Shown here: positions 1-51,921 of the stretch, in pieces
How positions within the stretch are numbered: position 1 is the first letter of the stretch
Layout of the letters: each line of letters opens with the position of its first letter
Assembly: GCA_035462575.1 (NCBI GenBank)
Contig: DATHUD010000178.1
Coordinates: 1 to 51,921 of the forward strand
Length of the DNA: 51,921 bases
From: Thermoanaerobaculia bacterium
GTDB taxonomy: Bacteria > Acidobacteriota > Thermoanaerobaculia > Multivoradales > UBA5704
Direction of reading: 5' to 3'
The notes under the pieces: generated by a model
The model's input: only the letters and a program-made list of their open reading frames with translations
Databases searched by the model: none
What the model was told of the DNA's origin: nothing
Program-made: the position numbers and the translations under genes

Positions 1-1
1 G

Positions 2-136
2 CAGGCTTCCCGGGTGTCGGACCTGACGGCTTTCCTCTACCTGGGCGAGCTGGTCGAGTACGGCCCGACCGAGAAGATCTTCATCAACCCCATGAAGAAG
101 CAGACCGAGGACTACATCACGGGCCGGTTCGGGTAA
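2..136 (+). CDS. pstB: Phosphate ABC transporter ATP-binding protein PstB, 3' end only (5' end outside the window)
   Basis: Frame 2 reads [44 protein letters not shown]. The [12 protein letters not shown] tail is the conserved PstB C-terminus. The TAA stop is at 134-136. Confidence 0.85.
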
Positions 137-192
137 GTGTCCGGACCGAGCCTCAGCTCCTGCAACCAGCTCACCCCAGGACGGCCATCCGG

Positions 193-408
193 TCAGGCAT
201 TCATTCCCACGACCTTCAGATCGACCCGCTCTGCGCTCTTCCGGCGAGCCGCGCAGTCGGAGCAAAGCAAGGGGGCTCCGGCCTCTTCCCGGAAGCCGTG
301 GTCGGCACAGACTCCAACTCCGCAGTCGTGGCAGATCCCCACAGCGTGAGAGACGTTGAGGTGCATGGCTCCGGGATGGGGGCCGGTCTCACAGAAGTAG
401 CAGTTCAT
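193..408 (-). CDS. Small Cys-rich zinc-ribbon-like protein (DUF2180-like), function unknown
   Basis: 71-aa ORF starting MNCYFCETG, with CxxC-type pairs (CYFC, CHDC..C, CSDC). The ATG is at 406-408, preceded by AAGGAG 7 nt upstream on the minus strand. It is the last gene of the minus-strand ars-like string. Confidence 0.6.
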   Translation of the reverse strand: MNCYFCETGPHPGAMHLNVSHAVGICHDCGVGVCADHGFREEAGAPLLCSDCAARRKSAERVDLKVVGMNA

Positions 409-474
409 CGCAGACTCCTTTCGTATTCAGGGGCAGGTGGCGGGAGAAGGCGTCCGTTCCTGCAGGGCGGGGCC

Positions 475-711
475 TCAAGCCTCCGCGAGCAGTCTCCGGA
501 TCTGTTCGATCTCGGGCACACGTCCGGCCAGCAGCACTTTCTCATCCACCACCAGGGCGGGCGTGCTGCTCACGCCGTAGGCCAGGATCGAGGGGAAGTC
601 CTTGACCTCCTCGACCGTGGCTTCGGCCCCCATCTCGGAGAGAGCCCGCTCGACTTTCTCTTTGAGGAGGCGGCAGGTGGTGCAACCCATTCCGAGCACC
701 TTGACGTTCAT
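475..711 (-). CDS. Thioredoxin-fold redox-active disulfide protein (small single-domain Trx-like)
   Basis: 78 aa, MNVKVLGMGCTTCRLLKEKVE..., with a CxxC (CTTC) near the N-terminus. The internal ATG at 709-711 has a GAAAGGAAAGG SD. The upstream part of track ORF 475..1728 is Arg/Pro-rich noise overlapping the permease gene. Confidence 0.8.
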   Translation of the reverse strand: MNVKVLGMGCTTCRLLKEKVERALSEMGAEATVEEVKDFPSILAYGVSSTPALVVDEKVLLAGRVPEIEQIRRLLAEA

Positions 712-722
712 GGCCTTTCCTT

Positions 723-1769
723 TCACAGAAGCGCGTTGAAGAGATAGCCGGTCAACAGGATCCCCAGTCCGACGACGGCCACGTAGACCAGGATCAGGCG
801 GGGTTTGAGGATGCGGCGCAGCAGGATCATCTCGGGGACCGAGAGGGCTACCACGGCCATCATGAAGGCGAGGAGCGTTCCCATGGCCATGCCCTTGGCG
901 TGGAGGGCCTCGATCAGGGGCAGCACCCCGGCGGCGTTCGAGTAGAGGGGGATTCCCAGAGCCACGGCGACGGGCACGGCGAGAGGCTGGTCCGGGCCGG
1001 CCCAGCGCAGGAAGAACGCCTCCGGGACCCAGCCGTGGATCAGGGCTCCCAGGGAGATGCCCACCAGCAGATAGGGCCAGATCTTCCCCAGGATCGAGCG
1101 CACCTCGGCGCGGCCGATGGCGAAACGCTCGTCCCAGGAGAGGCCCTGGGACGGATCGAGCGGCACGCCACCGACCTTCATCTCGTAGACGAAGGGCTCC
1201 ACCCACTTCTCCAGCCGCATCCGCCCGAGGACGAACCCGGCCGTCACGGCGAGGACGAGGCCGGAGGAGACGTAGGTGAGCGCGACCTTCCAGCCGAACA
1301 GGCCGTAGAGCAGCACCACCGCCACCTCGTTGACCATGGGGCTCGCGATGAGGAAGCTCAACGTCACCCCGAGGGGGACTCCGGCGGCCACGAAGCCGAT
1401 GAACGCCGGGACGGCGCTGCACGAGCAGAACGGCGTCACCACGCCCAGGGCGGCTCCGGCCACGTTGCCCACCCCTTCGCGCCGGCCGCCCAGCAGGGTC
1501 CGGGTGCGCTCCAGGCTGAAGAAGCTCCGCAGCACGGAGATGGCGAAGATGATCCCGGTCAGGAGAAGGGCGATCTTCGTCGTGTCGTAGAGGAAGAAGT
1601 GGATCACCTGGGAGTGGCGCTCGGCCTCCGGAAGGCCGACGGCGCCGAAGAGGAGCCAGTCCCAGAAGGGGCGGACGAAGCGGAGGGCCAGGAGCCAGCC
1701 GGCGGTGGCCAGCACGAGGCCGGGCCACGGCGAAGGTTCCCGGCCGAGGCGAAGGGCGAGCGCTTTCAT
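723..1769 (-). CDS. ArsP-like (DUF318-type) multi-pass permease with a vicinal cysteine pair
   Basis: 348 aa starting MKALALRLG at ATG 1767-1769. It is highly hydrophobic and carries the TPFCSCSAVP motif. Its start overlaps the arsR stop as ATGA at 1766-1769. It lies 11 nt upstream of the Trx-like gene. Confidence 0.8.
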   Translation of the reverse strand: MKALALRLGREPSPWPGLVLATAGWLLALRFVRPFWDWLLFGAVGLPEAERHSQVIHFFLYDTTKIALLLTGIIFAISVLRSFFSLERTRTLLGGRREGVGNVAGAALGVVTPFCSCSAVPAFIGFVAAGVPLGVTLSFLIASPMVNEVAVVLLYGLFGWKVALTYVSSGLVLAVTAGFVLGRMRLEKWVEPFVYEMKVGGVPLDPSQGLSWDERFAIGRAEVRSILGKIWPYLLVGISLGALIHGWVPEAFFLRWAGPDQPLAVPVAVALGIPLYSNAAGVLPLIEALHAKGMAMGTLLAFMMAVVALSVPEMILLRRILKPRLILVYVAVVGLGILLTGYLFNALL

Positions 1770-2071
1770 GGGGCCTCCTCCGCCCCCGGGATCGCCCGCC
1801 GGAGGGCTTCCAGCCGGGCGGAGTCGAGGGCGTAGTCGATCCACCGCCCGTGCCGTGTCGCCGAGATGAGCTCCGCCTCCCGCAACACTTTCAGGTGGTG
1901 CGACAGGAGGTTGGCGGCTACGCCGACCCGCGCCTGGATCCGGCAGGCACAAAGGGGCCCGCGGGCCAGCTCCCGGAGGATGTGGAGCCGTGTGGGGTCT
2001 GCCAGAGCCTTGAGGCGTTCCGCCAAAGGGTCGAGGGCCGGCGCCGGTTCGATGGAGATTGGTTCAATCAT
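1766..2071 (-). CDS. ArsR/SmtB-family metalloregulatory transcription factor
   Basis: 101 aa with LADPTRLHILRELARGPLCACRIQARVGVAANLLSHHLKVLREAELI, a wHTH with a CxC (LCAC) in the position of the ArsR ELCVCDL metalloid site. The ATG is at 2069-2071. Confidence 0.85.
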   Translation of the reverse strand: MIEPISIEPAPALDPLAERLKALADPTRLHILRELARGPLCACRIQARVGVAANLLSHHLKVLREAELISATRHGRWIDYALDSARLEALRRAIPGAEEAP

Positions 2072-2080
2072 GGTTGAACC
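2061..2080. promoter_or_regulatory. Candidate ArsR operator: perfect inverted repeat GGTTCAA-N6-TTGAACC spanning the arsR start codon
   Basis: GGTTCAA at 2061-2067 and TTGAACC at 2074-2080. The arsR ATG (complement of 2069-2071) lies in the 6-nt spacer. The local sequence is AT-richer than its surroundings. Confidence 0.4.
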
Positions 2081-2228
2081 TTACTCCTCGCCACGGGCCG
2101 TGAGCCGGGCGCCGCGGAAAACCGCCCGCCGGTGCGCGCGGCGGGAGGGCGCCCTGCCCCGGGGTGGGGGCGTCCGCCTGCGCCACAGGGTTGGCCGGTG
2201 CCCTTCCGGGGCTCAGCCCTCCCGTTTC

Positions 2229-2909
2229 CTAGCGAGCGACGGCCTCGGGCCCCAGGCCGCCCGAGTGGCGGATGTCGCGGCCTTCGACGTAGTAGACGAC
2301 GTCCTCCGCGATGTTGGTGGCATGGTCGGCGATGCGCTCCAGGTTGCGCGAGATGAGCAGGAGATGAAGCGCCCGGCTGACGGTTTTCGGGTCCTCGATC
2401 ATGTAGGTGAGGAGCTCGCGGAAGATCTGCTTGTAGAGCCCGTCCACCCCGTCGTCCGACTTGCACACCTCGGTCGCCAGCTCGACGTCGCGGTTTACGA
2501 AGGCGTCGAGGCTCTGGCGGACCATCGTCTGCACGAGCTGCGACAGGTGGGGCAGGTCGATATAGGGCTTCAACGGTGGCTGGTCGTTCAAATGCTCGAC
2601 CGACTGGGCGATGTTGACGGCAGAGTCGCCGATCCGCTCGAGATCGCTGTTGATCTTCATCACCGCGACCAGGAAACGCAGGTCGATGGCTGTGGGCTGC
2701 TTGCGGCCGATGAGGCTGTGGCAGACCTCGTCGATCTCCATCTCCAACTGGTCGACGGCGCGGTCGCCATCGATGACTCCCTTGCAGAGCGCGCCGTTGC
2801 GGTCGAGGAGCGCCTGGGTGGCCTCTGCGACCATGCCCTCGACGAGGCCTCCCATCCTGAGGAGCATCTGACGCACCCGATCCAGCTCGTGATCCAAATG
2901 TCGTTCCAT
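2229..2909 (-). CDS. phoU: Phosphate signalling complex protein PhoU
   Basis: 226 aa from MERHLDHELDRVRQMLLRMGGLVE... It shows the duplicated PhoU repeat, with two E/DxxxD-type motifs (SDLERIGD and RNLERIADHATNIAEDV). I chose the ATG at 2907-2909 over the TTG at 2930 used by the track. Confidence 0.9.
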   Translation of the reverse strand: MERHLDHELDRVRQMLLRMGGLVEGMVAEATQALLDRNGALCKGVIDGDRAVDQLEMEIDEVCHSLIGRKQPTAIDLRFLVAVMKINSDLERIGDSAVNIAQSVEHLNDQPPLKPYIDLPHLSQLVQTMVRQSLDAFVNRDVELATEVCKSDDGVDGLYKQIFRELLTYMIEDPKTVSRALHLLLISRNLERIADHATNIAEDVVYYVEGRDIRHSGGLGPEAVAR

Positions 2910-2995
2910 GAAATCCGGGTCCTTTCGCAAGCAGACATCTTACATCGCGCGCTTCCCGGCCGAAAGGCGCGGAAGTCCTTGACGGGCTTCATTTC

Positions 2996-3023
2996 TGTGA
3001 CAACTCCGAGGCGGAGCTGTCAC
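2996..3023 (-). promoter_or_regulatory. Candidate Pho-box half-sites upstream of phoU
   Basis: The minus strand reads GTGACA-N16-GTCACA. The hexamer starts are 22 bp (2 x 11) apart and lie 87-114 nt upstream of the phoU ATG. Confidence 0.25.
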
Positions 3024-3036
3024 GGGGGCGGTGTCT

Positions 3037-3690
3037 TCACGCGGTGGGCTGAAGGAGCCGGCCCTCCATCGCGTCGCGCACCCCTTCGCCCAGCTCCTTC
3101 CAGACCTTGTTCTCCCGCTTTTTGAGGCGCTGGTAGGCGCGGGCGATGTCCAAGATGAGGATGATCCGGGCGCTCGCGCAGGCGAGCTCGCCGTGGCGGT
3201 GGGTGCCGATCCGCTCGAAGCCCAGCACCTGGGTGTGGAAGCGCAGCGGCGAGTGGGGGTCGTTCTCGAACACGTCGGTGAGGAAGTGGGTGTAGCCGCG
3301 CCCCACGACCTCGACGATCGCGGCCCGCATGAGCTTCATGACCACCCGGATGTTCCGGCGGTAGCGCGGCACGATCATGAAGCGGCCGATGTCCACGAAC
3401 CGGCCGCCGCGCTTCAAGCCTTCGAGGTCCACCTCGGGCTCCAGGGTGACGCCGTACTCGGCGGGCATCTCCAGGGAAGGATCGTAGACCAGGCGGATCA
3501 CCCCCGCGGGCTCGTCGCCTGCCGACACCAGGAACCAGGACTGGTCCTGCCGGGAGGCGATGTCCGCGGGGATCTCCGCGCCGGAGCTTGAGATCCACTG
3601 CTTCTCGTCGCGATAGACGGCCTCGATGACCGCGAGGGCCCGTTCGCGGTCCTCGGGCGTGAGGATCTTCTGCGCCGTGACGTTTTTCAT
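3037..3690 (-). CDS. GNAT/Acetyltransf_5-like N-acyl amino acid synthase (OlsB/GlsB-like N-acyltransferase)
   Basis: 217 aa, MKNVTAQKILTPEDRERALAVIEAVYRDEKQWI...GVIRLVYD...GRFMIVPRYRRN... It resembles the autoinducer-synthase-like fold of N-acyl amino acid synthases. The ATG at 3688-3690 overlaps the upstream acyltransferase stop by 4 nt. Confidence 0.6.
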   Translation of the reverse strand: MKNVTAQKILTPEDRERALAVIEAVYRDEKQWISSSGAEIPADIASRQDQSWFLVSAGDEPAGVIRLVYDPSLEMPAEYGVTLEPEVDLEGLKRGGRFVDIGRFMIVPRYRRNIRVVMKLMRAAIVEVVGRGYTHFLTDVFENDPHSPLRFHTQVLGFERIGTHRHGELACASARIILILDIARAYQRLKKRENKVWKELGEGVRDAMEGRLLQPTA

Positions 3691-4475
3691 GGACGGTCTC
3701 CGGCCGGCTCGAGCCGGCGAAAGGGTTCGTTGTTCCAACGGGTCTTTCCGGAAAGCTCTTCGAGGGACGCCATGACGCGGGAGACGGCGCGCCGCGCCAC
3801 CTCCCGCCGCGCCCGGCCCCCGGGCGCGGCCAGGGCCTCGTTCCGCTCGGCCGTGAAATCGAGGGGCTCTCCGACGCGGAGCACCAGCCGGCCGAGGCGC
3901 GGGGCCCGGCCGAGGCGCGTCCACGCGGGGTAGTGGATGCCCACGGGAACGACCGGCGCCGCCGAGCGCAGCACGAGCTCGCCCACGCCGCTCCTGCCGC
4001 GCAGCAGGCGCTCCGGGTCGGCATTCCTCGTCCCCTCGGGGAAGATCCCGAGGCTTCCGCCGGCCGCGAGCCGCGCGAGGCAGAGGTCGAGCACCGGCTC
4101 CTTCGCCCGGGAGACGCGGTACACCTCCCGCAGCCGGAACCGGGAGGGCTTGCGATAGACCGGGATGGGATCGCACTGCCGGATCACCCACCCCAGGAGA
4201 GGGAGATGCAGGTACATCCAGTCCACCAGGAAGTGGAGGGGGCGTCCTCCGCGCAGGTAGAGGAGCGCGCAGGGGACGAGGAGCGACTCGAAGGTGGTGT
4301 TGTGGTTGAGCGCGAAGATCGCCGGCTCCGGCCCTGTGGCCAGGCGCTCCGCCCCCTCGACCGCGACCAGCCCGCCGAAGGCGCTCAGGACCGTCTTCAA
4401 GGCGATCCGCCGGGAGAGATGGGGCATTCCGGGCAGCTCGGCACGGAGCACGTTCTGAAGGGTGTCGATCGGCAC
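3687..4475 (-). CDS. PlsC-family lysophospholipid/lyso-aminolipid O-acyltransferase (OlsA/GlsA-like)
   Basis: 262 aa with the acyltransferase block I variant NHNTTFES (HX4-acidic) and block III FPEGTRN. The start is GTG at 4473-4475, with a GGGAGA SD 5 nt upstream. Confidence 0.75.
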   Translation of the reverse strand: MPIDTLQNVLRAELPGMPHLSRRIALKTVLSAFGGLVAVEGAERLATGPEPAIFALNHNTTFESLLVPCALLYLRGGRPLHFLVDWMYLHLPLLGWVIRQCDPIPVYRKPSRFRLREVYRVSRAKEPVLDLCLARLAAGGSLGIFPEGTRNADPERLLRGRSGVGELVLRSAAPVVPVGIHYPAWTRLGRAPRLGRLVLRVGEPLDFTAERNEALAAPGGRARREVARRAVSRVMASLEELSGKTRWNNEPFRRLEPAGDRP

Positions 4476-4530
4476 GCGGGTCTCCCGTTACAGACGGCAA
4501 GACCTTTATGCCAGAGGGGTTTGATCCCCC

Positions 4531-4558
4531 GGTGGCGGGAGGGTGGCGTGGGGGTGAC
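4531..4558 (-). promoter_or_regulatory. Three 11-bp-phased direct repeats (possible degenerate Pho box) upstream of the acyltransferase pair
   Basis: The minus strand reads GTCACC-cccac-GCCACC-ctccc-GCCACC. It lies 56-83 nt upstream of the GTG at 4475 and immediately downstream of the phoR stop at 4562. Confidence 0.25.
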
Positions 4559-4561
4559 GAC

Positions 4562-6325
4562 TTACGAGCGCGGCAGCCGCACCCGGAACGTGGTGCCTTG
4601 GCCGATGCGGCTTTCGACTTCCACCTGGCCGCCGTGGGCCTGGGCCACGTGCTTGACGATGGCGAGCCCGAGGCCGGTGCCGCCCTCTTCGCGGGCGCGG
4701 CCCTTGTCCACCCGGTAGAAGCGCTCGAAGAGGCGGGGGAGCGAGTCCTGGGGGATGCCGATGCCGGTGTCGGTCACCTCCAGGATCACCTCGGAGGCGG
4801 CCTCGAAGAGCCGGAGGACGACCGTGCCCTCGGGGCGGTTGTATTTGATCGCGTTGTCCAGGAGGTTCAGCACCAGCCGCTCGAACGAGTCGGCGTCGCC
4901 CGGGAGGGGGGAGACCGGCTGCTCGTCCACCTCGATCTTCACCCGCTTTTCGCGGGCGGCGGCTGAAAGGAGCTCGGCCGCGCGGTGGACGATGTCCGCG
5001 AGGTCGACCGGCTCGCGTTCGCTCGGGGGCTCCACCCCTTCTAAACGGGAGAGCGTGAGGAGGTCGTCCAGGAGAGCCTGGAGGCGGCGGCACTGGGAGA
5101 GGATGCGGTCCAGGAAGCGGCGGGCCGTGACGGTCTCTTCGAGGGCTCCGTCGTGCAGGGTCTCGGCGTAGCCGCGGATGGCGGCGAGCGGGGTCTTGAG
5201 CTCGTGGGAGACGTTCGCCACGAAGTCCCGCCGCATGTCGGCGGTGCGGGTGAGCTCGGTCGTGTCGCGGGCCACCACCACGGCCCCGCGCTGGCCGCCG
5301 GAAAGCGCGGCGCTCGCGAGCAGCAGGGTCCGCCGCTCGGGGCTTCGGAGCTCCATCTCGCCGTTCTGCGACGTGCCGAGCTTCAGGGTGTCTCCCACCA
5401 CGCGGGCGAGCTCGGGGTGGCGCAGGATCTCGAGAACCGGCCGGCCGGCCACCTCGCCCGTCAGGTCGAAGAGGCGCCGGAAGGCGGGGTTGACCAGGAG
5501 GGCCCGGCCGTCGGCCCCCACGACGAGCACCCCTTCGGACATGCTGGAGAGGATGGTCATCAGGTGGTCGCGCTCGTTGCGCACGGCCGCGAACTGGGCT
5601 TCGGCCGTGGCCGCCAGATGGTTCAGGGCCTGGGCCAGGGCCGCGAGCTCTTCCTCGTCCGGCACCTCGACGCGGGCGGCCCGGCCGTCCGCGAGGTCGC
5701 GGGCCCCTGCGATCAACCGGTAGAGCGGCTCGAAGATGCGGCGGTTGATCCACAAGGAGGTCAGGAGGATCGCGACCCCTGCGGCGAGGGTCGCCAGAGC
5801 CATGGCGGCTGCAAGGCGGCCCCGCAGAGCGTGCAACTGTTCGAGCGGTTGGGCAAGCCGCAGGATGAGGCGCCGCCCTCGAGAGTCGGTGAAGGCGTAG
5901 GCGGAGTAGACGTAGGTGATGCCGGTTGTGGCGCTTCTGCGCACTGCCGTACCCTCGCCCCGGGTGAGAGCTGCTTGCACCTCCGGGCGGTTCCCATGGT
6001 TCCTGATTCCAGACACCCGCTCGGGAGGTACCGAGCTTTCGGCGAGCACAGTGCCATCGCTGTTGATCAGGGTGATTCGGAGACTGCTATCGGCTGCGAG
6101 CTGGCGCGCCCAGAGGCGCGGGTCGGCCTGGGGGTCCTCCACCCGCTCGCGGACGATCGGGGCGAGGATGCGCAACGTGCTGTCGAGTTGGATGGTGGCC
6201 GTCTGCTGGAACAGCCCCGGCAGGAGGACCCAGAGGAGAGGCGTCGCAGTCAGCACCGCGGCGAGAGCCGGCCACAGGGGAGCGAGCCGCAGCTTGCGCG
6301 GCAGGCCGATCAGCAGCATCGGCAT
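4562..6325 (-). CDS. phoR: Phosphate regulon sensor histidine kinase PhoR-like (TM-HAMP-PAS-HisKA-HATPase)
   Basis: 587 aa with an N-terminal TM segment and the H-box FVANVSHELKTPLAAIRGYAETL. The N, G1 and G2 boxes are LLDNAIKYN, VTDTGIGIP and GGTGLGLAIV. The ATG at 6323-6325 is 7 nt after the phoB stop. Confidence 0.8.
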   Translation of the reverse strand: MPMLLIGLPRKLRLAPLWPALAAVLTATPLLWVLLPGLFQQTATIQLDSTLRILAPIVRERVEDPQADPRLWARQLAADSSLRITLINSDGTVLAESSVPPERVSGIRNHGNRPEVQAALTRGEGTAVRRSATTGITYVYSAYAFTDSRGRRLILRLAQPLEQLHALRGRLAAAMALATLAAGVAILLTSLWINRRIFEPLYRLIAGARDLADGRAARVEVPDEEELAALAQALNHLAATAEAQFAAVRNERDHLMTILSSMSEGVLVVGADGRALLVNPAFRRLFDLTGEVAGRPVLEILRHPELARVVGDTLKLGTSQNGEMELRSPERRTLLLASAALSGGQRGAVVVARDTTELTRTADMRRDFVANVSHELKTPLAAIRGYAETLHDGALEETVTARRFLDRILSQCRRLQALLDDLLTLSRLEGVEPPSEREPVDLADIVHRAAELLSAAAREKRVKIEVDEQPVSPLPGDADSFERLVLNLLDNAIKYNRPEGTVVLRLFEAASEVILEVTDTGIGIPQDSLPRLFERFYRVDKGRAREEGGTGLGLAIVKHVAQAHGGQVEVESRIGQGTTFRVRLPRS

Positions 6326-6332
6326 GCCGGGA

Positions 6333-7016
6333 TCAGGGCCTCAGCCGGTAGCCGACCCCGATGACCGTCTCGATCCGGTCGGCTTCGGGACCGAGCTTCC
6401 TGCGCAGGCGGCGGATGTGGGTGTCCACGGTGCGGCTGTCGATGTCCTCGGCGTAGCCCCACACGTCCGAGAGGAGCTGTCCCCGGGTCTGCACCCGGCC
6501 GCCGCGCTCCAGGAGGAGGCGCAGCAGGCGGAACTCGGTGGCGGTCAGCGGGATCTCCTTGCCGCGCACGCGGAGCTGGTGGCCGGAGATGTCGAGCTGG
6601 ATGCCCCCCACCTCCAGGAGCTCGTTGGCCTCCTCCTCGGGCTGGCGGCGGCGCAGCACCGCTTTGACCCGCAGCACCACCTCGCGGGGGCTGAAGGGCT
6701 TGGGGATGTAGTCGTCCGCCCCGAGCTCCAGCCCCACGATGCGGTCCACCTCTTCGCTCTTGGCGGTCAGCATGACAATGGGGAGGCGGGAAGTCGCACC
6801 GTCCCGCTTCAGCAGGCGGGTCAGCTCCAGCCCGTCGATGCCGGGGAGCATCAGGTCGAGGACGATCAGGTCCGGAGGCTCCCTGCGGATCGCCTCGAGA
6901 CCGGTGTCCCCCCGGCGCGCGAGCTCCACCTGGAAGCCCTCCTTCTCCAAGTTGTACTGCAGAACCTCGGCGATGTCCGGCTCGTCTTCGACAAGCAGAA
7001 TGCGTTCCCGTGCCAT
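6333..7016 (-). CDS. phoB: OmpR/PhoB-family phosphate regulon response regulator
   Basis: 227 aa from MARERILLVEDEPDIAEVL, with receiver motifs DLIVLDLMLPGIDG and KPFSPREV. The winged-helix C-terminus is LTATEFRLLRLL...VDTHIRRLRRKL...IETVIGVGYRL. I chose the ATG at 7014-7016 over the TTG at 7130. Confidence 0.85.
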   Translation of the reverse strand: MARERILLVEDEPDIAEVLQYNLEKEGFQVELARRGDTGLEAIRREPPDLIVLDLMLPGIDGLELTRLLKRDGATSRLPIVMLTAKSEEVDRIVGLELGADDYIPKPFSPREVVLRVKAVLRRRQPEEEANELLEVGGIQLDISGHQLRVRGKEIPLTATEFRLLRLLLERGGRVQTRGQLLSDVWGYAEDIDSRTVDTHIRRLRRKLGPEADRIETVIGVGYRLRP

Positions 7017-7239
7017 GTGAGAAGAGGCTACCACGGAGTCTTCCACAGCCGGTGCGGAAAAGCCTGCGGAAAATCCCCCGGAAAGGGCCGCCTGAGAGCC
7101 ATTCTCCGGCCTTTTGTCCGCTTTGACCAATGGTCTGTGCAGAGAGGCTAATCGACTGAAAGCAATACGTTTAGCCGCGCTCTTGCCGTTTCTGGAAAAG
7201 CGGGCGGGAGGAAGGATGGACAGATTTCCACAACGCGTC

Positions 7240-7278
7240 TGTGAATTCCCTGTGAGGGTTGTGTTAACTCTCTGTGAC
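7240..7278 (-). promoter_or_regulatory. Candidate tandem Pho boxes: four hexamers at exact 11-bp phasing upstream of phoB-phoR
   Basis: The minus strand reads GTCACA-gagag-TTAACA-caacc-CTCACA-gggaa-TTCACA (plus strand CTGTGA x3 plus GTGTTA). It sits in an AT-enriched 238-bp intergenic region. Confidence 0.45.
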
Positions 7279-7368
7279 GCAGAGGTTTAACCGGGTTTTT
7301 CCAGGGTGCTCGAAGATGGAGAGGTGGAAGATTTTTTTACAACGCCGCGTAAAAAGGAGTCACCAGGC

Positions 7369-8973
7369 TCAACCCGCCACTTCGAGCCCCTGCCGCAGGC
7401 GGAGCCGGCAGTCGAAGACCTTCTCGAAGAAACGGCCCTGCTCGCGGGCGGCTTCGAGCTCCAGCTCCACGTCGTAGCGGGAGAGGATCTCGAGCGTCAC
7501 CCGGCCGGCGCGGATCGAGGCGTAGATCTCGTCCACCCGGGAGGCGTGGGTGCGGTCGAGCGAGTCGGCGATCCGCAGGAGGGCGGAGAGCCTCTTGACC
7601 GCCTTCTGCTGCCAGGGCCGGAGCGCCGCCATCGTGGGATGGCCGGACTTGGGCGTCGCGCCCCGGTGGTAGCGGGCGACGTGGGCGATGATCTCGATCT
7701 CCCGCTGGTCGAAGGCGTCCAGGACCGCGTTGGTGATCAGGTAGTAGGCGTGCTTGTGGTGCCCCCGGTAGTGGATCGAATAGCCGATGTCGTGGAGGAG
7801 GGCCGCGTATTCGAGCCACTCCCGCTCGCGGGTGCCCAGGCCGTGGAGCGACGCGGTGACGTCGAAGAGGCGCAGGGCAAGGCGGGCGCTCTGCAGGTTG
7901 TGGCGGTAGACGCTCTCGGCGCGCTCGGCGAGCTGAAGGATCTGGCGCCGCCGCAGATCCTCGGGCTCGGCCGAGGCCGGAATCGGCTGGCCCAGGGCGG
8001 CGAGGACCAGCCCCTCCCGGAGGGCCCGGTCGCAGACGTGGAAACGGTCGGCCCCGGCGTGGGCCACGAGCTCTTCCAGCAGGATCGCCCCGGCGAGCAG
8101 GCTGTCCGACCGTGGCCCCCCGACCGGCGGGAGGTCCGCGATCTGGCGGCGCTTCATCGTTGCCAGGCGGAGGATGAGCTGCGTGAGGTCTTTCGCCCGC
8201 ACCTCGCGGAGCGACCCCGAGAGGTCCTTCCACGGGCGGTCGGCGAAGAGGTCGATCAGGTCGGCACAGCAGACCGCCGTGCCCGAGGTGGCGACGAGCC
8301 GCCCGGCGGGGCCTTTGGGCACGGCTTCGGCCAGCCGCTTCTGGATGCGGCGGCGGAGCCGGCCGACCCGGGTGTCGCCGGGCGGGTCGCCTTTCAGATC
8401 CGCGGCGCAGCGCAGCGACCCCAGGGTGAGGCTCACCACCTGCTCGACGTCGCCGCCGCGGGTGTTGATCCACTCCGTGCTGCCGCCTCCCACGTCCACG
8501 ATGGAAGCCGGCCCGGGCCCCAGGTCCACCACCTCGCGGACGGCCCGGTAGATGAGCCGCCCCTCCTCGACGCCGGTCAGGAGCTGGACGTCGAGGCCGG
8601 TCTGCGCCTTGACCCGGGCGAGGAAGTCCTCCCCGTTCGACGACTCGCGGACGGCGCTGGTGGCGACCGCCACCACCCGTTCGGCCCCTTTGAGGCGCGC
8701 GAGGGTGGTCATCTTGACCAGGGCCTCCAGGCCGTCGCGCATGGCGGCCTCGGAGAGCGCCCCCTCGCCCAGGCCGGTCTTGCCCAGGCGGACCATCTCC
8801 CGCTCCCGCCCCAGCACCTGATAGCCGCCGTTGGGCTCGGCGGCCACCACGATCATGTGGATCGAGTTCGATCCGATGTCGATCGCCGCCAGCCGCTCGC
8901 GGGAGGGGCGGACGGTTTCGTGCGGCTCGGCGGCGACGGGAAAGGTGAGCGGCTGGATCACGACGGTCGTCAC
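7369..8973 (-). CDS. ppx: Ppx/GppA-family exopolyphosphatase with a C-terminal HD domain
   Basis: 534 aa with LAAIDIGSNSIHMIVV (the ASKHA phosphate-1 motif) and VDVGGGSTEW. The C-terminal HD region is LLHDIGYSIHYRGHHKHAYYLI. The start is GTG at 8971-8973, 10 nt after the upstream stop; the start choice is uncertain. Confidence 0.85.
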   Translation of the reverse strand: MTTVVIQPLTFPVAAEPHETVRPSRERLAAIDIGSNSIHMIVVAAEPNGGYQVLGREREMVRLGKTGLGEGALSEAAMRDGLEALVKMTTLARLKGAERVVAVATSAVRESSNGEDFLARVKAQTGLDVQLLTGVEEGRLIYRAVREVVDLGPGPASIVDVGGGSTEWINTRGGDVEQVVSLTLGSLRCAADLKGDPPGDTRVGRLRRRIQKRLAEAVPKGPAGRLVATSGTAVCCADLIDLFADRPWKDLSGSLREVRAKDLTQLILRLATMKRRQIADLPPVGGPRSDSLLAGAILLEELVAHAGADRFHVCDRALREGLVLAALGQPIPASAEPEDLRRRQILQLAERAESVYRHNLQSARLALRLFDVTASLHGLGTREREWLEYAALLHDIGYSIHYRGHHKHAYYLITNAVLDAFDQREIEIIAHVARYHRGATPKSGHPTMAALRPWQQKAVKRLSALLRIADSLDRTHASRVDEIYASIRAGRVTLEILSRYDVELELEAAREQGRFFEKVFDCRLRLRQGLEVAG

Positions 8974-8983
8974 ATCCGGGATT

Positions 8984-10675
8984 CTAGCCCCAAGCCGCCA
9001 CTTCCCGGGGGATCTCTTCCTCGCGGCGGCTCGCGGCGTGGAGACCGTCCATGGCGCCGAAGAACCAGCGCATGTAGGTCCCGGCCAGATCCTCCAGGGC
9101 CGGGCTCCCGGCCAGGTCCAGGGCGTGGAGCGGGACCTCGGTGGAAGGAAGGCCGGTCACCCGGATGCCCAGGAGCTTGCCGGCGGCGAGCCCCAGAAGG
9201 CCCAGCGGGCCGGTCGTGCTGACGACGATCTCCGAGTACCGCTCCTTCTCGCAGTGGTCCAGGATCTCCAGAAGAGGCGGGATGACGATCTTCTGCGATG
9301 GCGATCCGGGCATCGGCATGGAGAGGAGAGGCTCGAAGCAACGGGCCCCGGGCCGCGTTTCGCCACAGAGAATGGCCGTCACCGTGCATCCCGGCTCTCC
9401 CGCGACCCGGTCCGCGCCGGCCAGCGTGTCCGTGAACCAGGCCTTCTTGCCCGGGCGGTCCCCTTCGGGGAGCTGCCCCAGGAAGCGCAGGGAGGCCGCT
9501 TCCATGAGGCCCGAGTCCTTGTGCTGGGCGTGGAGAGAGACGAGGTACGGCGCGAGCGAGACCGCCAGGGGGGCCAGGTGAGCCACCGCGCCCAGGCTCT
9601 CGGCCAGCCGCCCGCGCCGGGCGTGGCGGACGAAGTCGCGGACGAGCGCGGAGAGGGAGTCCCGGGTGGCCTGGCCGGCTTCGCCGAAGGTCGCGCGGTC
9701 GGCCTTGGCGGTGGGCGATTCCGGCGGGAGGGACGAACGCCGGGTGCCGGGGAAGGGGACCACCTGGGCCAGCCGCCCGCGCAGGGTCTTCCTCTCCTCC
9801 TGGGGGGCGCTCTCCGCCGCCGGGGCCAGGGCCAGCCGGCGCAGCAGCTCGGCGAAGGGGTCCTTCCGGTTGCCGAGGATCGCCGGAAACTGCCGCCGGT
9901 AGTACTCCCAGGTGAGGCTGTAGAGGCTCTGCACCAGCCGCAGGGTGGAGCCGGTGTCGCCTCCGGGCTCCTGGCGGCCAGCCCTCAAATGCGCCAGGTA
10001 CTCTTCGACCGTCGTGGCCTCCGGGGTTTCGGTAAAGGTCGTCGCGATGTAGAAGCCGCCGTGGTCGTCGCTGCCGCCGGTGAAAGACTTCACCCAGGGG
10101 ACCGCGCCGTACGGTTCCAGCCGGTGGCGCTCGGCGAGGTCCGCCACCACTTCGGGCGTGAGCGAGGAGAGGATGCGCCGCGCCAGCTCGTTGCCCCGCC
10201 GGTCGTGGATGCCGTTCAGGCCTTCGAAGCGGTTGAAGAGGACGATGAGCTTTTCGAGGTGGGAGAGGGTGAGGCGGTCGTTGACGCGGTAGAACGGATG
10301 GCAGACCGAATGGAGGATGTCGCGCTCCCGGAAATAGTCCCGCAGCTCGTAGACGTTCTTGCGGAGCCGCTGGATGTCTTTGTGCTGCTCCTCGGTGATA
10401 CCGGTCGCGAGGCAGTGGATCTCGCAGCCGTCCTCGGGGAACTCCACCGTCACCTCGGAGGAGAGGAAGGCCCCGGGCAGGTGGGCGATCTCCAGGGCCC
10501 CCGAGATGGCGTCGTGGTCGCTGATCGTGACGAAGCTCATGCCGCGCTCGCGGCAGATCCTGTAGATCTCCCGGGGCTCCGTGAAGCTCTCGGGCGCTCC
10601 GAACTGGCGCAGGATCCATTCGCTCGGGCGGTTGGAGTGCTTGCTGTGGACGTGCAGGTCGGCTCTGGCCGTCAT
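8984..10675 (-). CDS. PHP (polymerase/histidinol phosphatase) domain protein fused to what looks like only the N-terminal half of a GT-B glycosyltransferase
   Basis: 563 aa from MTARADLHVHSKHSNRPSEW (PHP metal motif). The C-terminal ~150 aa (IVVSTTGPLGLLGLAAGKLLGIRVTG...YMRWFFGAMD) resemble a GT4 N-domain. The ATG at 10673-10675 has an AAGGAG SD. Confidence 0.65.
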   Translation of the reverse strand: MTARADLHVHSKHSNRPSEWILRQFGAPESFTEPREIYRICRERGMSFVTISDHDAISGALEIAHLPGAFLSSEVTVEFPEDGCEIHCLATGITEEQHKDIQRLRKNVYELRDYFRERDILHSVCHPFYRVNDRLTLSHLEKLIVLFNRFEGLNGIHDRRGNELARRILSSLTPEVVADLAERHRLEPYGAVPWVKSFTGGSDDHGGFYIATTFTETPEATTVEEYLAHLRAGRQEPGGDTGSTLRLVQSLYSLTWEYYRRQFPAILGNRKDPFAELLRRLALAPAAESAPQEERKTLRGRLAQVVPFPGTRRSSLPPESPTAKADRATFGEAGQATRDSLSALVRDFVRHARRGRLAESLGAVAHLAPLAVSLAPYLVSLHAQHKDSGLMEAASLRFLGQLPEGDRPGKKAWFTDTLAGADRVAGEPGCTVTAILCGETRPGARCFEPLLSMPMPGSPSQKIVIPPLLEILDHCEKERYSEIVVSTTGPLGLLGLAAGKLLGIRVTGLPSTEVPLHALDLAGSPALEDLAGTYMRWFFGAMDGLHAASRREEEIPREVAAWG

Positions 10676-10740
10676 CGACGATCTCCTTAGATTTCCCTTC
10701 TCGCCGGGATGCCATGGTAGGAGGCCCGTCCGGACGATCG

Positions 10741-10769
10741 CGTGACGGAGGAGTGAAAAGGCCGTCACG
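10741..10769. promoter_or_regulatory. Inverted repeat CGTGACGG-N13-CCGTCACG containing 11-bp-phased GTGAC/GTGAA/GTCAC pentamers in the divergent PHP-ppx / ppk intergenic region
   Basis: On the plus strand, GTGAC is at 10742, GTGAA at 10753 and GTCAC at 10764. The minus strand reads GTGAC-N6-TTCAC-N6-GTCAC, 66-94 nt upstream of the PHP gene ATG. Confidence 0.3.
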
Positions 10770-10905
10770 GATCAAGATCTTGAGGTCCTCTCGGCGTCGC
10801 ACCTCCAGCTCTGGGGGTGCCTCCGGCAGAGGCCCGGACCGGGTCGAATTTGTCACACGCTCGCCGCTTCCCGATCCGGGCGGTTGTGCGAAGATTTTTC
10901 TCCCT

Positions 10906-13050
<2,145 letters not shown>

Positions 13051-14265
13051 ATCTCTCCGCCCCCACGAACCCCGCCAGCCGGTCGAGGGCGGCTTCGAGC
13101 GCCGCCCGCCGCCCTTTCGTCTCCTTGACCCCCGGCTCCCACCAGAGCCCTTTGACCACCAGGAGCCCCTCGCCGCGGTGGAGCTTGGGGTCGAGCCGCC
13201 CCACGAGGCGCTCCCCTTCGAGGATCGGCAGCACGTAGTAGCCGTAGAGGCGCAGCCCCTCGGGGACGAACGCCTCGAAACGGTAGTCGAAGCCGAAGAG
13301 GCGCAGCGTCCGTTTGCGGTCGCGCAGGATCGGATCGAAGGGGGAGAGGAGGCGGATGCGCGGCGGGGCCGGGGGGAGGGCGGCGGCGCGGCTCTCCCAG
13401 TCCGGCAGGGCCCAGGAGGCGGTCGCCCGCTCGCCGTCCACGGACTCGACGGCCACGGGCACGATATGGCCCGCCGCCGCGGCCCGCCCGCACCAGGCCC
13501 GCGCCTCTTCCAGAGAGACCGCGTTCCAGAACCCGGCGATCTCTGCGGGTGTCGCCACGCCGAGCCGCTCCAGGGCGGAGAGGCAGGCCCAGTCCACGTG
13601 CTCCTCGTCTCCCGGCCGGGGTGCGGCGTGGCCGTGGGGGAAGACCCGTTCGGCCAGGTCATAGACCTTGTGGAAGCTCTCCCTTCGGGCCACGACGAGC
13701 TCGCCGGTCCGCCAGAGGTATTCGAGGGCCGCCTTCTGGGGCTTCCACCCCCACCAGGTCTTGTCGGTCCCGGCGGGGCGCTCGTCCTCGAAATTGCGGG
13801 TGAGGAGGGGGCCCTCGCGGCGGATCCGGTCGAGCACGTGGGCGACCGTCTTCGCGGGATCCGGGCCGACCCGCTCCCTCCACCAGGGGTGGGCGAGCAC
13901 GCGCGCCCGGTAGCGCTCGAAGCGGATCTTCCAGTACGGGTACCAGACGGCGGGGATCGCCGATGCGTCGTGCGTCCAGTGCTCGAAGAGCCGCCGGTCC
14001 TTTTCGAGCAGACGGGCAAAGTGCGCCGGTTTGTAGCCCTGGAGCCGGGCCGCGAGCGTCAGGTGGTGGGCCCGCTCCACGATGTTGATCGAGTCGATCT
14101 GGACGAACCCCATGCGGGCGATCAGGTCGTAGAGGACGTCCGGAGAGGCCCGCCTTCGAGGGTCTTCCAGGAGACCCTGGGCCGAGAGGAGCAGTCGCCG
14201 GGCCGTGGCGGCCGGGATCACGGGGACGGAGGAGGATTGCCGCGCCATGGCGGCAGAGGATATCG

Positions 14266-15648
14266 CTACGCCGCCGCCGTCTCGAAACGGAGGTTCGGGT
14301 TGCGGCGCGCCCGGAGGAGGTAATCGCTGATCCGCCGGACGAGGCCCGGCGTGGCGCCGTCGGCTTCCGCGGCGCGCTGGAAGACGGCGAGGGCCGAGAG
14401 AGCCTCGCGGTGGACGTCCTGGGAGAGGAAGACGGGGAGCATCTCCCGCGCGAGCTGGCGCACGTCGGCGGTCCGCCGCTGCTGCAGATAGAGGTTCGCG
14501 AGCTCCAGGGTGACGAGCGAGGCCTCGTAGCCCTGGCCCCCCGCGAGGAAGCGCCTCCGGGCTTCGCGGAGGGCCAGGCCGGCCTCCTCCAGCCGGCCGG
14601 TGGCGGCGGCGATGCGGCCGGAGAGCCAGAGGAGGCGGAGCTCGGTCCACGTGTCGTGAAAATGGGAGTAGGTGTGGCGGAAGCGCTCGAGGTAGGTCCG
14701 CGCCTCCTCGCCCCGGCCGCAGTCGGTCAGGAACCAGGCGAGGTTGTGGCGCCCCATGAGGACCAGGCGCGGCTCGCGCTCCCAGTCCACGAGCGAGAGC
14801 CCCTCCCGCAGCACGCGGATCGCCTCCTCGGGCCAGCCGGAGTGGCCGAGGACCGCCCCCTTGCTGATCAGCGTCCGCCCCCTGAGGTGACCCTCTTTCA
14901 GGCTCCCGTAGATGTCGATCACGATGTCCAGGAGCTCGGCGGCCTGCTCGAACCGGCCCTGGTCTGAAAGGAGCGAGGCCTTGAAGTCGAGGATGCGCGC
15001 CTCTTCCAGGGGATCGGCCGAGCCGGTCTCCGCGATCTCCTCGGCCCGGGCGAGGGCCTCCTCGGCCCCGGTCAGATCGAAGGCCAGGCGGCGGGCGTTG
15101 CCCAGGTAGGCCCAGGCGCGGGCCGCGAGATCCCGCACCACCGAAGGGCCGTAGGTCTCGGGATCGAGGAGCTCGGCCACCTGGAGCCCCAGCCAGGCCA
15201 GAGCCTGCGCTTCCAGGGGGTCGCCGAAGCCCGTCTCGAAGCTCTTCTCGATCAGCAGCTCGCAGACCGCCAGGGTCTGAAAGCGACGCTCCGCGCGGAC
15301 CCGCTCGGTCCGGCCGGATGCGGGTTTCTCCAGGAGCTCGGCCACCAGACCGGGAGCGGCGCTGCGTTCGACGAGGACCAGGGCCATCCGCTGCTCGAGC
15401 CGCTGGAGCACCCGGCTCCAGAGCGCGTCGTCGGCCATCCGCTCCGCGGCCGCGGGCGCGGGGAGCGCCAGGCCGAGCTGAGAGAGGAGGCTGGCGTCCA
15501 GCGTCGGCGCGAGGAGGGCGTCGACCTCCGGCTGGCAGACGGGGCAGCCGGCGCGGAGATGGTCCTCGATCCAACGCTCCTCCGGGGCCGTGGCCTGGCC
15601 CCGGGAGAAACGCTCCAGGGCGTTCCGGTCGGGATGGTGCTCAAGCAT
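14266..15648 (-). CDS. TPR-like regulator with an N-terminal Cys/His zinc-finger-like motif
   Basis: 460 aa from MLEHHPDRNALERFSRGQ...HLRAGCPVCQ. The long helical-repeat C-terminal region has TPR-like periodicity. The ATG is at 15646-15648. No partner sigma factor is in the window. Confidence 0.55.
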   Translation of the reverse strand: MLEHHPDRNALERFSRGQATAPEERWIEDHLRAGCPVCQPEVDALLAPTLDASLLSQLGLALPAPAAAERMADDALWSRVLQRLEQRMALVLVERSAAPGLVAELLEKPASGRTERVRAERRFQTLAVCELLIEKSFETGFGDPLEAQALAWLGLQVAELLDPETYGPSVVRDLAARAWAYLGNARRLAFDLTGAEEALARAEEIAETGSADPLEEARILDFKASLLSDQGRFEQAAELLDIVIDIYGSLKEGHLRGRTLISKGAVLGHSGWPEEAIRVLREGLSLVDWEREPRLVLMGRHNLAWFLTDCGRGEEARTYLERFRHTYSHFHDTWTELRLLWLSGRIAAATGRLEEAGLALREARRRFLAGGQGYEASLVTLELANLYLQQRRTADVRQLAREMLPVFLSQDVHREALSALAVFQRAAEADGATPGLVRRISDYLLRARRNPNLRFETAAA

Positions 15649-15726
15649 GTTCGAGAGCTCCTCAGCGCTCGACTTCGGGCGGAGATCCCGCCCCACTACT
15701 AAGGTTGCCTCTCGGGCTAAAAAAGT

Positions 15727-15753
15727 GACACCGGCGTAGAAAACGCCGGTGTC
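15727..15753 (-). terminator. Rho-independent terminator after the small secreted-peptide gene
   Basis: The perfect 10-bp stem is GACACCGGCG / CGCCGGTGTC with a 7-nt loop. On the minus strand it is followed by ACTTTTTTAG. It lies 23 nt downstream of the TGA at 15776-15778. Confidence 0.7.
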
Positions 15754-15775
15754 CGGCACTTTTTCGAGCGATCGC

Positions 15776-15988
15776 TCAACCGCCGCCGTTGGGATCCATG
15801 GTCCCGCGGGAGGGTGCGAAGAGCCGGAGCAGGAAGGCGAAGATCCCGTTTTCCGGCATCTGCCAGGAGTCTTCGCCGGGACGGGAGCGGTCCGATCGGC
15901 CGAGGGCCTGGGCGGGGGCGGCGGACAGCGCCAGGATGGATGCGAGGAGGAGAGCGGACGCGGTTTTCCGGATCGAGCGGCAGATCAT
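15776..15988 (-). CDS. Orphan small secreted protein (70 aa, Sec signal peptide), unknown function
   Basis: MICRSIRKTASALLLASILALSAAPAQA|LGRSDRS... has an n-h-c signal-peptide pattern with an AQA cleavage motif. A GGAGGGAG SD precedes the ATG at 15986-15988. A dedicated terminator lies downstream. Confidence 0.5.
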   Translation of the reverse strand: MICRSIRKTASALLLASILALSAAPAQALGRSDRSRPGEDSWQMPENGIFAFLLRLFAPSRGTMDPNGGG

Positions 15989-16238
15989 GGGATCTCCCTC
16001 CGGCAGGTCGCCCGGGGCCACCGTGGCCGCCAGCGCCTGCCCTAACTCCAAGAGTGCTCCAGGCGGCCTTTCGGGTGAGGAATCTCTTAAAGAAGCAGAC
16101 GAGGGGTCTTGCGTGTAGCTCTTGCAAATAGCCCCCTGCCCGCTTCTGCGATTCTTTTTTTCCTCTTCCGGTCTCCCCCACGGGCCGCCAGGGTGCGCCT
16201 CCTCCTTTTCCCGGCAACCGGGAGGGGGCTCCGGAGCG

Positions 16239-16254
16239 TGGCTTGCATCTTGCA
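16239..16254 (+). promoter_or_regulatory. Sigma-54 (-24/-12) type promoter candidate
   Basis: TGGCTTG-CATC-TTGCA matches the TGGCACG-N4-TTGCA spacing exactly (GG at 16240-41, GC at 16252-53). It lies 36 nt upstream of the GTG at 16290. Confidence 0.4.
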
Positions 16255-16289
16255 CAAGGCACCGATTGCCACGTGAGGGTCTTTCGAGA

Positions 16290-17474
16290 GTGCAACTGAA
16301 GAGTTTCTGGATCGCGGGCTTTGAATGCTCCTGTCACTGCCGCAAAGACGGCAGGCGGATCGACCTGCTCGCGGCGACCGGGCACGACCGGCTCGCCGCG
16401 GCCGACTACGCCTGCGCGCGCTCTCTGGGAATGGAGACGGTGCGCGACGGCATCCGCTGGCACCTGATCGAGCGGTCGCCCGGCCGTTACGACTTCTCCT
16501 CGCTCCTCCCGAAGATCCGGGCGGCGCGGCGGACCGGGGTGCAGGTGATCTGGGACCTCTGCCACTACGGATGGCCCGAGGGCCTGGACGTCTTCCGGCC
16601 CGAGTTTGTCGACCGGTTCGCCGATTTCGCCCGGGCCGTGGCCCGGCTGATCGCCGGCGAGACCGACGAGCCGCCCTTCTACACCCCGGTCAACGAGATC
16701 TCGTTCTGGTCCTGGGCCGGGGGCGACATGGCCCTGTTCAATCCCTGCACGACCGGCCGGGGGTTCGAGCTCAAAACCCAGCTCGTGCGGGCGAGCCTCG
16801 CGGCGATCGACGCCGTCCGGAGCGTCGACCCGCGGGCCCGCATCCTCCACGCCGACCCGGCCGTCCACATCGTGCCCGACCCGGAACGCCCGGAGGAGCG
16901 CGAGGAGGCCGAGGGCTACCAGGAGGCCCAGTTCCAGGCCTGGGACATGATCGCCGGCCGCCTGTGGCCCCAGCTCGGCGGCGACGAGCGCTATCTGGAC
17001 GTCGTCGGCGTCAACTACTACCCCTACAACCAGTGGGTCTACAAGGGGCCGTCCCTCTCCCGGGACGACCCGCGCTACCGGCCCTTCCGCGACATCCTGG
17101 CCGACGCCTGGGAGCGCTACGGCCGGCCGATCCTGATCGCCGAGACGGGCGCCGAGGAGGATCTCCGGGCTCCCTGGCTGCGCTACGTCTCCGAAGAGGC
17201 GCGGGCGGCCCGCCGCGCGGGCGTGCCGGTCCACGGGATCTGCCTCTACCCGATTCTCGACTACCCGGGCTGGGACGACGACCGGCACTGCCGGACCGGC
17301 CTGTGGGGATTCCCTGATGCGGCGGGGGGCCGGGAGGTCTGCCTCCCGCTCGCCCAGGAGCTCGCGCGCCAGCAGGAGCTCCTGAGGCGAGAGCCGCCGC
17401 TGCCTGGATTCAATGACGTTTCCCCGGACTCTTCGAAGGTCCGGGAGGAGGAGATGGAGCATGCCGCTTTCTGA
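16290..17474 (+). CDS. Clan GH-A (GH1-like) (beta/alpha)8 glycoside hydrolase
   Basis: About 394 aa from VQLKSFWIAGFECS. The acid/base motif is TPVNEISFWSW and the nucleophile motif is PILIAETGA. I chose the in-frame GTG at 16290 with GAGGG 10 nt upstream. The track TTG at 16122 adds a non-coding-looking leader. Confidence 0.65.
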   Translation: MQLKSFWIAGFECSCHCRKDGRRIDLLAATGHDRLAAADYACARSLGMETVRDGIRWHLIERSPGRYDFSSLLPKIRAARRTGVQVIWDLCHYGWPEGLDVFRPEFVDRFADFARAVARLIAGETDEPPFYTPVNEISFWSWAGGDMALFNPCTTGRGFELKTQLVRASLAAIDAVRSVDPRARILHADPAVHIVPDPERPEEREEAEGYQEAQFQAWDMIAGRLWPQLGGDERYLDVVGVNYYPYNQWVYKGPSLSRDDPRYRPFRDILADAWERYGRPILIAETGAEEDLRAPWLRYVSEEARAARRAGVPVHGICLYPILDYPGWDDDRHCRTGLWGFPDAAGGREVCLPLAQELARQQELLRREPPLPGFNDVSPDSSKVREEEMEHAAF

Positions 17475-18639
17475 CGCGGTTCCGACCGGGCAGTCCGGTG
17501 CCGCTACCAAGCCGGACCTGGTCTGCCTGTCCCACCTGCGGTGGGACTTCGTCTATCAGAGACCCCAGCACCTGATGAGCCGCTTCGCGCGCGACCGGCG
17601 GGTCTTCTTTGTCGAAGAGCCGGTCTTCGGAGACGGCCCGAAGCGCCTCGATGTGAGCGAACGGCCCGGCGGGGTCCGCGTCGCGATGCCTCACCTGCCG
17701 CACGGCCTCACCGCCTTCGAGGTGGAGGCGGCCCAGGCCGAGTTGACTTCCCTCCTGCTCGAAGAGCAGGGCGTTTCCGACTACGTCCTCTGGTACTACA
17801 CGCCGATGGCCGTGCCCTTCACCGGGCACCTGGCTCCCCGGGCCGTGGTCTACGACTGCATGGACGAGCTGTCGCTCTTCAGGGGCGCCCCCAAAGAGCT
17901 TCTGGATCGCGAAGCCCGGCTCCTCGAGAGCGCGGACCTGGTTTTCACCGGCGGGCAGAGCCTCTACGAGGCCAAGCGCGATCGCCACCCGGCCGTCCAC
18001 GCCTTCCCGAGCAGCATCGACGTCGAGCACTTCGCCCAGGCGAGGAACGGCATCCCCCACCCCGCCGACCAGAGGGGGCTCCCGCGCCCGCGGCTCGGCT
18101 ACTTCGGGGTGATCGACGAGCGGATCGACCTCGACCTCCTTGCGGCCGTGGCCGAGGCCCGGCCCGACTGGCAGATCGTCCTGGTCGGCCCCGTCGTCAA
18201 GATCGATCCGGCCACCCTGCCGCGCCGGGACAACCTCCACTACCTCGGAATGAAGCCCTACGCCGAGCTGCCGGCCTACCTCGCCGGCTGGGACGTGGCG
18301 CTCATGCCGTTCGCGAGAAACGAGTCCACCCGGTTCATCAGCCCCACCAAGACGCCGGAATACCTGGCCGGTGGGCGGCCCGTGGTGTCGACCTCGATCC
18401 GCGACGTGGTGCGCCCCTACGGCGAGCTGGAGCTGGTCGCGATCGCCGACAAGCCCGGAGAGTTCGTGGCCGCGGTCGAGTGGGCCTTCGAGACCCTGGG
18501 TCCCGAGCGGCCCGGCCGCGCCCCCTGGCTCTCCCGCGTGGACGAGCACCTCTCCCACGGGTCGTGGACCAGAACCTGGCAGAAGATGTCCGACCTCATC
18601 GAGCAGGCGGTCGCCGCACGCGCGGCCTCCTCGCGGTGA
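17461..18639 (+). CDS. GT-B fold glycosyltransferase (GT4/family 1 type)
   Basis: 392 aa from MPLSDAV. It carries LVCLSHLRWDFVYQRPQHLM and FISPTKTPEYLAGGRPVVST (E-x7-E-like region). The ATG at 17461 overlaps the hydrolase 3' end by 14 nt. Confidence 0.8.
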   Translation: MPLSDAVPTGQSGAATKPDLVCLSHLRWDFVYQRPQHLMSRFARDRRVFFVEEPVFGDGPKRLDVSERPGGVRVAMPHLPHGLTAFEVEAAQAELTSLLLEEQGVSDYVLWYYTPMAVPFTGHLAPRAVVYDCMDELSLFRGAPKELLDREARLLESADLVFTGGQSLYEAKRDRHPAVHAFPSSIDVEHFAQARNGIPHPADQRGLPRPRLGYFGVIDERIDLDLLAAVAEARPDWQIVLVGPVVKIDPATLPRRDNLHYLGMKPYAELPAYLAGWDVALMPFARNESTRFISPTKTPEYLAGGRPVVSTSIRDVVRPYGELELVAIADKPGEFVAAVEWAFETLGPERPGRAPWLSRVDEHLSHGSWTRTWQKMSDLIEQAVAARAASSR

Positions 18640-18742
18640 GCCCTCTTTGAAAAAGAAAAAGAAAAAAACTCCCTGATGGGCCCGACGGTGGGTTCACCGC
18701 TCCGAGCTACTTGCTGGGATTTACTCGAAAGGAGCCGGTTAG

Positions 18743-19939
18743 ATGTTCGACTACATGATCGTGGGCGCGGGTTTCGCCGGGAGCGTTCTCGCCGAGCGGC
18801 TGGCGCGGGGCTCCGGGAAGAAGGTTCTTCTCGTCGACCGGCGTGCTCACATCGGCGGCAACGCTTATGACTGCTACGACGATGCGGGGATCCTGATCCA
18901 TAAATACGGCCCCCACATCTTCCATACCAATTCCCGGGAAGTCTTCGAGTACCTCTCGAGCTTCACCCGCTGGCGTCCCTACGAGCACCGGGTGCGGGCG
19001 AGCGTGGACGGCCAGCTCGTGCCGATCCCGATCAACCTGGACACCATCAACAAGCTTTACGGGCTGAGCTTGAACAGCATGGAGGTCGAGAAGTTCTTCG
19101 AGTCGGTCGCCGAAAAGGTGGAGACCATCCGCACCTCGGAAGACGTGGTCGTCTCCAAGGTCGGCCGCGAGCTCTACGAAAAGTTCTTCCGCGGCTACAC
19201 GAGGAAGCAGTGGGGCCTGGACCCTTCGCAGCTCGACGCCATGGTCACCGCCCGCGTGCCCACGCGCACCAACCGCGACGACCGCTATTTCGGCGACACC
19301 TACCAGGCCATGCCGCTCCGCGGTTACACGCGGATGTTCGAGAACATGCTCGACCACCCGAACATCAAGATCCTCTTGAACACCGACTACCGGGAGGTCG
19401 TGGGGGACATCCCTTACCAGAAGCTGATCTATACCGGTCCCGTGGACGAGTACTTCGACTTCCGTTATGGGAAGCTCCCGTACCGGTCTCTCAAGTTCGA
19501 GCACGAAACGGTGAACGAGGAGCAGGTGCAGCCGGTGGCCGTGATCAACTACCCCAACGAGCACCTCTACACCCGGGTGACCGAGTTCAAGCACCTGACC
19601 GGCCAGGAGCACAAGAAGAGCAGCGTGGTCTACGAATATCCGATGTCCGAGGGGGACCCGTACTACCCCGTGCCGCGGCAGGAGAACGCCGAGCTCTACA
19701 AGAAATACCAGGCACTGGCCGAGGGCACGCCGGACGTCCACTTCGTGGGCCGGCTCGCCACCTACAAGTACTACAACATGGACCAGGTGGTGGCCCAGGC
19801 GCTCGCGGTCTACGCCCGCATGATCGGCCAGAAGCGCGCCGAAGCCACGCGCACCACCCTGACTGCGCCCCGCAACCGCCCGACCGCCGTCGCCGCGCCT
19901 GAAGAGGCCGTGGTTGCCGCGGGGAGGAAGGGAGCGTAG
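18743..19939 (+). CDS. glf: UDP-galactopyranose mutase
   Basis: 398 aa, MFDYMIVGAGFAGSVLAERLA...GPHIFHTN...YTRKQWG...YPNEHLYTRVTEFKHLTGQ...GRLATYKYYNMDQVVAQAL. An AAGGAG SD lies 6 nt upstream of the ATG at 18743. Confidence 0.95.
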   Translation: MFDYMIVGAGFAGSVLAERLARGSGKKVLLVDRRAHIGGNAYDCYDDAGILIHKYGPHIFHTNSREVFEYLSSFTRWRPYEHRVRASVDGQLVPIPINLDTINKLYGLSLNSMEVEKFFESVAEKVETIRTSEDVVVSKVGRELYEKFFRGYTRKQWGLDPSQLDAMVTARVPTRTNRDDRYFGDTYQAMPLRGYTRMFENMLDHPNIKILLNTDYREVVGDIPYQKLIYTGPVDEYFDFRYGKLPYRSLKFEHETVNEEQVQPVAVINYPNEHLYTRVTEFKHLTGQEHKKSSVVYEYPMSEGDPYYPVPRQENAELYKKYQALAEGTPDVHFVGRLATYKYYNMDQVVAQALAVYARMIGQKRAEATRTTLTAPRNRPTAVAAPEEAVVAAGRKGA

Positions 19940-19945
19940 GAAATT

Positions 19946-20026
19946 TGTAGGGGCGCCCCTGCGTGGGCGCCCTGCTCACTCCAGCCTTTCCCCCACCCAG
20001 GGCGGCCACATAGGGCCGCCCCTACA
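19946..20026. repeat. Composite REP-like palindromic element between the convergent glf and halogenase genes
   Basis: Outer inverted arms are TGTAGGGGCG (19946-19955) and CGCCCCTACA (20017-20026). Inside are the self-complementary GGGGCGCCCC (19950-19959) and GGGCGCCC (19965-19972). A hairpin GGGCGGCC-acatag-GGCCGCCC lies at 20000-20021. Confidence 0.6.
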
Positions 20027-20057
20027 TTAAACCGCCCTGGGTGTCGGGCCTGCTGTT

Positions 20058-21632
20058 TTACGCCGCCACCAGGGCTTCGGTCCGCAACTGCCTCAAATAT
20101 TCGACCTGCGAGGGGAGCGTTGCGACCATCCGCTGGGTCTTCTCGCGCAGGGCCTGGAAGGCGGCGAGCGCGTTGGTGTCGTCCAGGTGATCGAGGGCCG
20201 GCAGGCTTCTCTGCGGGTGGTAGTTGAGCCCGAGCAGCATCACGGAGTACGAGTAGGACTCGAAGCCGTGATAGGTCGGATTGATGTTCTTGGCGTTCGG
20301 CAGGCGGTGCTTCCAGATCTCCAACCGCTCCTTCAAATCCGGCGAGATCGCGAGATCCTTGACCGCCCGCCAGAATTCCGTGTCGGTCCGCTCGGTCGTG
20401 CAGTAGTGGAGGATGAGGAAGTCGCGGACGCCGTCGATGCCTTCCGCGATCAGACGGTTGTAGCTCCGGACCATCTCCTGGTCGATGGCGTCGCCGGGGA
20501 GATGGCTGACCAGCTCCTCGATCCCGTGCTGGATGAAGAAGATGCCCGTCGATTCGAGAGGCTCGACGAAGCCGCTCGACAGGCCGATCGCGACACAGTT
20601 CTTCACCCACGAGTTGCGGCACCGGCCGATCCGCATCTTGATGTGGTTGGCCCGCAGCGACTCCGCGGCAGGCCCGAGGTGGCGGCGGAACTCGCGCTCC
20701 GCCTCGTCCTTCGAAAGGAACGCGCTCGAATAGACGTATCCCGTCCCGGTCCGTCCATAGAGAGGGATGTCCCAGACCCAGCCGGCGCTCAAGGCGGTGG
20801 CGGTCGTGTACGGGTTGATGCCCTCGGCCGCGATGTCCTTCGGGATCTGCATCGCGATCGCGCTGTCGCAGAGGAGCGAATCGGAGAACGGGATGAACGG
20901 CTCGCCGAGCGCCTGGTTGATCAGCAGGCCGCGGAAGCCGGTACAGTCGACGAACAGGTCGCCCCGGATGGGCCCGTGCGCCGCGGTGACGACGTGATCG
21001 ATGGCGCCGTCCTCCCGGAGCTTGACCTCGTTGACCTCGTCGACGACCTGGCGGACGCCGCGCGCCATCGCGTAGCCCTTTAAGTACTCGGCGAGGAGGC
21101 TGGCGTCGAACTGGTAGGCATAGGGGTACTGCACCTTATGGTCTGAAAGGAAGCTGTTCTTGGGCTTGCCGCCGCCGCCGAAGAAGTCCTGGACCTGCTC
21201 GTCGAAGACCCGGCCGTCGTAGAACCGGGGCGAGCGCTTCGCTTCGCAGAGAGCCGGGATGCTGAAGCAGGCCTGGTCGAAAGCCTCCTCGTGCCGCTTG
21301 AGCTTGAGCCACCACTCGCCCATGTTGTAGCCGTCGACCGTCTCGTACCGCTGGAACGGGTGGTAGAAGTGGGCGCCGTCGTTGCGCCAGTTGGCGAATT
21401 TGATGGCGAGCTTGTAGGTGGCGTTGCAGCCCGGCATCCAGTCCTGCTCTTCGAGCCCGAGGAAGTCGAAGAAGAGCTTGATGGTGCTGAAGGTCGCCTC
21501 TCCGACGCCGACCGTCTTGATGGTGGCCGACTCGACGAGGGTTACATTGACGCTGGGAGCTGCCTTCTTGAGATAGGAAGCGGTCATCCAACCCGCCGAG
21601 CCACCGCCCACGATAACGACACTCTTGGCCAT
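20058..21632 (-). CDS. Flavin-dependent tryptophan halogenase (PrnA/RebH-type, free-substrate class); regiochemistry not predictable
   Basis: 524 aa from MAKSVVIVGGGSAGWMTASYL (GxGxxG). It carries GVGEAT, the catalytic-Lys region ATYKLAIKFANW, the WxWxIP motif GWVWDIPL and the catalytic Glu region SGFVEPLESTGIFF. The ATG at 21630-21632 has a GGAGGG SD. Confidence 0.85.
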   Translation of the reverse strand: MAKSVVIVGGGSAGWMTASYLKKAAPSVNVTLVESATIKTVGVGEATFSTIKLFFDFLGLEEQDWMPGCNATYKLAIKFANWRNDGAHFYHPFQRYETVDGYNMGEWWLKLKRHEEAFDQACFSIPALCEAKRSPRFYDGRVFDEQVQDFFGGGGKPKNSFLSDHKVQYPYAYQFDASLLAEYLKGYAMARGVRQVVDEVNEVKLREDGAIDHVVTAAHGPIRGDLFVDCTGFRGLLINQALGEPFIPFSDSLLCDSAIAMQIPKDIAAEGINPYTTATALSAGWVWDIPLYGRTGTGYVYSSAFLSKDEAEREFRRHLGPAAESLRANHIKMRIGRCRNSWVKNCVAIGLSSGFVEPLESTGIFFIQHGIEELVSHLPGDAIDQEMVRSYNRLIAEGIDGVRDFLILHYCTTERTDTEFWRAVKDLAISPDLKERLEIWKHRLPNAKNINPTYHGFESYSYSVMLLGLNYHPQRSLPALDHLDDTNALAAFQALREKTQRMVATLPSQVEYLRQLRTEALVAA

Positions 21633-21644
21633 GTCAAAGCCCTC

Positions 21645-21703
21645 CCCCAAAGACAAAAAGGAATAGATGAGAGGAAGGCCCGCCCGGGAGGACCGGCTTC
21701 CTC
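21645..21703 (-). terminator. Terminator/attenuator-like hairpin between the monooxygenase and halogenase genes
   Basis: The 7-bp outer stem is GAGGAAG (21671-21677) / CTTCCTC (21697-21703) with a GC-rich interior. On the minus strand it is followed by TCATCTATTCCTTTTTGTCTTTG. Confidence 0.35.
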
Positions 21704-21764
21704 CCTCACCGAAGTGGTGAGATTCAGTCTCTGAGTGCTTGAGGCCCGCCAAAGCGGGACAAGC

Positions 21765-23234
21765 TCAAGATTTCGCCACCGGCTCGCTCACGCCGACTCC
21801 GGCAGGCTCTTCGGTCGCCTCGAGCTCGGGGAGGGGGACGGCGACCACCGTGGGGGCCGCCTTGCGCCCCTGGGCGAGGCGGGCGGCGCGGCGGTTGGCG
21901 AGGGCGGTCTTGATCCGGACCTGGAGGGAGACGGCCCCGAGCACGAGGTCCAGCCCCAGCCAGCGGGCGATCCGCTCCTGGCGGCGGTGGCGCTCCACGC
22001 ACTCGGCGTAGGGAAGGGTGCTGTGGGAGACCATGGTGTAGAGCGGCACGGAGTGCTGGCGGAAGAGGCGGTTCAGGAAGATCGAGGTGGTCTTCCGGGC
22101 GGTCACGAGGGGCCGCCGCACGGTGTCGCGCAGCTCGTCGAAATTGTCGATCGAGAGCTGGGCGAGGATGTCCGTGTTGGGCTTCCGGAGCGCCTGGAAC
22201 TCGCGGAACAGGGCGGTCCAGTTGCTCTCGCCGTAGCGGTCGAGCAGGCGGTTCAACGTGGAGGCGTCCTCGAAGGCGGCGTTCATGCCCTGGCCGTAGA
22301 AGGGGACGACCGAGTGGGCGGCGTCGCCGATCAGGAGAACTTTGTCTTTGTAGTGCCAGAGCGAGGTGCGGACGGTGATGAACTCGGAGATGGGGCGGGT
22401 CTTGAACTCCTCGACGGCGTTCGGCATGTAGGGCAGGACGTCTCCGAAGTGGGTCTCGAAGAGGTCCAGGATGTCGCGGTCGGTCTTCATGGCGTCGAAG
22501 CTGTGCCGGCCTTCGAAGGGGAGCACGCAGACGCCGCAGAGGGAGCCGTCGAAGTTGGGCAGGGCGAAGAGCAGGTGGTCGCCGCACGGCCAGATGTGGA
22601 GGGCGTGGTGGTCCATGGGGGGCAGGCCGGGGGCGTCGGCGCGGATGGTGATCTCCTTGTAGCCCCAGGGGAGGTAGTCCTGCCGGTAGTCGGCCCGCTC
22701 GCGGCGCTGCAGGAGCTGGCGGACGATCGAGTAGGCGCCGTCCGCGCCCACGACCAGGTCGGAGGTGAAGCGGGTCTCCTCGCCGGTCCGGGTGTTGTGG
22801 AACATGGCGGTCGCGGTCTCCTTGTCGAGGCCCACGCAGCGCTGGTTGAAGTGGAAGTGGGCGTTCGGCTCCTTCTCGACGGCGTTCAGGAGAACGGCGT
22901 TCAGGTCGTTGCGCGAGAAGGAGTGGATGACCTCCTGGTCGTTCTTGCCGTAGGGCTGGTAGACGACCGTGCCCTTGCCCGAGTGGACGGCGCGGCCGCG
23001 CAGGGGGACGGTGATGGTCGACTGGACCTCCTCTTCGAGGCCGAGCTCGCGCAGGGCGGCCAGGCCCCTTTCGGCGAGGGTGAGCTTGATCGACCGGCCG
23101 ACCTCGACGGGCTCACGGCGCAGGTCGCCGCGCAGCTCGAAGAGGTGGACCTCGTAGCCGCGGCGGGCGAGGTAGATGCCGAGGATCGAGCCGCCGAGGC
23201 CGGCTCCGACGATGGTGATTTTGGGGACTGCCAT
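21765..23234 (-). CDS. kmo: FAD-dependent kynurenine 3-monooxygenase-like aromatic hydroxylase
   Basis: 489 aa starting ITIVGAGLGGSILGIYLARRGYEVHLFE. It carries GRSIKLTLAERG, VVGADGAYSIVRQ, ALHIWPCGDHLLFALPNFDGS, LIGDAAHSVVPFYGQGMNAAFED and RKPNTDILAQLSIDNF. From memory it is collinear with bacterial KMO. The ATG is at 23232-23234. Confidence 0.75.
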   Translation of the reverse strand: MAVPKITIVGAGLGGSILGIYLARRGYEVHLFELRGDLRREPVEVGRSIKLTLAERGLAALRELGLEEEVQSTITVPLRGRAVHSGKGTVVYQPYGKNDQEVIHSFSRNDLNAVLLNAVEKEPNAHFHFNQRCVGLDKETATAMFHNTRTGEETRFTSDLVVGADGAYSIVRQLLQRRERADYRQDYLPWGYKEITIRADAPGLPPMDHHALHIWPCGDHLLFALPNFDGSLCGVCVLPFEGRHSFDAMKTDRDILDLFETHFGDVLPYMPNAVEEFKTRPISEFITVRTSLWHYKDKVLLIGDAAHSVVPFYGQGMNAAFEDASTLNRLLDRYGESNWTALFREFQALRKPNTDILAQLSIDNFDELRDTVRRPLVTARKTTSIFLNRLFRQHSVPLYTMVSHSTLPYAECVERHRRQERIARWLGLDLVLGAVSLQVRIKTALANRRAARLAQGRKAAPTVVAVPLPELEATEEPAGVGVSEPVAKS

Positions 23235-23283
23235 GGTCGTGCTCCGAGTAAGTCGAGTCTCCGGGCTTCAGGCGTTCTGAAGC

Positions 23284-26200
23284 TCACGTTCTTGCCGATG
23301 TGACCGCGAGACCGGGAGGGGCGGCGGATCGCTCGGCCAGCTCTTTGAGCAAGGCGAGCCTCTCGAGCCCCGCGAGGGCCGTTTCCACGTCGATGCCGAA
23401 ATCGATCAGACAGGCCACCTCGTCGACGCCGATCTCCTCCAGGTGCCGCACCATCTCTATACAGGTGCCGGGTGTTCCGAAAAGCGCGCTGTCGCGGACG
23501 TAGCGCTCGACCGCGTAGGCGAGCACCTGCTCCTTGTCCTCCTCGGTGATCGTCCGGATCTCCCCGGGGCGCTGGCGGCTTCGGGCGAGGTTTTCGAGGA
23601 GCCCGCCGAAGGAGCGGAGGTAGTGGGTGAAGGGGGCCCGCACCGTTTCGAGCACGGCGTCCGGGTCGTCGCCCACGAAGGTGTGGAGCATCAGTGTCAC
23701 GCGGCCGGTCCCGGGGTCGTGGCCGGCGGCGGCCCGGGCTTCGCGGTACTGCCGGATCTTGGCGGCCACCCCTTCGAGGCTCTGCCCGAGAAGGTTCACG
23801 AGGAGGTTGGCGCCGATCTCTCCGGCCCGGAGCACGGTGTTCGAGGTGGCGGCCGCGGTGATCCAGACCGGAAGCTCGGGCTGGACGGGCCGGGGGTAGA
23901 GCCGGACCCGGACCTCCTGCCCCACGCCGCCCGGCGCGGCCACGGCCTCGCCCCGCCAGAGGCGGCGGATGGTGTCGATCCCCTGGAACATGACCTCCCG
24001 GCGGTCTTCGTAGTGGCCGGGGAAGAACACGAAGTCGTCGGCGTGCCAGCCCGAGGCGAAGGCGATGCCGGCACGGCCCCGGGAGTAGTTGTCGACCAGG
24101 GCCCAGTCCTCGGCCACCCGGACCGGGTGGTGGAGGGGGAGGACGCCGCTCCCGGCGCGCAGGTGGACGCGTTCGGTGACCATCGCGAGCGCGGCGCCGG
24201 CCACCGCGGGATTGGGGAAGAGGCCGCCGAAGGGGTGGAAGTGGCGCTCGGGGGTCCAGACGGCCTCGAAGCCGTGCCGGTCGGCGAATTTCGCTCCTTC
24301 GAACAGCAGCCGCCAGCGGTCGCCCCGCCCGCTCTCCTCGCTCGCGAAGTAGAAGAGGCTGAAGGAGATCGGCCGCCGCCTGGCGGGTTGCGGCCGGGCC
24401 GGCGGCGCCTCCGGCTCCGGCGCCGGCGCGGCCTCCTCCATCTCCTGGCCGAGAAGCTCCCGGGCGTCCTCGTCCGACATTTCGTCGAGCTCGGCCAGCA
24501 GGCGGGCCATTTCGTCGTCCTCGACCCGGTTCCCCTGGGCTTCGAGGATGGCGCGCGCCATCCCCGCGATCGTGGGGTTGGCGAACAGGCGCTCCAGGGG
24601 CAGCTCGACGTCGAACGCCTGGCGGACGCGGGAGATCAGGAGGATCGCCTTCAGCGAGTTGCCGCCGTGGGCGAAGAAATGGTCTTCGACTCCGACCTTC
24701 TCGACCTCCAGCACCTCGGCGAAGATCGAGGCGAGCGTCTCCTCGGCGGGCATGCGGGGGGCCACGTAGGAGGGCTCGCGCCGCTCCTCGGGCGGCAGGG
24801 CGCCGGGCGCGGGCAGGGCCCGGCGGTCCACCTTGCCGTTTCCCGTGAGCGGCAGCCCGGGGAGGAAGACGAAGACCGAAGGCACCATGTAGGCGGGGAG
24901 CTTTTCGCGCAGGAACCCCTGGAGGGCGGGGGCGTCGACCGTCTCGCCGGGAGCGGGCACCACCCAGGCTGCGAGGCTCCGGTCCCCGCGCTCGCCCGGG
25001 GCGTCGACCACCGCGGCGCGCACGGCCGGGTGCTGCGCCAGGGCCGCCTCGATCTCGCCGAGCTCGATCCGATAGCCCTGGACTTTCACCTGGAAGTCCT
25101 CGCGCCCGAGGAATTCGAGGGTGCCGTCCGGGAGGAACCGCCCGAGGTCGCCGGTCCTGTAGAGGCGCTCGCCGGTCCGGGGGTGGACGAGAAAGCCGGC
25201 CGCCGTTTTTTCCGGGTCGCGCCAGTAGCCCCGGGCGAGGCCGGTCCCGCCGATGTGGAGCTGCCCGGGAACCCAGTCCGGGCGGGGAGCGAGCGCCTCG
25301 TCCAGCACGTGGAAGGTCTGGTTCGCCATCGGCCGGCCGTAGGGGATGCTCTTCCAGTCCGGATCGACCCGGTCGATGGGGAAGAGGATCGACCAGATGG
25401 ACGCCTCGGTGGCACCGCCCAGGCTGATTATTTCGATGGCGGGCGCAAGCGCCCGGAGCCGCCCCGGCAGATCGACGGGAATCCAGTCGCCGGAGAGGAG
25501 GGCGAGCCGCAGCGACGGCGGCATCGGCTCGGAGCGCCCTTCGAGGTCGTGGACGAGCATCTCCATCAACGCGGGGACCGTGTTCCAGAGGGTCACCCCG
25601 TGCACGCGCAGGTAGCCCGCCCAGCGCGCCGGCTCGCGGAGAGCCGCGGGCTCCGGAAAGACGATCGCGCCGCCGGCCGCCAGGAGGCCGAAGAGGTCGT
25701 AGACCGAGAGGTCGAAGCTGAGGGCGGACAGGGCGAGGACGCGGTCGTCCGGCCCCACGCGGAAGCGTCCGTTCACGTCCGCCACGGTGTTCAGGGCGGC
25801 GCGGTGGTCGATCATCACGCCCTTGGGGAGGCCCGTCGAGCCGGAGGTGAAGATCACGTAGGCCAGGTCGTCCGGGGTCTGGACGGCTTCGAGCGGCGCC
25901 TCCGGGAGGGGCGCGTCGTCGTCCGCCACGGGGAGGACCCGGACCTCGGCCGGCCACGCGAGGGCGTCCACGAACCGGGGTTGGGTCAGGGCGAGCCCGA
26001 CCTCCCCGTGCTCCAGCAGATAGCGGAGGCGCTCCGGGGGGAGCGCGGGATCGACCGGCAGGTAGGCCGCGCCCGAGAGGAGGACGCCCAGCACGGCGAC
26101 CACCTGCTCCCAGCCCTTTTCCATCACCACCGCGACCAGGGTGTTGGGCCGGGCGTCCTCTTCGCGCAGGCTCCGCCCCAGGCGGTCGGCCCGCGCGAGA

Positions 26201-29200
26201 AGCTCGCCGTAGGTGAGGGTCCGGCCCGGGGCGATCACGGCGGCGCGCTCCGGGTGCCGGGCCGCCTGGGCGAGAAACGGCTCGTGGAGGAGGCCCCGGG
26301 GAACCGGCGCGGCCGTGGCGTTGACCTCCTCGCGCCGGGCGAGCTGGGCGGCCGGGATCGATGCCGTGACCGGTCCCGTCCAGACGTCCGGGTCGGCCAG
26401 CCGCTCGAGGAGCTCCCGGTAGGCGGCGAACAGGCCGTCCAGCATCCCGGCGGGGAAGAGGGCCTGGACGGCGTCCCAGTTGAAGACGAGGGCGCCGCCC
26501 CGCTCGCTCACCTGGTGGTCCAGGAGCACCTGCGGGGTCTGGGAGATGGCATAGACCGGCTCCACGGGCAGCGCCGGGGCGGGGGGGCCCTCGCGCGCGG
26601 CTTCGAGGCCGAGCGTGCTGGTGAAGACGACCGGCGAGGCCGGCCGGGCGAGCGCGCCCTGCGAGCGCGCCGTCTCGCGCAGCACCTCGACGCCGCTCAC
26701 GTGGCGGTGGTCGAGATCGCTCCAGAGCTGCCGTTGGACCGCCTGCGCCCGCCGCTCGAAGCTCTCCCCGGGCGAGCGCTCGACCTCCAGGAGGATCGTG
26801 GAGGTGAAGTCCCCCACGAGCTTCTCGACGTCCGGGTGGAGGGGGAGCCGGTTGAACAGGGTGAGCACGATCGTGAAGCGGGACGTCTTGCTCCAGGTCC
26901 CCAGCACCTCGGAGAAGGCGGCGAGCAGCAGGCCCGACGGGGTGACGCCGGAGCAGAGGGCCCGCTCTTTGAGGCGCGACCACGCTGGAGGTTCGAGCCG
27001 CGCGCTGCGGCGGACGAAGGTCTGCTCGCGGAGCGCTCCGAGACTCTGGGCGAGCGGGAGCTCCGGGCCCGGCGGGAGGGTTTCCAGGCGCCTCTGCCAG
27101 TACTCCCGGGAGCGGCGGAAGGTCTCGGTGTCGCGCCGGGCGATCCCGGCGAGCACGTAGTCGCGGAAGGACAGCTCCAGCGGATCGCCGAGCGGGGCGT
27201 CCGGCTCCGCGTAGGCTTTGAGCAGCTCCCGGGTGAGGAGGCCGAAGCTCCAGGCGTCGGCGATCAGGTAATCGAAGCTGAAAAAGAGGCGGACGCGGCC
27301 CCCCGGCAGAAGGCCGGCGCGGATCTCGAAGAGCGGCCAGCGGTCGATCGCGAGGCTCTGGTGCGACATCCGCTCGCGGCGCTCGGCGAGCCGCGCGGAG
27401 ACCGCCTCGGGCGACTCCCGCCGGAGATCCTCCACCTCGATCCGGTAGGGCGGCACCTCGGGCAGGACCTTCTGCCGCCCGTCGGGGAGGAAGACGGCGC
27501 GCAACATGTCGTGCCGGTCGATCAGCCGCTGCCAGGCCCGCTCCAGCCGCGCGAGGTCGAGCCCCTCGCCTTCGAGCTCGACGTAGCGGTGCGAGGTCAC
27601 GTGGCCGAGCTCCAGCTCGCCCGTGCGCCCCACCCAATAAGCCTGCTGGATGTCGGTCAACGGGAACGGCAGGTGGCGGTCCGCCGGGACGGGCCGCAGG
27701 GGCTCGAAGGAAGCCGCGCCGCCGCTCTCCCGGCTTTCGAGGAGGACGGCCAGATCGGCGACCGTGGGCGCCTCGAAGAGCGAGCGCAGGCCGATCTCCC
27801 GGCCGAGCGCCTCCTCGATGCGGAAGACGAGCCGGGTCGCCAGAAGCGAGTGGCCGCCCAGCGCGAAGAAGTCGTCGTGCACCCCCACCGTCTCGCGGCC
27901 GAGCACCTCGCGCCAGAGGGCGGCCAGCGCCTCTTCGAGCGGTGTCCGCGGCGCGACGGCCGTGGTCTCCGGGGATTCGGCCGGCTCGGGCAGAGCGCGG
28001 CGGTCCACCTTGCCGTTGGGGGTGAGCGGCAGGCGTTCCAGGATCACGAAGGCGGACGGCACCATGGGCTGGGGGAGCCTCTCGCGGATGCCTTCCCGCA
28101 GCGCGGCGGCGGTGACCTCGCGGCCGGGGACCACGTAGGCGACCAGCCGCTCCTCTCGGGCCACGACGACCGCTTCGCGAACGCCGGGCAACGAGGCGAG
28201 GACCGCCTCGATCTCCCCGGGCTCGATCCGGTAGCCCCGGATCTTCACCTGGAGGTCGGCGCGGCCGTGGAAGTCCACCTCGCCGTTCGGGAGATAGCGG
28301 CCGAGGTCGCCCGTCCCGTAGAGGTCCGCGACGAACCGCTCCCGCGTCAGCTCCGGGTCGTTCAGATAGCCGGCGGCGAGATACGGCGTGCGGATCGCGA
28401 TCTCGCCCAGCTCGCCCACGCCGGCCAGCTCTCCTGCCGGATTGCGCACGAGGAGCTGGACCCCGTCGATCCCCCGGCCGAGCGGGATTCTCTCCCGCTC
28501 GGGCTCCTGGACGACGTGATACCCCATGCCCTGGGGCGTTTCGGTCGCGCCGTAGTAGGAGACGACGGTACACCCGGGAGCCAGGCGCCGCAGCCGCTCG
28601 AGGCTCCGCCGGGTCAGCACGTCGCCGCCGAAGAAGGCGTAGCGGAGCGCCGGAAGCTCCTCGCCGCGCGTCTCCGTGAGGATCTCGCTCATCGCGGGCG
28701 TCAGGTGGGCAACCGTGATTTCTTCCCCGCGCATCCAGCGGGCGAGGCGGCCCGCCGCCAAAGCTTCGGGGTCGGGGATGCAGAGGGTGGCTCCGGCCGT
28801 GAGCGGCGTCAGGAGATCGCGCAGCAGCGGATCGTGGGCGAGCCCCGAGAGCAGGCTGAACCGGTCGGATTCGCCGAGGCCGAACCGCTCGCGGTGCCAC
28901 GCCAGGAAGTGCGAGAGCGGGCGGTGCGGGCCCGCGACCGCCTTGGGCGTGCCGGTCGAGCCCGAGGTGAAGGCCACGTAGGCGAGGTCGTCCGGCCCGG
29001 TGACGACGTCGGGAGCGGGCAGATCCGGCAGGGCTGCCGGCAGATCGAGCCGCGGGCAGCCTTCCAGAGATTCCGGCAAGGAGCCGGCCGCCTCCATCCG
29101 CAGCAGGGCTTTCGGTGCGGCAATCCGGAAGATCTCGGCGAGCCGCGCGGCCGGGTAGGCGGAGTCGAGGATCGTGAAGGCCGCGCCCGCCCGGAGCGTG

Positions 29201-32200
29201 CCGAGCACGGCCAGGGCGAGCGGAGCGCTCCGATGGGCGTAGATCGCGACCCGGTCTCCTTTCCGGACACCCTGCGCCGCGAGCCAGCCGGCGAGCCGGC
29301 GGCTCTCTACATCCAGCTCCCCGTAGGTCCAGGCTCCGGAGACCGCCGTCCGCTCCGGATGCCGTCGCGCCCGCTCGGCAAACATTTCGTGCGCGGCGTC
29401 TTCCCAGACCGGCGGCAGCGGGGCTTTGGGATCGGGCAGCAGACCCCGGGCGCGCTCCGTCACGAGCGACAGGCTCCCCACGGGGGCTTCGGGACGCGCG
29501 AGCGCCTGCTCCAGGAAAAGCTCGTACTGCGCGAGCAGCTCCTCCATGCGCGCCGCATCGAACAGGTCGGCGTTGTAGACCAGCTCGATCCGGAGCGTCT
29601 CCCCGGCTTCGGCCACGTAGAAGGTCATGTCGAACTTCGACGGGAGGGCCGGGAGGGCGACCGCCTCCAGGGTGAGCCCCGGCAGGCGCAGCTCGGCCGG
29701 CGGCAGGTTGAGCAGATTGAACATCACCTGGAAAAGCGGCGTGCGGGAGAGGTCGCGCTGCTGTGGCAGCTCGGCGAGCAACGCTTCGAAGGGCACGTCC
29801 TGGTGCGAGAACGCGCCGAGCGTGACCTCGCGCACGCGGGCCACCAGCTCCGCGAAGCCCGGGGAGCCGGAGAGGTCCGTGCGGAGGACGAGGGTGTTCA
29901 GGAAGATCCCGATCAGCCGCTCCGTCTCGACCGTCCGCCGGCCCGCGACGGGCGTCCCCACCAGGACGTCCTCCTGGCCGCTCTGGCGACCGAGGAGCGC
30001 CTTGGCTGCCGCGAGGAGAACCATGAAGAGGGTGGCCCCCCGCTCCCGGGCAAAGGCGCGCAGCCTTCCGGTCGCCGTGGAAGTGAGGACAAGCTCGCGA
30101 TGCCCGCCGCGGAAGGTCTGGACGGCCGGGCGCGGCCGGTCGGCCGGCAGCTCCAGGGGGGCGATCTCGCCTTCCAGCCGTTCGCGCCACCAGGCGAGGT
30201 CCGCCTCGCGGGTCTCCTCGACCGCCTCGCGCTGCCAGACCGCGAAGTCGGCGTACTGGACCGGCAGCTCCGGCAGGGGGGACGGCCGGCCCTGGGAGAA
30301 GGCGTCGTAGAGCGCGGCGATCTCGCGGACGAAGACCCCGACCGACCAGCCGTCGCAGACGACGTGGTGGAAGACGGCGAGGAAGCGGTGGCGGTCCGGC
30401 CCGAGCCGCAGCAGGAGCGCGTCGATCAGGGGACCGCGCGCGAGGTCGAAGCTCCGGCGGGCGTGCTCCGCGGCGATCCGCCCGGCCTCCTCCTCGGGGA
30501 CGTCGATCACGGGCAGGGGGATCTCGAGCGCCGGAAGGATCTTCTGGCGGGGCGCGCCGTCGACCGTGGGGAAGATTGTCCGCAGCGATTCATGCCGGCG
30601 CACCACCTCGGCCAGGGAAGCAGCGAGAGCGTCCCCGCGGAGAGCCCCGCGGATCTCGACCACGCCGGGCATGTTGTAGGTGGGAGCGCCCGGCTCCAGC
30701 CGGTCCAGCACCCAGAGCCGCTCCTGCGAAAACGAGAGGGGGAGGGTCGCGCCCGGCGGGTGCGGGAGCCGAGGGATGGCGAGGCCCGGGCCTCCGCCCC
30801 CCACCTCCGCGGCCAGGGCCTCGACGGTCGTGGCCTCGAACAGCTTGCGCAGCGGCAGGCTCACACCGAAGGCCGCGCGGACCCGGGCGGCGACACGGGT
30901 GGCGAGCAGCGAGTGGCCACCCAGGGCGAAGAAGTCGTCGCGGGCCCCCACCCTCGCGATCCCGAGGACCTCTTCGAAGATCCCGGCGAGAAGCTCCTCG
31001 GCCGGCGTGCGCGGCGCGACGAAGCCGTCCTCCGCGGACACGGCCGGCTCCAGGAGGGCCAGGGCCTTGCGGTCGATCTTGCCGTTGGGCGTCCGGGGCA
31101 GCTCCGGGAGGCTCACCCAGTCGAGGGGCACCATGGCCTCGGGGAGCGTCTCGCGGAGAAACGCGCGCAGAGCGGCGGGTTCGGCCACCCCGGCGACATA
31201 GGCCGCGAGGCGCGCGCCCTCCCGGACGAGGACGACCGCCTGGTCCACGCCGGGATGCCGGGCGAGGGTGGCCTCGATCTCCCCCAGCTCGATCCGCACG
31301 CCGCGGATCTTGACCAGGTGGTCGATGCGGCCGAGAAATTCGAGCCCGTCCGGCCGCCACCGCCCGAGGTCGCCTGTACGGTACAGCCTTGCTCCAGGGA
31401 TGTCCGCAAACGGATCGGGGCCGCAGCGCTCCGCGGTCTCCGCCGGCCGCTCGAAGTAGCCCCGGCCCACCGGCACGCCGCCGATGCAGATCTCGCCGGG
31501 CACTCCCAGGGGAGAGAGCCCGAGGTTGCGGTCGAGCACGAGGAGGCGGGTGTTGTGGATCGCAGAACCGAGCCGGAGGGGCTGCTCCGGCTTCAAGCGA
31601 CGAGCTGTCACATCGATCGTCGCTTCGGTGGGACCGTAGAGATCGACCAGCTCGGCATCCATCGCGCGGAAGAAGCGGTCTCGGACGTCAGCCGTCAGCG
31701 CTTCTCCGCCCAGGAAGACGCGGCGCAGGCCGCGGCAATCTCCCAGCCCTTCGTCGAGGAGATCCCCCAGCATGGAGGGGACCGACTGGAGGATCGTGAT
31801 CCTCTGTGCATGGGCGGCGCGGACGAGCGCCGCGGGATCCCGGTGCTCTCCCGGTCGGGCCATCACCACGGTGCCCCCGACCATCAGGGGCGACCAGAAT
31901 TCCCAGATCGAGGCGTCGAATCCGAAGGGGGCCCTCTGGAGCAACCGGTCGCTGGGCCTGAAGGGAAACGCTTCCTGCAGCCAGAGGAGGTTGTTGACGA
32001 GGGAGCGATGCTCGATCATCACCCCCTTGGGCCTTCCCGTCGAGCCGGAGGTGAAGAGGAGATAGGCCAGGGCGTTGTCCGGAACCGGGAGGTGCAGGGG
32101 CTCCCCGCTCCCCGAGGAGGAGAGCTCCGCGATCCGTTCCCGGTCGAGGACCACCGTGGGCCGGGCGTCCTCGATCATCGCCGCCACGCGCTCGGCCGGG

Positions 32201-33932
32201 TAGTCCGGATCGAGGGGGAGGTAGGCGCCGCCGGCTTTGAGCACGCCGAGAAGGCCGACGACCATCTCGGCCGAGCGCTCGACGGAGAGACCCACCCGGG
32301 CGTCGGGGCCCACCCCCATCGCCGCCAAGTGACGAGCGAGGCGGTTGGACCGCTCCTCGAGATCCTGGTAGGTGAGCGTGACCTCGTCTGCGACGACCGC
32401 CGGAGCCTTGGGAGTGCGGGTCACCTGGGCCTCCACCAGCTCGTGGACCAGGAGTCCCTCCGGCCGGGGGACCCGAGTCCCTTCGGCGATGAGCTGCCGG
32501 CGCTGCGCCGCAGAGAGGATCGCGAGCTCCCCGATCCGCCGCTCCGGCACTTCGAGGACCGCCGCGATCAGCGCTTCGTGATGCGAGAGCAACCGCTCGG
32601 CGGTCGCCTCCTCGAAGAGGTCGGCGCTCCATTCGAGCATGCCCAGGAAGCGCCCGTCCTCTTCGCTCCAGAGGAGGCTCAGGTCGAGCTTGGCCACCCC
32701 GGACTCGACCGGGAGCGGCGTGAGCCGGACACCGCCCATCCGCATCTCCGGCCAGGGCTGGTTCTGGAGGGCGCAGAGGACCTGGAAGAGCGGGTTCCGG
32801 TCCGTGGACCGCTCGACCTCCAGGTGCTCGACCAGCTTCTCGAAGGGGAGCTCGTCGTGGGCATAGGCGGCGAGCGTCGTCTCCCGGACGCGCCCCAGGA
32901 GCTCGCGGAAGCCGGGATCGCCCGAGAGGTCGGTGCGCAGCACCAGCGTGTTGACGAAGAACCCGACCAGCCCCTCGACCTCGCTCCGGCCGCGGTTGGC
33001 GACCGGAGAGCCGGCCGCGAGGTCGGTCTGGCCGGAATAGCGAGAGAGCAGAGTCTGACAGAGCGCGAGAAGCACCATGAACGGCGTGGCCCCGTGGGCC
33101 CGGCCGAGCTCGCGCAAGCGCTCGGAAGCTCCGGACGAGAGGGCCTGCCGCAGATGCCCGCCACGGTGGCTCGGGACGGGCGGGCGTGGCCGGTCGGTGG
33201 GGAGCTCCAGGGGTTCCAGCCCGGTGAGCCGGCCGCGCCACCAGGCGAGCTCCGCGTCGAGCTTCTCGCCGCTCAGGCGCTCGCGCTGCCAGAGCGCGAA
33301 GTCCGCGTACTGGATCGGCGGCTCGGGCAGCGGCGACGGCCGGTCCTCCCGGAACGCCTCGTAGAGGGCCGTCATCTCCCGGATCAGCACGGTCATGGAC
33401 CAGCCGTCCGAGACGATGTGGTGCATCGTCACGAGGAGAACGTGGTCCTCCGCGGACAGGCGCAGGAGCGCCAGGCGGAGCAGCGGGCCGCGGACGAGGT
33501 CGAACGGCCGCCGCGCCTCCTCGGCCGCGAGGCGCTCCCCCTCGGCGGGATCCGGGACGTCGGCGAGAGGCAGGGCGACCCGGTCCGGAGGCGGAGCGAC
33601 GGCCTGGAGAGGGCGGCCGTCCTCGGCCACGAACGTGGTGCGCAGCGACTCGTGCCGGCGGACGAGCTCCGTCCAGGTGCGCGAGAGCGCCCTGACGTCG
33701 AGAGGGCCCGTGAGGCGGAGGGCGGCCGGGACGTTGTAGGGGGACGTGCCCTCCCCGAGCTGGTCCAGGAACCAGAGCCGTTCCTGGGAGAAGGAGAGCG
33801 GCAGGGGGCCCGCGCTCGCGGCCCGGGGGCGGATCGGCTCGTCGCCGGCCGCCCGGTCCTTCTCCTTGAGCTTCGCGGCGAGCGCGCGGAGCCGGTCGGC
33901 GGAGAGCGCGGCGACCCGCTTCGAAGCTTCGG

Positions 33933-33936
<4 letters not shown>
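23284..33936 (-). CDS. NRPS 2: C-A(Gln)-T-C-A(Lys2-type, substrate unknown)-T-Cy-A(Cys)-T-LLM (luciferase-like monooxygenase); no TE or R
   Basis: 3550 aa.
- Module 1: C1 has MHHIVSDGWS. A1 is aa ~500-955 (nt ~31072-32439) with code DAWQFGLIDK. T1 is GGHS(1009)L.
- Module 2: C2 has FHHVVCDGWS. A2 is aa ~1520-1990 (nt ~27967-29379) and carries SGLAHDPLLRD in place of FDxS, with code DPRHFGYQGK. T2 Ser is 2030.
- Module 3: Cy is aa 2091-~2520 (nt ~26376-27666) with FPLTDIQQAYWVGR, the DxxxxD motif FDYLIAD at 27256-27273, and QTPQVLLDHQ. A3 is aa ~2574-3044 (nt ~24800-26217) with code DLYNLSLIWK. T3 is GGNS(3094)L.
- LLM is aa 3190-3550 (nt 23287-24369), starting ISFSLFYFASEE. Confidence 0.9.
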
Positions 33937-48230
<14,294 letters not shown>

Positions 48231-48279
48231 CAGGGAACAAAGACTAGACGAACCGGAGCCGGATTTGTTTGGTTCTAGG

Positions 48280-50553
48280 CTAGATCTCCAGCAGGTACGT
48301 GAACTTCAGGATGACCTCGCGGTCCCCCTCGGACAGGTCGCTGAAGCTGGGCGCGTTCCAGTTCTGGTTGAAGACGATGAACAGGTCGGCCCCGGGCCGG
48401 TAGAGCCAGTTGAACCGGAGGTTGAGCGACAGGAGCTCCGCCAGGTCGTTGTACTGGATGTAGCTGTTGGTAAACAGCGTCGGGCTGAACGAGAGGCCGA
48501 TCCGCTGGCGGACGATGTTCGCGGTGAACGCGCCGCCGGGCAGCTCGATGTCGTTGTAGACCCAGGTGGTGTCGCTGCGCAGGTAGCGGCTCGCCCGGAT
48601 GCCCAGGGTGACCGCGCTGCTCAGGCGGTCGCCGCCGTAGTACTCGCCCGCGAGGACGAAGCCGTCGACCCCGAAGCGGCGGCTGTTGTTTGTCGCGAAG
48701 GTGATTCCCGCGTCGTTGAAGGTGTATTCGCCGGCCGGGACGACCACCCCGGGGCTGATCGAAAACGCGGCGGGGACCCGGTCCACCGTGTGGTCCGCGA
48801 AGACGGAGAACGCATCCTCGCTCTGGAGCCGGAGGCCGAACAGGGTGGCTCCCACCTCGATCGTCTGCGTCTCGTTGTCGAGGTCGGTGATGACGTCGCC
48901 GGTCACCCCGTAGATGTAGTTGCGCACCCGGCCCTGCGTCTTGGGGCGCGGGTTGTAGGTGAACCGGGGCACGTAGCGGCGGATGTCGCTGCGCAGCAGG
49001 AAGCCCGCCGAAGGCTCGTAGCCCTCGTCGATCTGGAGAAAGTCGAAGGCGACCCCCGTCACCGGCCCTTGCCAGGCGGCGCGGGCCCCGCCGGCCCAGC
49101 CGTCCCGGTTCTCGAAGCCGGCGAAGGGGATGTCGGTCGCGCTCCGCGTCACGAAGGCGCTCAGATTGCTGTACCGGTTGGGGTTGTAGTTGAGGTCCAG
49201 GCCGAAGACCTGGTTGGAGATCCCCTCTTCCTGGTCCCGGTTGGTGAAGATCATGCCGATGTTCGAGCGCTGGCCCACGTTGCGCTTGACCCGCACCACC
49301 CCCCAGTTGTCCTCCGGCTGCTCGAAGAAGGGGCTGGGCAGGTCGTAGTTGTCGGTCTGCGCGTCGAGCAGGCCGAAGCTCCAGGGACCCTGCCGGCCGG
49401 TGAGACGCGCACCCCACTCCATCGGCACCACCGTGCCGAAGGGGCTCACGCCGATGCGGCGGGAGAAGAAAGGCTTGAGGAACGGGGTTCCGGGCGGGTT
49501 GAACCCGAACTCGAAGATGCCGGCGTTCTCGAGGAAGAAGTCGCGCTTCTCGGGGAAGAAGAGAGAGAAGCGGGTGAGGTTGATCTGCTGATCGTCCACC
49601 TCGACCTCGGCGAAGTCGGTGTTGTAGGTCAGGTCCAGGGTGGTGGTGCGGGTGAGGCCCCACTTGATGTCGAGGCCGGCCTCAAGGTCGTCGTCCGAGA
49701 CCCTCCCCGTCGGGGTCCGGAAATTCGAGGCCGACCCCACGGCGAACGGCTTGATCCGCAGGTTCAGGCCCGGCTCGGGGCCGCGGATGCCGGTCAGCTC
49801 TCCGGCGAGAGAGACCCGGAACAGGCCCGCCTCGAGCGGTATCGACGCCCAGAAGACCTCCTCGTTCTTGTGCCGGATCAGCCGCCGCACCTGGAGCCCC
49901 CACGTGTCCTGGTTGGGATCGAAGCGCAGCGTGGCGAAGGGGATCTCCATCTCCGCCGACCACCCCTCGGGGGTCCGCTTCCCGACCGCCCGCCAGACGG
50001 CGTCCCACTGGACGTTGAAGTCCCGCCCTTCGTCGGTGACCAGGGCGTCGGTGAAGGCGCCGTTGGGGTTGACCTCGAAGAAGTAGGCGTTCCGGTTGTC
50101 GTTGAAAGTGTCGAGCAGCACGAGCACCGAGTCGTCGCGGAAGAGCGCGCCGTCGCGCTGCATCTCCTCGGCCACGACCGCGCCCGGATCGGAGGCGAGG
50201 GCGCGGATGCCGATGTAGAGCGCGGTGTCGGTGTAGACGACCCGGACTTCGGTCGCCTCCGTGGCCGGCTGTCCAGGATTCGGCTCGCGCTGGATGAAGT
50301 CGGTGCCCGCCTGGGCCTCCTGCCACACCGGCTCGTCCAGGAGACCGTCCAGCTTGATCGGCTCCAGGGCCTTGAGCGCCGCGAGGGACGGCCGCGGCGG
50401 GAGCGGGGCCTGCGGCGGCTGTCCGGGGCGGGGGCCGGGCGGCTGGGCCACCAGGGGAGCTGCCAGGAGGACACCGAGGCAGAGACCGGCCAGGCGTGGA
50501 AACAAGGACGTCGCGCTCGATCTGTACTTTGCCAAAATTCCTCCAGTTCGCAT
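48280..50553 (-). CDS. Outer-membrane protein with an N-terminal CBM9-like domain and a DUF5916-like beta-barrel
   Basis: 757 aa. The signal peptide is MRTGGILAKYRSSATSLFPRLAGLCLGVLLAAPLVAQ. Further motifs are IKLDGLLDEPVWQEA...YIGIRA...NRNAYFFEVNPNG...WSAEMEIPF. Long alternating beta-strand-like sequence runs to the C-terminal LKFTYLLEI. The ATG at 50551-50553 has a GGAG SD. Confidence 0.7.
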   Translation of the reverse strand: MRTGGILAKYRSSATSLFPRLAGLCLGVLLAAPLVAQPPGPRPGQPPQAPLPPRPSLAALKALEPIKLDGLLDEPVWQEAQAGTDFIQREPNPGQPATEATEVRVVYTDTALYIGIRALASDPGAVVAEEMQRDGALFRDDSVLVLLDTFNDNRNAYFFEVNPNGAFTDALVTDEGRDFNVQWDAVWRAVGKRTPEGWSAEMEIPFATLRFDPNQDTWGLQVRRLIRHKNEEVFWASIPLEAGLFRVSLAGELTGIRGPEPGLNLRIKPFAVGSASNFRTPTGRVSDDDLEAGLDIKWGLTRTTTLDLTYNTDFAEVEVDDQQINLTRFSLFFPEKRDFFLENAGIFEFGFNPPGTPFLKPFFSRRIGVSPFGTVVPMEWGARLTGRQGPWSFGLLDAQTDNYDLPSPFFEQPEDNWGVVRVKRNVGQRSNIGMIFTNRDQEEGISNQVFGLDLNYNPNRYSNLSAFVTRSATDIPFAGFENRDGWAGGARAAWQGPVTGVAFDFLQIDEGYEPSAGFLLRSDIRRYVPRFTYNPRPKTQGRVRNYIYGVTGDVITDLDNETQTIEVGATLFGLRLQSEDAFSVFADHTVDRVPAAFSISPGVVVPAGEYTFNDAGITFATNNSRRFGVDGFVLAGEYYGGDRLSSAVTLGIRASRYLRSDTTWVYNDIELPGGAFTANIVRQRIGLSFSPTLFTNSYIQYNDLAELLSLNLRFNWLYRPGADLFIVFNQNWNAPSFSDLSEGDREVILKFTYLLEI

Positions 50554-50676
50554 TCGTCACTCCGGGTGGAGCCAGTCCACCTGTCCCTCCATTAGGTGCT
50601 GGCACCCGGGCCCGACGAGACAAATGCGTGGAAAGGCTTCGAAACGCCGAGGAGATGTACGGGATAAGATGCAAGA

Positions 50677-50856
50677 ATGTTCCTGCCCGTGCTCCTGTTC
50701 TCTCTGTTTGCGCTGCTCAGCGCGGTAGGGGCCTACCTGATCTTCGCCCGCCAGCGGAGCCGGACGGCGGGGCTCTGGGCCGCAGCCGCCACGGTGCTGT
50801 TTTTCAGCGTCCTCTTCGCCGGTCTCCTGGCGCTGCTTCGAGACGCAGGGCTCTGA
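50677..50856 (+). CDS. Small two-TM membrane protein (59 aa), absent from the supplied ORF track
   Basis: My translation is MFLPVLLFSLFALLSAVGAYLIFARQRSRTAGLWAAAATVLFFSVLFAGLLALLRDAGL*. It has two hydrophobic helices joined by a positively charged loop. Codon position 3 is strongly G/C, as in the real genes. No clear SD. Confidence 0.4.
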   Translation: MFLPVLLFSLFALLSAVGAYLIFARQRSRTAGLWAAAATVLFFSVLFAGLLALLRDAGL

Positions 50857-50898
50857 ATCCAGCCGGGACGCGCACATTTTGCGTTACTGTCCATAACT

Positions 50899-51630
50899 AT
50901 GCAAGATTCTCGATATGAGCTCGAGAAGCTCGTCACCGTGGAGACCTTCAGCACGCCGTGGGAGGCCCAGCTCGCCCGCGCGCGGCTGGAGACGGAGGGG
51001 ATCCACTCCGTCATCGCGGACGAGAACTTCGTCCGCCTCTACTGTGCCCTCTCGAACGCTCTGGGCGGGGTCAAGCTCCAGGTGCGCAAGGAGGACGCCC
51101 CCCGGGCCGCCGAGCTCCTCCAGGACCGCCATCCGATCCCCGAGATCTATCTGGTGACCGAGGAGGATGCGGCTCAGCCCCGCTGCCCCGGCTGCAAGTC
51201 CGACAACCTCGACTTCGAACGCTGGTCCCGCCTCGGCTTCCTCGGCTCGTTGGTGATCCTGGGGGTGCCGCTGCCGATCCCGCGCCGCCGCTGGATCTGC
51301 CGCAACTGCGGAGCGGACTGGAAGGAAGAGGAGATCCCGCAGGCCGCTTTGGAAGAGGCCGCCTTCTCCGGGCCGAGGCGGGGGGCGCTGATCACGGTCG
51401 CCCGCTTCGTCACCCCGTGGGAGGCGCAGCTCGCGAAGAGTCTCCTCGAATCGGACGGCCTCGAGGCCTGCATCGTCGAGGAGCGCCTGCCGCCCGTGAG
51501 CCTGCTTTCGGCTGAGCCGCTCGCGTTGAATCGCGTCGAGGTCCGGGAGGACGACGCCACCCGGGCGCTCGCGATCCTGGCCGAGCTCGAAACCCTGGAC
51601 GACGACGAGGAGCTTCCCGCCTCCGAGTAG
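50899..51630 (+). CDS. Double DUF2007 (putative signal-transducing, PII-like) protein with a central Cys4 zinc ribbon
   Basis: 243 aa with two copies of the TPWEAQLA...L...G(I/L) module (aa ~12-75 and ~165-230). They flank CPGC...CRNC, which surrounds a hydrophobic stretch LGFLGSLVILGVPLPI. Confidence 0.6.
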   Translation: MQDSRYELEKLVTVETFSTPWEAQLARARLETEGIHSVIADENFVRLYCALSNALGGVKLQVRKEDAPRAAELLQDRHPIPEIYLVTEEDAAQPRCPGCKSDNLDFERWSRLGFLGSLVILGVPLPIPRRRWICRNCGADWKEEEIPQAALEEAAFSGPRRGALITVARFVTPWEAQLAKSLLESDGLEACIVEERLPPVSLLSAEPLALNRVEVREDDATRALAILAELETLDDDEELPASE

Positions 51631-51636
51631 CCGGCG

Positions 51637-51921
51637 TCAGACCTGGCGGGGGGTGGCCAGGCTCTCGCGGGCGGCGGCGGGCTGGGTCTCGCCGTTCTCG
51701 ATCTTCTCCAGCACCTTCTCCTTCGTCTCCGCCTCCAGCTTCTCGGACTTGACCTCCTGGCGCAGCCGCCCGAAGGAGCTCATGTAGACGTTCGCCACCG
51801 CGACCAGGGCGAAGAAGGAGAGCAGGTAGCCCCGCCAGTCGTCGAGGAGCAGGCGGTACCGGGTGAGGATCAGGAAGAAGATCGTCACGTAGTGGCTGAA
51901 GCAGTATTCGCAGGTGAAGAG
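51637..51921 (-). CDS. Membrane protein, DUF1360-like; probably partial (the open frame continues to the window edge)
   Basis: The frame stays open from the TGA at 51637 to 51921, reading LFTCEYCFSHYVTIFFLILTRYRLLLDDWRGYLLSFFALVAVANVY... The track start at 51888 is a GTG lying inside a hydrophobic segment preceded by a CxxCxS motif. Confidence 0.5.
   Translation of the reverse strand, partial: LFTCEYCFSHYVTIFFLILTRYRLLLDDWRGYLLSFFALVAVANVYMSSFGRLRQEVKSEKLEAETKEKVLEKIENGETQPAAARESLATPRQV

Follow-up and report, generated by a model that had tools for sequence, protein, structure and literature searches.

Paired FeeM-type and PlsC-type acyltransferase genes in bacterial phosphate clusters, a candidate for a fourth pathway of acyloxyacyl aminolipid synthesis

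Introduction

What are two adjoining acyltransferase genes doing between the regulatory genes of a phosphate cluster? The question is raised by a contig of a Thermoanaerobaculia bacterium (GenBank assembly GCA_035462575.1, contig DATHUD010000178.1, positions 1 to 51,921), the whole 51,921 nucleotides of which are referred to as the window. Ornithine, glycine and glutamine lipids are made by a common logic, in which an N-acyltransferase and an O-acyltransferase act together. Ornithine-lipid synthesis is controlled by PhoB and Pho boxes in Sinorhizobium meliloti, Serratia proteamaculans and Vibrio cholerae (PMC12971839; PMC5193443). In anoxic waters and sediments, phosphorus-free lipids are read as indicators of phosphate stress. 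A first-pass annotation of the window had described the two genes as a split OlsF-like aminolipid synthase between phoR and phoU. We compared the pair with known aminolipid systems, followed it across lineages, and consider it rather probable that it is a phosphate-starvation module whose two successive reactions would yield a phosphorus-free acyloxyacyl amino-acid lipid.

Results

The gene pair and its phosphate neighborhood

The pair lies on the minus strand, the gene for the PlsC-type enzyme (4475..3687) preceding that for the FeeM-type GNAT protein (3690..3037), and sits between phoB-phoR and phoU within a ppk1/ppx/phoBR/phoU cluster:

2229..2930, minus strand: phoU, directly 3' of the pair (PF01895, E 4.7e-53; TIGR02135, 236.8 bits, above the cut-off of 130.25)
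3037..3690, minus strand: FeeM-type GNAT-fold N-acyl amino acid synthase, 217 aa, ATG start
3687..4475, minus strand: PlsC/LPLAT-family O-acyltransferase, 262 aa, GTG start, Shine-Dalgarno sequence GGGAG at 4486-4482
4562..6325, minus strand: PhoR/PnpS-like sensor histidine kinase (HAMP, PAS, HisKA, HATPase_c; best NCBIfam matches PnpS and PhoR, both below cut-offs)
6333..7130 (listed open reading frame), minus strand: PhoB-like OmpR-family response regulator (Response_reg, Trans_reg_C; best NCBIfam match TIGR02154, 264 bits, below the cut-off of 296.2)
7369..8973, minus strand: ppx, exopolyphosphatase (Ppx-GppA, E 5.8e-51)
10714..13050, plus strand: ppk1, polyphosphate kinase (all four PP_kinase domains matched), divergent from the ppx-phoBR string

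The placement between phoBR and phoU is as first annotated, the names PhoB and PhoR denoting best matches that stay below the NCBIfam cut-offs. The true start of the PhoB-like protein probably lies about 40 codons further in. The translational coupling proposed for the pair can be read directly at 3687-3690, where an ATGA combines the stop codon of the PlsC-type gene with the start codon of the GNAT gene. A search with the GNAT gave 401 homologues, and the best 120 of them are 72-100% identical to it; this places the gene pair far beyond chance. A 487-aa open reading frame at 3037-4500 was rejected as spurious, a consequence of the high GC content, with an N-terminal part that is an out-of-frame reading of the PlsC-type gene. 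Neither protein has a specific NCBIfam model; the best ones, TIGR00530 (31.5 bits vs 103) and TIGR04045 (E 0.043), are not meaningful. Complex prediction from the alignments of the two proteins returned a score of 0.00, which is no verdict in either direction.

Properties of the two enzymes

Family searches upheld the identities first assigned to the two proteins, namely a PlsC-type O-acyltransferase (PF01553) and a FeeM/autoinducer-synthase-like N-acyl amino acid synthase (PF21926). The former matches PF01553 with 67.8 bits (E 1.1e-18) and combines the features of the PlsC/LPLAT superfamily: motif I (H-X4-D/E; NHNTTFES, residues 57-64), motif III (FPEGT/xR; FPEGTR, residues 145-150) and a PlsC-like fold, the top PDB match of its AF2 model (pLDDT 91) being T. 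maritima PlsC (5KYM, E 2.6e-8). PF01553 is the sole match even at E values up to 1, with no match to PF19576. Motif I, NHNTTFE, has the form HX4E instead of HX4D; among 88 partner acyltransferase sequences this HX4E (H58, E63) is kept in 98%, and FPEG, with P146, E147 and G148, in 100%. Since the protein ranks only third among the seven PF01553 paralogues of the genome, we do not regard it as the housekeeping PlsC.

The GNAT scores 38.6 bits with PF21926 (FeeM), above the cut-off of 27, and 20.6 bits with PF13444, below the cut-off of 22.4. PF21926 was matched by 22 of 22 family members tested, PF13444 weakly by nine of the 22. The AF2 model of the protein (pLDDT 90) has FeeM (2G0B) as its top Foldseek match in the PDB (E 1.9e-9, TM 0.64/0.75), with generic GNATs ranked close behind. 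FeeM, the best match of the GNAT by both Pfam family and structure, shares only about 14% sequence identity with it, and searches of PDB sequences with the GNAT and with its family profile gave no significant match, so 2G0B surfaces by fold alone. As read from its sequence, the GNAT lacks the usual CoA-binding Q/RxxGxG/A loop, from which we infer acyl-ACP as the donor. It is predicted to act as a FeeM-type acyltransferase, with acyl-ACP donating a long acyl chain and an amino acid accepting it on its amino group.

Characterised FeeM-type synthases yield free long-chain N-acyl aromatic amino acids, not membrane-lipid precursors. FeeM itself acts alone with its own ACP and forms free N-acyl tyrosine, whereas in the family of the pair's GNAT an O-acyltransferase is present in every case, as a partner or as a fused domain, and the family occurs in Pho clusters. 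FeeM-type synthases are listed apart from OlsB (PMC11631085).

Comparison with known aminolipid systems

The bifunctional enzyme OlsF, which makes ornithine and lysine lipids (Serratia proteamaculans, Flavobacterium johnsoniae, Vibrio cholerae VC0489, Desulfovibrio Dde_3661), resembles the pair and its fused relatives in having the O-acyltransferase before the N-acyltransferase; it is Pho-regulated and often adjoins pst. The families differ. OlsF, of about 610 aa, has PF19576 at its N-terminus and PF13444 at its C-terminus (PMC11631085), a make-up that we confirmed on acidobacterial OlsF-like proteins (51-100 bits on PF19576), whereas the pair consists of PF01553 and PF21926 and its fused relatives reach about 500 aa. 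In the window there are two genes instead of one polypeptide, PF19576 is absent and PF13444 stays below its cut-off. Of the description "split OlsF-like", the gene order survives, equal to the OlsF domain order, and homology to OlsF finds no support. The notion of split and fused forms has substance, because genuine fused PlsC-FeeM proteins share the domain order; the label itself reads as an analogy only, the architecture appearing analogous and not orthologous.

In the ornithine-lipid pathway OlsB/OlsA, which has two steps (Sinorhizobium meliloti, Pseudomonas aeruginosa; GluB/OlsA as a variant), genes for an N-acyltransferase and a PF01553 O-acyltransferase likewise adjoin each other, low phosphate induces them via PhoB (PMC12971839), and the chemistry is that proposed for our pair. 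The N-acyltransferase of OlsB/OlsA, however, belongs to PF13444 and that of the pair to PF21926; unlike OlsB/OlsA, the pair has the O-acyltransferase gene first and HX4E as motif I. At the level of family and of its adjacency to an N-acyltransferase, the PlsC-type protein resembles OlsA, and the GNAT lacks the PF13444 assignment of OlsB. GlsB/GlsA, for glycine lipids in Bacteroides, is also a two-gene pair of N- and O-acyltransferase that leads to an acyloxyacyl amino-acid lipid, and neither of its families matches the window pair. The earlier equation with the OlsB/OlsA and GlsB/GlsA enzyme pairs is retained for the adjoining PF01553 O-acyltransferase and dropped for the N-acyltransferase and for the Gls families. 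Lipids of this kind are also made without OlsB, by the OlsH/OlsI pathway of Singulisphaera acidiphila, which reportedly occurs widely in the FCB superphylum; its enzymes, an ATP-dependent GH3-type ligase (OlsH) and an alpha/beta hydrolase (OlsI), are unrelated to the pair.

For a closer comparison, PF13444-bearing proteins from the same phylum, OlsB-like and OlsF-like, stood in for the named OlsB, GlsB and OlsF. The acidobacterial OlsB-like proteins reach 93-109 bits on PF13444, against 20.6 for the window GNAT, and hhalign gave a probability of 4.3% for the GNAT family against the OlsB/OlsF-C domains. In the HMM comparison that had been suggested, the GNAT matches FeeM (PF21926), and its relationship to OlsB/OlsF-C appears marginal. 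The genome, rated 100% complete, contains no PF13444 match above cut-off and no match to PF19576, and by this count offers none of the canonical alternatives (OlsB, OlsF or GlsA type). GH3-family genes (PF03321) occur elsewhere in it and could represent a route of the OlsH type.

Pairing, fusion and distribution

The PlsC-type gene lies directly 5' of the GNAT gene and on the same strand in all 79 evaluable loci, which stem from at least five phyla, and the two genes mostly overlap or are at most 60 nt apart. Fused PlsC-FeeM proteins are represented by seven cluster representatives of 436-509 aa with PF01553 at the N-terminus and a C-terminal domain that is homologous to the GNAT (40-56% identity) and exceeds the PF21926 cut-off in five of the seven. 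In the tree, the fused forms are placed at several points among the split forms.

Linkage to Pho genes (phoBR, phoU, pst) recurs across lineages in different layouts. In Thermoanaerobaculia and relatives, the order is phoBR-pair-phoU with ppk/ppx and pstSCAB nearby, PhoU following at +740 to +800 nt after the pair in related acidobacterial loci; in Chlorobiaceae, pair-porin-pstS-pstS-pstCAB-phoU are arranged on a single strand; and some Desulfobacterota have pstBAC at a distance of about 2 kb from the pair. Among loci flanked by 5 kb or more on each side, pst or phoU was present in 7 of 11 from Acidobacteriota, 23 of 26 from Chlorobiota and 2 of 6 from Desulfobacterota, and in none of three from Spirochaetota and none of five from other phyla. 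We had considered that fused forms might also reside in Pho clusters; at the two fused loci with usable flanks there were no Pho genes and the neighbors were unrelated. These absences, like the scores of PhoB and PhoR below their cut-offs, count against the phosphate-starvation reading. Clustering of the neighbors yielded Pho genes and lineage-specific open reading frames only, with no dedicated genes for an ACP, an acyl-ACP synthetase or export. An 86-aa open reading frame 3' of the pair in Chlorobiaceae was rejected as a dedicated ACP: its sequence shows no serine motif of the ACP kind, and the window does not contain it.

Within its own class, the pair is patchy (10 of 151 genomes). In Chlorobia it is common (83 of 121 species genomes) and, according to the tree, was inherited as one clade. 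Cultured carriers include Chlorobaculum thiosulfatiphilum DSM 249, Prosthecochloris vibrioformis DSM 260 and Chlorobium ferrooxidans DSM 13031.

Phased repeats upstream of the pair

The 86-bp gap that separates the pair from phoR and the region 5' of phoB contain the following elements:

4505..4510, minus strand: candidate -10 element CATAAA, which several orthologous loci keep as (G/A)CATAAAG
4531..4558, minus strand: candidate PhoB binding array, in the gap 3' of phoR, three direct hexamers with 11-bp spacing (GTCACC 4558-4553, GCCACC 4547-4542, GCCACC 4536-4531)
7240..7278, minus strand: candidate Pho boxes 5' of phoB, four hexamers with 11-bp spacing (GTCACA, TTAACA, CTCACA, TTCACA)

Across orthologous loci, the block TGTCAC..GCCAC..GCCAC is kept and the intervening bases vary; the phased repeats 5' of the pair persist even where phoR is not adjacent. 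A sigma-70 consensus scan of the gap between phoR and the pair detected neither a full promoter nor a terminator, and the missing sigma-70 promoter would fit an activator site in place of the -35 element. The phased triple-hexamer pattern occurs at only four sites in the 8.5-Mb genome, preceding phoB, the gene pair, a His_Phos_1/CHAD pair and one unknown open reading frame. In green sulfur bacteria, a four-hexamer array with 11-bp spacing is the only conserved block 5' of the pair. The strict triple-hexamer pattern was matched in five of eight green sulfur loci, each time 5' of porin-pstS and in two of the five also 5' of the pair, with 0-0.1 matches expected in shuffles of these loci. Repeats with 11-bp phasing are common to the pair and phoB in the genome studied here, and to the pair and the pstS promoters in green sulfur bacteria. 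Together with the conserved synteny with phoBR, phoU and pst, these Pho-box-like repeats support the link to phosphate starvation that had been proposed at the outset.

Discussion

The comparisons described above suggest the following mechanism. In a first step, the GNAT would acylate an amino acid at its alpha-amino group with a fatty acyl group, probably a 3-hydroxyacyl group taken from acyl-ACP, and thus form a lyso-aminolipid; in a second step, the PlsC-type enzyme with its His-X4-Glu catalytic pair would esterify a second acyl chain onto the hydroxyl. Transcription would proceed from the pair's own promoter in the gap between phoR and the PlsC-type gene, PhoB switching it on at the three 11-bp-phased repeats, and the lipid would replace membrane phospholipid, such that phosphate is freed. 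This functional reading appears well supported by comparison, and the head group may be distinct from ornithine, lysine, glycine and glutamine. Further points count against it: a non-hydroxy acyl product would offer the PlsC-type enzyme no 3-hydroxyl to acylate, the GNAT belongs to a family that is marginal to OlsB/OlsF-C and whose characterised FeeM products are free N-acyl amino acids, and the GH3-family genes of the genome could supply an OlsH-type route.

The same Pho linkage would also be expected if a phosphorus-free lipid were made under phosphate starvation that is not of the ornithine-lipid type, a possibility to which we give a small share of the probability. The GNAT might, for example, use a hydroxy-amino acid, or an amine other than an amino acid, as the acceptor for N-acylation and the PlsC-type enzyme esterify the hydroxyl of the head group, or the product might be a glycerol-based N-acyl amino-acid lipid comparable to the butyramide-cysteine glycerolipids of phosphate-starved Desulfatibacillum. 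The distance of the GNAT family from OlsB/OlsF-C and the distinct HX4E subfamily of the acyltransferase would agree with such a product, and phosphate-starved anaerobes do form new aminolipids without known genes (PMC11181052), but nothing in the sequence points to acceptors of this kind. It is improbable, in our view, that the pair remodels existing phospholipids, with the GNAT N-acylating phosphatidylethanolamine to N-acyl-PE and the PlsC-type enzyme re-acylating lysophospholipids: the Pho-regulon placement suits phosphorus saving better than phospholipid decoration, by family and by fold alike the GNAT is best matched by an amino-acid N-acyl synthase, and better-scoring PF01553 paralogues are available for housekeeping acylation. 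This has to be set against the best structural match of the PlsC-type protein, a lysophosphatidate acyltransferase, against the diversity of GNAT acceptors, and against the increase of N-acyl-PE in phosphate-limited Desulfovibrio mutants (PMC5193443).

We attach a similarly low probability to a released N-acyl amino acid (a signal, a surfactant or an antibiotic-like compound, as with FeeM/NasY from environmental DNA) that the PlsC-type enzyme would tailor and that would have no bulk membrane role. Free long-chain N-acyl amino acids are the established products of characterised FeeM family members; yet the genes for an ACP, an acyl-ACP synthetase or export that mark the fee cluster do not adjoin the pair, which in Chlorobia is near-core (83 of 121), forms one clade and heads the pst operon. 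Very unlikely, finally, is a neutral accident of gene order that has placed a pair unrelated to phosphate between phoR and phoU. Its scattered occurrence within the class (10 of 151 genomes) and its position outside Pho clusters in Spirochaetota, other phyla and the fused forms examined would be in keeping with such an accident; three different Pho-linked layouts in three phyla, and conserved Pho-box-like arrays shared with phoB here and with porin-pstS in green sulfur bacteria, argue against it.

With the acyloxyacyl amino-acid lipid as the preferred product, the pair becomes a candidate for a fourth pathway that, like OlsBA, OlsF and OlsHI, leads to acyloxyacyl aminolipids. More tentatively, and with somewhat less than even confidence, we propose it as the founding example of an independently evolved fourth route, in which a FeeM-type synthase and an HX4E PlsC-type enzyme, split or fused, would act under Pho control and which would be near-core in green sulfur bacteria. 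In the literature searched, where coverage of subscription journals was limited, we found neither a description of an aminolipid pair of FeeM-type and PlsC-type enzymes nor any account of Pho-induced aminolipids from green sulfur bacteria. In a 2026 survey of ornithine-lipid synthase genes, Chlorobiales and Thermoanaerobaculia are absent from the orders with OlsB or OlsF homologues. If our reading is correct, a low-phosphate lipid is predicted for Chlorobia and for some Thermoanaerobaculia, Desulfobacterota and Spirochaetota, lipidomics surveys would gain a gene marker, and the known chemistry of FeeM-type synthases would come to include membrane-lipid precursors besides free N-acyl amino acids. 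The cultured carrier strains make the lipid prediction directly testable.

Gene pair and domain families

The first-pass annotation had described a PlsC-type acyltransferase and a GNAT synthase joined by a 4-nt overlap between phoBR and phoU, and this arrangement was confirmed by the Pfam matches of both proteins and by an ATGA at 3687-3690, in which the stop codon of one gene overlaps the start codon of the other:

4475..3687, minus strand: P0001, O-acyltransferase, GTG start, 262 aa, blocks NHNTTFES and FPEGTR
3690..3037, minus strand: P0002, GNAT, ATG start, 217 aa

In a Pfam search, P0001 matched PF01553 with an E-value of 1.1e-18; as to its paralogues, the genome holds seven PF01553 proteins, another one scoring best. 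P0002 scored 38.6 bits (cut-off 27) against PF21926, the FeeM N-acyl amino acid synthase family, and 20.6 bits, under the cut-off of 22.4, against PF13444, the family of OlsB, GlsB and the C-terminal part of OlsF. In the frame of the GNAT, an ORF of 487 aa (3037-4500, minus strand) spans both genes and could be taken for a fusion protein by gene callers. We rejected it as an artefact of the high G+C content (69%); its first 270 residues, rich in Arg, Pro, Gly and Ala, are the PlsC gene read out of frame.

The AlphaFold model of P0002 (pLDDT 90) had FeeM (2G0B) as its top PDB match (E 1.9e-9, TM 0.64/0.75), with generic GNATs close behind. The Q/RxxGxG/A loop, which usually binds CoA, is absent from its sequence between strand 4 and helix 3, and acyl-ACP is therefore the probable donor. 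For the P0001 model (pLDDT 91), Thermotoga PlsC (5KYM) came first, followed by GPATs, PatA and LpxM. Motif I reads His-X4-Glu instead of His-X4-Asp in 98% of 88 partner sequences, and motif III (FPEG) is invariant. LpxM, by the title of its PDB entry, has E127 as catalytic residue, so Glu at this position of motif I is a known working variant.

Pairing, fusion and distribution

Scanning one genome per species with a degenerate pattern yielded 288 relatives of the GNAT, and the best 80 loci were inspected for a partner. In all 79 evaluable loci among these 80, the next gene upstream, on the strand of the GNAT gene, encodes a P0001 homologue; it usually overlaps the GNAT gene or is at most 60 nt away. 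An exhaustive HMMER search also retrieved proteins of 436-509 aa with PF01553 at the N-terminus and a P0002-homologous domain at the C-terminus; these are true fusions in a single reading frame, and the GNAT-domain tree intersperses them among the split forms in several positions. On these sequence comparisons, constant pairing, true fusions and their several places in the tree together identify the pair as one functional unit, with fusion or splitting on more than one occasion.

Within the class the GNAT is patchy: 10 of the 151 species genomes and 9 of the 67 genera have it, and a P0002-type query did not find it in the remaining genome of the genus. Among Chlorobia, 83 of 121 genomes contain it, cultured strains included; the two Chlorobiaceae genomes examined gave no PF13444 match above the cut-off.

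Phosphate genes around the pair

The genes upstream of the pair, likewise on the minus strand, encode a PhoB-like regulator and a kinase of PhoR/PnpS type, for which PhoB and PhoR are the best NCBIfam matches, under the curated cut-offs; the downstream PhoU, on this strand too, scores above its cut-off. Further away, ppx and a divergent ppk1 lie to one side and an ArsR/ArsP/thioredoxin module to the other:

193-2071, minus strand: ArsR (HTH_5), ArsP_1 permease, Thioredoxin_3 protein and a weak DUF2180 match, same strand, after phoU
8984-10768, minus strand: 594-aa ORF between ppx and divergent ppk1

A Pfam search at E up to 0.001 found nothing in either long reading of 8984-10768.

Thermoanaerobaculia and relatives share the order phoB-phoR-pair-phoU, with PhoU 740 to 800 nt after the pair; ppk, ppx and pstSCAB are often close by. 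In Chlorobium phaeovibrioides the pair stands first in a run of genes on one strand, followed by porin, two pstS, pstC, pstA, pstB and phoU, and in some Desulfobacterota pstBAC lies about 2 kb from the pair. The count was limited to loci whose flanks reach 5 kb or more in each direction; in these, pst or phoU genes occur near the pair in 7/11 Acidobacteriota, 23/26 Chlorobiota and 2/6 Desulfobacterota, and in none of three Spirochaetota and five loci from other phyla. The Chlorobiota sequences form one clade, so that the link within that phylum counts as one event. The phosphate link, which the first-pass annotation had drawn from placement, thus reaches well beyond the window, and the three layouts in the three phyla have no common origin.

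The Thermoanaerobaculaceae locus L002 (same record as L025) has no phoBR directly upstream of the pair, ArsP and thioredoxin genes recur close by, and an additional ORF of 171 aa with no Pfam family (L002:6728-7243) separates the GNAT gene from phoU. In 32 Chlorobiaceae loci (L062:8726-8986, plus strand, and 31 others) the GNAT gene is immediately followed by a conserved ORF of 86 aa, after which come a Pho-box-like array and the porin gene; the window lacks such an ORF.

Candidate PhoB operators

4558-4531, minus strand: phased hexamers GTCACC-N5-GCCACC-N5-GCCACC in the gap of 86 bp that separates phoR from the pair
4510-4505, minus strand: CATAAA, after the hexamers in the same gap
after CATAAA, ahead of the pair, minus strand: GGGAG ribosome-binding site
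7240-7278: phased-hexamer site upstream of phoB, one of four in the genome
contig C712, 12788, minus strand (L101:4789-4816): another of the four
contig C176, 4154, minus strand (L100:4154-4181): another of the four

The block TGTCAC..GCCAC..GCCAC is conserved in orthologous loci, even where the upstream neighbour is not phoR, with variable intervening bases; CATAAAG is conserved in about half of them. A pattern scan found only four phased triple-hexamer sites in the 8.5-Mb genome, two of them in the window, ahead of phoB and ahead of the pair. CHAD domains are associated with polyphosphate, and of the two sites outside the window one precedes a His_Phos_1 phosphatase/CHAD gene pair and the other a 752-aa ORF without a Pfam match; both may mark further members of the Pho regulon. 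In green sulfur bacteria, conservation upstream of the pair is confined to one block, a four-hexamer array with 11-bp spacing. The strict triple-hexamer pattern was matched in five of eight green sulfur loci scanned, always upstream of porin-pstS and in two of the five also upstream of the pair, against 0-0.1 matches per locus in shuffled controls. We read the phased arrays as candidate PhoB operators.

Proposed function

The pair is probably a PhoB-activated, two-step maker of a phosphorus-free acyloxyacyl lipid. Under phosphate limitation, PhoB would turn on the pair's own promoter, the GNAT would N-acylate an amino acid, probably from acyl-ACP, and the HX4E acyltransferase would then attach the second chain.

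That the product is a phosphorus-free lipid of another architecture appears considerably less probable. Both remodelling of phospholipids, for example by formation of N-acyl-PE, and release of an N-acyl amino acid as the product are unlikely, each to a similar degree, and it would be most surprising if the place of the pair among phosphate genes were an accident of gene order.

Relation to known aminolipid systems

Three routes to ornithine-type lipids are recognised, OlsB/OlsA, OlsF and OlsH/OlsI, beside which GlsB/GlsA and GluB are homologous systems (PMC12971839). OlsF combines an N-terminus in PF19576 with an OlsB-like C-terminus (PMC11631085). OlsB-like proteins from the same phylum score 93-109 bits on PF13444, and OlsF-like proteins of about 610 aa match PF19576 and PF13444:

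L110:472-2298, L111:103-1962, L112:478-2316, L113:16-2277: acidobacterial OlsF-like proteins

Their N-terminal domain also matches PF01553, more weakly (24-47 bits), so the stated dissimilarity of the OlsF N-terminus to PlsC is not absolute. Neither protein of the pair matches PF19576. The comparison of the GNAT with OlsB and OlsF-C that had been proposed in the first-pass annotation was run with same-phylum proteins, profile against profile; it gave a probability of 4.3%, and the alignment covers only the strand region holding the common (E/D)-x-G-R motif. The earlier label "split OlsF" therefore describes the architecture fairly, as an analogy, and does not assign the pair to the OlsF family. 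In family terms the nearest system is FeeM, in logic OlsB/OlsA.

An N-acyltransferase plus an O-acyltransferase under Pho control is a textbook design, and the finding is thus not categorically new. The literature searched contained no description of FeeM-type and PlsC families as such a pair, of the HX4E subfamily or natural fusions, or of a near-core presence in green sulfur bacteria. The genome of origin has no canonical gene of the OlsB, OlsF or GlsA type. Elsewhere it contains genes of the GH3 family (PF03321; C217:959-1819, plus strand, and C29:13-318, minus strand), the family of the lyso-ornithine-lipid synthase OlsH, and these might be OlsH-like.

What the first reader, a model, noticed from the sequence alone, without database searches (positions are those of the whole stretch)
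20058..48230. Compact 28-kb FAAL-primed NRPS lipopeptide cluster with halogenase and kynurenine monooxygenase
Four co-directional minus-strand genes are bounded by an outer-membrane protein gene upstream and a REP-like element with a convergent operon downstream.
- The two megasynthetases are translationally coupled (ATGA at 33933-33936). Together they read FAAL-ACP-C-A-T-C-A-T-C-A-T-C-A-T | C-A-T-C-A-T-Cy-A-T-LLM.
- I extracted specificity codes by hand alignment to GrsA-PheA. As a check, the same mapping reproduces from my recalled yeast Lys2 sequence the code I remember for Lys2, DPRHFVMRAK.
- The codes are DLFNNALTYK (Ala), DALWLGGTFK (Val), DGKDLGVVDK (one change from the Glu code DAKDLGVVDK), DALWLGGTFK (Val), DAWQFGLIDK (Gln), DPRHFGYQGK (unassigned) and DLYNLSLIWK (Cys).
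- The predicted backbone is fatty acyl-Ala-Val-Glu-Val-Gln-X-thiazoline.
- I found no epimerase, methyltransferase, TE, R, MbtH, PPTase or exporter.
- I cannot match the combination of lipoinitiation, a Lys2-type internal module, a terminal Cy module, a C-terminal LLM, and Trp-halogenase plus KMO tailoring to any characterised pathway from memory.
Basis: partly seen in the sequence, partly recalled or inferred. Interest (0 to 1): 0.85.

Follow-up and report, generated by a model that had tools for sequence, protein, structure and literature searches.

The report
Orphan acidobacterial lipopeptide synthetase gene cluster
This is an intact but uncharacterised two-gene peptide-making assembly line from an uncultured soil Acidobacterium, sitting between genes that lie next to each other in a close relative; it is a normal kind of orphan natural-product cluster with a few unusual details, not a new kind of system.

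Summary
Two translationally coupled minus-strand NRPS genes (33933-48230 and 23284-33936) read FAAL-ACP-(C-A-T)x4 | (C-A-T)x2-Cy-A-T-LLM. My alignment to GrsA/1AMU reproduces all seven hand-derived specificity codes exactly.

The downstream genes are a true KMO-family enzyme and a true tryptophan 5/6-halogenase. The window comes from an uncultured Thermoanaerobaculia (Acidobacteriota) lineage. No close homologue from a cultured or characterised source was found.

The "compact four-gene cluster" reading is only partly right:
- In a relative with about 90% nucleotide identity, the upstream "outer-membrane" gene (DUF5916) is followed directly by KMO and the halogenase.
- The 25,026 bp holding both NRPS genes (23253-48278) is cleanly absent there.
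- KMO homologues sit co-directionally beside different NRPSs in 7 of 12 related contexts, often with DUF5916 or an MFS_3 exporter.
- Close halogenase homologues are mostly found without any NRPS.
- No adenylation domain is predicted to load a Trp-derived residue.

The terminal LLM belongs to the MupA/PuwE family of alpha-hydroxylases that act on carrier-bound thioesters, and T-LLM termini recur elsewhere. How the chain is released and what KMO and the halogenase do remain inferred.

Verdict: new member of a known kind, moderate interest.

The parts
48280..50553 (-). DUF5916 protein (757 aa) with a signal peptide, probably in the cell envelope or outer membrane. It is a conserved neighbour of the KMO gene.
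   Evidence: It matches Pfam PF19313 and has a signal-peptide-like N-terminus. It lies next to the KMO homologue in L001, L004, L130, L131 and L132. It has no relative by sequence in the PDB.
33933..48230 (-). NRPS1 (4765 aa): FAAL-ACP, starter C-A(Ala)-T, C-A(Val)-T, C-A(Glu-like)-T, C-A(Val)-T.
   Evidence: Codes are DLFNNALTYK, DALWLGGTFK, DGKDLGVVDK and DALWLGGTFK. All five carrier serine motifs are present.
46311..48230 (-). Loading region: fatty acyl-AMP ligase plus ACP (NRPS1 residues 1-640).
   Evidence: It scores 578 bits against the first 566 positions of NCBIfam PRK05691 (a 4334-position NRPS/PKS model) and 451 bits to the fatty-acid--AMP ligase model PRK05850. Top PDB hits are FAALs: 7R7E, 3KXW, FadD32, FadD23 and FadD28. 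The DIP2-like FAAL insertion domain is present.
23284..33936 (-). NRPS2 (3550 aa): C-A(Gln)-T, C-A(X, DPRH type)-T, Cy-A(Cys)-T-LLM. Its ATG overlaps the NRPS1 stop codon (ATGA).
   Evidence: Domains come, the overlap, and the codes DAWQFGLIDK, DPRHFGYQGK and DLYNLSLIWK.
28009..29382 (-). A6, a Lys2-like adenylation domain with an AHDPLLRD A4 motif and an unassigned substrate.
   Evidence: The code is DPRHFGYQGK. Relatives carry DPRHFVFRSK, DPRHFGFQAK and DPRHFVYRAK, and several are followed by T-Cy-A(Cys).
26395..27663 (-). Heterocyclisation (Cy) domain.
   Evidence: It has DYLIADAWS in place of HHxxxDG and only 132 bits to the Pfam Condensation model, against 243-353 bits for the other C domains. 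It is homologous to the Cy domains of the hits.
23287..24399 (-). C-terminal FMN-dependent luciferase-like monooxygenase domain, directly after the last T domain (24547-24738).
   Evidence: It scores 495.6 bits to TIGR04020 (MupA/Atu3671 family; cut-off 244). The best solved structure is PuwE, 6KET, at 396 bits.
21765..23234 (-). Kynurenine 3-monooxygenase family flavoprotein (489 aa), 49 nt downstream of NRPS2.
   Evidence: The top ten PDB hits are all KMOs. R81, Y95 and N364 are invariant across 24 family members. Homologues lie beside NRPS genes in 7 of 12 contexts.
20058..21632 (-). Flavin-dependent tryptophan halogenase (524 aa counted from Met41).
   Evidence: It scores 485 bits to PF04820. 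Full-length PDB matches are SttH (5HY5) 623 bits, 8FOV 617, 6NSD 611, PyrH 608 and Th-Hal 604. The GGGSAGW and WVWDIP motifs are visible in the alignment.
23253..48278 (.). A 25,026-bp segment holding exactly the two NRPS genes. It is present here and absent from the relative L001, which is about 90% identical.
   Evidence: blastn maps L001 1-1326 to window 49607-48279 and L001 1334-4537 to window 23252-20059. The junction sequences are shown.
19946..20026 (.). REP-like compound palindrome between the convergent halogenase and glf genes.
   Evidence: It has 29-nt arms that are 86% complementary, plus inner GGGCGCCC and GGGCGGCC hairpins. It is single-copy in the window. L001 lacks it, with 33 nt in place of 103 nt.
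50899..51630 (+). DUF2007 gene, divergent from DUF5916. It is a conserved marker of this locus.
   Evidence: Pfam match. The same divergent position is seen in L009, L086 and L131.

Best explanation
The region encodes an intact, uncharacterised lipo-initiated NRPS assembly line from an uncultured Thermoanaerobaculia bacterium.

Proposed assembly:
1. The FAAL adenylates a fatty acid and loads it on the ACP.
2. The starter C domain N-acylates Ala.
3. The chain grows by Val, a Glu-like residue, Val, Gln and an unassigned residue X. X is loaded by a Lys2-type (DPRH) A domain and may be an acidic amino acid activated at its side-chain carboxyl.
4. The Cy module adds Cys and cyclises it to a thiazoline held on the last T domain.
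5. The fused MupA/PuwE-type LLM hydroxylates the alpha-carbon of that last carrier-bound thioester. This could aromatise the ring to a thiazole after loss of water, or set up oxidative off-loading. No TE, R or terminal C domain is present.

Genomic setting: the two NRPS genes sit as a 25-kb block in the spacer of a conserved DUF5916-KMO(-halogenase) gene string. They are probably co-transcribed with it. The KMO and Trp halogenase most likely make a (chloro-)3-hydroxykynurenine-type metabolite. Its link to the peptide is suggested by gene linkage only.

Shown: gene and domain architecture, specificity codes, family memberships, and the presence/absence polymorphism.
Inferred: substrates assigned from the codes, the LLM reaction, the release route, and any role of KMO or the halogenase in the peptide.
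For: Architecture and codes:
- Domain order and intact core motifs in all seven A domains, and five LGGHSL/FGLDSL carrier motifs in NRPS1 and two in NRPS2. The last T reads HGGNSL.
- Codes mapped on a verified 1AMU reference.
- FAAL identity.

LLM:
- Family membership.
- MupA is described as the alpha-hydroxylase of an ACP-bound thioester (PMC10952193).
- TIGR04020 LLMs in PKS/NRPS systems are proposed as alpha-hydroxylases and chain-shortening oxidases (PMC8739492).

Operon-like packing: 49-nt, 49-nt and 132-nt spacers plus the ATGA overlap, and no terminator-like site on the coding strand.

KMO-NRPS linkage:
- KMO homologues (61-92% identity) lie co-directional and closely spaced with NRPS genes in the window, L004, L087, L132, L009, L088 and L089, in three different gene orders.
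- The NRPSs of L004, L087 and L132 also end in a Cy-like C domain plus a Cys-type A domain with no TE.
- A KMO-like::halogenase fusion ORF lies beside an NRPS in L101/L115.

Taxon: hit labels and the GTDB locus L009.
Against: - A close relative keeps DUF5916-KMO-halogenase without the NRPS genes. Five of 12 KMO contexts show no NRPS in the retrieved flanks. KMO therefore does not need this synthetase.
- No A domain has an aromatic, Trp or Kyn type code.
- No tryptophan dioxygenase, formamidase or flavin reductase gene is in the window.
- No TE, PPTase, MbtH or exporter is in the window, so release and export are unexplained.
- Substrate assignments rest on remembered code tables, not on a predictor run here.
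- C-domain subtypes, and hence stereochemistry, were not determined.
Confidence: 0.55

Rival explanations
1. The DUF5916-KMO-halogenase genes form an independent conserved unit, for example for making or handling a kynurenine-derived metabolite. They have no chemical role in the peptide. The NRPS pair is mobile cargo that landed in, or was lost from, a plastic intergenic slot.
For: - There is a clean 25,026-bp presence/absence difference with breakpoints in the DUF5916-KMO spacer.
- The same slot holds an MFS_3 gene in L131 and nothing in L001.
- KMO has no NRPS nearby in L001, L130, L131, L133 and L086.
- Halogenase homologues at 69-87% identity sit beside beta-lactamase-fold, HlyD/MacB, transposase and DNA-ligase genes.
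- An integrase lies beside KMO in L130.
- The predicted peptide contains no Trp-derived residue.
- The Kyn carboxylate-binding residues of KMO are conserved, which fits a free amino-acid substrate.
Against: - In 7 of 12 contexts an NRPS lies next to KMO. It is always on the same strand, with spacers from about 10 nt to about 1.5 kb, and in three different gene orders. Random insertion should not preserve that.
- The FAAL and starter C of L009 are about 70% and 62% identical to the window's, yet that NRPS lies on the other side of KMO.
- The KMO-like::halogenase fusion is again next to an NRPS.
Confidence: 0.35
2. The unassigned module (A6, DPRHFGYQGK) loads the KMO/halogenase product, so the peptide contains a chloro-3-hydroxykynurenine-type residue before the thiazoline.
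For: - A6 is the only unassigned A domain.
- Its pocket has Gly at positions 301 and 331 where Lys2-type relatives have Val and Ala or Ser. That implies a larger cavity.
- The KMO and halogenase genes follow directly downstream.
Against: - KMO-linked NRPSs in relatives show no DPRH-type domain within the retrieved flanks.
- DPRH-type domains occur in clusters with no KMO or halogenase: L134 and L135.
- From memory and untested here: DPRH codes mark Lys2 and other side-chain-carboxyl-activating domains, not aromatic substrates.
Confidence: 0.1
3. It is a pyoverdine-like or siderophore-like system. The acyl chain would be a transient membrane anchor. The thiazoline, and possibly an o-aminophenol from 3-hydroxykynurenine, would bind metal. 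DUF5916 and, in relatives, MFS_3 would handle export.
For: - The FAAL scores highest (578 bits) on the N-terminus of NCBIfam PRK05691, a large NRPS/PKS model. I recall this model as PvdL-based, but did not check that.
- MFS_3 (annotated by Pfam as 'transmembrane secretion effector') is next to KMO in six related loci.
- A penicillin-amidase gene sits in a related DPRH-type cluster, L134.
- A Cy-Cys module is typical of thiazoline siderophores (established knowledge).
Against: - The window has no TonB-dependent receptor, no hydroxamate or catecholate building-block genes, no acylase and no MFS.
- The residue before the thiazoline is not an aryl acid.
Confidence: 0.12
4. The synthetase is an incomplete or decaying remnant, because it lacks a TE, PPTase and exporter, and makes nothing.
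For: No release domain, PPTase or transporter is in the window. A close relative has no NRPS at this position.
Against: - Two uninterrupted ORFs cover 24.9 kb, with GC3 of 0.92 and all core motifs intact.
- TE-less Cy-A-T termini recur in relatives.
- T-LLM termini recur in other lineages.
- PPTases and type II thioesterases are often encoded elsewhere in the genome (established knowledge).
Confidence: 0.05

Closest known systems
Lipo-initiated NRPSs with an N-terminal FAAL-ACP, such as the PvdL type (pyoverdine) and cyanobacterial lipopeptides like puwainaphycin
   Same: A FAAL with its insertion domain is followed by an ACP and a starter C domain. The FAAL scores highest (578 bits) on the N-terminal part of NCBIfam PRK05691, which I recall as PvdL-based.
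   Different: The modules differ: Ala-Val-Glu-Val-Gln-X-Cys, against Glu-Tyr-Dab in PvdL (from memory). There are no E domains and no TE, and the lineage is Acidobacteriota.
MupA (mupirocin) and PuwE Ox (puwainaphycin) TIGR04020 luciferase-like monooxygenases
   Same: The same LLM subfamily: 495 bits to TIGR04020 and 396 bits to PuwE 6KET. The expected chemistry is alpha-hydroxylation of a carrier-bound thioester.
   Different: Here the LLM is the last domain of an NRPS, after a Cy-A(Cys)-T module and with no TE. The substrate would be a thiazolinyl or cysteinyl thioester, which to my knowledge has not been described.
MtaG/MelG terminal modules (myxothiazol and melithiazol): a monooxygenase domain that releases a terminal amide (recalled from the literature, not checked here)
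   Same: An LLM-type oxygenase in the last NRPS module could cleave the chain off oxidatively.
   Different: In MtaG the oxygenase is embedded inside a Gly-specific A domain and a TE follows. That A-LLM-A layout is seen in L006, P0125 and P0165, not in this window.
Cy-Cys thiazoline/thiazole modules, such as PchE (pyochelin) and BmdB (bacillamide)
   Same: A DxxxxD Cy domain and a Cys-type A domain. BmdB and PchE are among the best PDB hits for A7.
   Different: There is no nitroreductase-type Ox domain, although relatives such as P0241 have one. The residue upstream is loaded by a Lys2-like A domain, not an aryl-acid A domain.
Free-tryptophan 5/6-halogenases SttH, PyrH, Th-Hal and 6NSD
   Same: Full-length matches of 604-623 bits.
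   Different: The regiochemistry is unknown. No flavin reductase is nearby. Close homologues are mostly not in NRPS clusters.
Kynurenine 3-monooxygenase, both housekeeping and BGC-embedded (KMOs supply 3-hydroxykynurenine-derived units in some actinomycete pathways; from memory)
   Same: All best PDB hits are KMOs. The PFYGQGMN motif and the Arg/Tyr/Asn substrate binders are conserved.
   Different: It forms its own clade of 60-90% identity, labelled Thermoanaerobaculia wherever a source names it. It is habitually linked to DUF5916, MFS_3 and FAAL-NRPS genes rather than to other kynurenine-pathway genes.

Membership tests
Lipo-initiated modular NRPS (lipopeptide BGC) | An N-terminal fatty acyl-AMP ligase with the FAAL insertion, followed by an ACP | tested here: met
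   FGLDSL is at residue 598.
Lipo-initiated modular NRPS (lipopeptide BGC) | A starter-type C domain directly after the ACP | tested here: inconclusive
   A C domain is in the right position (243 bits), with an HHIAADF motif. The subtype could not be classified without NaPDoS-type references.
Lipo-initiated modular NRPS (lipopeptide BGC) | Complete C-A-T modules with intact core motifs | tested here: met
Lipo-initiated modular NRPS (lipopeptide BGC) | A dedicated chain-release domain (TE, R or terminal C) | tested here: not met
   None is in either synthetase or in the flanking ORFs.
Lipo-initiated modular NRPS (lipopeptide BGC) | A detectable acylated peptide product | not testable with these tools
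   This needs expression and LC-MS.
Heterocyclising Cys module (thiazoline-forming) | A Cy domain with DxxxxDxxS in place of HHxxxDG | tested here: met
   DYLIADAWS at NRPS2 residue 2222.
Heterocyclising Cys module (thiazoline-forming) | A Cys-specific A domain | tested here: met
   The code is DLYNLSLIWK. I assigned it to Cys from remembered code tables. Several of the Cy-containing hits carry the same or a near-identical code.
TIGR04020 MupA/Atu3671 LLM | A score above the curated family cut-off | tested here: met
   495.6 bits against a cut-off of 244.45.
TIGR04020 MupA/Atu3671 LLM | FMNH2-dependent alpha-hydroxylation of a carrier-bound thioester | not testable with these tools
   Inferred from MupA and from similarity to PuwE.
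Flavin-dependent tryptophan halogenase | Full-length similarity to characterised Trp halogenases, with the GxGxxG and WxWxIP motifs | tested here: met
   GGGSAGW and WVWDIP are visible in the alignment, and the score to SttH is 623 bits.
Flavin-dependent tryptophan halogenase | A role in tailoring this peptide (a Trp-derived residue in the product) | tested here: not met
   No Trp or Kyn type A-domain code was found. Most close homologues are not in NRPS contexts.
Kynurenine 3-monooxygenase | Best similarity to solved KMOs, with conserved substrate-binding Arg, Tyr and Asn | tested here: met
   The roles of these residues are recalled from the KMO structure literature.
Kynurenine 3-monooxygenase | Co-location with other kynurenine-pathway genes (TDO, formamidase, kynureninase) | tested here: not met
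   None is in the window or in the gene tables of 11 related loci.
Any characterised (MIBiG) cluster | High gene-for-gene similarity to a characterised BGC | not testable with these tools
   No MIBiG copy was available. As an indirect test, the best hits are MAG proteins at 64% identity or less, hits from cultured genera are 44% or less, and literature searches found nothing.

The most novel reading that the evidence does not exclude
Thermoanaerobaculia may carry a family of TE-less, Cys-terminated lipopeptide assembly lines that are mechanistically tied to a dedicated KMO/DUF5916/MFS_3 module. In this reading 3-hydroxykynurenine, chlorinated in this member, is either joined to the peptidyl thioester or releases it. 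One possible route is attack by the o-aminophenol. The terminal LLM would provide a new alpha-hydroxylation route to a thiazole or to oxidative off-loading.
Probability: 0.15. Interest if true: 0.7.

Novelty: new member of a known kind. Interest (0 to 1): 0.38.

Why it matters
It adds one well-defined, intact orphan lipopeptide synthetase from a class of Acidobacteriota whose close relatives here are all metagenome-assembled. Several of its features can be tested by experiment:
- an LLM fused after the last carrier domain of a Cy-Cys module, with no thioesterase;
- a Lys2-type A domain inside an elongation module;
- repeated linkage of a dedicated KMO clade with NRPS genes.

The presence/absence polymorphism also gives a natural comparison for asking what the flanking KMO, halogenase and DUF5916 genes do without the synthetase. 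None of this changes current understanding unless the KMO link or the LLM chemistry proves new.

Tried and rejected
- A homologue search with the whole of NRPS2 timed out. I replaced it with the A6-T-Cy segment.
- The genome-contig scan with the KMO alignment was swamped by KMOs at 39-47% identity, mostly Bacteroidota. It returned only one Thermoanaerobaculia locus, L009.
- Literature searches returned nothing useful. They covered Thermoanaerobaculia NRPS, the KMO + halogenase + NRPS combination, LLM + thiazoline, DUF5916, and the strings DPRHF and DPRHSGVVGK. My recollection that DPRH codes mark side-chain-carboxyl activation (Lys2, and the gamma-linked Glu of McyE) therefore stays unverified.
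- I tested whether A6 relatives co-occur with KMO or the halogenase. Both look-ups were negative.
- I tested whether KMO-linked relatives share a DPRH-type A domain. None did within the flanks.
- DUF5916 has no sequence relative in the PDB.
- There are no Rfam matches anywhere in the window.
- The single promoter-like hit, at 21637-21610, overlaps the halogenase start codon, so I disregarded it.
- Foreign origin of the NRPS on composition grounds: rejected. GC is higher (0.73-0.74 against 0.63-0.72 for the flanking genes), but GC3 matches the flanks, and another Thermoanaerobaculia genome has a homologous FAAL and starter C.
- No dual E/C motif (HHxxxxGD) was found, so I have no evidence for D-residues.
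Full report
**What is there**

The window is about 70% GC. On the minus strand it carries, in order:
- a DUF5916 gene (48280-50553);
- NRPS1 (33933-48230, 4765 aa);
- NRPS2 (23284-33936, 3550 aa);
- an FAD monooxygenase (21765-23234);
- a PF04820 halogenase (20058-21752 as listed).

The spacers are 49 nt, an ATGA overlap, 49 nt and 132 nt. No terminator-like site lies on the coding strand in the scanned stretches around KMO/halogenase and upstream of NRPS1. On the + strand, glf and glycosyltransferase genes converge on the halogenase across a compound palindrome at 19946-20026. Further out lie phoU, phoR/phoB, ppx and ppk on one side and a divergent DUF2007 gene on the other.

**Check of the observation**

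Scanning the two synthetases module by module against Pfam gives:
- NRPS1: FAAL-ACP, then C-A-T four times;
- NRPS2: C-A-T twice, then C-A-T-Bac_luciferase.

Linkers are too short to hide an E, MT, TE or R domain. The first C domain has HHIAADF, five have HHxxxDG, and the last has the Cy motif DYLIADAWS.

To test the hand-derived specificity codes, I first showed that my recalled GrsA sequence equals PDB 1AMU over residues 1-556. I then mapped positions 235-517 by MAFFT. The A6 domain has the A4 motif AHDPLLRD and YGATETPQG, so the "Lys2-type" description fits.

The FAAL call is solid: 578 bits to the N-terminal 566 positions of PRK05691, a large NRPS/PKS model that I recall as PvdL-based, and best PDB hits that are all FAALs. 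No MbtH or PPTase motif was found in any frame, and no transporter or thioesterase appears among the ORFs I scanned.

There are two small corrections. The halogenase almost certainly starts at Met41 (nt 21632). The "outer-membrane protein" is a signal-peptide-bearing DUF5916 protein that looks like the first gene of the same transcription unit.

**Identity of the accessory enzymes**

- *Monooxygenase.* Its ten best PDB matches are all kynurenine 3-monooxygenases: rat/human 272 and 257 bits, Pseudomonas 246 bits. In an alignment of 24 family members, R81, Y95, N364 and the PFYGQGMN block are invariant. From the KMO structure literature, which I did not check here, I recall R81, Y95 and N364 as the residues that hold the kynurenine carboxylate.
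- *Halogenase.* It matches SttH, a Trp 5-halogenase (8FOV), 6NSD, PyrH and Th-Hal over its full length at 604-623 bits. The flavin-binding and WxWxIP motifs are present. It is therefore a free-tryptophan 5- or 6-halogenase type.
- *LLM domain.* It scores 495.6 bits to TIGR04020 (MupA/Atu3671 family; cut-off 244). Its best solved relative is PuwE (396 bits). MupA is described as the alpha-hydroxylase of an ACP-bound thioester (PMC10952193). TIGR04020 LLMs in PKS/NRPS lines are proposed as alpha-hydroxylases or chain-shortening oxidases (PMC8739492).

**Where it comes from and whether it is known**

Named homologues of KMO, LLM and the NRPS are almost all from Thermoanaerobaculia or other Acidobacteriota MAGs. 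A GTDB Thermoanaerobaculia genome (L009) shares DUF2007-KMO-FAAL-starter C at 71-76% nucleotide identity.

The best hits to the distinctive A6-T-Cy segment are at most 64% identical over part of the query. Hits from cultured genera (Amycolatopsis, Streptomyces, Sulfitobacter) reach at most 44%. Literature searches found nothing on such a cluster. I could not run MIBiG, so "uncharacterised" is well supported but not formally proven.

**What the neighbours show**

1. *The NRPS pair is a presence/absence block.* Contigs L001-L003, from three sequencing runs, are 88-91% identical in DNA to the window and collinear with it. In them DUF5916 ends, 26 nt follow, and KMO begins. Window 23253-48278 (25,026 bp, exactly the two NRPS genes with their spacers) is absent. 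The KMO-proximal spacer is homologous in both (GGAGCACGAyC-ATG). The synthetase pair is therefore either inserted into, or deleted from, a conserved DUF5916-KMO-halogenase string.

2. *KMO is often, but not always, beside an NRPS.* I examined 12 contexts of this KMO clade (61-92% identity).
   - An NRPS is adjacent, co-directional and closely spaced in seven: the window, L004, L087, L132, L009, L088 and L089. It can lie upstream of KMO, downstream of it, or on both sides.
   - Five have no NRPS in the retrieved flanks: L001, L130, L131, L086 and L133.
   - DUF5916 is adjacent in six. An MFS_3 transporter is adjacent or fused in six.
   - The NRPSs of L004, L087 and L132 also end in a Cy-like C domain and a Cys-type A domain with no TE.
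   - Linkage that survives rearrangement argues for a functional tie between KMO and these synthetases. The NRPS-free relatives show that KMO does not depend on them.

3. *The halogenase is mostly independent.* It has many homologues at 69-87% identity (40 related loci in all). The loci with usable flanks show beta-lactamase-fold, HlyD/MacB, transposase or DNA-ligase neighbours, with no NRPS or KMO. The exception is L101/L115. There a single 1001-aa ORF fuses a KMO-like domain (40% identity to the window KMO) to a halogenase (72% identity), next to a divergent NRPS. That fusion supports a KMO-halogenase partnership in at least some genomes.

4. *The unassigned A domain is not tied to KMO or the halogenase.* DPRH-type A domains are common in NRPSs labelled Acidobacteria, Longimicrobium or Herpetosiphonaceae, and several are followed by T-Cy-A(Cys). 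Two such clusters, L134 and L135, have neither KMO nor a halogenase.

5. *The terminal LLM is not unique.* T-LLM C-termini recur (P0140, P0141, P0237). So do LLMs embedded in A domains (P0125, P0165, L006).

**How it most likely works**

*Shown:* an intact assembly line with a FAAL-ACP loader, seven modules, a Cy-Cys last module and a fused LLM.

*Inferred from the codes (remembered tables):* N-acyl-Ala-Val-Glu(-like)-Val-Gln-X-Cys, with the Cys cyclised to a thiazoline. X is unassigned. From memory, the DPRH pattern is shared with Lys2, which activates the delta-carboxyl of 2-aminoadipate. I also believe it is shared with McyE, which incorporates gamma-linked Glu. An omega-linked acidic residue is therefore my leading guess, but I could not verify it.

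*Inferred from family function:* the LLM hydroxylates the alpha-carbon of the last T-bound thioester.
- On a thiazoline-4-carbonyl thioester this would give a 4-hydroxythiazoline, which can lose water to a thiazole.
- On an uncyclised cysteinyl thioester it could fragment as in terminal-amide formation.

Release is unexplained, since no TE, R or terminal C domain is present. A trans-acting thioesterase elsewhere in the genome, or an LLM-triggered route, are the options.

*Inferred from linkage only:* KMO and the halogenase make a (chloro-)3-hydroxykynurenine-type compound that is connected in some way to the peptide. Against this, no module is predicted to load such a unit, and the precursor enzymes (TDO, formamidase) and a flavin reductase are not nearby.

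**Rivals**

- The main rival is that DUF5916-KMO-halogenase is an independent unit and the NRPS pair is cargo in a plastic slot. I give it about 0.35.
- The idea that A6 loads the KMO/halogenase product gets about 0.1.
- A siderophore-like or pyoverdine-like reading gets about 0.12. It rests on the FAAL's top score on the large NRPS/PKS model, the MFS_3 partners in relatives and the thiazoline.
- A decaying remnant is unlikely (0.05), given 24.9 kb of uninterrupted coding sequence with every core motif intact.

**Novelty and score**

This is a new member of a known kind: an orphan lipo-initiated NRPS cluster from an uncultured Acidobacteriota class. The T-LLM terminus without a TE, the internal Lys2-type module, the KMO-NRPS linkage in this clade and the clean 25-kb polymorphism are interesting details that can be tested. 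Orphan BGCs that match nothing characterised are the rule in such lineages, and no element here lies outside known enzymology. I score interest at 0.38.

The most novel reading not excluded is that KMO-derived hydroxykynurenine takes part in finishing or releasing TE-less lipopeptides, with new LLM chemistry at the thiazoline. I give it a probability of about 0.15. It would merit about 0.7 if true.

Noticed in passing
L101 8597-11602 (same in L115): A single 1001-aa ORF fuses a KMO-like domain (40% identity to the window KMO, with Asn364 replaced by His) to a Trp halogenase (72% identity). It lies divergent from an NRPS that starts with a starter-type C domain. Two contigs from two samples differ by 2 nt.
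   Followed up: partly
L004/L005 5212-9963 and 13340-21422: An NRPS gene ends C(Cy-like)-A-T fused to an MFS transporter (1583 aa). Downstream of DUF5916 are called genes of 1645 aa and 12,708 aa with no Pfam hit at all.
   Followed up: no
L006 18436-21027 (Pyrinomonadaceae MAG): An LLM (56% identity to the window's) is embedded inside an A domain (A-LLM-A, the MtaG-like layout). A KMO homologue (47% identity) lies in the same NRPS neighbourhood.
   Followed up: no
window 19946-20026: The REP-like compound palindrome is missing from the relative L001, which is about 90% identical (33 nt there against 103 nt here). It is therefore a recent gain or loss, and it is single-copy in the window.
   Followed up: partly
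L130 268-1446; L091 3423-4700: A phage-type integrase lies 1.5 kb from the KMO-DUF5916 pair in one relative. A YhgA-like transposase lies next to the halogenase in another. Both suggest these loci are mobile or plastic.
   Followed up: no
L134 12269-17187; L135 9231-15232: Related DPRH-type NRPS clusters carry a MacB-type exporter plus a penicillin-amidase-family gene (L134), or a PPTase followed by an A(DPRHFGFQAK)-T-Cy-A(Cys)-T loading bimodule (L135).
   Followed up: no
window 1-13050: A phosphate-regulon-style block: ArsP-type permease, phoU, an acyltransferase, phoR/phoB, ppx, an unknown 594-aa ORF and ppk.
   Followed up: no
L131 1-2185: A ThiF-rhodanese, ThiS, JAB and PALP gene set (a CysO/CysM-type sulfur-carrier system) lies about 8 kb from the DUF5916-MFS_3-KMO string. 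It is probably unrelated.
   Followed up: no

What the first reader, a model, noticed from the sequence alone, without database searches (positions are those of the whole stretch)
20058..23234. Trp halogenase plus KMO, but no Trp/Kyn-type A domain and no TDO or formamidase
The halogenase has every hallmark of free-L-Trp halogenases: GxGxxG, the catalytic Lys in KLAIKF, WxWxIP and the Glu in FVEPLESTG. The neighbouring FAD enzyme is collinear with kynurenine 3-monooxygenase. Together they imply a chloro- and/or 3-hydroxy-kynurenine (or derived hydroxyanthranilate/quinoline) building block, by analogy to 4-Cl-kynurenine in taromycin and 3-hydroxykynurenine-derived units in actinomycin-type pathways. 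None of the seven A-domain codes is Trp- or Kyn-like. Tryptophan 2,3-dioxygenase and kynurenine formamidase are not in the window. The only unassigned loading site is the Lys2-type A domain of NRPS 2 module 2, which is therefore the candidate entry point. Alternatively, the pair makes a separate small molecule.
Basis: inference. Interest (0 to 1): 0.65.

Follow-up and report, generated by a model that had tools for sequence, protein, structure and literature searches.

The report
Tryptophan halogenase beside NRPS-linked kynurenine monooxygenase
Comparison with related genomes suggests they are recent neighbours rather than a dedicated pair feeding this peptide synthetase. The monooxygenase belongs to an unusual clade that often sits next to peptide synthetase genes and has an altered substrate pocket.

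Summary
Observation confirmed. Window 20058-21632(-) encodes a flavin-dependent Trp halogenase of the AbeH/PyrH/SttH/Tar14 clade, with a PyrH/AbeH-type F-E-S loop that predicts C5 halogenation. Window 21765-23234(-) encodes a KMO-family enzyme with all four kynurenine amino-acid anchor residues. No TDO is in the window, and none of the seven A-domain codes looks Trp- or Kyn-like.

- The 25-kb NRPS pair is an indel. In a relative with 92% identical KMO, DUF5916-KMO-halogenase are contiguous and under purifying selection.
- Four halogenase orthologues (71-89% identical) are solitary genes, with no KMO or NRPS within 10 kb.
- KMO orthologues (61-86% identical) never have a halogenase. They lie beside varied NRPS genes in 9 of 14 contexts.
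- The KMO clade is sister to actinomycete NRPS-linked KMOs. Three of nine ring-pocket residues are changed (A56T, F238V/T, M373L), plus N54K.
- The "Lys2-type" A domain belongs to a widespread family and is absent from the other KMO-adjacent NRPS pieces.

The parts
20058..21632 (-). Flavin-dependent tryptophan halogenase, 524 aa, AbeH/PyrH clade. Predicted C5 regioselectivity from the F-E-S loop.
   Evidence: Pfam PF04820 at E=2e-145. PDB matches SttH, AbeH, Tar14, PyrH and Th-Hal at 604-623 bits. The loop TYHGFESYSY matches AbeH HYHGFESYSY and PyrH YYHGFETYSW, whereas SttH and Tar14 have YYHGLPPYSY (PMC5071727).
21633..21764 (-). 132-nt spacer between KMO and halogenase, with a GC-rich hairpin followed by a U-rich tract. 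It may be a terminator or attenuator.
   Evidence: The fold has dG -65.2 kcal/mol and z = -2.3. The spacer is about 90% conserved in L001. The consensus terminator scan did not call it.
21765..23234 (-). KMO-family FAD monooxygenase, 489 aa. The amino-acid anchor R81, Y95, N364, Y399 is conserved and the ring pocket is remodelled (K50, T52, V237, L368).
   Evidence: PDB KMO matches at E=5e-80. The role of the pocket residues comes from PMC5477544.
23284..33936 (-). NRPS 2: C-A(Gln)-T-C-A(DPRHFGYQGK)-T-Cy-A(Cys)-T-luciferase-like monooxygenase domain.
   Evidence: Pfam. Codes. L095, whose KMO is 95% identical, has the same LLM-KMO junction.
27937..29439 (-). A domain of NRPS 2 module 2, with an AHDP core and code DPRHFGYQGK (the 'Lys2-type' domain).
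   Evidence: It is an ordinary NRPS A-domain fold. It belongs to a widespread DPRH family.
33933..48230 (-). NRPS 1: FAAL-T-(C-A-T)x4.
   Evidence: Pfam. The FAAL matches PDB 7r7e at E=2e-169, plus FadD32 and FadD28. It is collinear with the L010 NRPS at 53% identity.
48280..50553 (-). DUF5916/CBM9 protein, a syntenic anchor. In L001 its stop codon lies 26 nt from the KMO start.
   Evidence: Pfam. L001 and L002 match at 86% identity. Junction alignment.
50899..51630 (+). DUF2007 protein, a second syntenic anchor of the KMO locus in relatives.
   Evidence: Pfam. It lies beside KMO in L004, L010, L096, L099, L100, L103 and L104.
18743..19939 (+). UDP-galactopyranose mutase, convergent with the halogenase. 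It marks the downstream boundary.
   Evidence: Pfam GLF. The same neighbour occurs in L001 at 94% identity.

Best explanation
The locus holds two genuine Trp-branch tailoring enzymes that are probably not a dedicated pair.

(1) The KMO-like enzyme belongs to a Thermoanaerobaculia-wide clade of specialised-metabolism KMOs. It keeps the residues that hold the alpha-amino-acid end of L-kynurenine. Three of the nine residues lining the aromatic ring are fixed to other amino acids. Inference: it makes a 3-hydroxy-kynurenine-type o-aminophenol amino acid from kynurenine or a ring-substituted kynurenine. The kynurenine would have to come from a TDO and a formamidase encoded elsewhere. The gene rides next to varied NRPS genes in this lineage. 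How its product is used by them is not shown.

(2) The halogenase is a free-L-Trp halogenase of the AbeH/PyrH clade, predicted to chlorinate C5. Its orthologues are widespread, mostly solitary genes. It came to lie next to KMO only in the window's immediate lineage.

(3) The FAAL-primed seven-module NRPS pair is a 25-kb cassette sitting in the DUF5916-KMO spacer. It has no A domain that can be tied to Trp or kynurenine.
For: Enzyme identities.

Regioselectivity loop: with PMC5071727 and PMC11840605.

Halogenase orthologues at 89, 87, 81 and 71% identity sit in unrelated, NRPS-free and KMO-free contexts.

KMO contexts:
- NRPS is adjacent in 9 of 14 distinct Thermoanaerobaculia contexts: upstream, downstream or on both sides, and of at least two NRPS types.
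- No halogenase appears in any context except L001-L003 and HKV10279/HKV10280.

NRPS indel:
- L001 and L002 come from two sequencing runs and show DUF5916-26 nt-KMO. The window's two breakpoints map into that spacer.
- L095 (95% identical KMO) keeps the NRPS2-LLM-KMO junction.
- dN/dS between the window and L001 is 0.22 for KMO and 0.15 for the halogenase.

KMO phylogeny: the Thermoanaerobaculia clade plus a Pyrinomonadaceae NRPS-PKS-embedded KMO is sister (100/99) to a clade of actinomycete NRPS-linked KMOs plus a Longimicrobium KMO. NRPS is adjacent for 16 of the 25 rows in this combined clade and for 1 of the other 71. Terriglobia TDO-KMO operons lie in the other half of the tree.

KMO residues:
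- R/Y/N/Y anchors are invariant in 96 of 96 sequences.
- In the Thermoanaerobaculia clade, A56T is 17/17, F238V/T 17/17, M373L 16/17 and N54K 17/17. All 71 KMOs outside the NRPS-linked clades (Bacteroidota, Terriglobia, Planctomycetota and others) have the canonical residues. Pocket roles are from PMC5477544.

Two KMO-clade paralogues carry accessions 282 apart (HEY9422427, HEY9422709), probably from one MAG. That fits a cluster accessory better than a single-copy housekeeping gene.
Against: - KMO and halogenase are co-directional and 132 nt apart. The adjacency and the spacer are conserved in at least three related assemblies. Some functional coupling cannot be excluded.
- An enlarged KMO ring pocket (F238 to V) would fit a halogenated kynurenine.
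- Both gene families are abundant in the same class. They could cooperate without being adjacent.
- KMO persists without an adjacent NRPS in 5 of 14 contexts (L001, L004, L096, L099, L118). That weakens the claim that it is an NRPS accessory.
- Only 10 kb on each side of each relative was visible.
Confidence: 0.5

Rival explanations
1. The halogenase makes chloro-Trp. An unlinked TDO and formamidase convert it to chloro-kynurenine. The KMO hydroxylates C3. The resulting chloro- and/or 3-hydroxy-kynurenine is loaded by the Lys2-type A domain of NRPS 2 module 2.
For: - Gene order is NRPS2-KMO-halogenase on one strand, with 49-nt and 132-nt gaps.
- A 5-halogenase leaves kynurenine C3 free. Taromycin is a precedent for the route from chloro-Trp to chloro-kynurenine to NRPS (PMC12615548).
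- The KMO clade is NRPS-linked and its ring pocket is enlarged.
- The DPRHFGYQGK pocket has Gly at two positions plus polar R, H, Y and Q. It could hold a large polar side chain (inference).
- Longimicrobium and Thermoanaerobaculia both have DPRH-type A domains and KMOs from the wider NRPS-associated part of the tree.
Against: - The NRPS cassette is absent from a close relative that retains KMO and halogenase.
- Halogenase orthologues are solitary.
- KMO orthologues lie beside NRPSs of other composition, and no DPRH-type A domain was seen among about 35 scorable A domains.
- DPRH-type A domains are widespread, including Tumebacillus and Oxalobacteraceae. Their other subtype is nearly identical to the aminoadipate code of Lys2 as I recall it.
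- There is no TDO, formamidase or flavin reductase in the window.
Confidence: 0.13
2. KMO and halogenase together make a separate small molecule, independent of the NRPS. An example would be a 5-chloro-3-hydroxykynurenine-derived pigment, chelator or redox metabolite. Export might involve the conserved neighbours DUF5916 or MFS_3.
For: - The DUF5916-KMO-halogenase block is intact and under purifying selection where the NRPS is missing.
- KMO keeps MFS_3 and/or DUF5916 as neighbours in many relatives, and DUF5916 even in Longimicrobium.
Against: - The halogenase is absent from every KMO context below 90% identity, and KMO is absent from every examined halogenase context below 90% identity.
- A hairpin plus U-tract separates the two genes.
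- The window has no TDO, formamidase or aminotransferase.
Confidence: 0.15
3. The KMO is a primary-metabolism enzyme, working in Trp catabolism or de novo NAD synthesis. It merely sits in a rearrangement-prone, BGC-rich locus. The halogenase is unrelated to it.
For: - KMO is very widespread in the class at 60-92% identity.
- It has a conserved syntenic backbone of DUF2007, DUF5916 and MFS_3.
- It persists without NRPS in 5 of 14 contexts.
- An unchecked AI note reports a kynureninase-like gene elsewhere in this genome.
Against: - No TDO lies next to any Thermoanaerobaculia KMO, whereas 15 of 15 Terriglobia-type Acidobacteriota KMOs in the sample have TDO directly upstream.
- The clade groups with actinomycete NRPS-linked KMOs.
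- Three ring-pocket residues that are invariant in 71 other KMOs are replaced.
- Two paralogues are probably present in one MAG.
Confidence: 0.15

Closest known systems
AbeH and PyrH (Trp 5-halogenases); SttH, Th-Hal and Tar14 (Trp 6-halogenases)
   Same: The alignments are full-length at 604-623 bits. The FAD motif, WxWxIP motif, catalytic Lys and catalytic Glu are present. The F-E-S loop is identical to AbeH and close to PyrH F-E-T.
   Different: The active-site string QFPYAYHF, shared by all four aligned structures (SttH, AbeH, Tar14, PyrH), reads QYPYAYQF here. It reads QYPYAYHF in 89 of the 120 closest homologues. No flavin reductase and no Trp-using biosynthetic genes are nearby. Orthologues are solitary.
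Kynurenine 3-monooxygenase (P. fluorescens, human, rat; EC 1.14.13.9)
   Same: The protein is collinear over about 425 residues, including C-terminal domain 3. The equivalents of R84, Y98, N369 and Y404, and of pocket residues I106, L213, P318, F319 and G321, are conserved.
   Different: A56T, F238V/T, M373L and N54K are fixed in the clade. No TDO is linked. NRPS genes are frequent neighbours.
Taromycin 4-chlorokynurenine supply (Tar14 plus a dedicated TDO and formamidase feeding Kyn-specific A domains)
   Same: A free-Trp halogenase of the same clade lies next to a lipopeptide NRPS.
   Different: There is no TDO, formamidase or flavin reductase, and no Trp- or Kyn-type A domain. A KMO is present, which to my knowledge taromycin lacks. 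The halogenase lies outside the NRPS indel.
Actinomycete NRPS-linked KMOs (L009, L016, L028, L044, L053, L059; possibly pyrrolobenzodiazepine/sibiromycin-like)
   Same: They are the main members of the sister clade in the KMO tree. They are NRPS-adjacent, often with an MFS_3-type transporter. L059 also carries a Trp halogenase.
   Different: The pocket substitutions differ (A56G, L226H, I224V). Five of the six loci share an A domain with code DAGDMGHVCK that is absent here. L059 has a C-A-T-reductase NRPS.

Membership tests
Flavin-dependent free-tryptophan halogenase (AbeH/PyrH/SttH clade) | N-terminal GxGxxG FAD motif and WxWxIP motif | tested here: met
   VVIVGGGSAGW and GWVWDIPL are present and align with the same motifs in SttH, AbeH, Tar14 and PyrH.
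Flavin-dependent free-tryptophan halogenase (AbeH/PyrH/SttH clade) | Catalytic Lys and Glu | tested here: met
   YKLAIKF aligns with PyrH YKLGIRF. FVEPLESTG is identical in all aligned structures. The residue roles are from established knowledge of PrnA and PyrH.
Flavin-dependent free-tryptophan halogenase (AbeH/PyrH/SttH clade) | Closer to free-Trp enzymes than to carrier-protein-dependent or peptide halogenases | tested here: met
   AbeH-clade members score 604-623 bits and the PrnA/RebH/Thal clade 395-433 bits. MibH scores 215 bits. No pyrrole or phenol halogenase appears at E<=1e-10, and the CmlS model scores 21 bits.
Flavin-dependent free-tryptophan halogenase (AbeH/PyrH/SttH clade) | Trp-site strings QFPYAYHF and PYYHGxxxYS (PMC5071727) | tested here: inconclusive
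   The strings here are QYPYAYQF and PTYHGFESYS. The first has two substitutions. The xxx position reads FES, as in the 5-halogenase AbeH.
Flavin-dependent free-tryptophan halogenase (AbeH/PyrH/SttH clade) | Halogenation of free L-Trp with a flavin reductase partner | not testable with these tools
   This needs an enzyme assay. No reductase gene is in the window.
Kynurenine 3-monooxygenase | Class A flavoprotein monooxygenase fold with KMO-specific C-terminal domain | tested here: met
   FAD_binding_3 hits at E=2.5e-32. The alignment to rat and P. fluorescens KMO runs to residues 425-428.
Kynurenine 3-monooxygenase | Residues binding the amino-acid end of L-Kyn (Pf R84, Y98, N369, Y404) | tested here: met
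   The equivalents are R81, Y95, N364 and Y399. They are invariant in 96 of 96 aligned KMOs.
Kynurenine 3-monooxygenase | Canonical ring pocket (A56, I106, L213, F238, P318, F319, H/F/Y320, G321, M373) | tested here: not met
   Six of nine are kept. A56T, F238V and M373L are fixed in the clade. All 71 KMOs outside the NRPS-linked clades are canonical.
Kynurenine 3-monooxygenase | Pathway partners (TDO, formamidase, kynureninase) in the genome | not testable with these tools
   None is in the window or in any Thermoanaerobaculia locus. An unchecked note mentions a kynureninase-like gene elsewhere.
Taromycin-type chlorokynurenine supply to an NRPS | Dedicated TDO and formamidase plus Trp- or Kyn-selective A domains in the cluster | tested here: not met
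   No TDO in six frames. No cyclase or TDO Pfam hit. The seven codes are Ala-like, Val-like (twice), Glu-like, Gln, DPRH-type and Cys. The code assignments are from memory.
3-hydroxyanthranilate-primed NRPS (pyrrolobenzodiazepine/actinomycin type) | Kynureninase plus an aryl-acid A domain lacking Asp235 as starter | tested here: not met
   The starter is a FAAL. All seven A domains keep Asp235 and Lys517. No kynureninase is in the window.

The most novel reading that the evidence does not exclude
Thermoanaerobaculia run a lineage-wide halogenated-kynurenine branch. The widespread Trp 5-halogenase makes 5-chloro-Trp. The clade-specific KMO has an opened and repolarised ring pocket (F238V/T, A56T, N54K, M373L) and has become a 5-chlorokynurenine 3-hydroxylase. 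The resulting 5-chloro-3-hydroxykynurenine is a new NRPS building block, possibly loaded by the DPRH-G-x-Q A-domain subtype, or a secreted redox or chelating metabolite. On this reading, the adjacency in this window exposes a link that is otherwise hidden by dispersed genes.
Probability: 0.12. Interest if true: 0.7.

Novelty: new variant of a known kind. Interest (0 to 1): 0.4.

Why it matters
No natural product from Thermoanaerobaculia has been characterised, as far as I know. This work shows that a simple guilt-by-adjacency reading of a compact cluster can mislead. The NRPS is a movable cassette, and the two tailoring genes have separate evolutionary histories. It also points to two tractable enzyme families. 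One is a KMO clade that keeps the amino-acid anchor but has a re-lined ring pocket and a recurrent NRPS association. The other is an abundant clade of solitary PyrH/AbeH-like Trp halogenases. If the KMO clade proves to act on substituted kynurenines, it would add a new o-aminophenol amino-acid branch to non-ribosomal peptide chemistry. It would also give a new KMO specificity for biocatalysis.

Tried and rejected
- The requested search for kynA and kynB in the genome, and any genome-level co-occurrence test, could not be done.
It returned mostly distant KMOs (40-47% identical) and only one Thermoanaerobaculia locus. These became the outgroups for the tree.
- I first favoured the idea that KMO is plain housekeeping, because homologues are so numerous. 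I downgraded it after the tree, the pocket comparison and the lack of TDO linkage.
- A literature search for the code string DPRHFVMRAK found nothing. A search for KMO, halogenase and NRPS together found one irrelevant paper. A Thermoanaerobaculia BGC search gave nothing specific.
- One PDB search was run in the wrong frame and repeated. It showed only generic A-domain similarity. No Lys2 structure was available, so the 'Lys2-like' label rests on my memory of the Lys2 code.
- Two Pfam calls on L059 failed on frame errors.
- No tRNA or repeat marks the NRPS indel ends.
- The consensus terminator scan did not call the KMO-halogenase spacer hairpin.
- The accession comparison for genome-level KMO/halogenase co-occurrence was too sparse to be informative beyond the HKV pair.
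The first reproduced its known code DAWTIAAICK. The second found 18 real TDOs at 37-42% identity.

Full report
**What is there**

The window is a GC-rich contig (65-74% GC). It is a whole 51,921-bp NCBI contig. Close homologues of its genes are named Thermoanaerobaculia, a class of Acidobacteriota. Five co-directional genes lie on the minus strand:
- a DUF5916/CBM9 protein (48280-50553);
- NRPS 1 (33933-48230; FAAL-T-(C-A-T)x4);
- NRPS 2 (23284-33936; C-A-T-C-A-T-Cy-A-T-luciferase-like domain);
- the KMO-like gene (21765-23234);
- the halogenase (20058-21632).

A convergent glf gene follows. The rest of the window is ordinary housekeeping: Ppk, Ppx, a histidine kinase, AlkZ, TPR and a GT4-glf operon. 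It holds no TDO, cyclase-type formamidase, kynureninase or flavin reductase. A tblastn search with a TDO query found 18 real TDOs in other loci and none in the window.

**The halogenase**

Pfam Trp_halogenase hits at E=2e-145. The five best solved structures are SttH, AbeH (8FOV), Tar14 (6NSD), PyrH and Th-Hal, at 604-623 bits in single full-length alignments. The PrnA/RebH/Thal/BorH group scores 395-433 bits. The peptide halogenase MibH scores 215 bits. No pyrrole or phenol carrier-protein-dependent halogenase is among the hits, and the CmlS model scores 21 bits.

PMC11840605 defines exactly this AbeH clade, containing Trp-5 and Trp-6 enzymes, and identifies 8FOV and 6NSD.

PMC5071727 shows that the only active-site difference between PyrH (C5) and SttH (C6) is F451-E452-T453 versus L460-P461-P462. 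Swapping the three residues shifts regioselectivity. The window protein reads TYHGFESYSY. That is identical in the three positions to the 5-halogenase AbeH and unlike the L-P-P of SttH and Tar14. Of the 120 closest homologues, 92 carry F-E-x at these positions, 2 carry F-D-P, and 26 did not match the search pattern. I therefore predict C5 halogenation by inference.

One caveat applies. The conserved string QFPYAYHF is QYPYAYQF here. Substrate preference may differ in detail.

A 5-halogenase gives 5-chloro-Trp and hence 5-chlorokynurenine. The position mapping follows from 6-chloro-Trp giving 4-chlorokynurenine in taromycin.

**The KMO-like enzyme**

It aligns over residues 5-428 with rat, human and P. 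fluorescens KMO (E=5e-80 to 4e-72). The VioC model is far below its cutoff.

[quoted passage not shown] - the amino group bonds to Y98;
- Y404 contacts the substrate directly, and N369 takes part in acid binding;
- the ring sits in a pocket of F238, P318, F319, H320, G321, A56, I106, L213 and M373.

Mapping through the HMMER alignment gives R81, Y95, N364 and Y399 in the window protein. All four are invariant in 96 of 96 KMOs that I aligned.

The ring pocket is different. The 71 KMOs outside the NRPS-linked clades come from Bacteroidota, Terriglobia, Planctomycetota and other phyla. All of them have A56, F238 and M373, and also N54. The 17 Thermoanaerobaculia sequences have T (17/17), V or T (17/17), L (16/17) and K (17/17) at these positions. 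The enzyme is thus a KMO in fold and amino-acid anchoring, but it fails the canonical ring-pocket test. It may take kynurenine or a ring-substituted kynurenine.

**Are the two genes a pair?**

Comparative contexts say probably not.

Halogenase homologues at 69-92% identity are abundant in this class. Four with long contigs, at 89, 87, 81 and 71% identity, sit in four unrelated neighbourhoods. None has a KMO or an NRPS within 10 kb.

KMO homologues at 60-95% identity are equally abundant. I obtained 14 distinct informative contexts, counting the window. A halogenase is present only in the window and in L001-L003 (92% identical KMO). An NCBI MAG adds one more case, where the halogenase and a partial KMO carry consecutive accessions HKV10279.1 and HKV10280.1. 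The KMO relatives at 86% identity and below (L118, L004, L096 and the rest) have no halogenase. The adjacency is therefore recent.

The 132-nt spacer folds into a strong hairpin followed by a U-rich tract and is conserved in L001. This is compatible with separate transcription but does not prove it.

**Is either gene tied to this NRPS?**

In L001 and L002, assembled from two sequencing runs, the DUF5916 gene (86% identical) ends 26 nt before the KMO start. Aligning the window's two junctions shows that both ends of the 25-kb NRPS1-NRPS2 block fall inside that short spacer. L095, with a 95% identical KMO, keeps the NRPS2-LLM-KMO junction. The cassette is therefore polymorphic among close relatives.

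Between the window and L001, KMO (dN/dS 0.22) and the halogenase (0.15) are both under purifying selection. Both genes thus have a function that does not depend on an NRPS at this site.

**KMO and NRPS genes**

KMO as a clade is nevertheless associated with NRPS genes. NRPS lies within 10 kb in 9 of 14 contexts, in several arrangements:
- upstream, as a Ser-rich NRPS ending in a Cy-like domain plus an MFS_3 transporter (L005, L088, L089, L097);
- downstream, as a FAAL-NRPS homologous to NRPS 1 (L010, L087);
- on both sides (L090, L102);
- between DUF5916 and KMO (the window).

The five NRPS-free contexts (L001, L004, L096, L099, L118) retain a backbone of DUF2007, DUF5916 and/or MFS_3.

In a maximum-likelihood tree of 96 KMOs, the Thermoanaerobaculia clade groups with a Pyrinomonadaceae KMO. 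That KMO is embedded in an NRPS-PKS cluster whose MOx domain is 57% identical to the window's LLM domain. This group is sister (100/99 support) to a clade of NRPS-linked actinomycete KMOs plus a Longimicrobium KMO. NRPS is adjacent for 16 of the 25 rows in the combined clade and for 1 of the other 71.

All 15 Terriglobia-type Acidobacteriota KMOs lie in the other half of the tree, each with TDO directly upstream. Two KMO-clade paralogues have accessions 282 apart, probably from one MAG.

Taken together, this favours a specialised-metabolism KMO over a housekeeping one. The NRPS-free contexts keep the housekeeping reading alive.

**The proposed entry point**

I recomputed the Stachelhaus codes by aligning to GrsA-PheA.

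A region-restricted search found this domain type to be common. There are 82 AHDP/DPRH domains in 72 of the 120 best NRPS hits, from Thermoanaerobaculia, Longimicrobium, Tumebacillus and Oxalobacteraceae. They fall into two subtypes:
- DPRH[F/L]VxRAK, nearly the Lys2 aminoadipate code as I recall it;
- DPRH[F/C/Y]G[F/Y]Q[A/G]K, which includes the window's domain.

None of the roughly 35 scorable A domains in the other KMO-adjacent NRPS fragments is of this type. Only 10 kb per side was visible there, so absence is weak evidence. Nothing links this domain to aromatic kynurenine-type substrates. By family resemblance, an aliphatic polar or dicarboxylic amino acid is more likely. This is inference.

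**Verdict**

The chemistry is feasible and the KMO is plausibly NRPS-related. However, the halogenase-KMO pair, its dedication to this NRPS and the Lys2-type entry point all lack comparative support.

My best reading (about 0.5):
- a specialised, NRPS-associated KMO with a remodelled ring pocket;
- an independently conserved Trp 5-halogenase that recently moved next to it;
- a mobile NRPS cassette between DUF5916 and KMO.

Rivals:
- a separate halogenated-kynurenine small molecule, 0.15;
- a housekeeping KMO in a plastic locus, 0.15.

Noticed in passing
L059 (Virgisporangium ochraceum) 9905-21266: An actinomycete locus with KMO, a C-A-T-reductase NRPS, an MFS transporter, an O-methyltransferase and a Trp halogenase fragment (63% identical to the window's). 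It may be a halogenated pyrrolobenzodiazepine-like cluster. It is a clearer candidate for a real KMO-plus-halogenase pathway than the window.
   Followed up: partly
L009, L016, L028, L053, L059: Five actinomycete KMO-linked NRPS loci share an A domain with the identical code DAGDMGHVCK. It could be the domain that takes the KMO-derived unit in that clade.
   Followed up: no
window 27937-29439 and proteins P0243-P0362: AHDP/DPRH ('Lys2-like') A domains inside elongation modules are common in NRPSs of Thermoanaerobaculia, Longimicrobium, Tumebacillus and Oxalobacteraceae. They split into a V-x-R-A subtype and a G-[F/Y]-Q-[A/G] subtype. The substrate is unknown.
   Followed up: partly
L005/L006 5212-9963: An NRPS module (Cy-like C, A, T) is fused in one ORF to an MFS_3 transporter, directly upstream of KMO. 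In L088, L089, L097 and L102 the same MFS_3 is a separate gene. In several of these loci the last A domain looks decayed.
   Followed up: no
L012 (Longimicrobium sp.) 679-4546; L005, L089, L096, L118: KMO-DUF5916 adjacency recurs in both gene orders within Thermoanaerobaculia and also in a Gemmatimonadota genome. This hints at a functional link between KMO and this putative outer-membrane protein.
   Followed up: no
L118 268-1446: A phage-type integrase lies 1.5 kb upstream of an 85-86% identical KMO. Here KMO is followed rather than preceded by DUF5916. The locus is rearrangement-prone.
   Followed up: no
L091 7877-9565: A second, divergent halogenase-like FAD protein (562 aa) lies divergently next to an 89% identical orthologue of the window's halogenase.
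   Followed up: no
window 3037-4500 (-): An ORF has a FeeM-like N-acyl amino acid synthase domain (E=8e-9). It lies far from the NRPS genes.
   Followed up: no
L007 (Pyrinomonadaceae) 1-21363: An NRPS-PKS cluster with an embedded KMO, an ABC-transporter/M28-peptidase fusion, an HPPD-like dioxygenase and a C-A(MOx)-T module. The MOx domain is 57% identical to the window's terminal LLM domain.
   Followed up: partly
L004 1871-3637: A PatG-like subtilisin protease (Peptidase_S8, PatG_D, PatG_C) lies about 6 kb upstream of an MFS_3-KMO pair. It may mark a cyanobactin-like RiPP locus.
   Followed up: no

Follow-up and report, generated by a model that had tools for sequence, protein, structure and literature searches.

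The Ox domains of NRPSs have a nitroreductase-like fold. Described as FMN-dependent oxidases (PMC10127204), those of EpoB, BlmIII, and MtaC/D follow or lie within a Cy-A-T module, where they act on the T-bound thiazoline by dehydrogenation rather than oxygen insertion; they are unrelated in fold to the luciferase-like FMN monooxygenases (LLMs) and are not members of that family. Among LLMs, MupA of the mupirocin pathway is the namesake of TIGR04020 and hydroxylates the alpha-carbon of its substrate; it accepts only ACP-bound thioesters and requires an external flavin reductase (PMC10952193), none of which is encoded in the MupA cluster. The Ox domain of PuwE (puwainaphycin; crystal structure 6KET) and the microginin-type AmT-Ox domains are built into their assembly lines, and PuwE Ox has been credited with alpha-hydroxylating the acyl chain on its carrier, accounting for a 2-hydroxy acyl group (PMC4219810). 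Alpha-oxidation by the C-LLM didomain of MxgE has been shown genetically (PMC13638107). In MtaG and MelG, arranged as C-A-MOX-A-T-TE (PMC11411415), alpha-hydroxylation by the MOX domain of the last module triggers the C-N cleavage that yields the terminal amide of myxothiazol and melithiazol, and in the photoxenobactins 15N labeling has traced the terminal amide nitrogen to cysteine (PMC9396620).

The stretch of DNA analyzed here (the window) is an entire contig of 51,921 nt, and no longer contig is on record for the NRPS2 protein. Its assembly line is encoded by two genes, NRPS1 and NRPS2 (Table 1), joined by an overlap of stop and start codons (ATGA, 33933-33936). Pfam places four Condensation domains, six AMP-binding stretches, five PP-binding domains, and a DIP2-like AMP domain on NRPS1, and the domain order of both proteins was mapped with HMMs built in the present analysis. 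The A-domain codes of modules 5 to 7, all on NRPS2, are DAWQFGLID (Gln-like), DPRHFGYQG (unusual), and DLYNLSLIW (Cys).

Table 1. Features of the two-gene NRPS locus, with positions in the window
Feature	Position	Strand	Details
Right island boundary	23235..23283	.	49-nt spacer before the FAD monooxygenase gene
NRPS2	23284..33936	(-)	3550 aa; C-A-T-C-A-T-Cy-A-T-linker-LLM; from translation, Pfam, and HMM domain map
LLM (luciferase-like FMN monooxygenase, TIGR04020 type)	23287..24381	(-)	Residues 3186-3550; stop codon 23284-23286
Pro/Ala-rich junction AAPAPEPEAPPARPQPARRRP	24370..24432	(-)	21-aa linker fusing T to LLM
Acidic helix EDDEMARLLAELDEMSDEDARELLGQEMEE	24433..24522	(-)	Residues 3139-3168
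Last T domain of NRPS2	24550..24738	(-)	Residues 3067-3129
Cys-type A domain, last NRPS2 module	24832..26271	(-)	Residues 2556-3035; code DLYNLSLIW
Heterocyclization (Cy) domain, last NRPS2 module	26350..27669	(-)	Residues 2090-2529
NRPS1	33933..48230	(-)	4765 aa; acyl-AMP-ligase-like loading domain, T, four C-A-T modules; from translation and HMM domain map
Left island boundary	48231..48279	.	49-nt spacer after the DUF5916 gene

A first-pass annotation of this DNA had read the end of NRPS2 as T-LLM following the GGNSL motif, in which Ser3094 is the phosphopantetheine site (window positions 24655-24657), and translation, Pfam, and TIGR04020 all bear this out. The final 361 residues, which begin ISFSLFYFASEE, had been described as TIGR04020-like; in an HMM search the last 365 residues match NCBIfam TIGR04020 (MupA/Atu3671 family) with 494.9 bits over model positions 1-340 of 341, well above the curated cutoff of 244.45 bits, and residues 3199-3506 match Pfam Bac_luciferase with 180.5 bits. 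The fold is fixed by a whole-domain alignment to the PuwE oxygenase crystal structure 6KET at 397 bits, which, like the microginin-type domains, belongs to the same LLM subfamily. Degeneracy of the domain had been named as a possible flaw in this assignment, but 86 of the 91 near-invariant columns (those conserved in at least 93% of 257 LLM domains) are retained, and the dN/dS against a 96%-identical copy is 0.18. The corresponding value for Cy-A-T is 0.235, and Cy-A-T, linker, and LLM together span 0.18 to 0.24; the two-gene island thus appears to be under purifying selection. The conserved core includes F3197 and the ERHFH histidines H3232 and H3234, and to judge by spacing, F3197 and H3234 probably correspond to the residues of MxgE that cannot be mutated without loss of alpha-oxidation.

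The five deviating columns are Y3208W, V3264G, E3277D, F3368V, and T3380V. Three of these residues, F3368V, T3380V, and Trp3208, are each unique among the 257 domains at sites that are 94 to 99% conserved and are fixed in all four relatives, making them specific to this lineage; the closest free-standing LLMs have Gln at position 3208. Because they sit at conserved positions, the activity of the domain may have changed. V3264G, at a 95%-conserved site, is private to the window copy and absent from its three relatives. The Cy-A-T-LLM end and its stop codon are common to four independent assemblies, the window and three others at 96.4 to 99.7% identity; since the same end recurs in three further assemblies, and with a 49-nt gap to the next gene, misassembly or truncation of NRPS2 is ruled out.

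The LLM sits on a thiazoline-forming module, as the first reading had supposed. In its Cy domain the condensation motif HHxxxDG is replaced by DYLIADAWS at residue 2222, and the cyclodehydration motifs PVVFTS and SQTPQVLLD, together with FPLTDIQQAYWVGR, are read in the translation. The Cys-type A domain that follows is complete, with a core at residues 2556-2905 and a C-terminal subdomain at residues 2961-3035. Between T and LLM the earlier reading had seen an acidic helical linker; the acidic stretch is there, but by origin it is a former C-terminal subunit tail, homologous to the extreme C termini of related Cy-A-T subunits, and in an alignment the stop codons of three relatives (L009, L010, and L011) fall exactly at its end. 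We infer that it is either a relic or a retained docking helix. Where NRPS2 has the Pro/Ala-rich junction that comes next, these relatives close one gene with a stop codon and open another with a start codon, and the new gene first encodes a basic helix, then a dead C domain and after it the N-terminal portion of an equally dead A domain.

The closest relatives of the LLM (P0122, P0275, P0276, P0124, P0128, and P0156; 56 to 65% identity) point to the same origin. In a FastTree phylogeny the sister of the NRPS2 domain is P0122, within a clade of free-standing LLM proteins, and the nodes that place it with these scaffolded proteins have supports of 0.987 (the P0122 node) and 0.848. In the free-standing proteins a basic helix precedes a dead C domain, and the LLM is embedded in the dead A core that follows; they lack HHxxxDG, A3, and A8, have a degenerate A7 (FRSGQ or FHTGQ) in the closest subclade, and all terminate after the A core. 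The gene upstream of them ends with Cy-A(Cys)-T, an acidic helix, and a stop, and is collinear with NRPS2 residues 1064-3162 at 50 to 53% identity (68% over the tail in L009). In every locus compared, this LLM lineage is paired with a Cy-A(Cys)-T module, which accords with the earlier suggestion of an unusual thiazoline modification. The free-standing proteins would be trans-acting oxygenases docked on an upstream carrier, whereas the LLM of NRPS2 is no separate polypeptide with a basic N-terminal helix but is covalently fused to T, and NRPS2 ends about 25 residues past the LLM barrel with no C/A scaffold left. Given the tail-helix homology and the free-standing nature of the closest LLMs, the T-LLM of NRPS2 therefore arose, on comparative grounds, when the gene of a trans-acting oxygenase that serves Cy-A(Cys)-T modules in particular was fused to that of the synthetase. 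The N termini of six partner proteins with the basic helix gave no match to PF18563 (the TubC_N-type docking domain) at an E value of 1 or below, and a TubC_N identity was rejected; any docking by the basic and acidic helices is thus proposed from where they lie and how well they are conserved. The loci can be arranged as a series that begins with the LLM alongside a dead C and a dead A, runs through a reduced C domain and then A only, and ends in a T-LLM fusion that keeps the old tail helix, a worked example of trans tailoring enzymes turning into integrated domains and one that suggests a minimal engineering design.

In four related loci the assembly line goes on past the LLM step. A C-starting NRPS stands directly after the free LLM protein on the contig of P0124, in L011/L012, and in L093; in the two of these loci with readable DNA, a basic helix comes ahead of its C domain. 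The genes after the free LLM protein in L010 include a stand-alone C domain. Two others differ: nothing NRPS-like follows the LLM protein in L009 and L094 (the P0122 and P0275 loci), with no TE nearby, and in L094 an amidase-like gene comes next, with an ABC exporter behind it. Subunits ending in T-LLM number nine in 80 genome loci, and six of the nine are directly followed by a C-starting gene. The genome contigs scanned do not include the window's own contig, and the best match among them is 61% identical. P0089, another subunit with a T-LLM end, is followed by C-A-MT-T-TE; we considered it as an analogue of the Cy-A-T-LLM end and rejected it, its last module being an ordinary C-A-T with neither Cy nor Cys. 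Because the chain continues in four related loci and T-LLM ends usually precede a C-starting gene, the default role of the LLM family is, as read from gene order, in-line tailoring and not release.

The absence of TE, R, terminal C, or stand-alone hydrolase in the window, on which the first-pass annotation had built its case, holds up. Pfam gave no match to a thioesterase, reductase, terminal C, or alpha/beta-hydrolase in the two NRPSs or in all other high-GC3 open reading frames of the contig, and a six-frame scan of the contig with a TE profile built here returned nothing at an E value of 10 or below. An Ox domain of the EpoB/BlmIII kind was likewise not found in NRPS2, where Pfam gives only Condensation, AMP-binding, PP-binding, and Bac_luciferase. 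The phrase "instead of a thioesterase" has no meaning in terms of homology, as the domain is a fused form of what is normally a free-standing, trans-acting tailoring protein; we regard the LLM of NRPS2 as a predicted tailoring domain, which is neither a TE homolog nor a proven TE substitute. The proposed likeness to MtaG fails on architecture. Most homologs found have the LLM embedded in the A domain as in MtaG and MelG, where C-A(N)-MOx-A(C)-T-TE handles Gly and ends in a TE; in NRPS2 the LLM lies outside a complete A domain and after T, the residue is a Cy-cyclized Cys, and there is no TE, so a terminal-amide module of that type is ruled out. PuwE Ox lies mid-line between an aminotransferase and a C domain and meets a beta-amino fatty acyl substrate, whereas the NRPS2 LLM comes after the last T and ends the protein. 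MupA and OocM, unlike it, are free-standing, trans-acting enzymes that work on beta-keto polyketide intermediates of a PKS bimodule.

Two close relatives carry the FAD monooxygenase gene without any NRPS, one of the two with a halogenase as well, and in relative L004 no NRPS intervenes and 26 nt separate the DUF5916 stop from the start of the FAD-monooxygenase gene. By this comparison the two NRPS genes are a presence/absence island. In the NRPS-free relative L002, blastn and blastx found no NRPS remnant in the 600-nt spacer, of which only the last ~45 nt match the right spacer of the window; a deletion scar is thus rejected, leaving insertion or clean loss. A search of the minus strand for a terminator in the gap from NRPS2 to the FAD-monooxygenase gene gave none.

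The fusion to T and the homology to PuwE and MupA are suggestive of an FMNH2/O2-dependent alpha-hydroxylation of the T-bound thioester by the NRPS2 LLM. The domain would be an FMNH2-dependent oxygenase of the MupA/PuwE/MtaG-MOx kind that acts on the acyl chain of the neighboring carrier, its predicted substrate being the thioester of the lipo-hexapeptidyl-thiazoline that the final Cy-A(Cys)-T module produces. By analogy with the studied family members, hydroxylation at the carbon alpha to the thioester would fall on C4 of the thiazoline, and loss of water, the simplest outcome, would give a thiazole-4-carbonyl thioester; the domain would then take over the function that the unrelated Ox domains have in EpoB and BlmIII, and the Ox domains of EpoB, BlmIII, and MtaC/D are its likely functional analogs. 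The analogies thus make alpha-oxygenation of a carrier-bound thiazoline, perhaps giving a thiazole, the most likely activity. As the comparison above shows, the domain reached its place by fusion: the dead C and A domains, which in the free-standing proteins act as no more than a scaffold, were lost, and a Pro/Ala linker came to connect the LLM to its carrier. Release would come from a trans hydrolase or a further subunit outside the two-gene island or else as a consequence of the oxidation. For the whole of this reading, a working alpha-oxygenating LLM that tailors the T-bound thiazoline, with a fusion origin and with release from outside the island or through oxidation, we consider the chances about evenly balanced. 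Counted against it are an island of only two NRPS genes that is TE-less yet apparently under purifying selection and the like endings at the LLM in L009 and L094, a pattern that is what LLM-dependent off-loading would look like.

Such off-loading, which would make termination TE-independent in the window and in the P0122/P0275 subclade, is possible but improbable. The LLM dedicated to Cy-A(Cys)-T would alpha-hydroxylate the terminal cysteinyl or thiazoline unit, the carbinolamine or hydroxythiazoline would open, and C-N or C-S cleavage would free the lipo-hexapeptide as a C-terminal carboxamide or thioacid without a TE, or a thiazole would form by decarboxylation; the Cys would be sacrificial and its labile 2-oxoacyl remnant hydrolyzed off the carrier. 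Release triggered by alpha-hydroxylation has its precedent in MtaG and MelG (PMC11411415), although MtaG has a TE to clear the remnant and NRPS2 has none, and alpha-hydroxylation of a Cy-installed cysteinyl unit followed by spontaneous C-N cleavage has been put forward for the photoxenobactins (PMC9396620), a mechanism that is only proposed. The two-gene makeup of the island, the amidase-like gene and exporter of L094, and the lineage-specific substitutions at conserved LLM sites, which hint at altered function, are further points in favor. Yet the same kind of LLM precedes further modules in the four related loci, which need an intact thioester, and the Cy domain retains all its cyclodehydration motifs, for a ring that would be pointless if discarded. 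That the LLM itself cleaves the thioester, by flavin-peroxide attack on the carbonyl (Baeyer-Villiger-like, with decarboxylative release and a 4-unsubstituted thiazole) or by promoting hydrolysis, seems very unlikely. The luciferase fold does support peroxide attack on carbonyls. MupA rapidly hydrolyzed its substrate on a non-cognate ACP (PMC10952193), and oxidative decarboxylation is known to produce C-terminal thiazoles, but the enzyme is an unrelated diiron protein that acts after TE release (PMC10127204); the LLM family offers no precedent, and the in-line relatives require that the thioester be preserved.

The line might also be unfinished, the chain being passed in trans to a C-starting NRPS, a stand-alone C, or a hydrolase elsewhere that the acidic helix recruits. 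The helix is intact between T and LLM even though the LLM now needs no docking, and each downstream partner in the relatives has at its start a basic helix to match, L(S/T/P)PE(K/Q)R.LL..(R/K)L. A sister MAG at 96% identity (GCA_035458145.1) has the fused island (L007) and, on a second contig, a free LLM protein with a 6574-aa NRPS after it that bears such a basic helix. That second LLM protein (P0276 cluster), however, is a singleton with no copy of at least 90% identity recorded from other assemblies, hand-over between clusters is rare, and the helix may be a mere relic, so that we hold this route to be rather unlikely. Decay would leave the island as a fragment of a longer pathway that has lost its downstream modules, with the LLM a relic; the presence/absence polymorphism, the extension of related pathways beyond the LLM, and the private V3264G would all fit, but the low dN/dS over Cy-A-T, linker, and LLM, the identical reading frame and stop codon in four assemblies, and the retention of conserved LLM columns make it distinctly improbable.

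In the literature we found no paper that joins a luciferase-like oxygenase with thiazoline or heterocyclization and none that cites structure 6KET. The tie between a MupA/PuwE-type LLM lineage and thiazoline-forming modules in particular, whether in trans or fused to the carrier, is a new pairing, and from it one would expect oxidative off-loading or else a second, oxygen-inserting way of making thiazoles or 4-oxygenated thiazolines. If termination were indeed TE-independent, the two-gene island would be self-sufficient for release and would provide the kind of oxygenase still missing from the "cleavage off-loading" proposed for the photoxenobactins. At 25 kb, with two genes and without a TE, the island is small enough to serve as a test bed for the question of whether release needs a dedicated terminator.

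The window, 51,921 bp at ~70% G+C, is an entire contig, which the names of near-identical proteins assign to a Thermoanaerobaculia (Acidobacteriota) MAG. Its two synthetase genes, both on the minus strand, are translationally coupled. Their A-domain codes read, in order, Ala, Val, unknown, Val, Gln, the unusual DPRHFGYQG, and Cys, and the Cy domain of the last module is complete (DYLIADAWS, PVVFTS, and SQTPQVLLD are present), from which the chain on carrier Ser3094 should be a lipo-hexapeptidyl-thiazoline thioester. The unusual code, found with YYGATETPQG in the A domain of module 6, is kept in the collinear bimodule of the related locus L010 (YGATETPQAMG); this residue and the Cys that follows it form an old, conserved unit.

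Features of the window and of related loci
Feature	Coordinates	Strand	Description
NRPS1	33933-48230	-	4765 aa; acyl-AMP-ligase-like loading domain, T, then four C-A-T modules
NRPS2	23284-33936	-	3550 aa; C-A-T-C-A-T-Cy-A-T-linker-LLM
NRPS1 C-terminal tail	33936-33990		AGEIALQAGAEVLETT; no acidic LLxELExLSxEE motif
NRPS2 N-terminus	33834-33936		basic helix KRVAALSADRLRALAAKLKEK
Module 6 A domain	28009-29376		code DPRHFGYQG
V3264G codon	24145-24147		in LLM
FAD_binding_3 monooxygenase and Trp halogenase	20058-23234		downstream of NRPS genes
NRPS island	23235-48279		presence/absence unit
L004, NRPS-free relative	L004:1300-1360		island site
L002, NRPS-free relative	L002:440-1055		island site
L010 bimodule	L010:221-6772		collinear with NRPS2
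L093	L093:1-12539		GCA_035458145.1, DATIAH010001076.1; MAG also carries a 96% ortholog of the fused island (L007)

Residues 3186 to 3550 of NRPS2 constitute a full-length luciferase-like FMN monooxygenase (LLM) domain of the TIGR04020 (MupA/Atu3671) class (494.9 bits; cut-off, 244) that aligns end to end with the crystallised oxygenase domain of PuwE (6KET; 397 bits), confirming the first-pass annotation's view that the line ends in a carrier domain fused to an LLM (T-LLM). The same Cy-A-T-LLM end and stop codon recur in three further assemblies (96.4 to 99.7% identity), which rules out an artefactual end of NRPS2; in one of them, L007 (GCA_035458145.1), the downstream gene is also the same. 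That annotation had also reported no release domain, and the contig yielded no TE, R, terminal C, or hydrolase, either in Pfam searches of every plausible ORF or in a six-frame TE-profile scan. Degeneracy, which it had named as a possible objection, does not apply: the domain retains 86 of the 91 columns conserved in at least 93% of 257 LLM domains, and dN/dS against the 96% copy is 0.18 (0.235 for Cy-A-T). Among the retained columns are F3197 and H3234; their spacing makes them the apparent counterparts of MxgE residues whose mutation stops alpha-oxidation. Three substitutions at positions 94 to 99% conserved (Y3208W, F3368V, and T3380V) are fixed in all four relatives and found in no other of the 257 domains, the closest free-standing relatives having Gln, Phe, and Thr. 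From the LuxA structure and an alignment to luciferase-alpha-like chains, we take 3368 and 3380 to lie near the flavin-phosphate loop and on strand beta-6, which would put them near the active site. The Gly of V3264G lies beside the conserved GS in strand beta-3. Only the window's copy has it (Val in the three 96 to 99.7% relatives and 95% of the family), and it may reflect a sequencing error or a private variant that is mildly damaging.

About 200 of some 260 homologous LLM domains sit inside an A domain, the layout of MtaG. The NRPS2 domain is sister to that of P0122 (support, 0.987), within a clade of free-standing proteins of 800 to 1000 aa. Each of these begins with a short basic helix, which is followed by a C domain lacking HHxxxDG and by an A core that has neither the A3 nor the A8 motif, carries the LLM as an insert, and stops just past the A8 region; the closest subclade has a degenerate A7 (FRSGQ). 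At every such locus with readable DNA, the upstream gene encodes Cy-A(Cys)-T and an acidic helix and then stops. NRPS2 residues 1064 to 3162 are collinear with relatives at L010 (53% identity) and L011 (50%), and the L009 tail is 68% identical. When the NRPS2 junction is aligned with the tails of these three Cy-A-T subunits, their stop codons coincide with the point where NRPS2 runs on into AAPAPEPEAPPARPQPARRRP and then the LLM. The acidic stretch, previously read as a helical linker, is thus the tail that once closed the subunit at its C-terminus, and T-LLM is a fusion product from which the dead scaffold has been lost. Because the TubC_N model matched none of the helices, it is by position and conservation only that we regard the acidic and basic helices as likely docking elements. 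The basic helix at the NRPS2 N-terminus is of the kind borne by the partners of acidic tails in relatives; within the island the LLxELExLSxEE motif occurs only in the T-LLM linker. T-LLM is a variant, in its architecture, of an oxygenase family already known; that it derives from a trans-acting partner of Cy-A(Cys)-T modules by fusion is recognised here for the first time.

In four related loci the line runs on beyond the oxygenase. The LLM protein is followed by a C-A-T module in the P0124 contig and by a PLP enzyme, a stand-alone C, TauD, and a further C-starting gene in L010; in L011/L012 and in L093 the next gene is an NRPS whose initial C domain is preceded by an N-terminal basic helix (6574 aa in L093, where the two genes are translationally coupled). 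Another subunit, P0089, ends in T-LLM before C-A-MT-T-TE, and a scan of species-representative genomes found T-LLM subunit ends in 9 of 80 loci, six of them directly followed by a C-starting gene. These continuations indicate that the default role of TIGR04020-type LLMs is on-line tailoring with the thioester preserved. This role agrees with the studied members MupA, whose alpha-hydroxylation is confined to ACP-bound substrates and relies on an external flavin reductase (PMC10952193), PuwE, which yields a 2-hydroxy acyl group (PMC4219810), and MxgE, an alpha-oxidation enzyme (PMC13638107). Thiazoline modification, one of two outcomes proposed earlier, is the likely one in our reading: alpha-hydroxylation of the thiazoline-4-carbonyl thioester would give 4-hydroxythiazoline, whose dehydration could produce a thiazole, and in function the LLM would then parallel the unrelated NRPS Ox domains.

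How the chain leaves is a separate matter. In L009 and L094, which hold two of the closest free-standing relatives, the LLM protein is again the last of the line: DUF533/TerB and AIM24 genes come next in L009, an amidase-like gene and then an ABC exporter in L094. The island, apparently under purifying selection, has no terminator of its own. This pattern fits release by a hydrolase or subunit encoded elsewhere, LLM-promoted thioester cleavage (compare MupA, PMC10952193), and the oxidative "cleavage off-loading" proposed for MtaG (PMC11411415) and photoxenobactins (PMC9396620) alike; the last, the other outcome proposed earlier, is possible but unsupported. In line with release in trans, the acidic helix is retained, and the sister MAG GCA_035458145.1 has the fused island together with, on a second contig, the free-standing dead-scaffold LLM protein and its 6574-aa NRPS, but that free protein has no copy of at least 90% identity on record in another assembly.

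The two NRPS genes form an island that some close relatives lack, set between the DUF5916 gene and the FAD monooxygenase gene. In L004 just 26 nt separate the stop of the DUF5916 gene (86% identical) from the FAD monooxygenase gene (at least 90% identical), and the halogenase and remaining neighborhood follow the window's order; L002, which lacks the halogenase, has at the island site a 600-nt repeat-rich spacer of which the final ~45 nt alone are shared with the window. Because these NRPS-free relatives carry the monooxygenase (both) and the halogenase (L004 only), the two are probably not dedicated parts of the pathway; no Trp- or Kyn-like code occurs among the A domains of NRPS1 and NRPS2. 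Across Acidobacteriota, Chloroflexota, Cyanobacteria, and Myxococcota, the scanned loci (L013 to L092) place TIGR04020-type LLMs variously: some subunits end in FAAL-T-LLM or PKS-T-LLM, one FAAL-T-LLM (L035) having a T-TE gene behind it, and C-LLM didomains also occur (L061).
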